Positions 1 to 64,000 of a stretch of 64,000 bases of DNA are shown piece by piece. The translations under genes and the position numbers were made by a program. This DNA comes from Squalus acanthias (taxonomy: Eukaryota). How positions within the stretch are numbered: the stretch's first letter is position 1; each line of letters begins with the position of its first letter. Where the stretch lies: contig CM059431.1 in assembly GCA_030390025.1 (NCBI GenBank), forward strand, positions 148,802,001 through 148,866,000. The letters are read 5' to 3'. The notes beneath the pieces were generated by a model. That model was not told where the DNA came from. It saw only the letters and a program-made list of their open reading frames with translations, and did no database searches.

Positions 1-240
1 ATTTTCAAAATCAGTGATTTTATTCCCATTTTATTATTTATATTTATTTGTTCTCAGGATATAGGTGACGCTGTCAAGGCCGGTATTACTTGCCAATTCC
101 CAGTTACCCATGATAAAATGGTGGGCCTTCATCTTGAACCGCTGCTGTCGGTGTGGTGAAGGTGCTCCCACAATACTATTACGGAAGGAATTTCAGGCTT
201 TTGACCCAATGACGATGAAGGAACGGCGATATATTTGAAG

Positions 241-650
241 GGTCGGTAGCATAGTGGTTATGTTGCTGGACTAGTAAACCAGATGCCTGAACGAATGATC
301 CTGAGTTCAAATCCCACAGCTGGGGAATTTAATTTCAAATAATTAAACAAATCTGGAATTCAAAATAACTGTCAGTAATTGTACCATGAAACTACCGGAT
401 TGTCGTAAAACACATCTGGTTCACTAATGTCCTTCAGGGAAGGAAATCTGCCGTCGTTACCCATTCTGGACGAAATGTGACTGCAAACTCACAGCAATGT
501 GGTTGACTATTAAGTATCCTCTGAAATGGCCTAGCAATCCACTCAGTTGTTTGAGCTGGCTCACCGCCACCTTCTCCAGGGCAATTAGGGATGGACAATA
601 AATGCTGGACATGCCTGCGACGTCCACATTCCAGGAATGAATAAATTAAT
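241..650 (+). mobile_element. tRNA-derived SINE
   Basis: A-box-like GGTAGCATAGTGG, B-box-like GAGTTCAAATCC, and core CTGGTTCACTAATGTCCTTCAGGGAAGGAAATCTGCC; related copies at ~10650, ~24900 (rc), ~31500 (rc) and ~58560. Confidence 0.7.
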
Positions 651-684
651 GATTTATAAAGGTTTAGAATGTTGTAACCATAAC

Positions 685-1232
685 AGCCATCTTTGTTCGG
701 GGCGCCAGAGCCGCTATCTTTGTAAGGAACGCTAGAGCCGCCATCTTTTTTAGGGGCGCCAGGACCGCTATTTTTGTGAGGGGCACCGGTGCCGCCATCT
801 TTTTTAGGGGAGCCACCATCGTTTTTCGGGAGCCCAGATCCGCCATCTTAGTTACGGGCGCCAGGGCCGGTATCTATTTTAGGGGCGCCAGAGCCGCCAT
901 CTTTGTGCGGGACACCGGAGCCGCCATCCTTGTTATGGGCGCCGGAGTAAGAATTTTTGTGCGTGAGAACCAAGCCGACATTTTTGGGCAATGCAACGGA
1001 GCCGCCATCATTGATCGGAACCCCGGGGGGTGCCTTGTTAGTGCTGGGCGTCGGGTCCGCCATATTTGCGTTGTGCGCCTGGGCCGCCATCATTGTGCGG
1101 AATGCCAGGGCCGCCAACTTTGTGCGGAGCGCCAGGGCCGCCATCTTTGTACTGTGCGCCGGGGCTGTCATCATTGTGCAGTGCGCCAGGGCCGCCAACT
1201 TTGTGCGGTGCGCCGGGGCCACCATCTTGATT
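685..1232. repeat. GC/CpG-rich 27-bp minisatellite (CCGCCATCTTTGTGCGGGGCGCCAGGG)n
   Basis: GCCATCT recurs every 27 bp; overlapping ORFs show 9-aa periodicity; paralog at 58995-59415. Confidence 0.9.
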
Positions 1233-1306
1233 ATGTGAATTTCGCCGCCGGCTCGCCGCAATATGAGGCCCAGGGAGCTCTGAGGCTACAAAGACTGCGC
1301 TTTACA

Positions 1307-2208
1307 TCATCCTTTAATGAATTTTACAATTAGAGAAAACGGATATTTCCCCACATTCTTCAACTGCTCTCTGAACTTGGTCTGGGTCACCGTGTAAATT
1401 CCAGTGTTTGTGCAGCAACTCAGCAGCTGCAGCATCAATCCAAATTCCTGTAAATAAAGAGGTGGACTTACAGACCGAAACTCCATATACCACATTCGGT
1501 TCCATATAGCAGACACCATAAACGCTGCCCATAACAGGATGAAGTTGCCCGAGATAACAAGAAGTAAAATTATGGATTTCCTGCGGCTCTCCATCTCTGG
1601 GTCTCTGGGACTCTCCCCACTGCTGGGACCCCGGAGTCTCCTGCGGGCTCTGCTGACCACTAAAATGTGTCTGACCGTGACAGCATTGAGCAGCAGAATC
1701 ACAAAAAATGGGACCCCCGGGGTGAGAATATAATGAAGGAACTCGATTGTTCCCCAGACCCTTGACATCCAAAAATTGATTGTTACATCACAAAACCAGG
1801 GGAGGTTCATAAGCTGATACCGATCTGTGAAAATAAAATACCAGAAAATGTTCTTTGAACCGCTCAGCACAGTCACTGTCCACAGAACCACAGCCGCCGT
1901 TTTCTCGGTGCAATAATGAGTTTTAAGCTTCTGGCGACAAATGGCCACAAATCGATCAAAGGTGAAAGTGACGGTGAACCATACAGAACAGTCTGTGGCT
2001 GCATAAAGCAGGACGGCATGGATATTACACACGGGGAGTGACAGTAAGAAAAGAAATTGTTCCTTATAAACAATTGGAATCTGCTTCAATATCAGGTCGA
2101 GGATAACGACCAGTAGATCCGCCGCTGCCATGGCCACCAGGTAGCGAGTGACACATTTAGAGAGACCGCACTTTCCCCGAGACAGGATCACAATCGTCAC
2201 TAAGTTCA
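1307..2208 (-). CDS. GPR139-like class A GPCR, terminal coding exon (end of TM1 to C-terminus), copy A
   Basis: VNLVTIVILS, MAAADLL (TM2), FTFDRFVAIC (DRY-like), QLLSCCTNTGIY (TM7); pyrimidine tract plus acceptor AG at 2210-2209, phase 1; frame open to stop at 1307. Confidence 0.9.
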
Positions 2209-3543
2209 CTGTGTGGAAGGGAAATAAACAGGGTAATTTTACATCAGGCTGGGAGGGGAAATAAACACGGAAATTATACATCAGGCTGGGAGAAAGAACA
2301 GCATTTTGATAGAATTCGGGGAGAAATCTGCAACTCATTAGCGACATTCAATGATATAATCTAATTCTATTACCGGTGGAGCTGAATGCAGGATTTATTG
2401 TAAGAATAATCGGGAATAGATTGTGGAATTCATAAATGAAACGGGGATAAATATAACATGAAAGTAACAGATGTTTGATCAATGAGAGATTAGATGATAG
2501 ATCTGCCTTTAGCCCAGCAGACAAAAGCTCCGCCCGAGGTACCAGGGACACAAAGGACCAGAACCTCTCAGGAAGCCTTCGTGTCCCGGGATCAGTCAGC
2601 ATTTGGAGCGGTGCAATTCGCTTCTGTGCCCTTGTGTTAGGGAGGGGAAATTCCCGCTTGAATTCTGGTCCTGGTTAGAATATACATTATATTTAGAACT
2701 GAAAATGAATGCAACGGCAAAGTACAGAACATCCAAACTGCGTGCAATAATTACTGGCAATTGTATTTAAAATGTACGGCTGTAATATGCAAATGTTAGA
2801 TAATAAATACAAGTGCACTGCAGTTATATAGATAACTGGGCTGTAAGAAGTTTTTGAAGTTTGAGCTTTCTACAGTTTTGTTGAAATACACAAATTGTGG
2901 CTCATTGAAAGGAAGATTTTCCAAATAACATTGCAAAGAATGGATTCTGAAATAAAATAAATTGTCATCATTCACCAGGCAATATTCCACTAAATAGACT
3001 TTTTAGTTTCATAAACAAGCGACTTATCCCACAGGCAATGAGCCGGCGAACGCTTTTGTAAAGTATCTGAAACACAAATGGAAAAGATTTATCCTGTTGT
3101 TTTCCAATTTGTGCACAGAATATTAGTCGAGAAAATGTGAAAGGTTTTTCTTATCCTCTGTACTTCAGTTACAATCAGCTGGGGTTGTTTATCGTGCAGT
3201 ACAGCAGGAGGCAATAGAGAATCAATCTGGGTCTCACTGAGAGATCCACTGAACTGTGTCAGGTGGGCATGCGATCCAATTGTAAATTCAAAACACAGAT
3301 TGGAAATAAACTCATTGAAATATGTCTGAGTTAACGCATTTTTGAGAATGTAATTTATCCTTGTAATCCTATTCTAACCATCAGAAGCAGTGCCGCTAAT
3401 GCAGAGCTGGAGATGGTGGGAAAGGAGACACTGACTGGAACTGAATGATACGCTGATATTTCAGACATTTAAAGATGTGGGTGTGATCTGCCAGGATGTG
3501 TTCCTGTCACTCTGTGTCAGTAACCATACCGAGCATTCGGTGA

Positions 3544-3673
3544 AAACAAAAGCAAATTACTGCGGATGCTGGAAATCTGAAATAAGAACAGAAAATGCTT
3601 TAAATACTCAGCAGATCAGGCAGCATCTGTGGAGAGAGATGAGAGTTAACGTTTCAGGTCGATGACCTTTCGT
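3544..3673 (-). mobile_element. Short Penelope-type terminal (pLTR) fragment with 10-bp TSD
   Basis: CATTCGGTGA flanks at 3534-3543 and 3674-3683; body matches the tail at 5180-5250 in reverse complement. Confidence 0.7.
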
Positions 3674-3904
3674 CATTCGGTGATAAGTCTCCTCAACCAA
3701 GACAACGTTCTTCTGATCTGTTACAAATGTTCAGTGTAGATAGCAAAACGAAATTCTTTAAGCATAGAGAGTGGTCCAATATCTTTTCTTGAGTTGAATA
3801 TTGAACAATTGAATCTAGGTAACACCGTATCAGCTTCAGAATCAATAGCTGACAGAAGTACGGATGCGATGGGGAATGACAAGGAGTGAAATACAGTTAA
3901 ACAT

Positions 3905-4170
3905 GATTTATAGAAATAATAGCTGGATACAGAGACTTAACAGGGACACCAACAGCAGCGAGGATGTGCAAGTCTTGTTTATGAACAACTTTAGCATCAA
4001 CAAAGATGCAACAACTTAAAACAGAGAATACCATTAATAACTGAGTATGGCATAGTAAATAGCAAGAATAATATTGCAGTGTAACATAGTTTATTGAATT
4101 AATAACTGGACATAGACACTTACTAGAAATAATAACAGCTGCGAGAAGGGGATAGTAAAGCTTTTGTAAA
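3905..4170 (-). pseudogene. Decayed 3' ends of GPCR exon 1 with splice donors
   Basis: Minus-strand reads ILAAVGVP-G|TTAAGT (~3940, donor mutated) and LQKLYYPLLAAVIIS-A|GTAAGT (exon end 4124), homologous to YYPLIAAFGVP-G|GTAAGT at 30760. Confidence 0.75.
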
Positions 4171-4174
4171 CTCT

Positions 4175-5250
4175 ACCCTCCCCTTTCAGCATTCCGAAGG
4201 AAACGCTCCCTCCACAACAAAGTGCTCCACTCCTCAGTCACTCACAACACCCCCTTTCCTCCCGACGGTACCTTCCCGTGCAAGTGCAGGAGATGCAACA
4301 CCTGTCGTTTGACCTCCTCCCTTCCCACTGTCCACGGCCCCAAACAATCCTTCCAGGTGAAAAAGCGATTTACTTGTACTTCTTGCAATATTGTATAAGG
4401 ACATAAGATCATAAGAAATAGGAGCAGGAGTAGGCCGTTTGACCCCTCGAGCCTGCTCCTCCATTTAATGAGATCATGGCTGATCTGATCTTGGGCTCAG
4501 CTGCATTTCCCTGCCCGCTCGCCATAACTATTCACTCCCTTATTGTTCAAAAATCTGACTATCTCCAACTTAAATATATTCAATTAATCAGCCTCCAAAG
4601 TTCTCTGGGGCAGATAGTTCCACAGATTCTAGACTATCTCAGTGAATAAATTCCTCCTCTTCTCAGTTTTAAATCGGCGACTGTATTCGCTGCTAACGAT
4701 GCGGTCTCCTCTACATTGGGGAGAACAAACGTAGATTGTGTGATCGGTTTGCGGAACACTTCTGTTCAGTCCGTAACCTTGACCCCGAGCTTCTGCACGC
4801 CTGTCACTTTAATTCGCTGGTCCCATCCCACTCTGACCTCTCTCTCCTCGGCTTCTTACAGTGTTCCAATGAAGCTCAATTTAAGCTCGAGGAACAGCAC
4901 TTCATCTTTCTATTCGGGACTTTACAGCCATCTGGACTCAACATTGAGTTCCGCAATTTCAGACCATAAACAAGGCCTCTATTATTTTCAGCAAGCAGCT
5001 GTTGATATTTCTCCCATCCCCATTTGCAACAATTAACCAACGTGCCTTCCACCCTATCACAGACCTTCCCTTTCGTTCCTTCCTCCTCTGCACCCTTTCA
5101 CTGCCCCTGCACCTGCTTTAAATCTGCTTCATCTCTAACTTTTTCGAGTTTTGCATAACTGTCACATAGCTGGGACGGTATTACTGTTTCTCTCTCCACG
5201 GATGCTGCCTGACATGCTGAGTGTTTTTTATACATTTTCTTTTGTTTTTC
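4175..5250 (+). mobile_element. Degenerate Penelope-like element 3' part (GIY-YIG), interrupted by a CR1 3' fragment at ~4398-4672
   Basis: GTFPCKCRRCNTC-like and LYIG...DRFAEHFCSV-like motifs; tail GATGCTGCCTGACATGCTGAGT; paralog at ~62425-63490. Confidence 0.8.
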
Positions 5251-5490
5251 CAAAGTACTCTTGTTAACTGCCACTGTTCAAGAATAATTTCCGTCGAGAT
5301 CCTCGAGCCCACAACATCCGTTTCTTGAGTGGCTGGTGTTCTTTGTGCTGGAGGGAACGCGCTGATTGTGTGAGGTCACACAGTGAAGGGAGCTCCTTAT
5401 TTAGAGCAGAGGGAAATCCCCGAGTGACATCATTAGGCCTCATTGTAATTGGCATTAATTATATTCATTGAACAAACAGTCTCATTGATC
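5250..5490 (-). promoter_or_regulatory. Putative promoter and 5' remnant of the proximal GPCR exon 1
   Basis: 5385-5485 resembles 31055-31160 upstream of the intact exon 1 (TATA-like TAAATAAGGAG vs TATTAATAAAGGA on minus strand; shared GAACAAACAG block); one frame reads IILEQWQLTRVLW up to the Penelope edge. Confidence 0.5.
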
Positions 5491-5589
5491 CATTGTCACC
5501 CCAACATTTCACTGCAACACAATCCAGCTCACATTATTATACACAGATTTAAATTAAAAGTGATCGTATGCATGACATTTCATCCTTCC

Positions 5590-5820
5590 TCAGTACAGGA
5601 ATTTAAATCCCAGGGCTGCCTATATTACACTGATCCCGCCTAATTCCTGGAGTTTCATTCCCACGGCTAGCAATATTACAATGCTCCCACCTCATAACAG
5701 GAATTTAATTCCTTGCGATGCCTAGATAACACTGCTACTGCTTCAGTACAGGAATTTCATTCCCAGGACTGCCAAGGGTACATGTTCCCGCCTTAGCCCA
5801 GCAAGTTGATTCCCAGGGCA
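5590..5820. repeat. 51-bp tandem repeat
   Basis: GGA(A/G)TTT at 5598, 5649, 5700, 5751; paralog at 63815-64000. Confidence 0.8.
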
Positions 5821-5927
5821 TTATGTTTGCCTGAATCTAGACCAAGAACGACAAGATAATTCTGATGATTGACCTCAACCAGCCAATCTGGTAATGTTGC
5901 TTTACAGAGGGGGAGAAAATAAAAAAA

Positions 5928-7570
5928 TAAGAACAGAAGAGCATGAGAAATAGGAGCAGCAGTAGGTTATTCGGTCCTTCGAGCCTGCTCCAGAGGTCAA
6001 TGAGATCATGGCCGATCTTCTGCCTCAACTGCATTCACCGGCCCTATCGCCATATCCCTTGATGCCTTTACTAGTCAGAAATCTATCGATTTCTGTGTTG
6101 AATATTCCCAATGACTGAATCTCCACAGCCCTCTGGGGTAGAGAATTCCAATGATTCACCATTCGCTGTGTGAAGAAGTGTCTTCTCATCTCAGTTCTGA
6201 ATGTCCTGCCCTTTATCCTGAGGCTGTGGCCCCTGGTTCTACACTCCCCAGCAGAGGGAAACATTCTCCCAGCATCCACCCTATCAAGCCCTGTAACAAT
6301 TTTGTATGCTTCAATGAGATCTCCTCTTATTCTTATGAATTCAAGTGAATAAAGGTGTAGTTTACTCAATCTCTTCTCATACGACAGTCCCGCCATCCCA
6401 GGAATCAATCTCGTGAACCTTCATTGTACTCCCTCTGTGGCAATTATATCCTTCCTTAGGTAAGAAGACCAAAATTGTACACAGTACTCCTGTTGTGGTC
6501 TCACCAAGGCCCTATATAATTGGAGTAAGACTTCTTTACTCCTGTACTCAAATCGTCTAGTAATGAAGTCCAGTATACCACTTGTCTTCCTATTGGCTTG
6601 CTGCACCTGCACATTCACTTTAAGTGTCTCATGTACAAGAACACCCTCGTCTCTTTGAGCATCTGCATTCCCCAACCATTCACCATTTAGGAAATACTCT
6701 GCCTTACTGCTTTTTTCTGCCACGGTGGACATTATATTCCATCTGCCATGTTCTCGCCCACTCACTAAGCCTGTCGAGGTCCCTGTGAAGCCTCATCACA
6801 TCCTCTTCACAACTGATATTGCCACCTAGCTTTGAATCGTCAGCAAATTTGGAAATGTTACATTTGCTCCCCTCATCCAAATCATTGATATAGATTGTGA
6901 ATAGCTGGGGCCCAAGCACCGATCATTGCGGTAACCCTATAGTCACAGCCTGCCATCCTGAAAAAGACCCGTTTATCCCTACTCTTTGTTTTCTCTCTGT
7001 TAACCAATTCTCCATCCATGCTAGTATATTAACACCAACTCCATGTGCCACAATTTTGTTCACCAAGCTCTTTTGTGGGACCTTATCGAAGGCCTTCTGA
7101 AAATCCAGATACACCACATCTACCGTTTCCCCTTTGTCTACTCCACTAGTTACATCCTCAAAAACTCCAGTAGGTTTGTCAAACAGAACTTCCCTTTCAT
7201 AAATCCATGCTGACTCTGCCCATTCGCACTATTAGTTTCTAAGTGCCCAGTTATTGCATCCTTTATAATAAATTCCAGCATTTTCACAACTACTGATGTG
7301 AGGCTAACAGGTCTGTCAGTCCCCGTTTTCTCACTTACTCCTTTCTTAAATACCGGGGATACATTTGCTATCCTTCAATCTGCAGGATCCGTTGCAGAAT
7401 CTATAGAATTCTGGAAGATGACAACCAATACATCAACTATCCCAATGACCACCTCTTTCAAAATCCTAGGATGGAGGTCATCCGGTTCTTGGGATTTATC
7501 GACTTTTAGTCCCATTAATCTTGCTAGTACTGTTTTTTTTTACTATTAATAATTTCTTTAAGTTCCTCAA
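5928..7570 (-). mobile_element. 5'-truncated degenerate CR1 LINE (RT and 3' end)
   Basis: YLDFQKAFDKVP, KFADDSKLGG, HFFTQRMVNHWNSLP fragments; CR1 3' UTR at ~5930-6020. Confidence 0.9.
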
Positions 7571-7659
7571 AAAATAAAACAAGAAAAGGTTTGACACCAA
7601 GGAATCAAAAAAAAACGATTAACATAAGAAGCAATGAGAAAAATAGCCTGTAACCGTCT

Positions 7660-7960
7660 TAATACTCCTTGAAACGCTCTGCAAACATTGCAATCTCGCA
7701 CAATCATAGTCATAGAACCATACCTAGCATTCAACACTGCCGACTCCTCCATCCCCATCTCAGGGTATATATGCTGTTGCACCAGCAGGACAGACTCACC
7801 AGATTCGGGGGAACAGGGATATACAGTCGGCTGGGAGGGATCCTGCGAGTCCTCAACATTGCCTAAGTACATAATGACGTCCCATGTCTTCCAGTCAGAC
7901 ATGGGCAAGGTAACTTCCTGCTGATTACCACCCACCACCCTCATTCTGCTCATGAATCAG
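7660..7960 (+). mobile_element. LINE endonuclease fragment (second family)
   Basis: IIVIEPYL...SSIPISGY resembles the N-terminus of an AP endonuclease. Confidence 0.5.
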
Positions 7961-8104
7961 CACATCTTCAGTCAACCGATCAGATTATTTCAAAGCAGTC
8001 AGATCCTTTCGTGAATGGTAGTAAACAATTAAGCTGTTTCCACATAGTCCTGACAAATTCTCCTTCACAAGTATATATCGAATTACCTTTTGAAAGTTCC
8101 TATT

Positions 8105-8990
8105 AATAAAGAAAGACTTGCATTTATAGAGCGCCTTTCACGACTTTGGGATGTCCCAAAGCACTTCACAGCTAAAGAAGTACTTTTGAAGTGAAGTCAG
8201 TGTTGTACTATAGGAAACACGGCAGCCAGTTTGTGCACACCAAGTTCCCATGTACAGCATTGCAACAACGACAGGTCATCTGGTTAAGTGATGTTGATTG
8301 AGATAAATATTGGCCAGAACACTCCGGATACCTCCGCTGCTCTTCTTCATATGGTGCCATGGGATCATCTACATCCAGGTGAGAGAGTAGACATGGCTTT
8401 GTTTTAAGGTCGCATCCGAAAGACGGCCCCTCCGACAAGACATTACTCCCTCAGTACAGCACCTCCGACAGTGCAGCCCTCCCTCAATACCGCCCCTCTG
8501 ACAATGCAGCGCACCCTCAGTACTGCCTCTTCAACAGTAGAGCGCTCCCTCAGTAAATGCCACTCTGACAGTGCAGAACTCCCTCAGTATTGTCACTCCG
8601 TCAATGCAGTACTACCTCAGTACTGCCCCTCCAACATTGCAGCGCTAGCTCAGTACCGAAGCTCCAACAGGGCAGCTCTCCCTCCGTACTGCCCCGTGGA
8701 CTGTGCAGCTCTCTCTCAGTACTGACCCTCCGTCATTGCAGCGCTCCCTCTGTACTGCCCCTCCGACAATGCAGCGCTCGCTCAGTACTGACCCTCCGAC
8801 AGTGCAGCTCTCCCTCAGTACTGAATTTCCGACAGTTCACCGCGCCCTTCGTACGGACCCTCTGACAGTGCAGTGCTTCCTAAGTACTGCACTGGAGTTT
8901 CAGTTCAGATTTTTGTACTCACGTCACTGGAATGGGATTTGAACCTATAACCTTATGATTTAGAGGCGAGTTTGCTGCAAACTGAAACTA
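8105..8990 (-). mobile_element. DeuSINE/SacSINE1-like SINE with an internal 33-bp tandem expansion (~8430-8890)
   Basis: tRNA-like head in rc at ~8930-8990; body GGGATC...CATCCGAAAGACGG; ~14 copies of CCGACAGTGCAGCGCTCCCTCAGTACTGCCCCT. Confidence 0.7.
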
Positions 8991-9219
8991 TTGAATCTGC
9001 TTCCACCAGCATTTCAATGAGTCCATTCCAAATTATCTGATTGCGTGATCAAGTTTCGTCCATTGGGTAATGACAAGCCAGCCAGTGGAAACAGATTCTC
9101 CGTACTTACTGTAGCAAATCCATCAACATTTTGAACACTTCTATTCATTATCCCCCTAGACTTATCTGCTCTATGGCGAAGAATCCCTGCTTCTCCAGTC
9201 TCTCCACAGAACTGAAGTT

Positions 9220-10325
9220 GGATTCAAAACTGGCTCGGAGACAGGAAGCAGAGGGTCATGGTTGATGGGTGTTTCTGTGACTGGAAGGCTGCTTCCAGTG
9301 GGGTTCCGCAGTGCTCAGTACTAGGTCCCTTGCGTGTTGTGGTATATATCAATGATCTAGACATGAATATAGGGGGTATGATTATGAAGTTTGGAGATGA
9401 TTCTAAAATCGGATGTGTGGTTGATACTGAAGAAGGAAGCTGTAGACTGCAGGAAGATATCAATAAATTGATCAGGTGGGCAGAACGGTGGCAAATGGAA
9501 TTCAATCCGGAGAAGTGTGAGGTAATGCATTTGGGTAGTGCTAAAAAGGAAAAGGAATACACATTAAATGGTGGGACACTGAGTAGCGTGGAGGAACAAA
9601 GGGATCTTGGAGTGCATGTCATCAGATCCCTGAAGGTAGCAGGCCAAGTAGATAAGGTGGTTAAGAAGGCTCACGGAAAGCTTGCCTTTATTAGCCGTGG
9701 CATAGCATACCATGCAGGGGGGTTATGCTTCAACGGTATAAAACACTAGTAAGGCCTCAGCTCGAATACTGCGTGCAGTTCTGGTCACCACATTACAGGA
9801 AAGATTTGATTGCACTAGAGAGGGTACAGAGGCGATTTACAAGGATGTTGCCGGGAGTAGAGAATCTTAGCTATGAGGAAAGATTGGATAGGTTGTGTCT
9901 GTGTTCCTTTGAACAGGGGAGTCTGAGGGGAGACCTTATTGAGGTGTATAAAATTATGAGTGGCATAGATAAAGTGGATACAGAGGACCTTTTTCCCTCA
10001 GCAGAGGTGTCAGAAACCAGGGGGCACAGATTTAAAGTAATTGGTGGAATGTTTAGAGGGGATTTGAGGAGAAATATCTTCACCAAGAGGATTGTGGGGG
10101 TCTGGAAATCACTTTCTGAAAGGGTGGTAGAGGCAGGAAGCCTAACCCCATTTACAAAGTACTTGGATGTGCACTTGGGATGCGCTAACCTGCAGGGATA
10201 CGGACCAAGATCTGGGAGATGGGATTGGGCTGGATAGCTCTTTGTTGGCCGGCGCGGGCAAGATGGGCCGAAATGGCCTCCATTCGTGCTGTAACTTTCT
10301 ATGATTCTATGATTCTATGATTCTG
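9220..10325 (+). mobile_element. CR1 LINE 3' fragment
   Basis: SGVPQ, FNPEKCEVMH, RPQLEYCVQFWSP; (ATTCTATG)n tail at ~10298-10325. Confidence 0.9.
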
Positions 10326-10369
10326 TGAACTGAAATTCCTCACCCCTGGTGTCATTAATGATAAATTAT

Positions 10370-11080
10370 CTCCACACAAGCGCCAGACGATTACCGCCTC
10401 CAAAAAGAGATAGTCTAACCTTGACAGTCATTGGCATTACAAACACCGAATCCTCCACCATCAAAATCCTACGGGTCGCTATTGATCAGAAAATCAACAG
10501 GACCAACCACTTAAATGCCGTGGCTACTACAGCAGGTCAGATGCTGGGTATTCTGCGGCGAGTAACTCAACTCCTGACTCCCGAAAGCATCTCCAACAAC
10601 TAGAAGCCAAGAGTGTTATGGATTATTATATGTAAACACCGAATAGATTAGTATGGTGGTTATGTTATTGCATTAGTAATCCAGAGATCTGGATTTTTAA
10701 ACTGTTGAGACTTGAGTCAAAATCCCACGAGGACAGCTGGGGATTTTAAATTCAGTTAATAAATACATTAGCAATTAAAAATCTAGCATCAGTAATGGAG
10801 ATTATGAATCTACAACACTGTCAGAAAAATCCAACTTTTTCGATTATGTCCTTTAAGGATAGAAATCTGCCATGCTTAACTGAGCTACCCGTATGTGGTT
10901 GACTCTTAAATGCCCTCTGAATTGGGCAAGCAAGACACTCAGTTGTACCAAAGTCAGACATGAGGGAGAACTTTCACCACAAGGACTGCAGTGGTTCAAG
11001 GCAGTGTTTCAGCACCACCTTCTGAAGGGCGATTAGGGATTGGTTGGATTTGCAAGCGATACCCACACTCCATGAATTAA
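10370..11080 (+). mobile_element. LINE RT C-terminal fragment followed by a decayed tRNA SINE
   Basis: IDQKINRTNHLNAVATTAGQMLGILRR matches the LINE at 41490-42450; 10650-11080 resembles 241-650. Confidence 0.6.
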
Positions 11081-11471
11081 AATATTCAAACTAAGTCTGC
11101 AAAATAAGCAGGTTCTAAGGGGTCATATTCAGGACAAGATTAGAATTTGAGAACGAACATTAATGGTTTTATCTTATGTAAGGACAGATATGGGGGCCTA
11201 GAATTTCTGATCCGAAACGATCTGTTTTGTGCCGTCGTCCGAGAAGGAATTTCTAGTCACTTATGGTTTCACCATTCTTCTCTTTGAAAAGCCTGTGTAA
11301 CTGGCCCTATCTCTTTAAAAAGCCTTCATGACTGGTCATGTCTCTTTAAAAAGCCTGTGTGACTGATAATGTCTCTTTTAAAAGCCTGTGTGACTGATCC
11401 TGTCTGTTTAAAAAGCCTGCGTGACTGGTCAGGTCTGTTTAAAATGCCTGTGTGTCTGGTCGTGTCTCTTT

Positions 11472-14400
11472 AGAAAGGAGTCGGCAGCACAAGTGAAGGC
11501 AGAGGATAAAGAGCACGGGAGGCCGAGGACAGCGGACCTGAAAGGAGTCGGCAGCCCCGGAGAAAGCAGAGGATAAGTCAGAGCAGCTGAATGCAGTTCA
11601 GTAGGGAAAGTAGACCTATTAAAACACGCATCGCAGTGCGATCTGCACAGAGTGCTGAGAGTTGGTTGAGTGAGGGAGTTAGGTGGTTGAGGAGTGGAAG
11701 GAGGAGCTCCCTTGCTTCGCCTTTGCTTTCCCTAACTTTACACTCTGCAGGATTTGGTACTTACATTACACCCAGGAAAGAGTCTAAGAGCGGGAGCAGT
11801 CAAACAACAACTGCGAAACCGCTAAATTGTCGTCACAGCCAGTGAAGGAGAAGATTGGTAAGTAGGACCTGGTCAGTATTTCTACAGTCCAGTCGTTAAA
11901 GCAAAAGTAAGGTCTCTAGTTTAGAGTGAGTAGTGTTTAAAGTGAAGGACGGTCCCTAGTGTATTTAATTTAATTTAATTTAGAGGAAGTAAAAATAGTA
12001 AATTGAGGGTAGGACATGGTAGGGCAGCTCGGCAGCGTTGAGTGCTCCTCCTGTGCTATGTGGGAAGTCAGGGACACTCTCGATGTTCAAGGCGACAACA
12101 CGTGTGCAGGAAGTGTCTCCAGCTGCAGCTACTCGAAAGCCGCGTTTCGGAGATGGAGCTGCGGCTGGATTCACTTTGGATCATCCGCGAGGCTGAGATC
12201 TTCGTGGATACCACATTTAACCAGGTGGTCACACGGCAGGTAAAGAGTGCACAGGCAGAAAGGGAATGGTTGACCTACAGACAGAGTGAAAGAATTAGGA
12301 ATGTAGAGCAGGAGTCCCCTGTCTCCAATTCCCTCTCCAGCAGATATTCCGTTTTGGACACTGCTGGGGGAAATCGAGTCTCAGGGGAATGCAGCAAGTG
12401 CCATGTCCTTGGCACTACGAGTGACTCAGCTGCACAGGAGGGGAGTAAAAAGAGTGGGAGAGCAATAGTGATAGGGGAATCTATCGTAAGGTGAACAGGT
12501 AAACTTTTCTGTGGCCGCAGATGTGACTCCAGCATCGTTTGTTGCCTCCTTGGTGCCAGGGTCAAGGATGTCACTGAGCGGCTGCAGGACAATCTGAATG
12601 GGGTGGGTGAACAGCCAGAGGTCGGGGTCCATATCGGTACCAACGACATATGTAGAAAGAGGGACGAGATCCTGCAAGCAGAATCTAGGGAGCTGGAAAA
12701 TACATTAAAAAGCAGGACCTCAGAGGTAGTAATCTCAGAATTACTCACAGAGCCAAATGCTATTGAGAGCAGAAACAGGAGAAAAGACCAGGTGAATGCA
12801 TGGCTGGAGACATGTAGTTGGAGGGAGCGATTTAAGTTCCTGAGGCATTGGGATCGACTCTGCGGAAGGTGGGACCTGTACAAGCTGGACTGATTGCACC
12901 TCCGCAGAACCGGGACCAATATCATCGCACGGGGTTTTGCTAGTGCTGTTGGGAAGGATTGAAACTAGTTTGTAAGGGGGCTAGGAACCTTAGTGTGGGC
13001 CCAGAACAGAGAGAAACAAAGCTGGAAGTGCAAGTTAGAAAAGTAGTCAGCAAAACTAGCAGCGAGCAGAAACAAAGGCCAACAGTAAAGAAGGTCAAAT
13101 TGCAGAAAAATATTAAACAGGCAAAGCACTTTATCTAAATGCACGTAGCATTCGCAAAAATTTGGATGACTTAATGGCGCTAATAGAAATAAATGGATAT
13201 GATGCAATTGCCATTACAGAGACATGTTTGCAGGATAACCAAAGCTAGGAACTGAATGTTACAGGGTACTCAACATTTAGGAAGGACAGACAAAAAAGAA
13301 AAGGAGGTGGCGTAGCGCTGTTAATCAGGAATGAGATCGGTACATTAGAGATAAAAGATCTTGGCTCAGCCGATCATGATGTAGAACTGGAATCAGTTTG
13401 GGCGCAGCTAAGAATCAGCAAAGGGCAGAAAGCATTGGTAGGAGTTGTGTATCAACCACCAAACAGTAATGGTAATGTACGGCACAGTATCATTCAAGAG
13501 ATTAGAAGTGCATGTAACAAGGGCAATGCGGTAATCATGGGGGCCTTTAATTCACATATTGACTGGGCAAATCAAATTACGACTAATGGTATGGAGGACG
13601 AATTCTTGGAATGCATGCGAGATGGTTGCCTGGATCAGTATGTGGAGGAACCAAAAAGGGAACAGGCTATTCTGGATCTGGTACTGTGTAATGAGAAAGG
13701 GCTAATCAATAATCTTGTGGTAAAGGGCCTTTAGGGACAAGTCAACATAATATAATTGAATTTTATATCAAGTTTGAGTTTGATGTAGTCCAATCTGAAA
13801 CTAAGGTCTTCCATCTAAACAGAGGAAACTACAAGGATATGAGGGACACATTGGCCATGTTAGATTGGGAGACTACACTAAAAGGTATGTAGGTGGACAT
13901 ACAATGGCTAACATTCAAGGAAATAATGCATAATTTGCAACAAACATATATTCCTCTAGGGCATAAAAATCCAAAAGGAAAATTGATCCAAAGATGGCTA
14001 ACAAAAGAAATTAAAGCTAGTATTAAGCCAAAGGAGGAAGCTTATAAAGTTGCCAGAAAAAGCATTCAGCCTGAGGATTGGGATCTTTTTAGAAATCAGT
14101 TAAGGGGGACCAATAAATTGATAGAGGAAGAACAATAAATTGATAGAGGAAGGGAAAATGGAAGATGAGCACAAACTGGCGAAAAATATAATTCGGATCG
14201 TAAAACCTTCCATAGGTATGTTAAAAGGAAAAGACTGGCGAAGGTAAATGTAATTCCTTTACAGTCAGAGACGGGAGGATTTAGAATGGGGAATGAGGAA
14301 ATGGCTGTGAAATTAAATAACTTCTTTGTTTCTGTCTTCACGGAGGAAGACACAAAACACCTCCCAGAAATACGAGTAAACCAAGGGTGTGGCGAGAATG

Positions 14401-16057
14401 AGGAACTTAAAGACATTATTATTAGTAAAAAAACAGGACTAGCAAAACTAATGGGACTAAAAGTCCATAAATCTCAAGGACCGGATAACGTACATCCTAG
14501 GGTTTTGAAAGAGTCAGGCATTGGGATAGTGTACGCATTTGTTGTCATCTTCCAAAATTTTATAGATTCTTTAACGGGTCCTGCAGATTGGAGGATAACA
14601 AATGTAAACTCGCTATTTAAGAAAGGAGGGAGAGAGAAAACGGGGAACTACAGACATGTAAGCCTCACATAAGTAGTTGGGAAAATGCTATAATCTACTA
14701 GAAATGATGCAGTAACTGGGCACTTAGAAACTAAAAGTAAGATTAGGCAGAGTCAACATGGATTTATGAAAGGGAAGTCCTGTTTGACAAAGCTATTGGA
14801 GTTCTTTGAGTATAAAAATAGTGGAGTAGACAAAGGGGAACCGGTAGATGTGGTGTATTTGGATTTTCACAAGGCCTTTGATAAGGTGCCACACAAGAGG
14901 TTGGTGAACAAAATTAGGACACATGGAATTGGGGGTAATATACTAGCATGGATTGAGTATTGGTTAACAGACAGAAAACAAAGTGTCCGGATAAACTGGT
15001 CTTTTTCAGGATGGCAGGCTGTGACAAGAGGGGTACTGCGGATCGGTGCTTGGGCTCCTGCTATTCACAATCTATGGCAATGATTTTGATTAGGGGAGTA
15101 AATGTAAAATTTCCAAATCTGCTGATGATACAAATCTAGGTGGAAGTGTCATTTGCGAAGAGGATGTGAAGAGGCTTCAAGTGGATCTCGACAGGCTCAG
15201 TGAGTGCGCAAGAACATGGCAGATGGATTATAATGTAGATAAATGGAAAGTTATCCATTTTGGAAAAAAAAAATGGCAGCGTATTTCCTAAATGGTGAAT
15301 AATTGGGGAATGCAGATGCTCAAAGAGACCTGGGAGTCATTGTACATTATCATTGAAATTGAATGTGCAGGTGCAGCAAGCCATTCGGAAGGCAAATGGT
15401 ATGCTGGCCTTCATTACAAGTGGATTTCAGTAGAGTAGTAAAGATGATTTACTCCAATTATATAGGGCCTTGGTGAGAACACACCTGGAGTACTGTATAC
15501 AATTTTGGTCCCCTTACCTGTGGAAGGATACACTTGCCATCGAGGGAGTGCAACGGAAGTTCACGAGATTGATTCCTGGAATGGTGGGACTGTCGTATGA
15601 GAAGAGATTGACTAAACTAGGCCTATATTCTCATTAATTATGAAGAATGAGAGGGGATCTCATTGAAGCATACAAAATCATTACTGGGCTTGATAGGGTG
15701 GATGCTGGGAGAATGATTCCCTTGGCAGCGGGGTCCAGAACCAGGGAGCACAGCCTCAGGATAAAGTGCTGGCCATTGAGAACTGAGATGAGAAGTAATG
15801 TCTTCACACAGAGGGTGGTGAATCTTTGTAATTCTCTACCCCAGACGGCTGTGGAGGCTCAGTCATTGGGTATATTCAAAACAGAATTCGATAGATTTCT
15901 GACTACTAAGGGCATCCAGGGATATGGCGATAGGGCCGGTGAATGGAATTGAGGCAGAAGATCAGCCATGATCTCATTGAATGGCGGAGCAGGGTCGAAG
16001 GGCCGTATGGCCTACTCCTGCTCCTATTTCTTATGTTCTCATATCCTTATGTTCTTA
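11472..16057 (+). mobile_element. Near full-length degenerate CR1 LINE
   Basis: ORF1 remnants (CSSC, HVCRKC, leucine zipper, IGESIVR, HIGTND esterase) at ~12016-12965; APE-RT remnants at ~13130-15952 with many stops; (TTCTTATG) tail. Confidence 0.92.
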
Positions 16058-16339
16058 TAAAAAGCCTGTGTAACTGGTTCTGTTTCTAAAAAAAAATCCT
16101 GTGTGACTGCTACTGTCTCCTTAAAAGCCTGTGTGACTGGTCCTGTCTCTTTAAAAAGTCTGTGTAACTAATCCTGCCTCTTTAAAAAGCCTGTATGTCT
16201 GGTCATGTTTCTTGAAAAAACCTTTGTGACTGTTCCTGTCACTTTAAAAATTCTGAGCGACTGGTCCTGTCTCTTTAAAAAGCCAGTGTGACTGATTGTG
16301 TTTCTTTAAAAAATCTGTGTGACTGGTCCTGTGTCTTTA

Positions 16340-17402
16340 TAAAGTATAGTGAACAGTGAGTATGGTAGTGATAGATTTCAAGAGGAAATAGACAGGCTGG
16401 TGGAATGGGCAGACACGTGGCAGGTGAAATTAACGCAGAAAAATGTGAAGTGATACATCTTGCTAGAAAGAATGAGGAGATGAAATATAAACTAAAGGGT
16501 ACAATCCAAAAGGTTTGCATGAATAGAGAGACCTACGGGGTATATGTGCACAAATCTTTGGAGGTGGCAGGGCTTTTTAAGAAAGCAGTTGAAGGAGCTT
16601 ACTAGTTTCTGTGCTTCATGAATAGAGGTATAGAGTGCAAAAGCCAGGAAATTATGAAAATTCTTTATTAAACAATGGTTTGGCCTCAACTGGATTATTG
16701 AGTCCAATTCTTGGCACCGCACTTCAGGAAGGATGTGAAGACCTTGCAGAGAGTGCAGAAAAGATTTACGAGAATGATGACAATGGAAATCCAAGATGTG
16801 CGGGTTAGGTTGAATTGGCTATGATAAATTGACCTTTAGTTTTAGGGGGATTAAATACGTGGGGTTCCGGGGATAGTTTGGGATGTGTGTCGGTGCAGGC
16901 TCGATGGGCCGAAATGGTCTCTATCTGCACTGTGGGGATTCTGTGATTCAGTGATTCTGTGAAAAGGGACTTCAGAAACGTAGATAGACTGGAGAAGCTG
17001 TTCTCCTGAGAACTGAGAAGATTGAGAGGAGATTTGATAGAGGTGTTACAAATCATGAGAGTGCTGGATAGAATAGATAGAGAGAAACTGTTCCCATTGG
17101 CAGATTGGTCGAGAACCAGAGGACACAGATTTAAGGTGATTGGCAAAAGAACCAAAGGCGACAGAAGAAACAAACTTTTGATACAGCGAGTGATTATGAT
17201 CTCGACTGTACTGCCTGAAGTGGTGGTGGAGGCAGGCTCAATCATGGCTTTCAAAAGGGAGTTAAGAAAGTACCTGAAAATAAAACAATGCAGGGCGCAA
17301 CAGCGTGGGAGTGGGACTCGATGAGGTGCTCTTGCAGAGAGCCGACGTGTATTCGATGGGCCGAATGGTCTTCTTCCGTGCTGCAGATATTCCATGATTC
17401 TA
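16340..17402 (+). mobile_element. CR1 3' fragments
   Basis: EKCEVIHL and RGDLIEV...RTRGHRFK; ATTCT(A/G)TG tails at ~16940 and ~17395. Confidence 0.8.
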
Positions 17403-18344
17403 TTAAAGCCTGTGTGACTGGTTCTTTCTCTTTAAAAACCATGTGTGACTGGTCCTTCCTCTTAAAAAAGCCTGTGTGACAGCTCCTGCCTCTTTAAAAA
17501 GCATGTGTGACAGATCCTGTCTGTTTAAAAGCCTATGTGACAGGTCCTGTCTCTTTAAAAAGCCTGTGTGACAGGCCATGTCTCTTTAAAAAGCCTGTGT
17601 GAGTGGTCCTGTCTCTTTAAAAAGCCTGTGGGACAGGTCCTGTCTATTTACAAAGCCTGTGGGTCTGGTATTGTCTCTTTCAAAAGCCTGTGTGACTGGT
17701 CCTGACTCTTTAAAAAGCCTGTGTGACTGGTCCTGTCTCTGTAAAAAGCGTGTATGACTGGTCCTGTCTCTTTAAAAAGCCTGTGTGACTGGTCCTGCCT
17801 CTTTAAAAAGCATGTGTGACTGTTCCTGTCTCTTTAGAAAGCCTGTGTGACTGGTCCTGTCTCTTTAAAAAGCCTGTGTGACTGGTCTTATCTCTACAAA
17901 AAGCCTGTGTAACTGGTCCTGTCTCTTTAGAAAGCCTGTGTGACTGGTCCTGTCTCTGTAAAAAGCGTGTATGACTGGTCCTGTCTCTTTAAAAAGCCTG
18001 TGTGACTGGTCCTGCCTCTTTAAAAAGCATGTGTGACTGTTCCTGTCTCTTTAGAAAGCATGTGTGACTGGCCCTGTCTATTTAAAAAGCCTATGTGACT
18101 GGTCTTATAAGAACATAAGAACATAAGAAATAGGAGCAGGAGTAGGCCAATCGGCCCCTCGAGCCTGCTCCGCCATTCAATAAGATCATGGCTGATCTGA
18201 TCCTAACCGCCAATCTACTATCTATCACAGAACCATCTCCTGCATCTAACAGAATTGCTCACACGAAATAGGAGCTGAATCAGGCTACACGGTCCCTGGG
18301 CCCGCTCCACTACCCACAGGGCCATGACCGATCCGAACCTAGAC

Positions 18345-21296
18345 TCATGTCCAAATTCCTGCCCGCTCCCCGTACCCCTTAATGCCCTTTACTTCTCGGA
18401 AACTGTCTATTTCTGTTTTAAATTTATTTAATGATGTAGCTTCTACAGCTTTTTGTGGCAGCATATTCCATGGACCTACCACCCTCTGAGTGAAGTAGTT
18501 CCTCCTCATCTCAGTTTTGAAAGAGCAGCCCCTTATTCTAAGACTATGTCCCCTAGTTCTAGTCTCACCCGTCATCGGGAACATCCTCCCCGCATCCACC
18601 CGATCCAACCCCTTCACAATCTTATATGTTTCAATAAGATCGCCTCTCATTCTTCTGAACTCCAATGAGTAGAGTCCCAATCTACCCAACCTCTCCTCAT
18701 ATGACCACCCCCTCATCCCCGGGATTAACCGAGTGAACCTTTTTTGCACTGCCTCGAGAGCAAGGATGTCTTTCCTTAAGTAAGGACACCAAAACTGTAT
18801 GCAGTATTCCAGGTGCGGTCTCACCAATACCTTGTACAACTGAAGCAATACCTCCCTATTTTTATATTCTATCCCCCTAGCAATGAAAGCCAACATTCCA
18901 TTTGCCTTCTTAATCACTTGGTGCACCTGCATACTAACCTTTTGAGTTTCGTGCACCAGGACCCCCAGATCCCTTTGCACTTCAGTACTCTCCAGTTTCT
19001 TGCCATTAAGATAATAAAGTGCTCTAGGATTTTTCCTGCCAAAGTGCATCACCTCACACTTTCCAGTGTTGTATTCCATCTGCCAAATCTCTGCCCAATT
19101 ACTTAGCCTGTCTATGTCCCCTTGCAGGTTTTTTATGTCCTCCTCACTCACTACTTTCCCTCCCATCTTTGTATCATCTGCAAATTTTGATATGTTACAC
19201 TTGGTCCCTTCCTCCAAATCGTTAATATAGATTGTAAAGAGTTGGGGAACCAGCACTGACCCCTGTGGAACACCACTAGTTACTGATTGCCAGTCTGAGA
19301 ATGAACCATTTATCCCAACTCTTTGCTTTCTGTTAGATAGCCAATCCTCTATCCATGCCAGAATATTACCCCCAATCCCGTGATTTTTTACCTTAAGCAA
19401 TAATCTTTTGTGTGGCACCTTGTCAAATGCCTTTTGGAAGTCTAAATACACTACGTCCACTGGTTCCCCTTTATCCACTCTATATGTTACTTCCTCAAAG
19501 AACTCCAGCAAATTTGTCAAACATGACTTCCCCTTCGTAAAACCATGCTGACTTTGTCCTATTAAATTATGATTATCCAAATGTCCTGTTACTGTTTCCT
19601 TAATAATGGACTCCAAAATTTTACCTACCACAGATGTTAGGCTAACCGGTCTATAGTTACCAGCCTTCTGTCTACTGCCCTTTTTAAATAAGGGTGTTAC
19701 ATTAGCAGTTTTCCAGTCTGCCGGGACCTTAGCGGAATCCAGGGAGTTTTGAAAAATTATTACCAATGCATCTACAATCCCTACCGCCACTTCCTTCAAG
19801 ACTCTAGGATGTAAGCCATCAGGTCCAGGTGATTTATCCGCCTTGAGTCCCATTATTTTTCCGAGTACCACTTCCTTAGTGATTTTGATCGTGTTTAGCT
19901 CCTCTCCCCCTATAGCCCACTGTTTGTCCAGTGTTGGGATATTCCTTGTATCCTCTACTGTAAAGACTGATACAAAATATTCATTCAGTGTTTTTGCCAT
20001 CTCCATATTTCCCACCATTAATTTCCCGGTCTCATCCTCTAAGGGACCAACATTTACTTTAGCCACCCTTTTTCTTTTTATATAACTATAAAAACTCTTA
20101 CTATCTGTTTTTATATTTTTTGCTAATTTACTTTCATAATCTATCTTCCCTTTCTTAATCAATCTTTTTGTTATTTTTTGCTGCCTTTTAAAGTTTTCCC
20201 AATCCTCTGTCCTCCCACTAGATTTCGCTACCTTATATGCCCTTGTTTTTAGTCGAATACTATCCTTAATTTCTTTACTTAGCCACGGATGACTGTCCTT
20301 TCTTTTACACCCTTTTCTTTTCAGTGGAATATATATTTTTTGGAAGTTGTAAAATAACTCCTTGAATGTACACCACTGATCATGTGTCGTCTTACCATTT
20401 AATCTATTTTCCCAATCCACTCTACTCAATTCCGCTCGCATACCTTCATAGTCTCCTTTATTCAAGCTTAGCGCGCTTGTTTGAGATCCAACCTTCTCAC
20501 CCTCGAATTGAATATGGAGTTCAACCATGTTATGGTCACTCATTCCAAGGGGATCCTTTACTAGGACATTTTTAATTAATCCTGTCTCGTTACACAGGAC
20601 CAGATCTAAGGTTGCTTGCCCCCTGGTCGGTTCAGTTACATACTGCTCAAGAAACCCATCCCTAATACACTCAATGAACTCATCCTCAAGGCAGCCCTGC
20701 CCCATTTGATTTGTCCAATGAATATGATAGTTAAAATCCCCCATAATTATAGATGTTCCCTTATTACATGCCTCAACTATTTCCTGATTGATACTCCGTC
20801 CAACAGAGTTGCAACTGTTCGGAGGCCTATAGACTACGCCCACTAGTATTTTTTTCCCCTTATTATTCCTTATCTCCACCCAAACTGTTTCATTATCATG
20901 ATTTTTTGACCCAATATCATTACTCTGTATTACAGTGATTCCTTCCTTTATTAACATAGCCACCCCACCTCCCCTTCCTTCCTGCCTGTCCTTCCTGATC
21001 GTTAAATAACCTGGTATGTTTAATTCCCAGGCATTGTCACCCTGCAGCCATGTTTCTGTAATGGCCACAATATCATAACCATATGTAGTTATTTGTGCCA
21101 TTAACTCGTCTATTTTGTTACGAATGCTACGTGCATTCAGATAGAGAACTTTCAAATATGCTTTGTGGCACTTAGTTCCTGCTTTTTCACTTTTTACCAC
21201 TTTACCTTTTACTCCACACACTCTGTCCCTTCCTGCCACGCTCTGATTTGTGATTCCCCTACTGCTACCTATGTCTATGACCCTCTCTGATGTCAT
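18345..21296 (-). CDS. LINE ORF2: AP endonuclease plus reverse transcriptase (983 aa, uninterrupted)
   Basis: ATG at 21296; YLNARS, ITETW, MGDFN, SDHN (APE); QHGF, YLDFQKAFD, GVPQGSVL, KFADD (RT). Confidence 0.97.
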   Translation of the reverse strand: MTSERVIDIGSSRGITNQSVAGRDRVCGVKGKVVKSEKAGTKCHKAYLKVLYLNARSIRNKIDELMAQITTYGYDIVAITETWLQGDNAWELNIPGYLTIRKDRQEGRGGGVAMLIKEGITVIQSNDIGSKNHDNETVWVEIRNNKGKKILVGVVYRPPNSCNSVGRSINQEIVEACNKGTSIIMGDFNYHIHWTNQMGQGCLEDEFIECIRDGFLEQYVTEPTRGQATLDLVLCNETGLIKNVLVKDPLGMSDHNMVELHIQFEGEKVGSQTSALSLNKGDYEGMRAELSRVDWENRLNGKTTHDQWCTFKELFYNFQKIYIPLKRKGCKRKDSHPWLSKEIKDSIRLKTRAYKVAKSSGRTEDWENFKRQQKITKRLIKKGKIDYESKLAKNIKTDSKSFYSYIKRKRVAKVNVGPLEDETGKLMVGNMEMAKTLNEYFVSVFTVEDTRNIPTLDKQWAIGGEELNTIKITKEVVLGKIMGLKADKSPGPDGLHPRVLKEVAVGIVDALVIIFQNSLDSAKVPADWKTANVTPLFKKGSRQKAGNYRPVSLTSVVGKILESIIKETVTGHLDNHNLIGQSQHGFTKGKSCLTNLLEFFEEVTYRVDKGEPVDVVYLDFQKAFDKVPHKRLLLKVKNHGIGGNILAWIEDWLSNRKQRVGINGSFSDWQSVTSGVPQGSVLVPQLFTIYINDLEEGTKCNISKFADDTKMGGKVVSEEDIKNLQGDIDRLSNWAEIWQMEYNTGKCEVMHFGRKNPRALYYLNGKKLESTEVQRDLGVLVHETQKVSMQVHQVIKKANGMLAFIARGIEYKNREVLLQLYKVLVRPHLEYCIQFWCPYLRKDILALEAVQKRFTRLIPGMRGWSYEERLGRLGLYSLEFRRMRGDLIETYKIVKGLDRVDAGRMFPMTGETRTRGHSLRIRGCSFKTEMRRNYFTQRVVGPWNMLPQKAVEATSLNKFKTEIDSFREVKGIKGYGERAGIWT

Positions 21297-21334
21297 TTTT
21301 ATTTTTGCTCTCTTGAAACCTCACCCCCCACTAA

Positions 21335-22033
21335 TTAGTTTAAAGCCCTCTCCACAGCCCTAGTTATTCGATTCGCCAGGACATTAGTCCCAGCACTGGC
21401 CAAGTGAAGTCCGTCCCAACGGAACAGCTCTCTCCTGCCCCAGTACTGGTGCCAGTGTCCCAAGAAGCAAAACCCATTTTTCCCACACCAGTCTTTGAGC
21501 CACGCATTCAACTCCCTGATTTTATTTACCCCAGCCAAATTTGCTCGTGGCTCAGGTAGTAATCCAGAGATTATTACCCTCGAGTTTCTGCTTTTTAATT
21601 TGGCCCCTAGCTGCTCAAACTCCCTCAGCAGAACCTCTTTCCTTGTCCTATCTATGTCATTGGTACCAACATGGACCACGACAACTGGATCCTCCCCCTC
21701 CCACTCCAAGTTTCTCTCCAGCCCAGAGGAGATGTCCTTAACCCTGGCACCGGGTAGGCAACACAGCCTTCGGGACTCTCGCTCTTGGCTGCAAAGAACC
21801 CTATCTATCCCCCTAATGATACTATCCCCTACCACTACAACATTTCTTTTTACTCCCCCCACTTGAATGGCCCCCCTTACCACGGTGCTGTGGCCAGGTT
21901 GCTCATCCTCCCTGCAGTCCCCGCTCCTATCCACACAGGGAGTAAGAGCCTCGAACCTGTTGGACAAGAGCAAGGGCTGCGGCTCCTCCAACACTACCTC
22001 CTGGATCCCTGTACCTGCCTCACTCGTAGTCAC
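21335..22033 (-). CDS. LINE ORF1 C-terminal SGNH esterase domain (N-terminus lost to truncation)
   Basis: VGDSIIRG, HVGTND, DGLH motifs; lacks the Cys/zipper N-terminus seen in the copies at ~12016 and ~46790. Confidence 0.88.
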   Translation of the reverse strand: MTTSEAGTGIQEVVLEEPQPLLLSNRFEALTPCVDRSGDCREDEQPGHSTVVRGAIQVGGVKRNVVVVGDSIIRGIDRVLCSQERESRRLCCLPGARVKDISSGLERNLEWEGEDPVVVVHVGTNDIDRTRKEVLLREFEQLGAKLKSRNSRVIISGLLPEPRANLAGVNKIRELNAWLKDWCGKNGFCFLGHWHQYWGRRELFRWDGLHLASAGTNVLANRITRAVERALN

Positions 22034-22734
22034 ACCTTCCTGTCCCTGTGTAACTGGTCCTGTCTCTTTAGAAAGCCTGTGTGACTGGTCCTTTCTCTTT
22101 AAAGAGGCTGTTGGAGTGGTCCTGTCTCTTTCGAAAGCCTGTGTGACTGGTCCTGTCTCTTGAATAAGCCTGTGGGACAGGTCCTGTCTCTTTCAAAAGC
22201 CGGTGTGACTGGCTCTGTCTCTAATAAAAGCCTGTGTAACTGGTCCTGTCTCTTTCAACAGCATGTGGGACAGGTCCTGTCTGTTTAAAAAGCCTGTGGG
22301 ACTGGTATTGTCTCTTTCAAAAGCCTTTGTGACTGGTTCTGTCTCTTTTAAAAGCCTGTGTGACTGATCCTGTCTCTTTACAAAGCCTGTGTGATGTGTT
22401 ATGTCTCTTTAAAAAGCCTATCTGACTAGTCTTGTCTCTTTGGAAAAGCTGTTTTACTGGTTGTCTCTTTAAAAAGCCATTATGAATGTTTCTGTGCACT
22501 GGCTGTGGCTCCTCCCTCTTGTTTACATGTTCATTGAAAGTTACGAAGGGCCGGTATGGATTTTTTAGTTAAACATGGACCCAGGGGTATTGATACTGCA
22601 GGAACACAGAAGTGGCTTCAAAGAAAATACGGAGACACCTTTGCTGGAAAATTAGTGTTAAGTATTGAAGACCTAGGTCTAGAAATCCGTCTTCGACTGT
22701 GGTGGAACTGAATAACAGGCGCGGCGTGTAACGC

Positions 22735-24165
22735 AGGTAACAAATGTAACTCCACTATTTAAGAAAGGAATGAGAGAGAAAATGGGGAACTACTGACCAG
22801 TTAGCCCGACATCAGTTGTAGGGAAAATGCTTGAATCTATTATTAAGGATGTCATAACAGGGCACTTAGATCATTAATATAGAATTGGGCAAAGTCAGCA
22901 CGGATTTATAAAAGGGAAATTGCGTTTGACTAATCTTGAGGTTGTAACTAGCCGTATAAATAAGGAGAGCATGGATGTGGTGTATTTGGATTTTCAGAAG
23001 GAATTTGATAAATTGCCACATAAGAAGTTATTAAACAAAATTAGGGCTCATTGGTTTGGGGATAATGTACTAGCATTGATTGAGGATTGGTTAACGGACA
23101 GAAAACAAAGAGCAGGAATAAACGGGACATTTTCGGATTGGCAGGCTGCAAGTAGTGGGGTACCGCACGGATCAGTGCTTGAGCCTCAGCTATTCACAAT
23201 CTACATCAATGATTTGGATGATGGGACCAAATGTAATATATCCAAGTTTGCTGATGATTCAAAGCTGGGTGGAAATGTAAGTTGTGAGGATGATGCAAGG
23301 AGGATTCAAGGTAATATAGACAGGCTAATCAGTGGGCAAGAACATGTCAAATGGAATATAACGTGGAGAAATGTGATTTTATCCACTTTGGTAGGAAAAA
23401 TAGAAACGCAGTGTATTTTTTAAATGCTGAGAGAGTGGGAAATGTTGGTACCTGGCTGTCCTTGTACACGAATCAATGAAATTTAACATGCAAGTGCAGC
23501 AAGCAATTAGGAAAGCAAATGGTATGTTGGCCTTTATTACAAGAGGATACGGGTATAAGAGTAAAAACGTATTACTGCAATTATACAGAGCCCTGGTGAG
23601 ACCATACCTGGATATTGTGAACAGATTTGGTCTCCTTAACTAAGGAAGGATATACTTGCCATCGATGGAGTGCAACGAAGGTTCACCAGACGGGTTCCTG
23701 GGATGGGGTTATTGACCTATGAGGAGCGATTGAGTAGACTAGGACTATATTCTCTAGAGCTCAGAAGAATGAGAGGTGATCTCTTTGAAACATACAAAAT
23801 TCTTACAGGACTTGACAGGGTAGATGAAGGGAGGATGTTTCTCCTGTCATGGGAGCCTAGAACCAGGGGTCACAGTCTCAGAATAAGGGGTAAGCCAATT
23901 AGGACTGAGATGAGGAGACATTTATTCACTCAGAGGGTGGTGAATCTTTGGAATTCTCTACCCCTGAGGGTGGTGGAGGCTCAGTCGTTGAGTATGTTCA
24001 AGACAGAGATGGATAGAATTTTGTATATTAAGGGAATCAAGGGAGATGGGGACAGTGCAGGAAAGTGGAGATGAGGTAAAATATCAGCCATGATCTGACT
24101 GAATGGCTGAGCAGGCTCGATGGGTCAAATGGTCTACTCCTGATTCTATTTCTTATGTTCTTATG
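22735..24165 (+). mobile_element. CR1 RT/3' fragment inserted into a short inverted-repeat element
   Basis: RT motifs and TTCTTATG tail; flanks GGTCTAGAAATCCGTCT (~22677) and AGACGAATTTCTCGGCCC (~24215) are roughly inverted. Confidence 0.85.
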
Positions 24166-25499
24166 ATCCTTAACCGCCCGTTTAGCACCACCGCACATTT
24201 AGCGCCACCGCCTGAGACGAATTTCTCGGCCCTTGACTGCCGACATCGGCACACATCAAATGTCACTGCATGCTGACGAATTGGGCGAAGACGTTGCCTC
24301 TCGAAGGCTCGGCTTGAACCCATTCAGAGTCAGTTGTTATCTTCCGTGTCATATTGCTCCAGGGGTGCGAAGATACAAGAGTTATATCTAAAATTAATTA
24401 CAAGCATTTCTTTCTGATCCAAAATTCTGCTGTCCGTGTCCTAACTCGCACCAAGTCCCGTTCACCCATCACCCCTGTGCTCGCTGACTTACATTGTCTC
24501 CCGGTTCGGCAATGATTTGATTTTAAAATTCTCACCTCCTGTGCAGCCCCAAATCATGGCCAAGTGTCCAGTAAAGGATTTGCATCCCGAAAATGTCAAA
24601 CCTTCGCTTGTTTATGTTTAGTATTTTACCGTAAGTACTTTTCATACCCCAGGGCTGCAGCTGGATTTCTACAATTGGCATCAGGGGGACGAGGCACAGG
24701 GGAAGGAGAAGAATTCGGCTCGGACTGTAGCTCAAAACACAACCACCTCCAATTTATCACTTCAAGTCACACAACATCCAGACTTAGACGTTAAAACAAT
24801 TAATTATTGGGATGTGTGCCTCGCTGGAAAGGCCAGCATTTATTGCCCAGCCCCAATTGCCCTCGAGAAAGTGGTGGTGAGCCGCCTTATACAACTGAGA
24901 GGCTTGCTAGGCCATTTCAGAGGAGCTGTTAATTGTCTAACACTTTGTTGTGCATCTGGAGTCACATTTCGTCCAGAATGGTTAAGGACGGCAGATTTTC
25001 TTCCCTTAAAGACATTAGTGAACCAGATGTGTTTTACGACAATCTGGTGGTGTCATGGTCAGCTTTACTGATGCTAGCTTTTTCCTCCAGAATGTTTCAA
25101 TTAATTGCTGGTGAGATTTAAACACTGGATCATTTATCCAAGCATCGGGTTTATCCGTCCAGCACCATAACCACTATGCTGCCGTACACTTCAAACAAAT
25201 CGCCGTTCCTTCATCATCACTGGGTCAAAAGCCTGTAATTCCTTGCGTAACAGTATTGTGGGAGCAACTACACAACACGGACTGCAGCGGCTCAAGATGA
25301 AGGCACACCATTTCCTCATGGGTAATGAGGGATCGGAAATTAGGACCGGCCTTGACAGCATTACCATATCCTGAGAACAAATTAATATAAATAATAAAAT
25401 GGGAATAAACTTAATGATTTTGTAATTCTTTGATTAAACCAGGCGAGGCCTGTGTTCAGAGTGGGGAGTCAACAAAAGTTGTTTCACCAATTCTATGAT

Positions 25500-28400
25500 T
25501 CTATGATTGCTACTGCCCACACCTTCCCAATTTCGCTCTCCTTTCAAAAGGTGTTTGATGACGTACCACATAATAATAATATTGATGTCCATGGGATTAA
25601 AATGGCAGTAACAACAAGACTCGGACATTGGCTAAGAGACAGAATGCAGAGAGTAGTGATAAACGGTTGTTTTTCAGACTCGAGGGAAGTATACAGTGCT
25701 GTTACCCATGTGTCGGTGCTGAGACCACTGCTTTTTCAATGTACATCAATGCCATGGACTTGGGTATACAGCAAATAATTTCAAAGTTTGCAGATGTCAG
25801 GAAAGTCGGAAATGCTAATAATCAGTGAGAAAGTTAGCAACAGGCTTGAGGAGGACAAAGAGTGACTTCTGAGTTGGGCAGATACATGCCAGATACAACT
25901 TAACACAGTTAAGGATGAAGTGATACATTGGTCAGAAGTATGAACAGAGGCAATATAAACTTAACGGTACAATTTTTAAAGCGGGTGCACGATCAGAGAG
26001 ACCTGGGCTGTACTTACACAAATCTGTGAAGGTGGCAGGATAAGTTGTGACGGCTGTTAAAAAAACATACTGAGACCTTGGGTTTACAGACAGATACACA
26101 GAGTAAAAAAATCCAGGAATTAATGCTAACCTTTTATAAATCACTGGTTAGGTCCCATCTGGAGCATTGTGTTCAATTCTGAGAACGAAACTTTGGCAAG
26201 CATGTCAAGGATTAGGAACGGTGTTGACGAGATTTACCAGAATGTTACCAGGGATCTGGGACTTCAGTTACGTGGAGAGACTGGAGAAGCTGGGATTGTT
26301 CTTTTTAGAGCAGTGAAGATTAAGAAACATAGAATTATAGAATCATTGAAATATTCGGCAAAGAAGGAGGCCATTCCACCCATCGCATTTGCGCATGTCG
26401 CAGAAGAGTGATCCGGCCTATTCCCACTTTCCAGCTCTTGGTCCGTATCAACGTAAGTTCAAGTGCACATCCAAGTACTTTTTAATGTGATGAGGTTTTC
26501 TGCCTCTACCATCTTTTCAGGCAGTGTGTTCCAGATCACCACCGCCCTCTGGGTGAAAAAAATCTCCTCATCTCCCCTCTAATCCTTCCACCAAAAACGT
26601 TAACTCTATGCAAGCTAGTTATTCACCTCTCTGCTAAGGGAAATAGATAGTTTCTATCCACTCTATCAGGCCCTACATTAATTTATACGGCTCAATTAAA
26701 TCTCCCGTCAGCCTCTTCTGTTCCAACGTAAAATTCCCCAGCCTATCCGATCTTTCCTCATAGCTAAAATTCTCCAGTCCTGGCAACATCCTCATGAATC
26801 TCCTCTGTACCCTCTCGAGTGCAGTCACATCTTTCTTCTAATGTGGTTGCCAGAACTGTATGCAGTACTCTTAGCTGTGGCCTAACTAGTGTTTTATACA
26901 GTTCTAGCATAAGTTCCCTGCTCTTATGTTCTATGCCTCGGATAATAATGCGAAGTATCGCATATGCCTTCATAAACTCCCCATCTACATGTCCTGCTAC
27001 ATTTACGGATCTTTGGACATGAACTCCAAGGTTCCTCTGTTCCTCTGCACTTCTCATTACCCAAGATTTATTGTGTAATCCCTTGCTTTGTTAGCCACCG
27101 CCCCAAAATGCATTACCTCATAATTCTATGGATTGAATTCCATTTGCCACTTTTTTGCCCGCCTGACCTGTCCATTGATAACTTCCCGCATTCTACAGTT
27201 ATATAACCTCACTATCAACCACACGGTCAATTTATGTATCATCTGCAAACTTCTTAATTATGGCCCCAGCATTGAAGTATTAATCATTGATATATATCAC
27301 AAAAAGCAGGGGACCTAGTACTGAGCTCTGCGGAACCCCACTGGAAACAGCCTTCGAGTCACACGAAACACTTGTCGACCATTACATTTTTCTTCCTGCC
27401 AATGAGATAATTTTGGTTCCAACTTGCAACTTTCCGTTGGGTCCTATGGACTTTTACTTTTTTGACTAACCTGTCATGTGGGACCATGCCATAGGCCTTG
27501 CTAATATATATGTGAACGCCATCAAATACACTACCCTCATCGACCCTCCTCGTTACCTCATCCAAAAATTCAAACAAGTGACTGAGACAGGCACTTCCCT
27601 TAACAAATCCATGTTGACTTCCCTTGATTAATTCGTGCCTTTCTAAATGCCAATTTATACTGGCTGTCACAATTTTTCCAATATATTTCCACCATCGTGG
27701 TTAGGCTGTTTGGCCTGTCATTGGCCTATCACATTCTCCCTCTTTAAGCAACGTTACAACGTGAGCAGTCCTCCAGTCCTCTGGTACCACGCCAATAGCT
27801 ATAGAGGAATGGAAAATGATGGTCTGAGCCTCTGTTATTGCCTCCCTTATCTATCTTAACAGCTTGGGATACATTTCCTCCAGGACTCGTGTTTTATCTA
27901 CATTGAAAGATGCTAAACCCCTTAATAGTTCCTCTCTCATTATGTTTATCTCATCTAATATTGTATACTCCTCCTCAACTACAATGTCAGCAACGTCCCT
28001 CTCTGCTGTGATGACAAACGCAAAGCATAGAGTAAGAATCATACCCACGTCTTCCGCCCTCGCCACAGGTTTTCTTTTTGGTCTCCATTAGGCACTACTC
28101 TCTCCTTAGATAAACTCTTGCTCTTTATATATTAATAAAACATCATTGGGTTTTCCTTGATTTTACTTGCCAATATTTTTTAATGCCCATTCTTTGCCTT
28201 CCTCATTTCACTTTTAATTTCACCCCTGCACTTTCTATACTCCTCTAGGATTTCTGTAGTATTAAGCTCTCGTTATCTGGCAAAAGCTTCCCTTTTTTTC
28301 CTTATCCTAACCTGTACGTTTCTTGACATCCAGGGGACTCTAGCATTGGGGATCAAATCCTATTTCTTTGTGGACACATATTTGCTCCGAACCCCCACGA

Positions 28401-28930
28401 TCTCCTTCTCTAATGCTTCCCACTGCTGGCACTGATTTCATTTAAGTAACTGTTTCCAATCCAATTTTGCTAAATCACATCGCAGCTTAGTAAAATTAGC
28501 CTTTCCAGAATTGAGAACTTTTAAACATGGTGTATCTGTGTCCTTCTCCATAATGGGAGATTTAATAATGATGTTCAAATTATGATGGGTTTTGATAGAC
28601 TACATAAGTCGAAACTTTTTCCAGTTGCAGAATGGTGGGTAACCAGCGGTCACAGATTTTAGGTAATTGACAAAAGAAGCAGAAGAGAGTTGAGGAGAAT
28701 TTTCGTTATGCAGTGAGTTGTTGTGATCTGGAATGCACTGTCTGAGAACGTGATGGAAGCAAATTCAACAGTAAGTTTTGACAGGGAATTGTAATATTAG
28801 TTGAAGGGGATTTTTTTACTGGGCTCTGACTGAAGATTAGGACTAATTAGATAGCTCTTTCAAAGAGACGGCACGGACACAATGGGCAGAAAGTCCTCCT
28901 TCTGTGCTGTACCATTCTATGATTCTATGA
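25500..28930. mobile_element. Nested degenerate CR1 fragments (+ ~25500-26330, - ~26330-28550, + ~28550-28930)
   Basis: QHGFVKG, GVPQ, KFAD remnants and ATTCTATG tails in both orientations. Confidence 0.8.
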
Positions 28931-29159
28931 GAAGGAGACAGAGAGAGAAAGAGAGAACAGGGAGAGAGAAAGAGAAAGAGAGGAAGACAAGTAGGGACTG
29001 ATAGTCTGGGGGAGGTACAGAGGAAAATAAATTACCTTTAAAAGGGAAATTGGATAAATACTTCAAGGGCAACAATGTGCAGGACTATGGGAAAAGAGCA
29101 GGGAAATGGACTAATTGTAGGGGTGAGGGCATTGTGTGATTTGAACACATGGAGTATAA

Positions 29160-30530
29160 TATTAAGCTCGAAGTGTTGCCTGATCGGGAGCAAATGTAGG
29201 TCAGCGAACACACGGGTGATTTGTGAACGGGTCATGATGCGTGTTAGTATATGAAAATGAGAAGTCGCACAACACCAGGTTATAGTCCAACAGTTTTATT
29301 TGAAATCACAAGCTTTCGGAGCATACGTGGCCCCTTTCTCAGGTGAGGTAAAGAGATACAGAATCGCCAAAGCATATATAGATAGAGAACAATGCATGTG
29401 TTACTTAAAAAATCAGACGACTACATTTAAATCATCCTGACTGTTTATCTGCCGAGGTGTGACAAAAGGCAATCAGGTCAGCCAGGAAAGCACCACATCA
29501 AAGACATAGCAAGATACAACTGAGACAATGAGGTGGAGCCACAGGGGGTCCAATGTGTCAAAAGCCGCAGTATGGGAAACGATAAACTTTAAAAAAATTT
29601 ACTTTTTTACTGTGAATCACATCTGTTAACAAGCCAACGACGACTCGAGTCTGGATCACGTCATGTATCGTGACATAAACCCGAGATCCCGGTTGAGGCC
29701 GTCCTCATGAGTGCTCAACTTGGCAATCAGTTTCTGCTCGATGATTTTGCGTTGTCGTGTGTTTCTAAGGCCGCCTTGGAGAACGCTTACCCGCAGATCC
29801 GAGGCTGAATGTCCTTGACTGCTGAAGTGTTCCCCGACTGGGAGGGAACACTCCTGCCTGGTGATTGTTGCGCGGTGTCCGTTCATACGTTGTCTCAGTG
29901 TCTGCATGGTCTCGCCGATGTACCATGCTGCGGTGCATTCTTTCCTGCAACGTATGAGGTAGACAACGTTGGCCGAGTCACATGAGTATGTACCATGTAC
30001 CTGGTGGGTAGTGTCCTCCCGTGTGATGATGGTATCTGTGTTGATGATCTGGCATGTCTTGCAGAGGTTCCCGTGGCAGGGTTGTGTGGTGTCGTGGTCG
30101 CTGTTATCCTGAAAGCTGGGTAATTTGCTGCGAATGATGGTACTTCTGAGGTTAGGTGGCTGTTTGAAGGCAAGTAGTGCAGGCGTGGGGATGGCCTTAG
30201 CGAGGTGTTCGTCGTCATCGATGACATGTTGGAGGCTGCGAAGAACATGGCGTAGTTTCTCCGCTCCGGGGAAGTACTGGACGACGTAGGTACCCTGTTG
30301 GTTGTGTCCCGTGTTTGCCTTCTGAGGAGGTCTATCCGATTTTTCGCTGTGGCCCGTCGGAACTGTTAGTATATGGACAGCAGAGTTTTGGATGAGCTCC
30401 AGTTTATGGAGGCTTGTAACTGGGAGGCCGGCCAAGAGAGCATTGGAATAGTCGATTCTGGATTTAACAAATGGGGATAATGCAGCGGAATGGCTGAGAC
30501 GGGTAGGAGACGGATGATATTGTGGAGGTG
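29160..30530 (-). mobile_element. L2-like LINE fragment split by the Penelope insertion
   Basis: AGLPVTSLHKLELIQNSAVHILT on one side, TRSQITRVFADLHLLPI on the other. Confidence 0.7.
29254..30363 (-). mobile_element. Penelope-like element 3' part with GIY-YIG endonuclease and 12-bp TSD
   Basis: AFKQPPNLR, CKTC, NVVYLIRC...WYIGET...RMNGH, GLNRD; TSD TGTTAGTATATG at 29242-29253 and 30364-30375. Confidence 0.92.
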
Positions 30531-30759
30531 GTGATTCAGAGGATTACAGATCTAATTGCTGGATATAGAGACTTAACAGGGCAAAGACGAGAGAGTAAAT
30601 TACAAGAACTGTAATGCAGTTAGCAAAGGATTGCAGAGTTAATAGTTGGATACAAAGACTTACCGGGAACAACAACAGCAACAAGGAGGGGCGAGTAAAT
30701 TACAACAACAGTAATGCAGTGAAACAAGGTTTATAGAATAGCTGGATAGAGAGACTTAC

Positions 30760-30940
30760 CAGGAACACCGAAAGCAGCAATGAGCGGATAGTAAAAGTGT
30801 TCAATAACCTTAAGTGCTAAATGGATCCAAATTTCTAATGATATTTTCTCATGATATGCAGAAAGATGGTCAATCTCCCAGATTAAACTCTTGCCCACTG
30901 TAGTGACATTCCAATCGATTGTTCTCAGATTCTGATCCAT
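30760..30940 (-). CDS. First coding exon of a GPR139-like GPCR (N-terminus and first half of TM1)
   Basis: ATG at 30940; 60 codons +1 nt ending HFYYPLIAAFGVP-G|GTAAGT; NVT glycosylation sequon; phase 1 matches the acceptor at 2208. Confidence 0.8.
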
Positions 30941-31029
30941 TGTTCTAACATTCCAAACCACTGTTCTCAGATTCCGACTGCTCCCTCTGTGGAACAGCGA
31001 GCTGATCCCTGTAAGTGCCGGTGGTGATG

Positions 31030-31213
31030 CTCTCACTGACACTGCGGGATAACACATTGAAAGGAGTCCTTTATTAATAGAAGACGGAAACCCTGCACTG
31101 ACACAATTAGCGTCCATGGAGACTGACATTGATTACAGTCACTGAACAAACAGCTTCAGTTAAGTCATGGAGACTGACATTAATTACTGTCAGTGAACAA
31201 ACAGCTTCAGTTA
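31030..31213 (-). promoter_or_regulatory. Putative promoter of the distal exon 1, with a 50-bp tandem duplication
   Basis: TATTAATAAA on the minus strand at ~31070-31079; CATGGAGACTGACATT...GAACAAACAGCTTCAGTTAA twice (31115-31213). Confidence 0.45.
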
Positions 31214-32239
31214 ACCCCTTTCAATCCAGCATGTTTTGCACCACAGTAAAGTAGAACATTTCTGCAGTCCGAATGGAATACATGAGGGTTGCACTCGCAC
31301 CACACAAGTGCCCCGCAGTGACGATCTCCAAAAAGTGCCATCTCCCCTTGATATGCAATGGCAATACCATTGGCGAATCCCCCACCATCAATTTCCTGAT
31401 GGTCACCATTCACCAGAAACTTAACTGGACCACCCACATAAAAACTGTGGCTACAAGAGCGGGTCAGAAGCTGGGTACCCTGCCGCGAGTGTTTATACAA
31501 TGCTAGGCCATTTCAGAGGAACAGTTAATAGTCAACCACATTGCTGTGGGTTTGGAGTCACATTTCAGCCAGAATGTGTAAGGACGGCAGATTTCCTTCC
31601 CTGAAGGACATTAGTGAACCAATCGTGTTTTTACGAGAATCCGGTAGTTTCATGGTCAACATTGCTGACACTAATATTTTATTCCAGATTGTTTAATGAA
31701 TCGAATTTAAATTCCCAATGGTTGGGGATTTGAACTACAGGATCATGAGTCCAGGCATCTTGTTTACAATCCAGCAACATAACCACTATGCTACGGTATT
31801 CTTCAAATATATCGCTGTTCCTTCATCGTCACTTGGTCAAAAGACTGAAATTCTTTCCTTTACAGTATTGTGGGAGCACCTTCATCACACGGACTGCAGC
31901 GGCTCAAGATGAAGGCCTACCATTTTATCATGGGTAACTAGGGATGGACAGGTAATAGCGGCCTTGACAGCGTCAACCATATCCTGAGAACAAATAAATA
32001 AAAATAATACAAATGGAATAAAATTACTATTTGTGTTTCTCACCGATTGAAACCAGTCGTGCCTGTGATCAGAGTGGCGCATTACGATGCGATAAAAAAA
32101 ATTGTCAACACAACCTGTCTCACCAATTCTATGGATTTATGATTGATACTGCTCACACTTTCCTAATTTCCCTATATTTTAAAATGGTGCTTGATAAAGT
32201 ACCACATATTACCTAAATTGAAGCCCTGGGTTTAAATTG

Positions 32240-33290
32240 GCAGTGTCAACAGTGAGTGGTGCGAGGTATATCAGTATTACAGTGACTGGTGTGGGGTGTA
32301 ACAGTCCAGAGTGTGGCATGTATCAGAGGGTTACAGTGAGTGGTGTGGGGTATATCAGACTGTTACAGTGACGGGTGTGGGTTTTATCAGAATATTATAT
32401 TCAGGAGATCTGCCATATATCAGAGATGCGGAGATGCCGGTTTTGGACTGGGGTGGACAAAAGTGAGAAGTCGCACAACACCAGGTTATAGTGCAACAGT
32501 TTTATTTGAAATCACAAGCTTTCGTCAGGTGAAGAAGGGGCTGCAGCTCCGAAAGCTTGTGATTTCAATAAAACTTTTGGACTATAACCTGGCGTTGTGC
32601 GACTTCTCACATATATCAGAGAGTGTTAGAGTGAAGGGTGCGGGTATATCAGACTGTTACAATGAGCAGTGTGGGGGATATCAGTGTGTTACCATGAGGG
32701 GAGTGCGGTATATCAGAGTGTTACAGTTATTGGTGTGGGGTATATCCGAGTGTTACATTGAGGGGTGTGGGTTATATCAGAGTTTTACAATGAAGTGTGT
32801 GGAGTATTTCAGAGTGTTACAGTGTGGGATGCGGGTTGTTTCAAAGTGTTACAGGGTGGATTGTGGAGTATATCAGAGTGTGTTACAGTGAGTGGTGCGA
32901 GGTATATCAGTATTACAGTGATTGATGTGGGGAGTAACAGCCCAGAGTGTTGCGTATATCAGAGTGTTACAGTGAGTGGTGTGGGGTATATCAGTGTGTT
33001 ATAGTGAGGGGTGTGGGGTATATCAAAGTTTTACAGTGAAGCATGTGGGGAACACGAGTGTGTTACAGTGAGGGTTGTAGGGTATATTAATGTGTTACAG
33101 TGAGATGTGTGTTATTAGCAGTTTGTTACATTGAGGGGTGTGTGTTATATAAGAGAGTTAGAGTGAGAGGTATGGGGGTTATCAGCTGTTTACAGTGAAT
33201 GGTGTGTGGTATATCAGTGTTAGAGTGATGGGCGAGGCGTATGTAAGAATGTTAGAGCGAGTGATGTGGGATAAAGCAGATTGTTTCAGT
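32240..33290. repeat. ~32-bp minisatellite (GTGAGGGGTGTGGGGTATATCAGAGTGTTACA)n
   Basis: Direct reading; the reverse-complement array lies at ~56390-58100. Confidence 0.9.
32463..32610. repeat. ~60-bp-arm inverted repeat made of Penelope termini
   Basis: Arms 32463-32524 and ~32550-32610; left arm matches 29258-29319. Confidence 0.85.
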
Positions 33291-33299
33291 GAATGGTCT

Positions 33300-34005
33300 T
33301 TTCTTGTGAATCGCTAAATGTTATTATGCAGGTACAGCAAGTAATTAGGAAAGCTAATAGAATGTTATCGTTTAATGCGAGGGGAATTGAATACAAAAGT
33401 AGATAGGTTATGCTTCATTTCTACATGGCATTGGTGCGACCACATCTGGAGTACTGTGTACAGTATTGCTCTGCTTATTTAAGGAAGGATGTAAATGCGT
33501 TGGAAGCAGTTCAGAGAAGGTTTACTAGACTAATACCTGGAATGGGCGGGTTGTCTTATGAGGAAAGTTTGGACAGACTAGGCTTGTATCCGCTGGAGCT
33601 CCGAAGAATAAGAGGTGACTTGATTGAAACATATAAGATCCTGAGGGGTCTGAACAGGCTGGATGTGGAGTGGATGTTTAATCGTGTGGGATAATCTAGA
33701 AGCAAGGGGTCACTGTTTAAAAATAAGGGGTCGCCCAGTTAAGACAGAGATGAGTAGAATTTTTTCTCACAAAGGGTCGTGAGTCTTTGGAACTCACTTC
33801 CTCAGAGGGCGATAGGAGCAGAGTCTTTGAATAGATTCAAGGCAGAGTTAGATAGATTCTTGATAAGCAAGGGGATGAAAGGTTATCGGGTGTAGACGGG
33901 AATGTGGAGTAATTAGATCAGCCTAGATCTGATGGAATGGCGGAGCAGGCTCGAGGGGCCGAGAGGCCTACTCCTGCTCATAATTCCTATGTTCCTATGT
34001 TCCTT
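33300..34005 (+). mobile_element. CR1 3' fragment
   Basis: RPHLEYCVQ, RGDLIETYK, TTCCTATG tail. Confidence 0.88.
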
Positions 34006-34009
34006 TATC

Positions 34010-35090
34010 TAGGAGATCCCTGGCTTTGTGTAGGAGCTCGCTGGATCTGTGTAGGAGATCCCTGGTCTGCGTAGGTGATCCCTAGTCCGTGTAGGAGATT
34101 CCTGGTCTGTGTAGGAACTCTCTGGCTCTGTGTTGGAGATAACCGGCTCTTTGTTGGAGATCCATGGCTCAGTGAAAAAGATCCCTGTCTCTGTGTAAGA
34201 GATCCCTGGCTTTATGTAGGTAATGGAAGGTCTGTGTAAAAAATCTCTGATCTGTTTAGAATATCCCTGGCTCTGTGTAGAAGAGACCTGTCTGTATGAA
34301 GGCGATCCCTGATCTGTGTAGTAGATCCCTGGTCTGTGTAGGAGATCCTTGGTCTGTGTAGGCGATCCCTGAACTGTGTAGGAGATCCATGCTCTGTGTA
34401 GGAGAGCCCTGAACTGTGTACGTTATCCATGATCTGTGTAGGTTATCCCTGGTCTGTGTAGGAGATCCATGATCAGTGTAGGAGCTGTCTGTGTAGGAGC
34501 TCCCTGTATCTGTGTGGGAGAACCCTGGTCTGTGTAGGAGATCCCTGTGTCTGTGTGGGAGCCCCTTTGTCTGTGTAGGAAATCCCTGTGTCTGTGTGGG
34601 AGATCCCTGGTCTGTGTAGGAGATCCGTGGTCTGTGTAGGAGCTCCCTGTTTCTGTGTGGGAGCCCCTTTGTCTGTAATCTCCTTCAGCCCCACAACACC
34701 CCGAGATATCTGCGCTCCTTCAGTTCTGCCCTCTTGAGCATGCCTGATCATAATCGCTCAACCATTGGTGACCGTCCCTTCTGTTGACTAGGCCCTAAAC
34801 TCACTGTGTAGGAGATCCCTGGTCTGTGTCGAACTCACTGATCTGTGTAGGAGATCCCTGGTCTGTGTGGGAGATCGCTGGTCTGTGTAGCAGATCCCTT
34901 GTCTGTGTGGGAGCTCACTGGTCTGTGTAGGAGATCCCTGGTCTGTGTCGAAGCTCACTGGTCTGTGTAGGAGATCCCTGGTCTGTGTGGGAGATCGCTG
35001 GTCTGTGTAGGATATTCCATGCTTTGTGCAGGAGATATCTGGACTGTGTAGGAGATCTATGGCTCTGTGTAGAAGATCCCTGGTCTATGT
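34010..35090. repeat. 20-bp minisatellite (CTGTGTAGGAGATCCCTGGT)n with a short L2-like insert (~34675-34800)
   Basis: Direct reading of units. Confidence 0.92.
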
Positions 35091-35309
35091 ATGTGATAAC
35101 GTGAAAAGGCTGAGTCAACATGTTTTAATGAAAGGGAAATCTTGTTTTACAAATTTATTAGAGTATTTTGAGCATGTAAGGAGCAGCGTAGATAAAGGGG
35201 AGCCAGTGAATTTAGAATATTTGGATTTGCATAATGCATTAGATAAGGTGTCAGGTAAAAAGTTATTACACAAAATAAGGACTCATGGGGTTGAGGCTAA
35301 TATAGTAGC

Positions 35310-36040
35310 TTGCACTATCGGAGGGGCAGTACTGACGAACTATGCACTGTCGGAAAGGGAATAGTGAGGGAGCGCTGCACTGTTGGAGGCGAAGTACTGA
35401 CGGACACTACACTGTTTGAGGGGCAGTACTGAGGGAGCGCTGCACTTTCGGAGGGGCAGTACTGACGAACTATGAATTGTCGGAAAGGGAGTACTGAGGG
35501 AGCGCTGCACTGCTAGAGGGGCAGTACTGACGGACACTGCACTGTTGGATTGGCAGTACTGAGGGAGCGCTGCACTGTTGGAGGGGCAGTACTGATGGAC
35601 ACTGCACTGTTGGAGGGGCAGTACTGATGGACACTGCTCTGTTGGAGGGGTAGTACTGAGCGAGCGCTGCACTGTCGGAGGGGCAGTACTGACGGACACT
35701 CCACTGTCGGAGGTGCCGACTTTCAGATGAGACATTAAATCGAGGCCCCCGTCTGCACTCACAGCTGTACATAAATGTTCCCCCAGCCGCTATTGGAAGA
35801 AGAGCAGGAGGAGTTCTCCCTGGTATCCAGGGCCCAATATTTATCTCTCAAACAAGAGGAATAAAAAAGACACATTAACTGATCATTTTCTCATTGCTGT
35901 TTGTGGGAGCTGGCTGTGCGTAAATTGGCTTCCACTTTTCCGGCCGCACAACAGCGACTGCACTTCAAAAGTGCTTCCTTGACTGTGAAGCGCTTTGAGA
36001 CGTCCTGAGGTGGTGACAGGGGCAGTAGAAATGCGAGTTC
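35310..36040 (+). mobile_element. 33-bp array running into the 3' body of the SacSINE1-like SINE
   Basis: CTGCACTGTCGGAGGGGCAGTACTGAGGGAGCG units, then sequence complementary to 8110-8440. Confidence 0.75.
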
Positions 36041-36169
36041 CTTCTATATTTGAATGTGGTAGATTGTGAAATTAAAATCATGAAATCTGGTGGTTTATGG
36101 CTGGCCCCCGATCAAAGTGATGATGAAAAACTGTCAGATTTGTGGGAAAACAAAACCGGTTGACTCGGA

Positions 36170-37560
36170 GGAACAGGAGGAGGACAATCAGCCCCCTCGA
36201 GCCTGTTACTATAGGAACAGGAAGAGGCCAATCAGGCCCCTCGAGCCTGTTACTTTGGGAAAAGGAGTAGGCCCAATCAGCCTCTCGAGCCAGTTACACA
36301 GGGACAGGAGGAAGCCATTCATCCCCTCGAGCCTGTTACACAGGAACAGGAGTAGGCCATTCAGCCCCTTGAGTCTGCTACACTGGAACAGTGGGAGGCA
36401 AATCAGCCCCTCAAACCTATTACGCAGGAACAGGAGGGAGCCATTCTCCCACTCGAGCCAGTTAAACGGTAACAGGAGGAGTTCATTCAGCCTATTCGTG
36501 CGCATTATGCAGGAACAGGAGGAGGCACACTCAACCACTCGAGGCTGTTACACAGGAACAGGAGTAGGTCATTCAGCCCATCTATCCCGTTACACAGTAA
36601 AATAAGTAGGCTCATTCAGCACTTTCGAGCCTGTTACACAGGAACAGGAGTAGGCACATCCAGCCCCTCAAGCCTGTTACAAAGGAACAGGTGGCCATTC
36701 AGCCCATCGAGCCTGTTACACAGGAACAGGAGTCCATTTAGCTTCTTGAGCCTGTTACACAGGAACAGGAGGAAGCAAATTCAGCACCACGAACACATTA
36801 TGCAGGGAAAGGAGGAGGCCCATTCAGAACCTCGACCCCATTAAACAGGAACAGGAAGTGACCCATTCAGCCGCTCGAGCCTGTTGCATAGAAATAAGAG
36901 TAGGTCCATTCAGCCGGTCGAGCCCGTTACACAGGAACAGGAGGAGGGCATTCAGCCCCCATCGAGCCTGTTACATTGGATCTGGAAGTGGCCATTCATC
37001 CCCTCGATCCTGTTACACAGGAGGAGGAGGAAGCCATTCAGACCGCTCTAGCCTGTGGCGTAAGAACAGGAGGAGACAAATCAGCCCCTCAAGCGTCTGA
37101 TGCAGGAACAGGAGGGGGCCATTCACCCCCTCGAGCCAGTTACACGGGAACCGGAAGAGGTCATTCAGCCCCTTCGAGACCATTACACAGGAGCAAGAGG
37201 AGGCCCATTGAACCACTCGAGGCTGGTACACAGGAAAAGGAGTAGGCCCATTCACCCCCGCCAGCTTGTGACTATAGTTACAGGAGGAAGCCATTCAGTC
37301 CCTCGAAGCCGTTGCTCTAGGAACAGGAGGAGGTCATTCAGCCACCTCAAGCCCATTCCACCGGAAAAGGAGGAGACCCATTCATCCCCTCGAGGCTGTT
37401 GCACAGGAACAGGTGTAGACCCATTCACCCCCGCCAGCCTGTTACACAAGAAGAGGTGTCCATTCAGCCTCGCGAGCCTGTTACACAGGAACAGGAGGAG
37501 GGAATTCAGTCGCTCAAGCCCGTTTTGCAGGAACAGGAGGAGGCAATTCTGCCCACACGC
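36170..37560. repeat. 42-bp minisatellite (CAGGAACAGGAGGAGGCCATTCAGCCCCTCGAGCCTGTTACA)n
   Basis: About 30 units read directly. Confidence 0.92.
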
Positions 37561-37990
37561 TGCGGCCTACACGTGACTCCCGTCCCACTCTGCTGAGGCT
37601 GACTTTCGCTACCTCCCCTCACACGCTGAATTTTGCCCGACCCCAATCGGAGAGGGCTGGCTACCTGGAGCGTGGTGGGGGGAGCGGGGAGCGAATACGG
37701 CACTGTCAGCCTCGCCCATTCTCCCATCCCCGTCCTGTCGGGTTGTGCTGGTGGGGGCAGGTGAGGGGCGACGCACTGATCCGCCCTGGAGCTCCGACCG
37801 AACCGGAACTTTGACCGACCGCCCAAGATCAAAGCGCGAAGCGGAAAATGGTAGGGACATGAGCGGAATTCCAAACCGATCGAAGATATTCCACGCTGCC
37901 CGATTAAAGTGCCTTGGGACGGGGTAGGGGAGCGGGGAGCTTCAGTTACCCCATCTCCCCAAACCCCACCCTCTCCCCAACACCCACCCC
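37560..37990. promoter_or_regulatory. Non-repetitive CpG-rich island
   Basis: High CpG density in a CpG-depleted background; no recognisable coding motif. Confidence 0.35.
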
Positions 37991-38329
37991 GGATAGATGA
38001 GTTTGACCTCTGGCCCTGGTGGTCAGTGCCTTTAACTGCACTTTATCTGTGAATGTTGCTCTCACAGAACCCTCCAGATTGCCCAAGGTTTATCATTGGA
38101 ATTAGACTGTGTGACGGCTGTAATATGTTCAGTAAATGAATAAAGAGTTATATGGGCAGTTCGTACCAGATGTGTGCAATTAAATATCATTTCATATCAC
38201 CTGAGGGTCGTTCAGTCATTGTGTTCAAGTTAAACACCTTGCCGGAGCTTGCATAGCCATCTGTCAATCAGAGACTTGCAATATCACTTGTACGGCACTC
38301 CTGTTTTTAACAAGGTGCAAGGCACACTA

Positions 38330-39845
38330 TCCGGGTGATATAGAGGGAGCCCTACTCTTTATCTAAACCGTGCTGTACCTGCCCTGCGAGCGCTCGATGC
38401 TGACACTCGGTATAAAGTGGGGTCACACTGTCAGGGTAATGTAGAGGGAGCTCTACATTAGTGCGAGGTTATCCACTTTGGTGTCAAAAACAGAAAGGCA
38501 GACTATTATCTGAATGGCAATAGATTGGGAGAAGGGGAAGTGCAACGAGACCTGGGTGTCCTTGTGCACCAGTCGCTGAAAGTAAGCATGCAGGTGCAGC
38601 AGGCGGTGAATAAGGCAAATGGTATGTTGGCCTTCATAGCGAAAGGGTTTGAGTATAGGAACAGGGATGTCCTGCTGCAGTTGTACAGGGCCTTGGTGAG
38701 ACCACACCTTGAGTACTGTGTGCAGTTTTGGTCGCCTTATCTGAGGAAGGATGTTCTTGCCATGGAAGGAGTTCAGCGAAGATTCAAAAGGCTGATACCT
38801 GGGATGGCAGGAATGACATATGAGGAGAGATTGGGTCGATTGGGCATATACTCACTGGAGTATAGAAGAATGAGAGGGGATCTCATCGAAACATATAAAA
38901 TTCTGACAGGTCTGGACAAACTAGATGCAGGAAGAATGTTCCCGATGGTCGGAGAGTCCAGAACCAGGTGTCATAATCTACGGATAACGGGTAAACCATT
39001 TAGGACAGAAATGAGGAAGAATTTCTTCACCCAGAGAGTGGTGAACCTGTGGAATTCTCTACCACAGAAGGTAGTTGAGGCGAAGTCATTAAATACATTC
39101 AAGGATGAGTTAGATATATTTCTTAAAGCTAAAGGTATCAAGGGATATGGGGAGAAGGCAGGTACAGGGTACTGAGTTTAGATGATCAGCCATGATCTCA
39201 TCGAATGGCGGAGCAGGCTCGAGGGGCCGAATGGCCTACTCCTGCTCCTATCTTCTATGTTTCTATGTATGTTTCTATGTTACACTTTATCTAAACCGTG
39301 CTGTTCCTGCCCTGGGAGCGCCCAAAGCTGACACTCGGTATAAAGTGGGGTCACACTGTCAGGGTAATGTAGAGTGATCTCTACACTGTATCTAACCCGT
39401 GCTGTACCTGTCGAGGGAGGGCTAGATACTGAGATTGGGAATAAAGTGGCGGATACTCTGTCAAGGTAATGTAGAATGAGCTCTACACTGTTCTCACCCA
39501 TGCTGCACCGGCCATGGGAGCGTTAGATGCTGACACTGAGTATATCTTGGGGATACCTAGTCAGGGTAATGTAAAGGGAACTCTACACCATTTCAACCCC
39601 ATGTGCTACCTGCTCTGTGAGCGCGGGTTGCTGACACTGTGTATAATGTGTGTCACACCGTCAGGGTAATGTAGAGGGAGCTCTACACTGTGTCTATCCC
39701 GTGCTCTTCCTGCCCTGGGAGCGCACGATGATGACACTGGGTTTGATGTGGGGTACACACTTTCAAGGTAATATAGAGGGAGCTCTACACTGTATCTTAC
39801 CCGTGCTGCTGTACCTGCCCTGGGAGCGCGCGATGCTGACTCTGG
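38330..39845. repeat. ~100-bp tandem repeat interrupted by a CR1 3' fragment (+, ~38460-39280)
   Basis: GTAGAGGGAGCTCTACACTG-like motif at ~38340, 38441, 39369, 39471, 39571, 39671, 39773; CR1 ORF 38525-39175. Confidence 0.88.
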
Positions 39846-39917
39846 TCATCCAGACGCTTCTCTATCTGCTCCCCATGATCTTTGAATGTTACAATCTAAT
39901 CAAGTCTTTCCCTCCCG

Positions 39918-40136
39918 GTGTCGTCACTGGCCTCGGAGGAGGAGCGGGACAGAAGATGGGCCTCCTCCTTTTGGAAACAGTACCGCATCCTGACAGCTCG
40001 TAACTTCAAACAACGGCGAGAAATCATCCTGTCCTGGCTCAACCTTTTCCAGACTCTGACCATGTCCATCATCCCCGGGGCTTTTTGGAGGCAAATCCCG
40101 AAAGTGGAGGAACAGATCCAGCCCCAATCAGGATTG
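39918..40136 (+). pseudogene. Orphan exon resembling the start of an ABCG (ABC-2 type) transporter membrane domain
   Basis: RWASSFWKQYRILTARNFKQRREIILSWLNLFQTLTMSIIPGAFWRQIPKVEEQIQPQSGL followed by phase-0 GT at 40137; 5' boundary uncertain. Confidence 0.7.
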
Positions 40137-40184
40137 GTAGTTCCATCCCATAAACCCCTCCCTTCCATATAAACTATTCGGGCA

Positions 40185-41490
40185 GCCGAGGGGCAGAACT
40201 GATGGAGCGCCGCACAGTCGGAGGAGCAGTACTGAGGGAGAGTTGCACAGTTGGAGGGTCAGTACTGAGGCAGCGCTGCACTGTAAGATGGACGGTACTG
40301 CTGGAGCGCTGAACTGCCAGGGGGCGGGGGGGGCAGTACTGAGGGAGCGCCGCACTGTCGGAGGGTCAGTACTGAAGAAGCGGCTGCACAGTCGGAGGGA
40401 CGATACTAAGAGAGCACTGCAATGACGGAGGGGCGGTAATGAGAGACTGCTGCACTCTCGTAGGGTCCGTACTGAGGGTGTGCTGCACTGTGGTAGGGCA
40501 GTACTGAGCAAACGCTGCACTGTCAGAGGGGCAGTACCGAGGGAGCGCTGCACTGTCGGAGAGACAGTACTGAGCGAGCGCTGCACTGTCAGAGGGGCAG
40601 TACCGAGCGAGCGCTGCACTGTCGGATTATCAGTACTGAGGAACACTGCACTATCAGAGGAGCAGTACTGAGGGAGCCCTGCACTGTCGGAGGGGCAGCA
40701 CTGAGAGGGCGCTGCACTGTCAGAGGGGCAGTACTGAATGAGCGCTGTTCTGTCGGAGGGCAGTACATCGGGAGTGCCGCACTGTCGAATGGGAAGTACT
40801 GAGGAAGCGCTGCACTGTCAGAGGGGCAGTACTGAGGGAACACTGCACTGTGGGAGGGCGGTACTGAGGGAACGCCACACTGTCAGTGTGGCAGTTCTGA
40901 GGGAGCGCAGCATTGTCGAAGCAGTAGTACTGAAGGAGCGCTGCGCTGCCGGAGGATCAGTACTGAGGTAGTGCTGCACTTTCGGAGGGGTGTTTCTGAG
41001 GGAATGCTGCACTGTCGGAGGATCAGTTCTAATGGAGCGCTGCACTGTCAGAGGGGCAGAATTAAGGGAGCACTGCACTGTCGTAGAATCAATACTGAGG
41101 GAGCGCTGCACTGTCGGAGGGGCGTTACTGAGGGAGTGCTGCACTGTCGGAGGGGTGTTTCTGAGGGAGTGCGGCACTGTCGGAGGATCACTACTAATGG
41201 AGCGCTGCACTGTCAGAGGGGCAGAATTGTTGAAGCACTGCACTGTCGGAGGGTCAGTACTGAGGGAGCGCTTCACTGTGGGAGGGGCAGTACTGAGGGA
41301 GCACTCCAGTGTCGGAGGGGCAGTACTGAGGGAGTGCTTCACTGTGGGAGGGTCTGTTGAGAGCGAGCGGTGCCCATTCGGAGTGCCAGTATTGAGGGAG
41401 CACTCCTCTGTGGGAGTTGTATGACTGCGGCAGCGCTACACTGTCGGAGGGGTAGTACTGAGGGAGTGCTGCAATGTCGGAGGGTCAGTC
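40185..41490. repeat. 33-bp SINE-derived minisatellite
   Basis: Same unit as 8430-8890 (rc) and 35310-35710. Confidence 0.92.
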
Positions 41491-42450
41491 TTTTTTTTTT
41501 AATTCTATGCTGGGATTTGTCGTCCCTGGAAAGGCCAGCAATTATTGCCCATCCATAATTGCCCTCGCGAAGGCGGTGGGGAGCCGCCTTCTAAAACCGC
41601 TGCAGTCCCTGTACTGAAGATAGTCTCACAGTGCTGTTTGAGAGGGATTTCCAGGATTTTGACCCAGTGACGAAGAAGGATCGGCGTCATATTTCTAACT
41701 CAGGATCGTGTGTGACTTAGAGGTGTATTGGTGGTGGTGGTGATCCCATGCACCGGCTGCCCATGTCCTACGAGCTAGAATACGTCGCGTGTTTGTGAGG
41801 TACTTCCGAAGAAGCCTTGGCGAGGTGCTGCAGTGCATCTTGTAAATGGCACACACTGTAGCCACGGTTAGCCGATGCTGGAGGGAGTGAATGTTTAAGG
41901 TGTTTGCTTGGGTGCCAACCAAGCGGGCTGCTTTGTCTTTGATGGTGTCGTGTTTCTTGAGTGTTGTTGGAGCTGCACTCATCTAGGCAATTGGAGATTA
42001 TTCCATTACACGCATTACTTGTGCCTTGTAAATGTTGGAATGGGTTTGGTGATTCAGGAGGTGAGACACTTGCTGCAGAATACCTAGCCTCTGACCTGCG
42101 CTTGTTGCCACAGTATTTATGTGGCTGACCCAGTTACGTTTCTGGTCAATGGTGAACTCCAATTGTTGATGGTAGGGGATTCGGTGATGGTAACGCATTT
42201 GAATGTCAATGAGAGATGTTTAGATTCTCGCTTGTTGGAGATAATCATTCCCTCGCACTTCTGTGGTGCGAAAGTTAACTGCCACTTATCAGCCCAAGCC
42301 TCAACGTCGTCCAGGTCTTGTTGCATGCGGGCATGGAATGCTTCATTATCTGAGCAGCTGTGAATGGCACTGAAACCAGTGCAGTCATCAGCGAACATCC
42401 CCATTTCTGAACTTATGTTGGAGGGTGGTTCATTGATGAAGCAGCTGAAG
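41490..42450 (-). mobile_element. Degenerate LINE 3' part (second family)
   Basis: MFADDCT, WADKWQLTFAPQKC, TIDQKRNWVSHINTVAT, YKMHC. Confidence 0.85.
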
Positions 42451-42469
42451 ACGGTGCCCTGGGCGTGCT

Positions 42470-42752
42470 TGATCGGGAGAGTAAAGCGAGATTTACTCTG
42501 TACCTAATCTCTACTGTACATATCGTGGGAGTGATTGTTGGGACAGTGCAGGGGAAACTTTACTCTTTATTTCACCAGAGCAGGACGTGCCCTGGGATTG
42601 TTTGAAGTGACAGTGTAGAGGCAGCTTTACTCTGTATCTAACCCGTTCTGCACTAGCCTTGGGAGTATTTGATGGTACATTGTAGAGGGAGGTTTAGGCT
42701 GTATCGAACCAGTGCTGTACCTGTTTTGGGAGGATTAACGGGACTGTGTAAA
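42470..42752. repeat. 67-bp tandem repeat (continues at ~56154-56380)
   Basis: GACAGTGTAGAGGGAGCTTTACTCTGTATCTAACC-like motif at 42541, 42608, 42675, 42742. Confidence 0.8.
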
Positions 42753-45700
42753 ATCATAGAATCATAGAAGATAGGAGCAGGAGTAGGCCATTCCGCCCCT
42801 CTATCCTGCTCCGCCATTCAATGCGATCATGGCTGATCATCCAAATTCAGTACCCTGTTCCTGCTTTCTCCCCATATCCCTTGATCCCTTTAGCCTTAAG
42901 AAATATATCCAACTCATTCTTGAATCTATTGCATGAATTGGCCTCGAGTGCCTTCTGTGGCAGAGAATTCAACAGCTTCACCACTCTCTGGGTGAAGAAA
43001 TTCCTCCTCAATTCTGTCCTAAATGGCTTAGCCCTTATCCTGAGACTGTGACCCCTGGTTCTTGACTCCCCGACCATCGGGAACATCCTTCCTGCATCTA
43101 GTTTGTCCTGTCCTGTCAGAATTTTATAAGTTTCAATGAGATCCCCTCTCATTCTTCTGAACTCCAGCGGGTATAAGCCCAATCGACCCAATCTCTCCTC
43201 ATACGTCATTCCTGCCATCCCAGGTATCAGCCTTCTGAATCTTCGCTGAACTCCTTCCATGGCAAGAACATCCTTCCTCAGATAAGGCGACCAAAATTGC
43301 ACACAGTACTCAAGGTGTGGTCTCACCAAGGCCCTGTACAACTGCAGCAAGACATCCTTGTTCCTGTACTCAAACCCTCTCGCTATGAAGGCCAACATAC
43401 CATTTGCCTTCTTAACCGCATGCTGCACCTGCATGCTTACATTCAGCGACTGGTGCACAAGGACACCCAGGTCTCGTTGCATTTCCCCTTCTCCCAATCT
43501 ATTGCAATTCAGATACAAATCTACTTTCTGTTTTTGACACCAAAGTTGATAACCTCGCATTTATCCACGTTATATTGCATCTGCCACGTTTCTGCCCAAT
43601 CACCCAACCTGTCATCCTGGAGTTTCTCGGCATCTTCCTCGCAGCACACACGCCTACCCAGTTTTATATCATCTGCAAACTTGGAGAAATTACATCTAGT
43701 TCCCTTGTCTAGATCATTAATATATATTGTGAATAGCTGGTGTCCAAAGACCGATCCCTGCGGTACCCCACTAGTCACTGCCTGCCACTCGGAAAAAGAC
43801 CCGTTTATACCAACACTTTGCTTTCTGTCTGCCAACCAGTTCACTATCCAAGTCAATAACTTGCCCCCAATCCCATGTGCCTTAACTCTACACGCTAATC
43901 TCTTATGCGGGACCTTATCCAAAGCCTTTTGGAATTCCAAATACACCACATCCACTGGTTCTCCCTTATCTATTTTACCAGTTACATCCTCAAAAAATTC
44001 CAGTAGATTATTCAAGCATGATTTACCTTTCGTAAATCCATGTTGACTTTGTCCGATCCTGTCACTGTTTTCCAAGTGCTCAGCTATTACATCTTTTATA
44101 ATGGACTCTAGCATGTTCCCCACTACCGATGTCAGGCTTACCGGTCTGTAATTATCCGTTTTCTCTCTACCACCCTTTTTGAATAGTGGGATAACATTAG
44201 CTACCCTCCAATCCATGGGTAGTGTTTTAGATTCCATCGAATGTTGGAAGATGATCAGCAATGCATCTACTATTTCTAGGGCCACTTCCTTTAGTACCTA
44301 GGATATAGATTATCAGGCCCTGGGGACTTATCGGCCTTCAATCCCTTCAATTTCCCTAACGCCATTTCCCTACAAATACTGATTTATTTCAGTTCCTCTC
44401 TTTGATCAGACCCTATGTTCTCCAACATCTCTGGGAGATTACTTGTATCCTCCTTTGTGAAGCCAGAACCAAAATATGCATTTAATTGGTCTGACATTTC
44501 TTTGTTCCCCATTATAAGTTCCCCTGATTCTGACTGCAAGGGACCTATGCTTGATTTCACTAATCTTTTTCTTCTGTTCACATTTATATAAAAGCTTTCA
44601 CAGTCAGTTTTTAAATTCACCGCCAGCTTACTCTCGTATTCTATTTTCCCCTTCTTAATTAATCCCTTTGTCCTCCTTTGTTCAATCTTAAACTGCTCCC
44701 AATTCTCAGGGTTTCTGCTTTTTCTGGACAATTTATATGCGCTCTCCTTGGATCTTATGCTATCCCTAATTTCCCTTGTTAGCCAAGGTTGAGTCACACT
44801 TTTTGTTTTATTCTTATGCCAAACCGAGATGAACAAATTCTGTAGTTCGTCCATGTGTTCTTTGATGGTTTGCCATTGCCTATCCACCGTCAACCCTTTG
44901 AGTGGCATTCCCTAATCAATCGTACCAAACTCGCACCTCATACCATCGTAGTTTCCTTTATTTATATTCAGGACCCAAGTCTCTGAGTCGACTACTTCAC
45001 TCTCCATCCTAATGAAGTATTGTATCATATTATGATCGCTCCGACCCAAGGGGCCTCGCACAACAAGATTGCTAATTAATCCTTTTTCATTACATAATAC
45101 CCAGTCTAAGATGGCCTGATCTCTGGTTGGTTCCTCGGCATATTGTTCCAGGAAACCATCCCGTAAACACTCCAGGAATTCGTCCTCCATAGTAGTGTTA
45201 CCAATTTGGTTAGCCCAATCTATATGTAGATTAAAGTCACCCATGATGGCTGCTGTGCCCTTATTGCACGCTTCTCTAATTTCCCTTTTAATCCCATCCC
45301 CAAACTCTGCATTACTATTTGGAGGTCGACGTATCACTCCCACTAACGTTTTCTGCCCCTTGTTATTTCTCAGTTCAAATCATACAGAATCCACATCATC
45401 AGAGCTAATATCCTTCCTTTCAATTTTGTTAATCCCCTCTTTAACCAGCAAAGCTACCGCGCCTCCCTTCCTTTTTGCCTATCTTTCCTGAATATTGAGT
45501 GCCCCTGGATGTTGAGTTCCCAGCCCTGGCCACCCTGGAGCCATGTTTCGGTTATTCCAATCAAATTATATTCGTTTACCTCTATTTGCGCAGCTAATTC
45601 ATCCACCATGATCCCAATGCTCCTTGCATTAAGACACAAAGCCTGCAGGCTTGTTTTTTTTACCGCTCTTAGACCTATTAGAATTAGTATTTACTGTGGC

Positions 45701-47020
45701 CATGTTTGATTTAAAGCAATGTTTTCTCTGACTGCCACTTTTGTTTTTCTCCTTCCTCTCTTTTGCTTTTATCCTTGTTTCCCTTTCCTCTGTCTCCCTG
45801 CTCAGGTTCCCAACCCCCTGCCATTTCAGTTTAAACCCCCCCCCCCCCCCCCCCAGAGCACTAGCAAACACTCCCCCTAGGACATCGGTCCCGGCCCTGA
45901 CCAGGTGTAGACTGTCCGGTTTGTACTGGTCCCACCTCCCACATAACCGGTTCCAATGCCCCAGGAATTTGAATCCCTCCCCCTTGCACCATTCCTCTAG
46001 CCACGTATTCATTTGAAATATCCTTCTATTTCTACTCTGACTAGCACGTGGAACTGGTAGCAATCCTGAGATTACTACCTTTGAGGTCCTATTTTTAATT
46101 TACCTCCTAACACCCTATATTCTGCTTTTAGTACCTCATCCCGTTGTTTTACCTATATCGTTGGTACCTATATGCACCATAGCAACTGGCTGTTCACCCT
46201 CCCTTTCCGAAATGCTCTGTAGCCGCTCTGAGACATCCTTGACCCTTGCACCAGGGAGGCAACATACCATCCTGGTGTCTCGTTTGCGGCCGCAGAAACG
46301 CCTATCTATTCCCCTTACAATAGAATCCCCTATCTCTATAGCTGGCCCACACTTTTTCCTCCCATCCTGTGCAGCAGAACCACCTACGGTGCAAGGAAGT
46401 TGGCTGCTGCTGTCTTCCCCTGATAAGCCATCTCCCTCAACAATATCCAAAGCAATATATCTGTTTGGGAGGGGGATGGCCACAGGAGACCCCTGCACTG
46501 CCTGCCTGCGCCTATTACTCTGCCTGGTGGTCACCCATTCCCATCCTGCCTGTACACCATTTACCTGCGGTGTGACCAACTCCCTAAACGTGCTATCCAC
46601 GATGTGCTCAGAATCGCGAATGCTCCAATATGCATCCATTCGCAGCTCCAGCGCCGCAATGCGGTCTGTCAGTAGCTGCAGCTGGAAAAACCTCCTGCAC
46701 ACATGGTTGTCAGGGACACAGGAAGTGTCCCTGATTTCTCACATAGTGCAGGAAGAGCATGTCACAGCACCGAGCTCACCTGCCATGACTTATCCTTTAA
46801 TTAATTAATTAAAATTAAATTAAAATTAAATGGATGCCACCAATTACACTAGAATTAAGTGATATACTCAAATGCCCTTGCTTAACAGTAGTCCCCGCTA
46901 CACAAAGAGACCGTAGAAACCACAACATTAAAGTTTAGAAAAATTGAGAAAGAAAACACTCACCAACCAATCACTTACCTGCTTTTTGGTGCTATCACAC
47001 TACAAATACTATTTGCATAC
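42753..47020 (-). mobile_element. Near full-length degenerate CR1 LINE; extreme 5' end probably displaced to 56129-56153 by the LTR element
   Basis: ORF1 (CRRFFQLQLL, IGDSIVRG, HIGTND) at ~45850-46787; APE-RT fragments at 42847-45640; (TTCTATGA) tail. Confidence 0.92.
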
Positions 47021-48625
47021 TGTAGAGTTTCGCAATTATCGCGATTCTAATAATATGAGAGAAGCAGGTTCAATTGATCATTTTTATTGAACGGAATGCT
47101 GTCTTGAAAATAAAGGGTACAGAAGCCTGTAAAATGGCCGCCGCGCATCATGGCAGAAGCTTCCAGTGACACAGTGGGCAGACAAGATGGCGTCGAATAT
47201 ACATTCAGTATGAGATCATACCTGGTACAAATTAAAAAGGCAGGATGCAACCCGTTTGCATTTTTGGACAATAGCAATGATATAAGTGCTTGAATCGTTT
47301 CATATGCACAGTAAGAATCATTGAACTGGGCCATCGAAAGCCTATCCAGACACATCAATACACAAATACCCCCCGGCTCAACAATGAGAGAGACATTGGC
47401 GGGTGATTAAGCCAGTATTCAGGGGGTCCCAAAACCAGTTGAGGAGACGATTCATACACATCCTGGCTGACTCAACAATGAAGAAGGCATTAACGGATAG
47501 TTGGCTAGTTTCAGGTGATACCGAAACCCGTTAAGAAGATAATAGCCCCATGCTGGGAGTTTTGGGCGCCAAAATCACACAAAGGATAACATTTAGATTT
47601 GAGCGGGAGATAAGGCCGACAAAACTGTATAACTATAGGGGACAAATGTCCATCGGGCTCTTGGCTCTTGACTCTTCGCTCTTGTCGTGTGCTGGTTTCT
47701 TCGGCGGGGCTGCGCTGGTCGGTTATTCGAGTGTTGGGTGGAGTTCAATCGGAACGAGCCACCTCGACACGTCGGTAAACGGTGTCCAGACCCATCAGGG
47801 CAACACAGCGGTGTGTTCCCGAGTGAGGCCCGAGTGACGAGAAGAAAGACGAGAAGAAAGACGAGAAGAAATTCCACGTACCGCCACAGTCAGTAAACCC
47901 CGACCGCGCCCGAAGATAAACGGCAGAGTCCACCAGTTCGAATTCTACAGACTACTTCATGACCCGGTTTGAATTCCACAAACTACTTCATGACATCAGG
48001 GAGTCTGGCTTACCCTCCGGCTCTTTGAGCGGATAGCCTGAGCCATCCGCGATGAACTTTACCGGGGCCGTCTCGAGTGGACCCATTCGCGGGAGCGAGA
48101 GTTAACAAGTCGGGTGCAGAAACACTTACAGCCACGTGACAGTCAGGTGCTGCAGCGAAACGAGCTGAGAGCCTCATTTAAATTTCCGAAGTGAGCCGAG
48201 TGGTGAGCATGTATCCCGATCCTACAAATCCAGACGTAGTTTAGGTATATTAAGGGAGGGTGGTTTCTAAGATTAATGTATAATGTGTTCCCCCTTTTAC
48301 GATGTGTCATGTGTTCCCCATTTCCATAGACCAAGTTTTATAAACGTTTGTATACTGATAATCTCTTTGATCTGCGCCTATGACATGTATTTCATGATTT
48401 TAGACGCCATGCAATAAAGACATTCATTTCGTGCTATTCAACCAAGTCAATTTGAGTCTTTCTCTGCATCACTGCTCCTTGCATCTCAGTCCAGGTGTCA
48501 GAACCGTAAGGGCGAGTGGGTCGAACCACTCACAGGTTCTTATTGCAAAGGTCTGGCCGGAGACCAGAGCAAGCAATAGTACAGGCAACGAAAGCCTCAC
48601 CTCGCACCAGTCCGTGACCCTTACA
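47021..48625 (+). repeat. 5' LTR (1605 bp)
   Basis: TGTAGAG...CCTTACA; TATA-like TATATTAA at ~48246; AATAAA at 48413; internal (GACGAGAAGAAA)x3. Confidence 0.95.
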
Positions 48626-48629
48626 GAAA

Positions 48630-48647
48630 TGGCGACCGCGGCAGGAC
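48630..48647 (+). other. Primer binding site, tRNA-Arg(TCG)-type
   Basis: TGGCGACCGCGGCAGGAC 4 nt after the LTR; complementary to the vertebrate tRNA-Arg-TCG 3' end as recalled (GTCCTGCCGCGGTCG-CCA). Confidence 0.85.
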
Positions 48648-48700
48648 CCTGGCAGCAAGAGAGTAATGTCTTAGACCCAGGTTTGAATAAACGAAATGTA

Positions 48701-50428
48701 ATGGACGAAAAAGTAGCCGACTATGTTTTCGGGAATGTAACCCTGACCAAACAGTGGATATGTGACCTACTGACGGATAGGCGTCCGCTAGACGCAGCCA
48801 TCAGGTGGACAGGTAGCAGAGAATATAAGAAGTCAGTAGAGAAATCGGTCTGGTTGATGTGCTACAAAGAGCAAGTCCAACTTTCGGACCAGGTCATTGC
48901 AGCACAGACAGCTCAGATCAAAGAGTTAGACACAGAGATGGAGGAAAAGGTTATGGGAGGACAGAAACTGATTGCATCACTGAATGCGTTGCATCAGGAA
49001 CGCCAAATAGTAGCCAGCCACCACGAGGCTAGGATCGATTACTTAGACTGCCAGGTCACGGAAGCTAAGTTAAGTGAGGGAAAGATTAAAGAACGGTGTA
49101 TCCGCCTAGCTAACCAGATAAAGACCCAGGAAGAAAGTCTCAGGGGAGTTAGGGCGGCATACAAGATGGCTCTCGAGGATAGATCTGAGTGAGCCGACCA
49201 CAGCGTTTGCCAGAGAGAGATAGAGGACCTGAGAGAGGCCCTGAATAAGGCGAACGGCTTGGTGTGTTTCATCAGCCCGTCAGCGAGCCAGCCACAGGTA
49301 GCTAGGGAATTCCCAAAACCACTGCCAAGAAAAGCAGGTGTGGTACCAACCACCAAGCCCTCAGCGCCACCCAGCTATACGGAAACCTGGGTGAGGGAGG
49401 AAGCGGTAGAAATTGAGAAGGATGTTCCCGAGGTAGAACAAACCCCGGAGGTAGTGTCGAACGCGGCACCGATGTGTCCGGTCCGAGAACAAAAGCGGGG
49501 CCCGAACGGGGCAGATGGGGAAGACGGGACCCTTTTAAACCAACTTGTAGTGCCCCACAGCTCACAACAGCTGAGGGCAATGATCAGCCATGTCCGGAAA
49601 CTGTCAGAGTCAGGAGATCCTTCCGTTCATTTTAGAGAGGTAGAACAGACCGCAGCGATTAATGGCTGCGACGGGGAGGAAAAGACCAGAATGTTGCTGT
49701 TCTCTTTGGATAGCTCAATCCTTTAGTGTCTCTCCGACGAGAGCAAGAGGGGAGTTAGGGGCTATGAGGATTTACGGGACGAGGTCCTGGAAGTGTTGGG
49801 AGTGGATGACGAAGGTCCGTTTGTCAGACTGGGTCAGACAGTACAGATGGAGGGAGAACCCCCACGAGTTTTCGCCGAAAGGCTGTGGCCAGTATATCAG
49901 CGTAGCTGCCCAAGTACACCAGCGCGTCACAACCTGCACGGTGTCGAGAAAGCTCATTGGCTCAGGTGCGTAGTCGCCAACAGCTTGCCAGCCATCAGGG
50001 AGCAAGCCAAGGCGTGGTTTGATCCCACCAACCCCAATACAACGGAGGAGTCGGTCCTGAGTCAGCTCACCATAGGACATAGAAATACTAGAAGCACGGG
50101 AGCGCGTCCCCTTAAGAGAAAAGTGCATGAAGCAAAGCCCGCAGCTCCGGCTCAGAAAGAGTGGCATCAGGAGGGAAATCGCGCCCCACAAACCAATAGT
50201 GTTTGTTACGGGTGCGGGAAGGCAGGTCACTAGCGCAAAAACTGTAGGAATCCCTGGAAGGATTCCAAGGAGAAAGCTCCCGCAGTCCGAGCCCAAACGC
50301 CTGTCTCTGAGAGAGGAGCTGGTGTGCCTATCCATTACGACGCGATCGAGTCAATGTTAGGAGCCATGCGGTCTCTTATGACCTCACACGGAAAGGTAGC
50401 AACAGCCCCATACAACCCAGACTTCTGA
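48701..50428 (+). pseudogene. gag: gag-like gene (~575 aa) with 3 in-frame stops
   Basis: One frame across ORFs 48431/49259/49793; stops at 49190, 49724, 50231; N-terminal coiled coil, PSAP and PPSY late-domain-like motifs, capsid-like region, CYGCGKAGH*RKNC knuckle (50204-50245). Confidence 0.85.
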
Positions 50429-51469
50429 TTGGAACCGGCGCAGCCTGCCTACCTGTGTCCCCTTGAAAGACACGCACAGGAACAGACCTCCTGTAAGGAG
50501 GCCAGGTTAAATGAGCAGGCCTTACGGGAGGAGAACGCTCGCTTAATGGGGAAAATAGACGGGCTAGAAGGGCAGCTTAGAGACATAAAGGCAGCCTACA
50601 GGGTAGCCAGGAGCAGGGAGTATGAGGATTTAAACCATGGGCCCTGTGAGGAAAGTATAAAATGTCTGACCCAAGCCCTATCCAAAGCCAGAGGGATGGT
50701 TTGCTCAACAACCCCGGGGGAATTCAACACCCCGCAGTTGCAAGCCATGGTAGCAGAGTTGCCCAAACTAAAACAGAATAGAAATCTTCAGCCTCCAGCA
50801 GGCGATATTACACAGAATGCACAAGCAGGGGCGGTGGCCTGTCTTAGGGGAGGGGCCAGACCTGCGAGTGGGGACTCTCAGCCCCGGGTAGAACCGCAGG
50901 TCACGCAGGCCGGTAAAGCAGCCTGCGTGAGGGGAGAAGACATTCTGCAAAAGTGGAGGGTCTCTCCTTTTTCTTGGGATTCGGATGAGGAAGGGCCCGG
51001 AGGGCTCGACCAAGTTTGTGACCCGGTCGGAGAGGTGGTGGGGTCGGAGGACGGAGGTTCCACCCTCGACCCGAGCATAGGGGAGGTAGGGATTACGGGT
51101 GGAGATTCACCTACTGTTGAAACAAGTAGGGTGGAGTCGGAAACCGCAGATCCCGAGCCCAGGGGGGTGGAGCCAGGGGATACAGAACCGGCGGCTGTGG
51201 TGGGACCACAGGCGGTGACGGTGGAAGTCCCGGTCCCCGGTCCGTCGGCCCTGGAGGCCTTGCCCAAGGTGGCCCTCCGCAGGTCGAGTCGGACACCCCA
51301 GCACAGGAAGTTGTGGTCAGATCCCTCGTACACCCCCAGGTATAAGTCCAAGGCAGCCCAGGGAGGTCCCAGTTCCCGATCGGCAGCGACAGGCTGCGGC
51401 GGATCAAAGACAAGGGTCAGTGTCCCCCCGCCACGGGGAACAGCTCGCGGCAGCCTTCTCAGGAGTTAG
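50429..51469 (+). CDS. Open 346-codon ORF in frame after the gag stop; contains a diverged Gag coiled-coil copy and a low-complexity tail
   Basis: LRDIKAAYRVA...HGPCEESIKCLTQALSKARGMVC aligns with gag LRGVRAAYKMA...HSVCQREIEDLREALNKANGLVC; LRRSSRTPQ near the end; no PR, RT, RNase H or IN core motifs. Confidence 0.6.
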   Translation: MEPAQPAYLCPLERHAQEQTSCKEARLNEQALREENARLMGKIDGLEGQLRDIKAAYRVARSREYEDLNHGPCEESIKCLTQALSKARGMVCSTTPGEFNTPQLQAMVAELPKLKQNRNLQPPAGDITQNAQAGAVACLRGGARPASGDSQPRVEPQVTQAGKAACVRGEDILQKWRVSPFSWDSDEEGPGGLDQVCDPVGEVVGSEDGGSTLDPSIGEVGITGGDSPTVETSRVESETADPEPRGVEPGDTEPAAVVGPQAVTVEVPVPGPSALEALPKVALRRSSRTPQHRKLWSDPSYTPRYKSKAAQGGPSSRSAATGCGGSKTRVSVPPPRGTARGSLLRS

Positions 51470-51739
51470 CTAGGCCGCCCTGGGAACGGGCGGCGCTGTA
51501 CAGTAATTTTAGGAGGATAAGTTTAGGTATAGTGTTTTAATATCAGGTTGAGATTGTAGATTAATTTCATAAGTAAATGGTAAAATGATGGGAGTTAGTG
51601 ATAGGAATAGTTAAGGTCTATCCAGTATGCATGTCTTGTACGTGAGACGAGGTCAAGGGACCCGCTCACTCTTCACAAAAGCCAGAGACTGTTGGGAGGC
51701 TGGCTACATCATTTTATCTGATCACAGGAACCAGGAGAT

Positions 51740-54050
51740 ATGAATTGGATTCTTGTGGTGCTCGCGACGATCGGATATGGATTGGCCTATCGGGGCCTCA
51801 CCAAGAATGTCGTTGTGTTCGGTTGCTCCGGGGACACGGCCCCCATCACGACGGATGGGACCGGGAAGCGAGAGGCTGAGGAAAGCGCCACTTATTTCCA
51901 CAATGGAAGGTGGCCGGGATGGCTGGGAACGAATTCAACGGAATACTCCAGCGCATCCGGGTTTGCGTACAAAGAGACTTCTTTACTGTGTCCCAGGGTG
52001 AGGATCGTTGCAGCCAGAATCAGCGTCACCGTTGGCAAAAGGATTTGTTTGGTGTGCATTTTAAACGTCACATTGAGCCGATGGTGGTGGTTACGGAAGT
52101 TAAGCAAGACTATGAGAAATTCCTCGGACGAGTGGGAGCGATTGGGTAACAATACCCATCGGACAATTACGGGGACTAACGGACAAGTGAGAGTCTGTTG
52201 GGACAAATGGTGGGAACCGGATGAGGGAATATATGTTTGTATGTGGGGATCTACGTACGTTTGCCCCAAGGGTATATCCATATTTTTCCTACAACAGTGG
52301 CAGGATGCCGGGAAAGGGATGAGGTGGGACGTCAGCACCCGGGGGTGCGGAGCTCCACTCTCCCCGATCCCGGTAAACGCCACTGAACTCATCACGCGCC
52401 CACGCAAGTCCCCGCCCACGATTCCGGTGGCATTGGCTCAGGAGGAAGGGTGCCCTAAAACCACTAAGGGGCCCGGGAATGGTCTGTTACTGGTGCCAAC
52501 AGATCAGATACTGTATCAGGGGGTACATTACGCGGTGGCCTCGGTGATTCTAAATCTCACCGAGGTGCATTTGCCAGAATGGTGCCCCAAAGAAACGGAA
52601 AAATTGTACCAGGTCCTGTTAACAAACATGTTCAGGCAGTTTTATGAGTTCGATTTTGCAGAGGTTGACAAAACAAGCTAATACACCACACCACACGAAG
52701 TTTTGGGTCAGGTGGGGAGACAAAGAAGGGGTGCTGTGAACGATGTGTTCACTGCTTTTAATACGGGAACATCTGTGGTCAACGCTCTAGATAATGTAGA
52801 GCTGCAGACACAGATCAACGGTTTAAAGACACAGTTAAAGAGCATCGTCACAAATGAGAATAAAGTAGCAGGGTCTGAGTTACATAAGGACCAGGCCATG
52901 ACACTACACTTAAAAGAGATTATAGCAGAGCTGGAGAATCATGTGAGAACGGTAAATGCCCTGATCAGGGAAGATCGAAATGCATCCGATCAAGCTGCGC
53001 AGAACGAGGTGTGCGTGTTATACGGGTGTGGTTACTGGGCGAAGGCCGCAGTAATTTGGAGGATTTAAAACAAGGTTTGGTCCCGTCCTGGATAAGCAAC
53101 AAACACCTGCAGGCGCTACACCCTTTTCAGAACCCATTAAGCCCGTGCCAGCTCAGGCTAGCCTCAGAGGCATACCCAGTCCCAGTGGACTGCGGACACT
53201 CAAATCACACTATCATGGGTATAGTGGTACGGATGCCGGTGTTGGGCAACACAGCAAAGCCCGCCCCGGTGTACAGGGTGGAGAACATTGGACTCATTCA
53301 GGGGGGAGCCCACATTCGCTACGCAGCGGTCCCACCTTACGTCATCCGCTGGGAGCAAACGATGACAGGTACCGACCTCTCAGGTTGTCATAGCAGGGGA
53401 GCACACCTCATACTTGGTCCCCAGCACTTGAATGCCTTTTTAATACCACAATGCGGGTTCAGAACGGCTGGGGCGAAGCCCATGAATTGCACCATGGAAG
53501 CAATGACACAAGATCATGTGCCCCCACAGGTGGCATACATAGGGGGTGGAACGTATTGCGTTACCACTGCAGCGCAACACTACCAGCATGGACAGAACAG
53601 TCGGTGTCCGGTGAGTGACAGCAGTTTCTGTTTTAAACCCAGGGCTGAAGTTCAAGTGGCACAACAGCGAATTGTCCCAATTCCTGCACCCTCCACGGTT
53701 CACCTCACTGTTAAAGAGAATTTCACAGACTTGCAGCGATTCGTCGCGCATTTCGCGTACATCATTCCCCCTCTCCCTGAACACCTCACCAAGATTTTAA
53801 AAGCCGTCATGGTATCACAGAAACATTTTTACACCCTGGAACAGAAGACTCTAGAGATAGGGGCAGAGATATTGGACATAGTAACCCCACCGTGGTGGGA
53901 TCTGTTCACTAATATTGAAGTCCCGTAAGGATCAGGATAGCCTCCCACATTTTGGTAGTATGTCAAGTTGTAATTGTAGTGTACCTGTTGTTCGTGCACT
54001 GCAAAAGGGGCAAACGCCTCACGAGGCAGGAGAACACAGCGGAGTGGTAA
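51740..54050 (+). pseudogene. env: env-like glycoprotein (~770 aa): signal peptide, Ig-like domain, furin site, fusion peptide, heptad repeat, Cys-rich region, TM
   Basis: MNWILVVLATIGYGLA; RQRR|GAVNDVFTAFNTGTSVVNALD (52718-52729); TM IASHILVVCQVVIVVYLLFVHC then KRGKR; lesions: TAA at 52679, frameshifts at ~53024 and ~53928. Confidence 0.85.
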
Positions 54051-54477
54051 GAACGTTACGTGCGCGTGAACGAGGAAACTACTGCGTAAGCTGCCAGGAT
54101 AGTGCCCCTCCATTTTACCGTGTGTGTGTTGTAATTGTTGTAGTTATAAGCTTTTGTGGCTAAGTTTTTGGAACTGTTGTATTTTTAAAACAGTCGGTTT
54201 AATTGTTTTTCTTTTGTAATAAAACATGCATGTACAGGTAGTGCAAGAGGCATCGGCCTTTTGCACCTGGAAGGCGAATACGCAGTGTAAGTTAAAGGCA
54301 ATGCTGTCTATGATTGTCCAAGATAAACACAGTGTGATTTTTCTGGGAAATGAGGACTACATGTGTCGTGGGGGCCATAGATAGATTAATTACCGGGAAC
54401 GTTTGGATGTGGAGAATCGGGATAATTTTAATCAAAAGCATTTAATTGATATGATAAGCGGAGTTATTCGCATCAAC

Positions 54478-54486
54478 AGGAGGGAC
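54478..54486 (+). other. Polypurine tract
   Basis: AGGAGGGAC immediately before the 3' LTR. Confidence 0.65.
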
Positions 54487-56128
54487 TGTAGAGTTTCGCA
54501 ATTATCGCGATTCTAATAATATGAGAGAAGCAGGTTCAATTGATCATTTTTATTGAACGGAATGCTGTCTTGAAAATAAAGGGTACAGAAGCCTGCAAAA
54601 TGGCCGCCGCGCATCGTGGCAGAAGCTTCCAGAGACACAGTGGGCAGACAAGATGGCGTCGAATATACATTCAGTATGAGATCATACCTGGTACAAATTG
54701 AAAAGGCAGGATGCAACCCGTTTGCATTTTTGGACAATAGCAATGATATAAGTGCTTGAATCGTTTCATACGCACAGTAAGAATCATTGCACTGGGCCAT
54801 CGAAAGCCCATCCAGACACATCATTACACAAATACCCCCCCGGATCAACAATGAGAGAGACATTGGCGGGTGATTAAGCCAGTATTCAGGGGGTCCCAAA
54901 ACCAGTTGAGGAGACGATTCATACACATCCTGGCTGGCTCAACAATGAAGAAGGCATTAACGGATAGTTGGCCAGTTTCAGGTGATACCGAAACCCATTA
55001 AGAAGATAATCGCCCCATGCTGGGAGTTTTGGGCGCCAAAATCACACAAAGGATAACATTTAGATTTGAGCGGGAGATAAGGCCGACAAAACTGTATAAC
55101 TATAGGGGACAAATGTCCATCGGGCTCTTGGCTCTTGACTCTTCGCTCTTCGCTCTTGTCGTGTGCTGGTTTCTTCGGCGGGGCTGCGCTGGTCGGTATT
55201 CGAGTGTTGGGTGGATTTCAATCGGAACGAGCCACCTCGACATGGCAGGCAGCAGGGTACACCATCCCGATCGTCGGTAAACGGTGTCCGGACCCATCAG
55301 GGCAACACAGCGGTGTGTTCCCGAGCGAGGCCCGAGTGACGAGAAGAAAGACGAGAAGAAAGACGAGAAGAAATTCCACGTGCCGCCACGGTCAGTAAAC
55401 CCCGACCGCGCCCGAAGATAAACGGCAGAGTCCACCAGTTCGAATTCTACAGACTACTTCATGACCAGGTTTGAATTCCACAAACTAATTCATGACATCA
55501 GGGAGTTTGGCTTACCCTCCGGCTCTTTGAGCGGATAGCCTGAGCCATCCGCGACGAACTTTACCGGGGCCGTCTCGAGTGGACCCATTCGCGGCAGCGA
55601 GAGTAAACAAGTCGGGTGCAGAAACCCTTACAGCCACGTGACAGACAGGCGCTGCAGCGAAACGATCTGAGAGCCTCATTTTAAATTTCCGAAGTGAGCT
55701 GAGTGGTGAGCATGTTTCCCGATAATACAAATCCAGACGTAGTTTAGGTATATTAAGGGAGGGTGGTTTCTAAGGTTAATGTATAATGTGTTCACCCTTT
55801 TACGATGTGTCGTGTGTTCCCCATTTCCATAGACCAAGTTTAATAAATGTGTGTATACTGCTACTCTCTTTGATCTGCGCCTATGACATGTATTTCATGA
55901 TTTTAGACGCCATGCAATAAAGACATTCATTTCGTGCTATTCAACCAGGTCTATTTGAGTCGTTCTCTACATCACTGCTCCTTGCATCTAAGTGCAGATG
56001 TCAGAACCGTAATGGCGAGTGGGTCGAACCACTCACAGGTGCTTATTGCAAAAGTCTGTACGAAGACCAGAGCAAGAAATAGTAGAGGCATCGAAAGCCT
56101 CAGCTCGCACCAGTCCGTGACCCTTACA
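54487..56128 (+). repeat. 3' LTR (1642 bp)
   Basis: Colinear with the 5' LTR, a few percent substitutions by eye, plus a 7-bp duplication (~55144) and a ~30-bp extra segment (~55243-55271). Confidence 0.95.
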
Positions 56129-56389
56129 ATACCTCTCCCGGAACCTGGATTTTTAAGAGGGAGCTTTAATCTGTATCTAACCCATGCTGTAACTACCCTG
56201 GGAATTTTGATGGGACAGTGTAAAGGGAGGTTTATTGTCTATCTAACTCATGCTGTACCTATCGTGGCATTGTCTGGTGTGACAGTGCAGAGGAAGCTAT
56301 ATTCTGTGTGTCACCAGAGCAGCATTTGCCCTGGACGTGTTTGATGGTACAGTGTAGAGGGAGCTTTACTCTGTATCTCTGATATATCC

Positions 56390-58100
56390 CATATCACTCA
56401 AAGTAACACTCTCTGATATAGCCCACACCAATCACTGTAACATTATAAAAAAAACACACACCCTTAGCACTTTGATATGTCCCACACCACTCAGTGTGAC
56501 ACACTCTGACATACCGCACTCCCCTCTCTGTAACACTTTGATATACGCGAGAGCCCTCACTGTTACATTCAGATATACCACACACTCCCCACTGTAACAC
56601 TCTGTTATGCCTCACAAAACACACTGTAACACACTGTTATACCCCACAACCCTTAAAGTAACACTATGATATATCCCAGTACTCTCACTGTAACACTCAG
56701 TTACATGCCACACCCCAGAAGCACTCTTATATACCCCACACCACTCACTGCGACATGCTGATATACACACCCAACACTATATTTCACTGATTTCCCACAC
56801 AGCCTCACTGTAAACATCTGATATACAGCACACCATTTACTGTAAACCTTTAATATATCCCACACATGTCACTCTCACTCTCTTATATTCCAAATACCCC
56901 TCCGTGTAACAATCTGAAATACATAGAAACATAGAAAAATAGGAGAAGCAGTAGGCTATTCGGCCCCCCTTGAGCCTGTTCCACCATTCAATATGATCAT
57001 GGCTGATCCTTTATCTCAATACCATATTCCTGCTATCTACCCATACACCCGACACCACTCATTGTAACAATCTGATATATGCCACACAATGTGCTGTTAC
57101 TCCCTTTACCACTCACTATGATACTGATATACCTCGCCCGTCTCACTGTAGCACACTCTGATATATTCCACCCCCTCACTGTAAAACACTCTGATATACT
57201 CCACAACCCACACTGTAACACTCTGAAACACCCCACACTGAAACAATCTGAAATATCCCACACAACTGACTGTAAAATTCTGATGTAGCCCACACCCCTC
57301 AAAATAACAATCTGATATACACCACACCACTAAGTGTAACACACTGATATACCCCACAACCCAGTAACACTCTGACTTACCCCACACCACTCACTGTAAC
57401 ACTCTGATATACCCCACACACCTCATGGTAACACTCTGATATCCCCCACACAGCTCACTGTAACAGTCTGATATACCGGCACCCCTCACTGTAACACACA
57501 CTGATATACCCCACACCCCTCACGGTAACACTTTGATATACCCCAAGCCCCTCATGGTAACACTCTGATATCCCCCACACCGCCTACTGTAACAGTCTGA
57601 TATAACGGCACACCGCACTGTAACACGCTCTGATAAACCCCACACCGCTCACGGCAACACTCTGATATACTCATCCCCCTCACTGTAACAAACACTGATA
57701 TACACCACATCCCTCGCTGTAACAGTCTGATATGCCCCACAAACCTCGCTGTAACTGTTTGATATACCCCACACAATTTACTGTAACAGACTGATATACC
57801 CCACACCCATCACTGTAAAACTCTGATATACTACACCCCCTCACTGTAACATACTCCGATATACCCCACACTCACTACACTGATAACCCACCTCACTGTA
57901 ACACTCTGATATAACCCACACCCCTCACTTTAACAGTCTGATATACTCCACACAGCTCCCTGTAACACCCTGATATATCCCACAACCCACAATGGAGTAC
58001 TCTGCTTTACCTCACACCATTCACGGTAACTCTCTGATACATGCCACACTCTGGATAGTTACACCCCACACAACTCATTGTAATACTGATATAAGTCGCA
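56390..58100. repeat. ~32-bp minisatellite (CACTGTAACACTCTGATATACCCCACACCCCT)n with a short CR1 tail at ~56915-57045
   Basis: Reverse complement of the 32240-33290 array. Confidence 0.9.
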
Positions 58101-58994
58101 CCACTCACTGTAGCCACTGCCACTTCAATCCCATGGGCTTCAATATTGGTAATATGTGTCACTTTATCAAGCACCTTTTCAACGTATAGGGAAATTGTGA
58201 AAGTGTGAGTAATATCAATCATAAAATCATAGAATTGGTGACCCAAGTTGTGTTGACAATTTGTTTAGCGGAACATGACTCCCCACTCTGGCCACATACC
58301 TCGCCTGGTTTCAATCAGTGATTTTCAAAATCAGTTATTTTATTCCCATTTTATTATTTATATTTATTTGTTCTCAGGATATAGGTGACGCTGTCAACAT
58401 CGGTATTACTTGCCAATTCCCAGTTACCCATGATAAAATGGTGGGCCATCATTTTGAACCGCTGCTGTCGGTGTGGTGAAGGTTCTCCTACAATACTATT
58501 ACGGAAGGAATTTCAGGCTTTTGAACCAATAACAATGAAGGAACGGCGACATATTTGTAGGGTACGGTAGCATAGTGGTTATGTTGCTGGACTAGTAAAC
58601 CAGATTCCTAGACGTATGGTCCTGAGTTCAAATCCACCAACTGGGGAATTTAATTTCAAATAATTAAACAAATCTGGAATTCAAAATAACTGTCAGTAAT
58701 AGTGACCCTAAAACTACCGGATTGTCGTAAAAACACATTTGGTTCACTAATATCCTTCAGGAAAGGAAATCTGCCGTCGTTACCCATTCTGGACGAAATG
58801 TGACTCCAGACCCACAGCAATGTGCTTGACTATTAAATACCCTCTGAAATGGCCTAACAAGCCGTTCAGCTGACTCACCACCACCTTCTCCAGGGCAATT
58901 AGGGATGGACAATAAATGCTGGATATGCCTGCGACGTCCACATTCCAAGAATGAATAAATTAATGATTTATAAAGGGTTATAATGTTGTAACCA

Positions 58995-59415
58995 GAACAG
59001 CCATCTTTGTGCGGGCCGCCAGAGCCGCTATCTTTGTAAGGGACGCGAGATCCGCCATCTTTTATGGGGCGCCAGAACCGCTATTTTTGAGAGGGACACC
59101 GGAGCCGCCATCTTTGTTAGGGGTGCCAGAGCCACCATCATTTTTCGGGACCCCAGATCCGCCATCTTAGTTACGGGACGCCGGAGCCGCCATCTTTGTT
59201 AGGGGCGCCGGAGTAAACATTTTTGTGCCGGAGAACGAAGCCGACATTTTTGTGCGAGGCAACGGAGCCGCCAACATTTTTCGGACCCCGGGGGGTGCCT
59301 TCTTAGTGCTGTGCGCAGCGGCCGCAATCTTTGTGCTGTGCGCCGGGGCCGCCATCTTTGTGCGGAGCGCCAGGGCCGCCAACTTTGTGCGGGGCGCCAG
59401 GGACGCCATCTTGAT
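58995..59415. repeat. 27-bp GC-rich minisatellite, copy B (shorter)
   Basis: Same unit as 685-1232. Confidence 0.9.
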
Positions 59416-59512
59416 TATGTGAATTTCGCAGCCGGCGGGCGGCCCGGATGTGAACGGCTCGCCGCAATATGAGGCCCAGTGAGTTCTGAGGCTGCAAAGA
59501 CTCCGCTTTACA

Positions 59513-60414
59513 TCATCCTTTAATGAATTTTACAATCAGAGTAAACGGATATTTCCCCACATTCTTCAACTGCTCTCTGAACTTAGTCTGGGTCACCGCG
59601 TAAATTCCAGTGTTTGTGCAGCAACTCAGCAGCTGCAGCATCAATCCAAATTCCTGTAAATAAAGAGGTGGACTTGCAGACCGAAACTCCACATACCACA
59701 TCCGGTTCCATATAGCAGACTCCATAAACGCTGCCCATAACAGGATGAAATTGCCCGAGATAACAAGAAGTAAAATGATGGATTTCCTGCGGCTCTCCAT
59801 CTCTGGGTCTCTGGGACACTCCCCACTGCTGGGACCCCGGAGTCTCCTGCGGGCTCTGCTGGCCACTAAAATGTGTCTGACGGTGACAGCATTGAGCAGC
59901 AGAATCACAAATAATGGGACCCCCGGGGTGAGAATATAATGAAGGAACTCGATTGTTCCCCAGACCCTTGACATCCAAAAATTGATTGTTACATAACAAA
60001 ACCAGGGGATGTTCTGAAGCTGATACCGATCTGTGAACATAAAATACCAGAAAATGTTCTTTGAACGGCTCAGCACAGTCACTGTTCCCAGAGCCACAGC
60101 CGCCGTTTTCTCCGTGCAATATTTAGTTTTCAGCTTCTGGCGACAAATGGCCAAAAATCGATCAAAGGTGAAAGTGACGGTGAACCAGACAGAACAATCT
60201 GCGGCTGCATAAAGCAGGACGGCATGGATATTACACACGGGGAGTGACAGTAAGAAAATAAATTGTTCCATATAAACAATTGGAATCTGCTTCAATATCA
60301 GGTCGAGGATAACGACCAGTAGATCCGCCGCTGCCATGGCCACCAGGTAGCGAGTGACACATTTGGAGAGACCGCACTTTCCCCGAGACAGGATCACAAT
60401 CGTCACTAAGTTCA
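59513..60414 (-). CDS. GPR139-like GPCR terminal coding exon, copy B
   Basis: Open frame; acceptor AG at 60416-60415; about 20 aa differences from copy A over ~300 aa. Confidence 0.88.
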
Positions 60415-62104
60415 CTGTGTGGAAGGGAAATAAACAGGGTAATTTTACATCAGGCTGGGAGGGGAAATAAACACGGAAATTATACATCAGGCTGGGAGAA
60501 AGAACAGCATTTTGATAGAATTCGGGGAGAAATCTGCAACTCATTAGCGACATTCAATGATATAATCTAATTCTATTACCTGTGGAGCTGAATACAGGAT
60601 TTATTGTAAGAATAATCGGGAATAGATTGTGGAATTCATAAATGAAACGGGGATAAATATAAGATGAAAGTAACAGATGTTTGAACAATGAGAGATTAAC
60701 TGATAGATCTGCCTTTATCCCAGCAGACAAAAGCACACCTCGACGTACCAGAGACACAAAGGACCAGAATCTTTCAGGAAGCCTTCGTGTCCCGGGATCA
60801 GTCAGCATTTGGAGCGGTGCAATTCGCTTCTGTGCTCTTGTGTTAGGGATGGGAAATTCCCGCTTTGATTACTGCTCCTGGTTAGAATAGTCATTATATT
60901 TAGAACTGAAAATGAATGCAACGGCAAAAAACAAACAGCGTGCAATAATTACTGGCAATTGTATTTAAAATGTACGGCTGTAATATGCAAATGTTAGATA
61001 ATAAATACAAGTGCACTGCAGTTATAAAGATAACTGGGCTGTAAGAAGTGATTTGAAGTTTTTAGTTTTCTACAGTTTTGTTGAAATACACAAATTGTGG
61101 CTCATTGAAAGGAAGATTTTCCAAATAACATTGCAAAGAATGGATTCTGAAATAAAATAAATAGTTATCCTTGACCAGGCAATATTCCACTAAATACACT
61201 TTTTAGGTTAATAATCAAGCGACTTATCCCACAGGCAACGAGCCGGCGAACGCTTTTGTAAAGTAACTGAACACAAATGGAAGAGATTTATCCTGTTGGT
61301 TTCCAATTTGTGCAGAGAATAGTAGTGGAGAAAATACGAAAGGATTTTCTTATCCTCAGTACTGCAGTTACAATCAGCTGGGATTGTTTATCGTGCAGTA
61401 CAGCAGGAGACAATAGAGCATGACTCTGCGTCTCACTGAGAGATCCACTGAACTGTGACAGACGGGCATGGACTCCAATTGTAAATTCAAAACAAAGATT
61501 GGAAATAAACGCATTGAAATATGGCTGACTGAACACTTTTTGAGATCTAAATTATCCTTGTAAACCTTTTCTAACCTTCAGAAGCAGTGCCACTGATGCA
61601 GAACTGGCGATGGTGGGGAAGGAGACACTGACTGGAACTGAATGATTAGCGGATATTTCAGACATTTAAAGATGTGGATGCGATCTGCCAGGATTTGTTC
61701 CTGTGACTCTGTGTCAGTAACCATACCGAGCATTCGGTGAAAACAAAATCAAATTACTGCGGATGCTGCAAAATCTGAAATAGGAACTGAAAGTGCTTTA
61801 AATGCTCAGCAGGTCAGGCAACATCTGTGGAGAGAGAGAGAGAGTTAACGTTACATGTCGATGACCTTTAGCCATGAGGTGAAAAGTCTCCTCAACCAAG
61901 AAAACGTCCTTCTGATTTGTTACAATGTGCAGTGCAGATAGCGAAACGAAATTCCTTAAGCATAGAGAGTCGTCCAATATCTTTTCTTGAGTTGAATATA
62001 AAACAATTGAATCTTGGTAAAACTGTATCAGCTTCAGAATCAATAGCTGACAGAAGAACGGATGGGATGGGGAATGATAAGGAGGGAAATACAGTTAAAC
62101 ATGA

Positions 62105-62425
62105 TTTATAGAAATAATAGCTGGATACAAAGACTTAGCAGGGACACCGACGGTAGCGAGGTGGTGTGTGGAGAGTAATTAACAGAGACTTACCAGGAAC
62201 ACCAAAAGCAGCGAGGATGTGCAAGTCTTTTTAAAGAACAACTATTGCATCAACAAAGATGCAACAACTTAAAACACAGAATACCAAAAATAACTGAGGA
62301 TGGCATCGTAAATAGCAAGAATAATATTACAGTGTAACATAGTTTATAGAATTAATAACTGGACATAGACACTTACTAGAAACACTAACAGCAGCGAGAA
62401 GGGGATAGTAAACCTTTGGTAAACC
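62105..62425 (-). pseudogene. Decayed exon-1 3' ends with splice donors, copy B
   Basis: LATVGVP-G|CTAAGT, ILAAFGVP-G|GTAAGT (~62194), VYYPLLAAVSVS-A|GTAAGT (62377). Confidence 0.72.
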
Positions 62426-64000
62426 CTCCCCTCCCCTTTCAGCATTCCGAAGGAAACGCTCCCTCCAGAACACCCTGCTCCACTCCTCAATCACTCACAA
62501 CAGCGCCTTCCCTCCCTACGGTACCTTCCCGTGTAAGTGCAGGAGATGCAACACCTGTCGTTTGACGTCCTCCCTTCCCAATGTCCAGGGCCCCAAACAA
62601 TCCTTCCAAGTGAAAAAGCGATTTACTTGTACTTCTTGCAATATTGTATAAGGACATAAGATCAGAAGAAATAGGAGCAGGAGTAGGCCATTTGACCCCT
62701 CGAGCCTGCTACTCTATTTAATGAGATCATGACTGATCTGATCTTGGGATCAGCTCCAATTCCCTGCCCGCTCTCCATAATCTTCACTCCCTTATTGTTC
62801 AAAAATCTGTCTATCTCCACCTTAAATATATTCAATGAACCAGCCTCCAAAGTTCTCTGGGGCAGAGAGTTCCACAGATTCCATACCATCTCAGGGAAGA
62901 AATTCCTCCGCATCTCAGTTTTAAATCGGCGACTGTATTCGCTGCTGACGATGCCGTCTCCTCTACACTGGGGAGAACAAACGTAGATTGGGTGATCGGT
63001 TTGCGGAACACTTCTGTTCAGTCCGTAACCTTGACCCCGAGCTTCTGCATGCCTGTCACATTAATTATCTGGTCCCCTCCCACTCTGACCTCTCTGTCAT
63101 CGAATTCTTACAGTGTTCCAATGAAGCTCAATTTAAGCTCGAGGAACAGCACTTCATCTTTCTATTCGGGACTTTACAGACTTCTGGACTCAACATTGAG
63201 TTCCTCATTTCAGACCATAAACAAGGCCTCTATTATTTTCAGACAGCAGCTGTTGATATTTCTCCCATCCCCATTTGCAACAATTAACCACTCCTGCCTT
63301 CCACCCTGTCACAGACCTTCCCTTTCCTTCCTTCCTCCCATACTCCCTTTCCTTGCCCCTGCACCTGCTTTAAATCAGCGACGTCTCTAACTTTTTCCAG
63401 TGCTGACTAAGTGTCACAGACCTGGAACGGTAATACTGTTTCTCTCTCCACGGATGCTGCCTGACATGCTGAGTGTTTTTTTTACATTTTCTTTTTATTA
63501 TTCCAGAGTACTCTTGTTAACTGCCACTGTTCAAGAATAATTTCCGTCGAGATCCTCGAGCCCACAACATCCCTTTTTTGAGCGGCTGGTGATCTTTGTT
63601 CTGGACGCAACGCGCTGATTGTGTGAGGTCACAGAGTGAACTGTGCTCCTAATTTAGAGCAGAGGGATTTCCCCTAGTGACATCATTAGGCCTCACTGTT
63701 ATTGGCATTAATTACATTCATTGAACAAACAGACTCATTGATCCATTATCACCCCAACATTTCACTGCAACACAATCCAGCTCACATTATGCACGACATT
63801 TCATCCTTCCACAGTCCAGGAATTTAATTCCCAGGGCTGCTTAGATTAAACTGTTACTGCCTCAGTCCAGGAACTTAATTCCCACAGCTGCCTATATTAC
63901 ACTGCTCCCGCCTAATTCCTGGAGTTTCATTCCACGGCCAGCATGATTACACTGCTCCCACCTCATAACAGGAATTAAATTACTTGCTCCGCCTAGATTA

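Follow-up and report, generated by a model that had tools for sequence, protein, structure and literature searches.

A pol-less, env-bearing shark provirus as a probable helper-dependent recombinant of a class III, SnRV-like retrovirus

The window, a 64,000-nucleotide stretch of the Squalus acanthias genome, contains a provirus at positions 47021-56128 in which approximately 3.75 kb of catalytic pol are replaced by a short foreign cassette with chimeric junctions. The pol-less form was amplified by independent integrations alongside a contemporaneous pol-bearing partner. Taken together, the data make it very probable that the window copy is a dead representative of a recombinant, helper-dependent form within a class III endogenous retrovirus (ERV) resembling snakehead retrovirus (SnRV). 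What is new here is a near-identical cassette in two families, repeated exchange of backbones, balanced counts of the two forms, and a contrast in selection between genes and cassette.

Anatomy of the provirus and its pol slot

The provirus is flanked by a 4-bp target-site duplication (TSD), ATAC, read from the sequence at 47017-47020 and 56129-56132. The remaining features lie on the + strand. The 5' LTR (47021-48625; 1,605 nt) and 3' LTR (54487-56128; 1,642 nt) have TG..CA ends and differ by 57 mismatches in 1,604 aligned bases plus five small indels, a K2P distance of 0.036. The 18-nt primer binding site (PBS; 48630-48647) is complementary to the host tRNA-Arg(TCG): the tRNA 3' end and T-arm complementary to the PBS occurred at 424 exact genome sites (control, 0), and tRNA-Arg(TCG) genes were present at all three PBS-complement loci scanned. 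The polypurine tract (PPT), read from the sequence at 54477-54486, is short, with about 8 purines ahead of 54487. All of the cis signals listed in a preliminary description of this DNA were thus located. The element retains LTRs, PBS and PPT and lacks the PR, RT, RNase H and integrase core, as does a non-autonomous element.

The gag gene (48629-50428) occupies a single frame encoding an N-terminal coiled coil, a capsid and one CCHC knuckle. It consists of family-A sequence as far as approximately 50391 and terminates in a TGA at 50426-50428. Three internal stops, at 49190, 49724 and 50231, all lie in one frame. The same gag region of another copy gave a Gag/zf-CCHC feature match of 0.94; a PDB sequence search with Gag returned nothing meaningful. 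The env gene (51740-54050) encodes a signal peptide, a large N-terminal part, a furin site (RQRR; 52718-52729), a fusion peptide, a putative paramyxovirus-F-like core and a transmembrane segment, and is interrupted by a stop at 52679 and by a change of frame at two places, near 53.03 kb and near 53.92 kb. Both genes are therefore legible through their point lesions, as had been described.

The pol-replacing cassette (50392-50858; 467 nt) comprises the end of gag in the form found in a second family, B, together with the gag stop, some 12 residual pol codons and a Gag-type coiled coil. Its 3' end is an 8-nt crossover word common to the cassette and the Pol tail. Downstream of the gag stop and in frame with it lies ORF2 (50429-51469; 346 aa), in which the cassette coil is fused to the low-complexity C-terminal tail of family-A Pol, a segment beyond the integrase SH3 (50851-51469). 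The final 206 codons of ORF2 are the family's own Pol tail. Judged by its sequence, ORF2 is no new gene, and its product is predicted to be made solely by read-through of the gag stop.

To locate the junctions, identity was evaluated in 50-nt bins. The window matched pol-bearing family-A sequence at 74-100% outside 50392-50850 and was unalignable to it inside; its identity to family B was 82-100% inside this interval and 44-80% in gag. The switch from A to B and back to A is sharp at 50392 and 50851, the 3' switch falling on the 8-nt word of both parents. The cassette also exists in variants with several 3' junctions and with a 69-nt duplication. When the window was read through in six frames with X at stops, no Pfam family was detected at E<=0.01; the same collection recognized PR, RT, two RNase H domains, integrase and SH3 in one pol-bearing copy. 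The reported absence of PR, RT, RNase H and integrase thus holds for the core domains in Pfam; Pol sequence as such is present, as the tail at 50851-51469.

The cassette coil shares 38% amino acid identity with the element's own Gag coil and 41-42% with family-B Gag. At 38-42% amino acid identity and with hardly any DNA match, a recent copy of the element's own gag was ruled out as its source. A protein search for a donor found none at E<=0.001 among 355 candidates. In the element's own genome, the best 150 of 7,331 matches were saturated by cassette copies. A separate search of a phage collection gave no match.

Genomic copies and the pol-bearing partner

A gag DNA query was run over the 3.71-Gb genome, and the best 40 of 2,593 candidates were scored; the resulting counts describe top-scoring rather than random copies. 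Among the 39 copies other than the window, 22 share its pol-less layout and 17 are without the cassette. Most of the cassette-free copies depart from the window sequence at 50391 and rejoin it at 50851 after approximately 3.75 kb, and in 15 of the 17, pol is open over 400 aa or more. In one of them, a 1,437-aa frame directly follows the gag TGA and encodes PR, RT, tether, RNase H, integrase and SH3. A tether plus RNase H is common to all retroviruses. Pol is thus not carried by all other copies; pol-less copies are abundant among the best-scoring ones, and a pol-bearing partner was found. These data support the earlier proposal of an amplified, env-bearing, pol-less form, to which Pol would be supplied in trans.

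Genome-wide abundance was estimated using 22-mers with at most one mismatch, for which controls gave 0-1 sites. The window-type junction occurred at 503 sites, the cassette word at 2,080, the RT word at 1,971 and an A-type env word at 3,614. The count words had been chosen for 22/22, 50/53 and 41/41 matches among fetched copies. These are counts of sites, not loci: the cassette word is doubled in copies with the 69-nt duplication, and an RT word site is not proof of a working helper. A further word, with 392 sites, was discarded as a count of pol-bearing copies because short-cassette pol-less copies have the same word. Pol-bearing members are thus about equally common, and the independent satellite family suggested in the preliminary description gives way to a recombinant form.

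A single post-insertion deletion in one provirus can hardly be entertained. One near-identical matching copy, L031, is indeed only a segmental duplicate of the window locus with the same flanks. However, the 503 junction sites lie on many contigs, the slot is occupied by foreign sequence rather than a simple gap, and TSDs are independent: of 28 further pol-less rows, 12 or more have, as read by eye, a 4-bp TSD of their own. Median LTR K2P distances were 0.0176 for the pol-less form (29 rows) and 0.0180 for the pol-bearing form (9 of 14 tried), p=0.61. That pol-bearing copies of the family have the same LTR age argues that helpers existed. Together, counts, TSDs and LTR ages document amplification by independent integrations with a contemporaneous autonomous partner. 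At 0.036, the LTR distance of the window copy makes it older than most copies. Absolute dating was discarded as unreliable: the two LTR rates given in PMC4422223 differ tenfold, and a median of 0.018 corresponds to approximately 4 or 40 million years. Finally, four sequencing runs, the kind of which is presumed, contained related contigs across the element, and one run contig spans the window-type 3' junction; both results speak to presence only.

Movement of the cassette and selection

Of 20 copies fetched using the cassette coil, 5 belonged to sister family B, which has different LTRs; the window LTR gave no blastn match to one B LTR. Among 20 fetched copies of family B, 13 carry the cassette, 5 carry pol and 2 carry neither. 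The RTs of the two families are 93% identical. Pol-less copies of A (20) and B (15) are 95% identical to each other in the cassette, as against 66% in gag and 78% in env. Within families in the same sample, cassette identity was 97.7% for A and 94.5% for B, although gag is more diverse in A.

On the gag trees of both A and B, and on env trees as well, pol-less copies are interspersed with pol-bearing ones. For 37 near copies, the gag tree required 9 changes between pol-bearing and pol-less states, and a clean split was rejected (AU p=1.2e-7). Recombination renders all of these trees approximate. The interleaving on gag trees indicates that the cassette moved by recombination. Transfer from B to A is the likelier direction, as suggested by the B-like gag end of the cassette, an intermediate end in one B copy and the greater cassette diversity in B; the argument is based on diversity, gag-end similarity and one FastTree node of 97 support.

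From established retroviral biology, we infer that pol-less RNA would be co-packaged with helper RNA, and that helper Gag-Pol would reverse-transcribe and integrate it in trans. In mixed particles, template switching at short common words could then have moved the cassette repeatedly onto new helper backbones, with passage from B to A as the most likely course. Templates that were amplified retained working gag and env, which suggests that they either supplied particles with Gag and Env or received freshly selected genes from helpers at each swap. The genome offers a natural population, thousands of loci in size, of helper and parasite forms that co-amplified and kept swapping parts.

To evaluate selection, variants present in three or more copies were counted as shared and all others as private, and CpG-type changes were excluded. 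In pol-less copies, shared-variant omega was 0.21, 0.52 and 0.38 for parts of gag and 0.24 and 0.13 for parts of env, versus 0.68-0.97 for private variants of these genes (shared versus private, Fisher p from 0.034 to 1.5e-6). The contrast was absent in two non-coding controls. Shared variants of the cassette comprised 3 synonymous and 9 non-synonymous changes in A (omega 1.1) and 4 and 8, respectively, in B (omega 0.75), both small counts; omega for the Pol tail was 1.55. Shared gag and env variants therefore look purified, and the cassette protein and Pol tail look free of such constraint. In the present sample, the gag/env signal is inseparable from helper ancestry and may come from helper lineages, since backbones were exchanged with helpers. 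Shared indels numbered 4 in gag (3 in frame) and 2 in env (both frameshifts); a 3' non-coding control had 22 in 420 nt, many of them in homopolymers. In ORF2, 4 of 7 called indel events were in frame.

Two readings of the cassette bear on these data. In the first, which is about evenly balanced between true and false, the cassette is inert filler: helpers copy whatever pol deletion leaves the cis signals in place, the in-frame state descends from a few founder crossovers, and gag and env are continually refreshed by helpers. The neutral-looking cassette and tail and the interleaving on gag and env trees are consistent with this, as is the spread of bovine D-type ERVK, ETn and RecKoRV, for which PMC10924933 describes no need of a product. 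However, a single cassette rather than assorted deletions is found, at about as many sites as RT; it crossed between families; and several independent-looking length variants are all in frame.

In the second reading, a tentative possibility, the cassette is an active selfish module. A read-through fusion of Gag, coil and tail would act in cis to favour the packaging or copying of the RNA that encodes it, and the cassette would drive through autonomous lineages, turning them into satellites. The gag stop and first pol codons are retained. Relative to the window, the main ORF2 length classes are 0, -24, +69, +177 and -15, all multiples of three, and net ORF2 length is in frame in 24 of 40 copies. 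At least three distinct 3' junctions and a 5' duplication remain in frame, and the cassette is near-uniform across A backbones up to 16% apart in gag. A cis-acting gag-pol fusion is also reported for mouse IAP 1Δ1 (PMC6466679). Against these points stand the omega values of cassette and tail, which give no sign of amino acid constraint, and the RNA after the gag stop, which is not unusually stable (z 0.08); moreover, the mere possession of a shorter genome could yield the advantage. The full proposal, in which a transferable selfish cassette with a cis-acting read-through fusion made satellites by template switching across families with unrelated LTRs, is on the unlikely side. If it were true, about half of several thousand proviruses would carry such a cassette.

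Helper identity, Env and related systems

The helper of the recombinant form was placed using its RT. The best matches were amphibian, coelacanth and turtle elements at 45-53% identity. Several RT matches carry the name NYNRIN-like; an integrase closest to CGIN1/NYNRIN is one of the criteria for lokiretroviruses. Against the PDB, MLV and foamy RTs (E 1e-67 to 1e-53) ranked above Ty3 (1e-41). We then used an RT tree of 42 rows, 35 of an earlier 121 plus 7 added, that contains no foamy RT and in which two eel-type RTs, assigned to Loki-Aro on their motif, stand in for the published loki set. A 100/98 split places the helper with the canonical retroviruses and apart from loki-type and Gypsy RTs; there it sits in a basal polytomy with an SnRV-type contig and the amphibian, coelacanth and turtle elements. 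Constraining the helper with the two loki-type RTs was rejected (AU p=0.011). Its RT motifs are LPQGFHNSP and YVDD. The SnRV-type contig, the best of 13 viral contigs, is 10,688 nt long and has the SnRV RT motif, 44% RT identity and an Arg-like PBS, the Arg identity of which is presumed. It matched the Env profile weakly (E=0.0012, small set). The helper also has the in-frame gag stop before pol and the Arg-type PBS of SnRV-like class III viruses. Membership in the Metaviridae, which implies a Metaviridae RT and a single RNase H, is contradicted by the RT tree and the two RNase H domains. On these sequence grounds, the helper is best classified as a class III retrovirus of SnRV-like grade, neither loki nor Gypsy.

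A satellite of a lokiretrovirus or Gypsy element, the parentage first suggested for this provirus, is accordingly very improbable. An F-like Env, a coiled-coil Gag and a tether plus RNase H are among the loki features listed in PMC7947760, which also describes dual RNase H, as found here. The helper RT nevertheless lies outside loki-type RTs. In the supplement of the same paper, by Wang and Han, loki RTs carry PFGY (92 occurrences) and none carries LPQGFHNSP, and its text gives lokiretroviruses in 0 of 6 chondrichthyan genomes. The RT tree, the AU test and the RT motif all argue against this parentage, as does the best exogenous match, the SnRV-motif contig.

The F-type Env of the preliminary description was borne out at the level of a model. 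The env piece of the window copy gave only PF00523 in Pfam (E=0.21), and a single-sequence fold of the window Env (pLDDT 31) was not usable. An open env frame of another copy was folded with 20 relatives (pLDDT 61, pTM 0.44), and this model matched the hPIV3 F structure (E=2.3e-10, TM ~0.4), the Env of WEHV-1, the walleye epidermal hyperplasia virus (E=1.4e-7) and, weakly, feline foamy Env (E=2.1e-3). No fusion family was detected in Pfam for 16 Env relatives, a PDB sequence search with the Env profile gave nothing meaningful, and an Env feature match of 0.88 at low recognition is a lead only. Among named Env relatives, the closest come from sharks, a skate and frogs. The Env core is thus predicted to adopt a paramyxovirus-F-like fold, in line with Viro3D and with the foamy Env structure, a paramyxo/pneumovirus F fold as described in PMC11468914. 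An F-like Env is not diagnostic of lokiretroviruses, as it is also seen for foamy and WEHV-1 Env. The present element adds, for cartilaginous fish and frogs, a non-loki and presumably non-foamy retrovirus whose Env is predicted to take the F fold. This makes an F-like Env a weaker marker of loki and is relevant to the question of an F-like ancestral Env in retroviruses. Foamy viruses share the F-fold Env (PMC11468914); unlike them, the present element combines a CCHC knuckle with a gag-pol that forms a single read-through frame.

Among relatives, SnRV as described in PMC12193657 and PMC13517186 shares with the helper RT identity of 44%, YVDD, an in-frame gag stop before pol and an Arg-type PBS; the stop is UGA here versus UAG in SnRV. 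Unlike in SnRV, the Env tail is short here, and no 3' accessory ORF was seen. The ERV kin of SnRV include clade Huo (PMC6001957) and elephant shark CmiERV lineage I (PMC4422223). No pol-less form of the present kind was found among SnRV kin in the literature. Similarly, no description of the family was found in a literature search whose scope stopped short of repeat libraries (Repbase, Dfam) and subscription journals. Further literature on the topic includes PMC9040795, PMC8278194, PMC12583693 and bioRxiv 2021.11.23.469661.

Non-autonomous recombinant ERV forms are already well known, and pol-less elements with gag and env under selection are known for Athila (PMC2410132). As portrayed there, Athila resembles the present form in its pol-less gag plus env, purifying selection and recombination of distant families; it is an Arabidopsis plant Gypsy element, whereas the present element belongs to the vertebrate retroviruses and its Env is predicted to take the F fold. 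Zebrafish BHIKHARI is likewise pol-less, but the consensus described in PMC12067270 has gag only and no env. Mouse IAP 1Δ1 (PMC6466679) shares internal pol loss, a Gag-Pol-derived fusion frame and trans-complementation, the last of these presumptive here. IAP 1Δ1 is presented as a deletion lacking env, for which a cis effect was tested; the present form, by contrast, keeps env, and its fusion is to a foreign coiled coil, is predicted to need stop read-through and is known from sequence.

Close parallels are bovine ERVK[2-1-LTR] D-type, ETn/MusD and RecKoRV/KoRV. As described in PMC10924933, a central segment is swapped for foreign retroelement sequence in these, as here, and bovine D-type, ETn/MusD and RecKoRV coexist and recombine with competent copies and are mobilised in trans, as would be the case here. 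The bovine D-type is described in that source without intact ORFs, whereas gag and env were open in the amplified templates here. Unlike in bovine D-type, ETn and RecKoRV, gag read-through would continue in frame into the swapped piece, which is found in two families with unalignable LTRs. In the present population of loci, the 'parasite-of-parasite' idea from cattle ERVs becomes testable on a deep lineage series, including whether the pol-less form pays its way via Gag and Env.

Probable exchange of parts between copies and families

Families A (that of the window element) and B, a sister family in which the pol-replacing cassette also occurs, differed in how close their genes were: reverse transcriptase was 93% identical in amino acids and gag 66% in DNA, pol being much the closer (copies L102, L103, L107, L108 and L112). 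Because pol was far closer than gag, we consider that pol itself was probably transferred between the families. A diverged pol-less relative, L120, had LTRs with a pair distance of only 0.0006, indicating very recent activity. Against the window proteins, its gag was 62% identical and its env core 91%, a contrast that we read as a further sign of part exchange.

Insertions between pol and env

DNA inserts were examined in separate proviral copies, and 9 of the 10 shared a single intergenic position between pol and env. The position was filled in L033, L035, L039, L040, L046, L060, L066, L083 and L096 and empty in the window copy (51529-51531). The inserts lay in both orientations and belonged to at least three sequence families. 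They were bounded by terminal inverted repeats, accompanied by a 3-bp duplication, and are presumably PIF/Harbinger-like. Judged from these sequences, the position is apparently a site-specific DNA-transposon hotspot within the ERV.

Duplicated and arrayed copies

The copy L031 lies on the window's contig, approximately 1 Mb away on the opposite strand. Its target-site duplication and flanks were the same as those of the window locus and its interior was 99% identical; by sequence, L031 is the window locus copied by segmental duplication. Despite this identity, the LTR pair distance was 0.048 for L031 and 0.036 for the window. Pol-less proviruses also occurred head-to-tail, spaced 6.4-7.9 kb apart (host genome contigs C3, 64.29 Mb, and C11, 61.70 Mb; L037/L038).

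Primer-binding site and flanks

Within 48629-48647, the PBS overlaps an ATG in the gag frame, and two PBS types alternated among the copies examined. The primer tRNA 3' end matched 424 genome sites. Genes for tRNA-Arg(TCG) and tRNA-Ser(GCT) formed long tandem arrays at approximately 1.62-kb spacing at L150-L153 (contigs C23 and C26).

The window flanks contain LINE pieces, which we take to be CR1/L2-like (18348-21320, 38462-39172, 42850-44297 and 46041-46805, among others); they include a minus-strand open frame of 991 aa. Also present were a 346-aa frame in two copies (1310-2347 and 59516-60553) and numerous 20-43-nt minisatellites.

Follow-up and report, generated by a model that had tools for sequence, protein, structure and literature searches.

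A conserved, probably immunoglobulin-type domain preceding a predicted F-type fusogen in a retroviral envelope protein family of Squalus acanthias

The proviral copy and its envelope gene

We analysed a stretch of 64,000 nucleotides from the Squalus acanthias genome (the window), which contains a defective copy, lacking pol, of a large family of LTR retroviruses. The principal features of this copy are as follows:

47021..48625, + strand: 5' LTR of 1605 nt with TGT...ACA ends, directly preceded by the target-site duplication ATAC at 47017-47020
48630..48647, + strand: primer-binding site, pairing with the 3' terminus of the host tRNA-Arg(TCG)
48629..50428, + strand: gag, with an N-terminal coiled coil and a CCHC-type box near its end, broken by in-frame stops in the window copy
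50429..51469, + strand: ORF2, located where pol would be and in frame after the gag stop, with a second Gag coiled coil joined to a C-terminal Pol tail
51740-52681, + strand: Env ORF, 313 aa up to a premature stop
54477..54486, + strand: polypurine tract
54487..56128, + strand: 3' LTR of 1642 nt, followed by ATAC

The two LTRs are separated by a K2P distance of 0.036 (57 differences over 1604 aligned sites), and a gap of approximately 400 nt lies between env and the 3' LTR. The primer-site pattern has 424 exact matches in the host genome, compared with 0 for a control pattern, and ARAGORN called tRNA-Arg(tcg) at all three of the loci checked for a match to the primer site. The gag reading frame is open in sister copies. 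An identification of ORF2 with the smc gene of lokiretroviruses was rejected, because ORF2 matches the Gag coiled coil of the element itself, with 37% identity across 73 aa as determined from sister copies.

The env gene of the window copy is interrupted by the premature stop at 52679-52681 and by frameshifts close to 53024 and 53927. No functional product beyond residue 313 of its Env is possible, and the copy is a dead insertion that shows no indication of being used by the host. The family itself is represented by at least 127 relatives of the window ORF in the host genome, these being the best-matching and scored copies among 7495 candidates; they are 89-100% identical to it, all span the Ig region, and 33 of them hold a stop-free frame of 789 codons. 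In three of 14 other copies fetched with upstream DNA (L033, L036 and L037), gag and env are separated by pol, which in L033 encodes a protease, an RT, two RNase H-type domains and an integrase. The closest named relatives are from skate, sawshark and whale shark.

The full Env of the family is 783 aa long, and consists of a signal peptide, a 68-residue segment, an Ig-like domain, a hinge, an F2-like part, the site RQRR, a fusion peptide, an F1-like part and a TM helix. These are positioned in the window as follows:

51740..51787, + strand: signal peptide (sequence-based assignment), residues 1-16
51788..51991, + strand: conserved N-terminal segment, residues 17-84, with Cys29 and Cys84, lending a strand to the beta-sandwich in both AlphaFold models
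51992..52294, + strand: probable Ig-type domain, residues 85-185, with Cys106, Trp115-117 and DEGIYVC (161-167), and also Cys103, Cys153 and Cys175
52349..52450, + strand: Pro/Ser/Thr-rich hinge, residues 204-237, with 7 Pro and 5 Ser/Thr
52451..52717, + strand: F2-like portion with which the fusogen begins, at Cys238, holding the premature stop of the window copy
52718..52789, + strand: furin-type site RQRR (327-330), followed by a putative fusion peptide of moderate hydrophobicity
52790..54089, + strand: F1-like part, with heptad helices, a Cys-rich beta region, a stem, a transmembrane helix and a tail, and with the two frameshifts of the window copy

The immunoglobulin-type domain and the predicted fusogen

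A sequence-only reading of this DNA had placed an Ig-like domain at 51992-52279, equivalent to residues 85-180 of the ORF at 51740-52681, and the motifs from which it argued lie where it had put them: ISVTVGKRICLVC ends at Cys106, the tryptophan cluster WWW occupies 115-117 and DEGIYVC occupies 161-167, ending in Cys167. The Pro-rich hinge was likewise correctly seen ahead of the fusogen, whose core starts at Cys238 directly after it. Ig domains of the V- and I-sets typically contain a B-strand Cys, a C-strand Trp about 10 residues later and a D-x-G-x-Y-x-C motif in strand F, with the two cysteines about 55-75 residues apart; the Env domain contains the Cys, the Trp and the D-x-G-x-Y-x-C motif, with 61 residues between Cys106 and Cys167. 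When the ORF was shuffled 20,000 times, a pattern of this kind (C-x(8,16)-W-x(35,60)-D-x-[GA]-x-Y-x-C, written after the sequence had been seen) arose in 5 cases. The domain additionally contains three extra cysteines (103, 153 and 175) and two conserved sequons, at 127 and 137, and is flanked by cysteines at 29, 84 and 203.

The Env core is predicted to be a class I fusogen of the F type, resembling those of paramyxoviruses, pneumoviruses and foamy viruses. A model of a natural copy of the Env matched hPIV3 F at E=1.5e-11 in Foldseek, with 237 PDB matches at E<=0.001, and its top BFVD match was a viral protein of 928 aa (A0A384ZVF2, E=1e-15). Structural comparison of the model gave Z 9.7 with the foamy virus Env 8rm0 and Z 10.8 with NDV F, and the best PDB match of the Env sequence profile was a foamy Env (E=0.0024). 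Both the fold and the order of parts (F2, cleavage site, fusion peptide, heptad, DI/DII, stem and TM) are those of F-type proteins, and the adjacent cysteines of gamma-type Envs (CX6CC) are absent from the 783 aa. Foldseek, structural match and sequence profile agree with the earlier proposal that the domain precedes a fusogen, and place this fusogen in class I and within the F type. Across the ectodomain of the 783-aa Env, the motif R-x-[KR]-R occurs once, as RQRR (327-330).

The fusion fold predicted for the Squalus ERV Env is the one of foamy virus Env and of the F proteins of paramyxoviruses and pneumoviruses. The manner in which a binding domain is attached differs, as the receptor-binding domain of foamy virus Env is inserted inside SU (residues 217-543, according to the available part of PMC11468914), in contrast to the N-terminal Ig arm of the Squalus ERV Env. 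This arm is distinct from the Ig-fold domain II of F, which is part of the core. Paramyxoviruses attach to cells via a separate protein, whereas the Ig arm would be a candidate for a built-in one.

We consider it very probable that the N-terminal Env domain has an Ig fold. All 15 PDB sequences matched by the window domain at E<=10 were V-type Ig chains, of which CRTAM was the best (E=0.075). A profile of 17 domain sequences matched the CRTAM V domain at E=5.9e-4 and 1.7e-3, the alignment being collinear and spanning 92 positions interrupted by two small gaps; the remaining three PDB matches of this profile (E 0.25-0.7) were not Ig. When 10 N-terminal domains, selected for looking Ig-like, were pooled into one profile, it gave 1014 PDB matches at E<=1, with IgSF proteins accounting for 59 of the best 60. 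A 50-sequence profile of the N-terminal 234 residues had 0 PDB matches at E<=1. Within the family, Pfam Ig_3 gave E<=0.1 for 21 of the 50 members searched, the lowest value being 9e-4; Ig_3 scores of 13.6-17 bits compare with a curated cut-off of 30, and none of the V-set, I-set and Ig_3 families reached its curated cut-off in the Env members searched. Pfam gave no match at E<=1 to the ORF and domain of the window itself, and the assignment to Ig therefore rests on profiles, relatives and weak models.

The structural comparisons point in the same direction. For the ectodomain model (natural copy), 35 of the 50 listed VIA matches were antibody, TCR or IgSF chains, aligned over 77-94 residues at rmsd 2.4-3.1 A and with Z 6.0-6.6, below the level of 8 at which the tool marks more than a common arrangement. 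These matches covered model residues 15-156, a few of them extending further, and since they begin inside the preceding segment, the domain may start before residue 85. Both AlphaFold models are all-beta over the Ig region, but at low confidence, the N-terminal model having a mean pLDDT of 38 with 0 residues at 70 or above, and the ectodomain model having 10-residue blocks at pLDDT 38-65 in this region. The N-terminal model alone reached a best Z of 4.5, with a reovirus chain ranked first, and gave nothing at E<=0.001 in Foldseek (best E 0.04); a search of the ESM Atlas with the domain returned no usable match. The Ig fold originally suggested for the domain is accordingly probable from profiles, PDB sequence matches, relatives and the structural matches of a low-confidence model.

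For the proposal that the domain was captured from the host, no donor was found, and the antigen-receptor V genes of the host do not score the domain above chance. The score of the window domain on a profile built from 22 host antigen-receptor V exons was equalled or exceeded by 164 of 2000 shuffles, and hhalign of the domain profile against host V exons gave a probability of 1.1%. No donor gene was identified among the 22 exons, and protein searches returned ERV relatives only. The best single-domain sequence match is the V domain of the nectin-like molecule CRTAM, for which reason the arm is likely to derive ultimately from a cellular adhesion-type IgSF gene. The resemblance to the V-set of CRTAM and other nectin-like (CADM) proteins extends collinearly over the 92 aligned positions, but at low identity, with extra cysteines in the Env domain, and at only E=6e-4 for CRTAM as represented in the PDB.

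The domain, whose absence from related copies had been considered in the sequence-only reading, is present in all 127 of the scored (best-matching) copies. Among the 30 best-scoring of these, a choice by protein score that lowers pN, C103, W115-117, C153, Y165, C167 and C175 are invariant (30/30), and C106, D161 and G163 are retained in 29. The dN/dS comparison that the same reading had put forward indicates purifying selection on the Ig region between subfamilies, with pN of 0.15-0.26 against pS of 0.70-0.90 in four pairs, so that selection preserved the domain during viral replication. Identity between subfamilies is 60-76% in the Ig region, 62-76% in the F2 part and 42-51% in the hinge region. 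Within the 30 close copies, shared variants have a pN/pS of 0.30 in the Ig region (11 non-synonymous and 10 synonymous changes), compared with 0.05 for the F2 part; the corresponding values for single-copy variants are 0.51 and 0.36. Such slow evolution would fit a structural role of the domain as well as a conserved receptor.

Relationship to SnRV and spread of the N-terminal arm

The F-like Env was at first taken to indicate a lokiretrovirus, a reading that was dropped since RT identity and the RT tree place the family with canonical retroviruses. By RT identity, the closest named virus is the infectious snakehead retrovirus (SnRV), whose RT is 45% identical to that of the family over 248 aa, compared with 34-37% for loki-type RTs. 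A tree was built from 31 rows selected from 120, with provisional labels based on source names and Pfam content. In this tree, the family lies on the canonical-retrovirus side (98/97), grouped with frog and coelacanth elements (90/87), and a single clade of the family with three loki-type RTs was rejected (AU p=0.0044). SnRV, the Squalus ERV clade, and ERV-L-type and gamma/epsilon-type rows meet in an open fork, and the family is not resolved as sister to SnRV. The SnRV Pol (P0086) and the loki-type Pols (P0085, P0087 and P0101) were recognised by eye against the supplement of PMC7947760.

F-like retroviral Envs are known from foamy virus (PMC11468914) and from lokiretroviruses (PMC7947760; PMC9040795, as far as their available parts extend). 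The lokiretrovirus Env is described as F-like, with a signal peptide, an R-x-K/R-R site, a fusion peptide, a coiled coil and a TM, and the available text reports no lokiretroviruses found in cartilaginous fish (PMC7947760). The Squalus ERV family shares with them an F-like Env and a Pol with dual RNase H, neither of which is exclusive to lokiretroviruses, but its RT lies outside the loki clade. In the Envs of Loki-Str and Loki-Xtr, the F core follows straight after the signal peptide, without the Ig arm that is present in the Squalus ERV family.

The Env of SnRV, encoded on the 10,688-nt viral contig that also encodes P0086, matched the profile of the family core at E=3.7e-7 over about 320 positions, and by this profile comparison the two cores are homologous. 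Five of the six PDB matches of the SnRV Env N-terminus were Ig domains of perlecan or contactin (best E=0.036), and Pfam V-set matched it at E=0.14; 0 of 2000 shuffles reached its host-V score and 7 of 2000 its family-profile score. The SnRV Env thus seems to start with a short I-type Ig-like stretch, an indication that is weak, though obtained from a sequence independent of the family. The two viruses are further alike in the primer-binding site, which is tRNA-Arg(TCG) in the family and presumably of a tRNA-Arg type in SnRV. They differ in that the SnRV Env is much longer, in a frame of 1134 codons, its Ig-like stretch being separated from the core by about 400 additional residues that include several furin-type sites, and in that its Ig stretch is short and perlecan/contactin-like, whereas that of the family is CRTAM-like. 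Given the Ig-like start of the SnRV Env, the related RT and the primer site, the arm appears to be long established in SnRV-like Envs and not to have been captured recently in sharks. SnRV-like ERVs have been reported in the elephant shark (available parts of PMC4422223 and PMC4977317), and SnRV and SnRV-like ERVs are treated in the accessible portion of PMC12193657.

We identified 48 relatives, and those with an N-terminus show four states. The same Ig-type domain is found in relatives from skate, sawshark and whale shark. Other Ig-like heads occur in the bamboo shark (P0013, named 'Ig-like domain-containing protein' in UniRef), in frogs (P0020 and P0048) and in P0040, whose N-terminus matched Pfam V-set at E=0.045. 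A Cys-rich head is present in Mustelus (P0014) and sawshark (P0023), and P0039 has no arm. Scores on the host-V and family profiles, respectively, were reached by 0 and 3 of 500 shuffles for P0013, 6 and 8 for P0020, 6 and 105 for P0040, 52 and 61 for P0014, 177 and 35 for P0023, 56 and 148 for P0048, and 240 and 184 for P0039, the armless control; thus only three of the six armed relatives stand out (P0013, P0020 and P0040, on host-V). The N-domains of the frog pair gave no clear Ig match among nine in the PDB (best SAHS1), and the ESM Atlas returned one chordate cluster at 0.84 for a frog Env. By hhalign, links between the N-domains of different Env groups were weak, as the family domain reached a probability of 7.7% with a second shark Env group and 0.3% with the frog pair; the frog pair reached 5.7% with host V.

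A tree of the F core (12 rows, with P0048 left out as its core start was not located) recovered the Cys-rich group as sister to the Squalus ERV family (95/100) and P0039 as sister to the Ig-bearing P0040 (100/100), with deeper forks open and SnRV a long branch. The position of P0039 suggests that its arm was lost, and together with the two loki Envs it indicates that F-type Envs of such kind can exist armless. As Ig-like N-termini are distributed across distant relatives including SnRV, any capture must be ancient; they may come from one ancient capture, or they may come from repeated captures.

Candidate roles of the domain and their significance

The sequence-only reading had described an Ig domain fused to a fusogen as outside the standard retroviral SU layout, which is overstated, since an IgV-like domain with a proline-rich region is the layout of gammaretroviral SU. 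The available text of a preprint describes gamma-type Envs with an N-terminal IgV-like receptor-binding domain (RBD-C) followed by a proline-rich region, and an Env, Env-Dbi, that captured a SIRP-like host IgV domain (Hotzel, bioRxiv 10.1101/2024.03.17.585361). These share with the Squalus ERV Env the order of N-terminal IgV-like domain, proline-rich linker and fusion machinery. The gamma-type Env differs in its gamma-type TM and proximal domain, the Squalus ERV fusogen being F-type without an adjacent Cys-Cys pair, and Env-Dbi differs in that its domain is still alignable to the host donor, unlike that of Squalus ERV. The unusual part is the F-type fusogen as partner of an Ig head and hinge. 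A search of the openly accessible literature turned up no account of an Ig domain carried by an SnRV-like or F-type retroviral Env, and the available parts of PMC13524379, PMC12583693, PMC10435555 and PMC10072453 contain nothing on one. The Squalus ERV Env thus probably represents a new combination of known parts, in which a real, conserved and probably Ig-type domain is carried by an F-type retroviral Env.

We favour, at slightly better than even odds (about 0.55), the interpretation that residues 85-185 are a diverged Ig-type beta-sandwich, set on a Pro-rich hinge before a predicted F-type fusogen, and serving as a putative built-in attachment domain. The Env would be cut by furin at RQRR, and as no other R-x-[KR]-R site exists in the ectodomain, the Ig arm would remain on the surface subunit. 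The hinge would allow the arm to reach out from the trimer, whose three Ig heads could bind a host cell-surface protein and so anchor the particle, leaving the F core free to refold. Such an arm is likely to be ancient in the SnRV-like clade.

It is less likely that the domain is Ig-like but structural, acting as a cap or stabiliser of the prefusion F trimer or as a glycosylated shield, with attachment by the F core as in pneumoviruses. Its strong conservation, akin to that of the F2 part, the three extra invariant cysteines, the two conserved sequons and the existence of a relative, P0039, without the whole arm are all consistent with such a function. However, the Pro-rich hinge parts the domain from the core, the domain appears as a separate unit in both models, and relatives swap in very different Ig-like or Cys-rich domains while the core is kept, a pattern more in keeping with an interchangeable head for binding than with a cap fixed in place.

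An immune mimic or decoy, in which a copy of a CRTAM/CADM-type or other immune IgSF ligand would dampen or redirect lymphocytes from virions or infected cells, seems improbable. It would agree with the best single-domain match being a T-cell molecule, and with an RQKR site after the Ig-like stretch of the SnRV Env, at which release could occur in that virus, but a working mimic would be expected to lie closer to its host model than the low identity and E=6e-4 of the CRTAM match, no furin-type site separates domain and core in the Squalus ERV family, and the domain does not match host antigen-receptor V exons. Slightly less probable still is a Cys/Trp-rich viral beta domain that resembles the Ig signature by convergence, as the absence of any match at a Pfam cut-off, the low-confidence models, the blank ESM Atlas search and a strand E reading VRVCW, where Ig domains usually have L-x-I, are set against sequence-to-PDB, profile-to-PDB, Pfam and structure searches that all indicate IgSF and little else, a canonical Cys-Trp-Cys spacing, and recognisable Ig motifs at the same place in several distant relatives.

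It is possible, if doubtful, that a third retroviral entry design is common to the SnRV-like retroviruses of sharks, skates, frogs and bony fish, in which an F-type fusogen like that of paramyxoviruses and foamy virus would carry an exchangeable head repeatedly taken from host adhesion Ig genes (nectin-like in Squalus ERV, CEACAM/SLAM-like in P0040 and perlecan/contactin-like in SnRV), and particles would dock via the adhesion code of the host, the still-infectious SnRV included. The conserved Ig head on its hinge provides a concrete attachment candidate for F-type retroviral Envs outside the foamy viruses, one that is amenable to expression in isolation and to a screen for binding partners. 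With it, the design of an Ig head with a proline-rich hinge would occur on both gamma-type and F-type retroviral fusogens, which are unrelated. Finally, the link to SnRV corrects the comparison with lokiretroviruses, and allows the question to be asked of a cultured virus instead of a genomic fossil.

The frame in place of pol

Copies of the retrovirus that lack pol, including that in the window, carry in its place an open reading frame some 340-370 codons long (the window element and the loci L031, L034, L035, L038, L042, L043 and L045), which lies behind the gag stop and in phase with gag. The frame consists of a second Gag coiled coil joined to the C-terminal tail of Pol.

50429-51469, + strand: pol-replacing frame (second Gag coiled coil and Pol C-terminal tail)
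Position equivalent to 51529, upstream of env: insertion site of a DNA transposon in other copies
42847-46639, - strand: LINE-type reverse transcriptase fragments
59513-60553, - strand: single-exon ORF of 346 aa, which by eye reads like a rhodopsin-family GPCR

Many pol-less copies keep this frame mostly open, suggesting that it may be expressed by read-through and that its product may be used for particle assembly in a helper-dependent, Env-carrying sub-lineage.

At the other end of gag (48629-48647), the gag frame's first ATG shares bases with the beginning of the primer-binding site. Matches of the tRNA-Arg(TCG) type occur by the hundred in the host genome at G000:C26:38.99-42.2 Mb, arrayed in tandem and repeating roughly every 1.62 kb, and tRNA-Ser(GCT) was also present at both loci scanned within these arrays.

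Duplication of the element and a transposon passenger

A second, inverted copy of the window element was identified about 1 Mb away (L045, G000:C7:149836500-149846499), with 98.5-98.8% identity. The duplicate takes in at least 4 kb of the upstream flank as well as the element, and therefore arose by segmental duplication, after the element had inserted.

A DNA transposon was found at a single site upstream of env in five of the 14 other copies examined, being 4.3 kb long in L041 and reduced to deleted forms of 745-912 nt in L039, L040, L043 and L044. We take this to be a PIF/Harbinger-type transposon, naming the family from its transposase and Myb-like ORFs, and it has apparently been amplified as a passenger within the retrovirus.

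Related Env families and the skate domain

In database gene models of the sawshark Pristiophorus japonicus (P0004, P0005), fragments of this Env are joined to host genes of the Niban and zinc-finger kinds; the fusions are probably annotation artefacts or read-through transcripts.

We identified additional Env families in the host genome (L046-L075 and L076-L095). At least two further families share the same Ig signature, with 50-62% identity across the N-terminal region, and several others are 25-29% identical in the core and bear a different Ig-like head. The Ig domain of the skate Rhinoraja longicauda (P0003, P0007) is 71-73% identical to that of the window, against 53-63% for sister subfamilies within the host genome. 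That the skate domain is nearer than those of same-genome subfamilies hints at old viral lineages or at transmission between species.

Follow-up and report, generated by a model that had tools for sequence, protein, structure and literature searches.

A probable paramyxovirus F-type envelope protein, likely with its own Ig-like head, in an endogenous retrovirus family of Squalus acanthias

The provirus and its envelope gene

The window analysed here is the whole 64,000-nucleotide stretch of Squalus acanthias DNA, and positions are counted from its first letter. It harbours a provirus whose features are listed below, with the basis of each call in brackets.

47017-47020 and 56129-56132: target-site duplication ATAC, 4 bp (sequence)
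47021..48625, + strand: 5' LTR, TG...CA, ~1.6 kb (LTR comparison)
48629..50428, + strand: gag, with an N-terminal coiled coil, a middle that is probably capsid-like and one Cys-His box (zf-CCHC E 0.0013 in a sister copy)
48630..48647, + strand: primer-binding site for tRNA-Arg(TCG), to whose 3' end it is complementary (reverse complement found in host tRNA-Arg(TCG) genes)
50429..51469, + strand: pol slot without enzymes, ~140 codons (sequence comparison)
51712..51727, + strand: candidate splice acceptor, its use only putative (conserved in the family)
51740..51790, + strand: start of the env frame, ATG and predicted signal peptide (sequence; sister-copy hydropathy)
51989..52267, + strand: likely Ig-like domain, candidate receptor-binding head, Env residues ~84-176 (Cys, Trp and D-x-G-x-Y-x-C pattern; fold not confidently modelled, pLDDT <55)
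52268..52468, + strand: Trp/Cys segment and proline-rich linker (sequence)
52469..52729, + strand: F2-equivalent segment with the furin site RQRR at its end (model residue 229, Env 245, aligned to F residues 25-34)
52730..53020, + strand: predicted fusion peptide and HRA helices (model, sequence)
53021..53720, + strand: F-like domains III, I and II, Cys-rich and beta (pLDDT mostly 70-95; fold and profile matches)
53779..53883, + strand: predicted HRB helix (model helix 665-699, pLDDT about 45-63)
53949..54089, + strand: transmembrane anchor, at about 53949-53996, and short cytoplasmic tail (sequence, sister copies)
54475..54486, + strand: short purine tract 5' of the 3' LTR (sequence)
54487..56128, + strand: 3' LTR (LTR comparison)

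The provirus (47021-56128) is dead: gag contains three premature stops, at 49190, 49724 and 50231, there is no pol, and env carries four lesions. The pol slot holds a piece that resembles the Gag coiled coil (38% over 73 aa), joined in frame to the tail of Pol (83% over 204 aa), which is acidic and rich in proline. Copies of this pol-less type are likely to have spread on enzymes borrowed from pol-bearing relatives. The two LTRs are separated by a K2P distance of 0.036 over 1,605 columns. Three rates quoted in published papers, 2.2e-9, 0.5e-9 and 2.2e-10 per site per year, convert this into ~8, 36 or 83 million years, so that the insertion can be dated only loosely.

Read from the ATG at 51740, env encodes a pre-cleavage subunit of 330 aa, which opens with a hydrophobic signal-like stretch, includes the motif GLLLVPTD at 52481 and ends at the furin site RQRR (52718-52729), followed by a post-cleavage subunit of 453 aa. 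An earlier note on this DNA had described the pre-cleavage segment as short and had overlooked the N-terminal 243 residues with their likely Ig-like head. The other landmarks that it described are all present: the furin site, a fusion-peptide stretch of apolar-polar composition, a long region of helical repeats, and the Cys-rich motifs DLSGC, QCGF, NCTM, YIGGGTYCVTT and SFCF ahead of the membrane anchor. Neither an immunosuppressive domain (ISD) nor CX6CC is found, as it had stated, and a motif scan of the 453-aa subunit showed CX6CC, CC and CX6C all to be absent. The succession of furin site, fusion peptide, HRA, long beta region, HRB and transmembrane anchor follows the order of F-type (class Ib) fusogens.

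Whereas the note had counted only three lesions, the frame is interrupted by four. The stop at 52679-52681, inside the F2-equivalent segment, is real, as are two frameshifts, each one base short relative to all 12 sister copies compared, near 53022-53027 and at 53928. The lesion that had escaped attention is a premature stop at 54048-54050, beyond which sister copies extend for ~13 further residues.

A spliced env mRNA had also been suggested, from an acceptor AG at 51726-51727. The dinucleotide is present, and the 12-nt acceptor word recurs in 38 of 40 loci, some of which overlap and almost all of which are closely related. The acceptor has a modest pyrimidine tract (10/15), equalled by one of the 24 YAG sites found within 400 nt upstream, and the interval 51470-51739 contains five ATGs. 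None of the contig joints listed (15 of 20, then 6 of 6) leads to position 51728, and a single contig runs unspliced through 51639-51792, in a set of five runs that are presumed to be RNA, no run among those listed being on record as such. In all four runs for which contig depth was compared, LTR and env exceeded gag, a measure that cannot rank genes.

The fold of the ectodomain

The ectodomain was modelled on a natural sister copy, L004 (residues 17-727), with a 44-row alignment. The model has a mean pLDDT of 58 and a pTM of 0.47: the beta core lies mostly between 70 and 95, while residues 17-240 remain below 55. Fold prediction from the single sequence reached a pLDDT of 33.

Structure searches with this model converge on a single class of proteins. 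In the Foldseek comparison with the PDB all 36 rows listed are paramyxovirus or pneumovirus F (best E 1.1e-11), which is the outcome anticipated by the earlier note, and the 50 rows listed by VIA are likewise all F (best Z 12.9, 348 aligned, rmsd 9.9), the best match laying model residues 229-636 on F 29-429. The rmsd of the fold matches is high, between 5 and 37 A. Matches in BFVD comprise lispivirus G, paramyxovirus F and baculovirus F; the Env proteins of WEHV1 and WDSV rank fourth and seventh, and that of feline foamy virus 49th. Among language-model look-alikes (Atlas) the top match is Fusion glycoprotein F0 (0.93, 205 of 256 features).

Direct support from Pfam is weak: Fusion_gly matches the window piece at E 0.21 and does not match the whole sister copy; a genome-wide scan with PF00523, run under a stricter first look and with no responding control, returned 0 matches, and phmmer with the window piece against the PDB gave a single chance match only. 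The best PDB sequence-profile match is the foamy virus TM subunit 8RM1 (E 0.003 with profile A2), which was not recovered with profile A3. This is not the ordinary retroviral TM that would have spoken against an F-type fusogen, because the 8RM1 subunit has itself been published as F-like (PMC11468914).

A profile of the family F core was also compared with the Env proteins of named retroviral groups. It scores 67.5 and 62.1 bits on Loki-type Env, 42 on walleye-type, 6-21 on foamy-type and 12 on snakehead-type Env (19 with a second profile); the best of 450 shuffled sequences reaches 8.1 bits and gamma-type records 5.1 or less. Twelve of 17 foamy-type records are matched at E<=0.05. HHalign aligns the family with the Loki-type Env of reference record L093 over 364 columns (98.6%, E 1e-15).

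The modelled fold also locates the boundary of the F-like part. The match begins at Env 245, which aligns with F residues 25-34, and therefore the short pre-cleavage segment of the earlier note corresponds to the F2 equivalent: as a description of the whole 330-aa subunit it fails, and as one of the last 83-86 aa, to which the F2 match is confined, it stands. Overall, the fold searches, the language-model look-alikes, the alignment with Loki-type Env and the missing ISD and CX6CC bear out the note's central claim of an F-type fusogen distinct from a gamma-type TM. The product of the window env is very probably a paramyxovirus-F-type (class Ib) fusion protein, likely with its own N-terminal Ig-like attachment head, and on the model its family is predicted to share the fusogen mode of paramyxovirus F and of Loki and foamy Env.

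An Ig-like N-terminal head

Ig domains are recognized by a B-strand Cys, a C-strand Trp and an F-strand D-x-G-x-Y-x-C. The Cys, Trp and D-x-G-x-Y-x-C motifs are all present in residues ~84-176. Every one of the 44 PDB matches at E<=10 belongs to the Ig superfamily (Robo, antibody light chains, CD8 alpha), each of them weak (best E 0.026), and in Atlas the head resembles Ig clusters (0.88-0.90). Pfam detects Ig_3 in relative P0051 (E 0.0085) and V-set in P0076 (E 0.045), two of the 25 relatives scanned. All the Ig matches fall short of curated cut-offs, the head region stays below pLDDT 55, and the window's own head piece has no Pfam match. Ig chains are absent among the Foldseek and VIA rows listed, which are filled by the F domain. 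The residue pattern and the uniform direction of the matches nonetheless suggest that residues ~84-176 probably adopt an Ig fold.

The head is not shared by the entire lineage. In distant relatives the family Ig profile matched none of the N-terminal domains (149 targets searched, best score 2.3 bits), and the N-terminal domain of the SnRV-like reference record L044 was likewise unmatched. In P0052 and P0063 its place is taken by a Cys-rich domain of another kind, and P0080 has no head. No host donor gene for the Ig-like head could be named.

We infer that the Ig-like head serves as the receptor binder from where it sits, from its conservation under selection, from precedent and from the absence of any separate attachment gene in the element. 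An alternative is that the N-terminal 243 residues act as a spacer, a chaperone or an immune decoy. Many viruses carry Ig decoys, and the variability of the region, which is swapped among relatives or missing altogether, would agree with such a role. Against this stand a dN/dS of 0.11 in the Ig part, the fact that the element has no other attachment gene, and published precedents of two kinds: class Ib scaffolds are described as accommodating modules for receptor binding, either N-terminally or between their subunits (PMC11468914), and Ig-type receptor-binding domains (RBDs) have been reported for gamma- and alpha-type Env, one of them captured from a host SIRP gene (bioRxiv 2024.03.17.585361). 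A spacer or decoy is consequently considered somewhat unlikely, and the attachment head is the preferred reading.

A large family under purifying selection

The family numbers at least 3,496 copies, this being the count of exact genome hits for an 18-mer from the start of env; a control gave 0. A genome search yielded 9,789 first-look candidates, of which 131 were scored, at 91-100% identity. Twenty copies were taken from the top matches, mostly chosen for an open env. A pol frame behind the gag stop is present in nine of them and the remaining 11 are pol-less like the window. In the two Pol frames scanned, the order is PR-RT-tether-RH-IN, in frame after the gag stop; the dual RNase H (tether and RH) is common to all retroviruses and is not diagnostic.

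Intact copies, which the earlier note had proposed to look for, do exist: env is open in 18 of the 20 fetched, a count biased to intact by the choice of the sample. The same bias affects the dN/dS values, whose pairs are moreover not independent: for env, comparisons between subfamilies give 0.11 (65 pairs) and those within them 0.24 (78 pairs), and for the Ig-like region the two values are 0.11 and 0.37. Every env region, the Ig-like part included, remains below 0.5, which indicates that the family Env is under purifying selection.

A library-wide Env search retrieved 50 relatives at E<=0.001. The 23 that were looked up include sharks, a skate and the frogs Pelodytes, Mantella (16 cluster members) and Xenopus tropicalis; the nearest matches come from skate (77-81%) and sawshark (60-74%). 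No relatives were found in viral contigs in a single-protein scan.

Placement among retroviruses

Pol is most similar to frog proteins named 'NYNRIN-like' and to coelacanth entries, at 41-45% identity and 46-53% over RT and tether; the frog Pol and frog Env matches presumably derive from the same elements. The labels foamy-, gamma- and delta-type were assigned to reference records by length and Cys-His box. L045 is a record that we take to be walleye-type. L092 and L093 were recognized as Loki-type by motif and by a by-eye match to the published Loki RT; they are closely related and are the only Loki rows in the tree. L044 is SnRV-like: at 10,688 nt it has the same length as the SnRV GenBank record (PMC12193657).

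P0014 and P0034-P0044 were left out of the row set. A first, quick RT tree had neither Loki nor foamy rows; the careful tree comprises 29 rows, L055 and P0023 being left out; and a tree without Loki rows omits delta-type and most near-duplicate gamma and foamy rows. In the 29-row tree the family and the canonical retroviruses are separated from the Loki-type rows with support of 100/99. Within the canonical retroviruses the family, together with the frog and coelacanth rows, makes up a basal grade of short branches, and the group above it is supported at 93/90, or 98/98 without the Loki rows. Some branches are long (foamy stem 2.2, L044 1.1) and may draw other rows together. The RT trees thus place the family as a short-branched lineage near the base of the canonical retroviruses, alongside frog and coelacanth Pol.

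The alternative that survives best is membership of the SnRV group (clade Huo) with an Env built alike, a possibility that we hold tentatively and below the basal placement. L044 gives the top RT-plus-tether score of the 39 reference records (280 bits, 37.6%), has gag, stop and pol in one frame, and carries a TGGCG-type primer site after the LTR end TTACA. Its Env matches the family profile above the shuffled maximum, the N-terminus of that Env has a weak Ig-like match (five of six PDB matches, best E 0.024), and SnRV-related ERVs have been published from elephant shark (PMC4422223). A joint clade of the family and L044 is not rejected in the tree without Loki rows (p-AU 0.115). The free trees, however, never unite the two and place L044 with foamy and gamma/epsilon rows (98/98 and 93/90); the Gag match to L044 is confined to the Cys-His box (E 0.064); and the accessory genes and 136-aa tail of SnRV (PMC12193657) are not evident in the family.

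Less probable is an identity with the 'foamy-like' lineage CmiFLERV/XtrFLERV, of which only pol is known to date; we regard it as unlikely. Its host pattern is the same, shark and frog (PMC5512871), a foamy Env TM is the top PDB profile match, and the 4-bp target-site duplication would fit. Yet in the trees, where the foamy rows are of mammalian type only, the family RT stands apart from them, and the family pol lies in frame behind the gag stop. Gag of the Spumaretrovirinae is not known to have a Cys-His box: none is found in 17 foamy-type records, whereas the family Gag has one. A foamy virus in the strict sense was rejected on the RT, which lies outside the mammalian-type foamy rows, and on the Cys-His box.

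That the family might be a lokiretrovirus, the first in cartilaginous fishes, is highly improbable. Among the named groups compared, Loki-type Env scores highest with the family profile, both lineages have a dual RNase H and a coiled-coil Gag, and Pol can be matched continuously to L092/L093 over 1,120 aa (32%); these points are outweighed by the RT tree, in which the two Loki-type rows fall outside the family and the canonical retroviruses (100/99), and by rejection of a clade of the family and Loki (p-AU 0.008). Moreover, no N-terminal head precedes the F module of Loki-type Env, which begins ~30 residues or less into the frame, and lokiretroviruses are reported as absent from six of six chondrichthyan genomes (Wang and Han 2020, PMC7947760).

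Two further candidates were rejected: a Ty3/Gypsy errantivirus with an F-type env, as its RT lies elsewhere in the trees and the RNase H here is dual and not single, and a gamma-type Env, on the absence of ISD and CX6CC (as defined in PMC9967133) and the scores of gamma-type records at noise level. As judged from sequence, the family is neither a lokiretrovirus nor a strict foamy virus, and its Env is not gamma-type.

Implications for the history of retroviral env

Because the family profile matches Loki-, walleye-, foamy- and snakehead-type Env, F-type Env appears on both sides of the split between Loki and the other retroviruses. Wang and Han listed four scenarios for the origin of retroviral env (2020, PMC7947760) and later favoured independent acquisition by Loki and canonical retroviruses (PMC9040795), because the two Envs seemed unrelated. 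A lineage whose RT sits on the canonical side and whose Env is detectably homologous to that of Loki weakens the argument for independent origins and makes it testable.

The F-type envelope may be older and more widespread in retroviruses than usually assumed. A bolder proposal, which we would advance only tentatively, is that it represents the ancestral retroviral envelope and that gamma- and beta-type Env are later replacements. This would be the most economical interpretation, but env swaps are common and the proposal draws on profile comparisons. If it were correct, the family would be the best-preserved and still abundant witness of an ancestral F-type env, with a swappable, host-captured Ig-like head. 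Its compact single-gene design, which would combine an attachment head and an F scaffold, has been kept under selection in thousands of copies.

F-like Env in lokiretroviruses and foamy viruses, and Ig-type heads on other types of Env, are already published. The Env of the shark/frog lineage and an F fold of SnRV or WDSV Env are undescribed in the literature searched, which covers few subscription journals. The family is not described in the available portions of PMC10699275, PMC4422223, PMC6001957 and PMC13709493, or in those of bioRxiv 2023.10.26.564294, 2024.03.25.586437 and 2020.12.18.423569.

Proposed working and comparison with known systems

In intact members of the family the Env precursor would be made with a signal peptide and cut by furin at R-Q-R-R, and the cleaved protein would assemble into a trimer. 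Held to the F2-like strand by the proline-rich linker, the Ig-like head would engage a receptor on the cell surface. The fusion peptide would then be thrown outwards together with HRA, and the folding back of HRB would draw the membranes together until they fuse.

The F proteins of paramyxoviruses and pneumoviruses (PF00523; PDB 1ZTM, 8U1R, 6W16, 3RKI) have the same predicted domain I/II/III fold over ~400 residues and the same order of F2, furin site, fusion peptide, HRA, beta domains, HRB and transmembrane anchor. They differ in other respects: identity is 7-14%, the family Env is encoded by a retrovirus, and where those viruses rely on a separate attachment protein it has an N-terminal arm of 243 residues that likely includes an Ig domain.

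Within retroviruses, the closest named Env by profile is that of lokiretroviruses, which is described as resembling the F of Mononegavirales and as having a furin site (Wang and Han 2020, PMC7947760). Loki resembles the family in its RNase H and Gag as well, whereas the family RT lies outside Loki and Loki-type Env lacks the N-terminal head. Foamy virus gp130 (PDB 8RM0/8RM1; PMC11468914) belongs to the class Ib Envs of retroviruses and has its binding module integrated in the protein. There the RBD is inserted between the subunits and has a fold of its own (PMC11468914), whereas the family module is N-terminal and Ig-like; the family also differs from foamy viruses in its Gag Cys-His box and in a pol that follows gag in frame.

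The Env of SnRV, WDSV and WEHV is of a non-gamma kind (PMC9967133) and is matched by both the profile and the model of this family. The SnRV-like record agrees further in its gag-stop-pol organization, a comparable primer site and an Env N-terminus with a weak Ig-like match; the SnRV and walleye Envs are far longer (1,130-1,320 aa), their genomes carry accessory genes, and the WDSV-like RT does not group with the family. Finally, RBD-C as well as SIRP-like RBDs of gamma- and alpha-type Env are likewise N-terminal Ig domains with a proline-rich linker and exchange between lineages (bioRxiv 2024.03.17.585361). Those heads ride on a gamma-type SU/TM, whereas the likely Ig head of this family rides on an F scaffold.

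Surroundings of the provirus and a nearby copy

The provirus in the window lies among degraded repeats:

42755-46800, minus strand: degraded LINE-type element with reverse transcriptase, endonuclease and esterase-like frames, flanking the provirus
35300-41550 and 56380-59420: arrays of degenerate tandem repeats, unit lengths 32-33, 42-44 and 27 nt

The first of these is repeated in part, in inverted orientation, at 38495-39267. Another genomic copy of the retrovirus, L029 (G000:C7:149833330-149843320), is located ∼1 Mb away and is 99% identical to the window across 8.2 kb. Because of this identity, and because the two copies apparently have the flanking LINE frame in common, L029 is likely to be a segmental duplicate of the window insertion and not a separate integration.

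Primer and env

Two different tRNA-Arg(TCG) isodecoders seem to serve as primer among the family copies (window site 48630-48647). The first has ∼429 matches, many of them within 1.6-kb tandem arrays on contig C26, and the second has one exact match.

Upstream of the proposed env splice acceptor, and adjoining an AT-rich stretch, the depth of assembled contigs increases in three of four runs (51612-51727): an upstream acceptor or an internal promoter may be situated here, although contig depth is unable to reveal either. The start of Env in the snakehead-retrovirus-type reference record (L044:6185-6440) also gives weak Ig-like matches, to contactin and perlecan (best E 0.024), and a weak V-set match (E 0.18). 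In four public shark gene models (P0001, P0003, P0049 and P0073) fragments of the family env are joined to genes for cadherin, Niban, zinc-finger and F-box proteins, and these fusions are likely to be annotation artefacts or exonised pieces of endogenous retroviruses.

The pol-less form

In Pol the integrase is followed by an acidic, proline-rich C-terminal tail of 200-270 amino acids (window 50851-51469; L037:4640-5443, in another family copy), which is internally duplicated in some copies and is retained in pol-less ones. Several pol-less copies (L022, L033 and L040) harbour a second LTR within ∼7.5 kb, the length of the window element; the pol-less form has therefore propagated as a unit. 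The piece standing in for pol in these elements (window 50429-50850) displays 38% protein likeness to the Gag coiled coil, whereas comparison of the same two stretches as DNA disclosed no resemblance, a pattern that points to a diverged gag as its likely source. This replacement is reminiscent of the 'smc' gene found in some lokiretroviruses.
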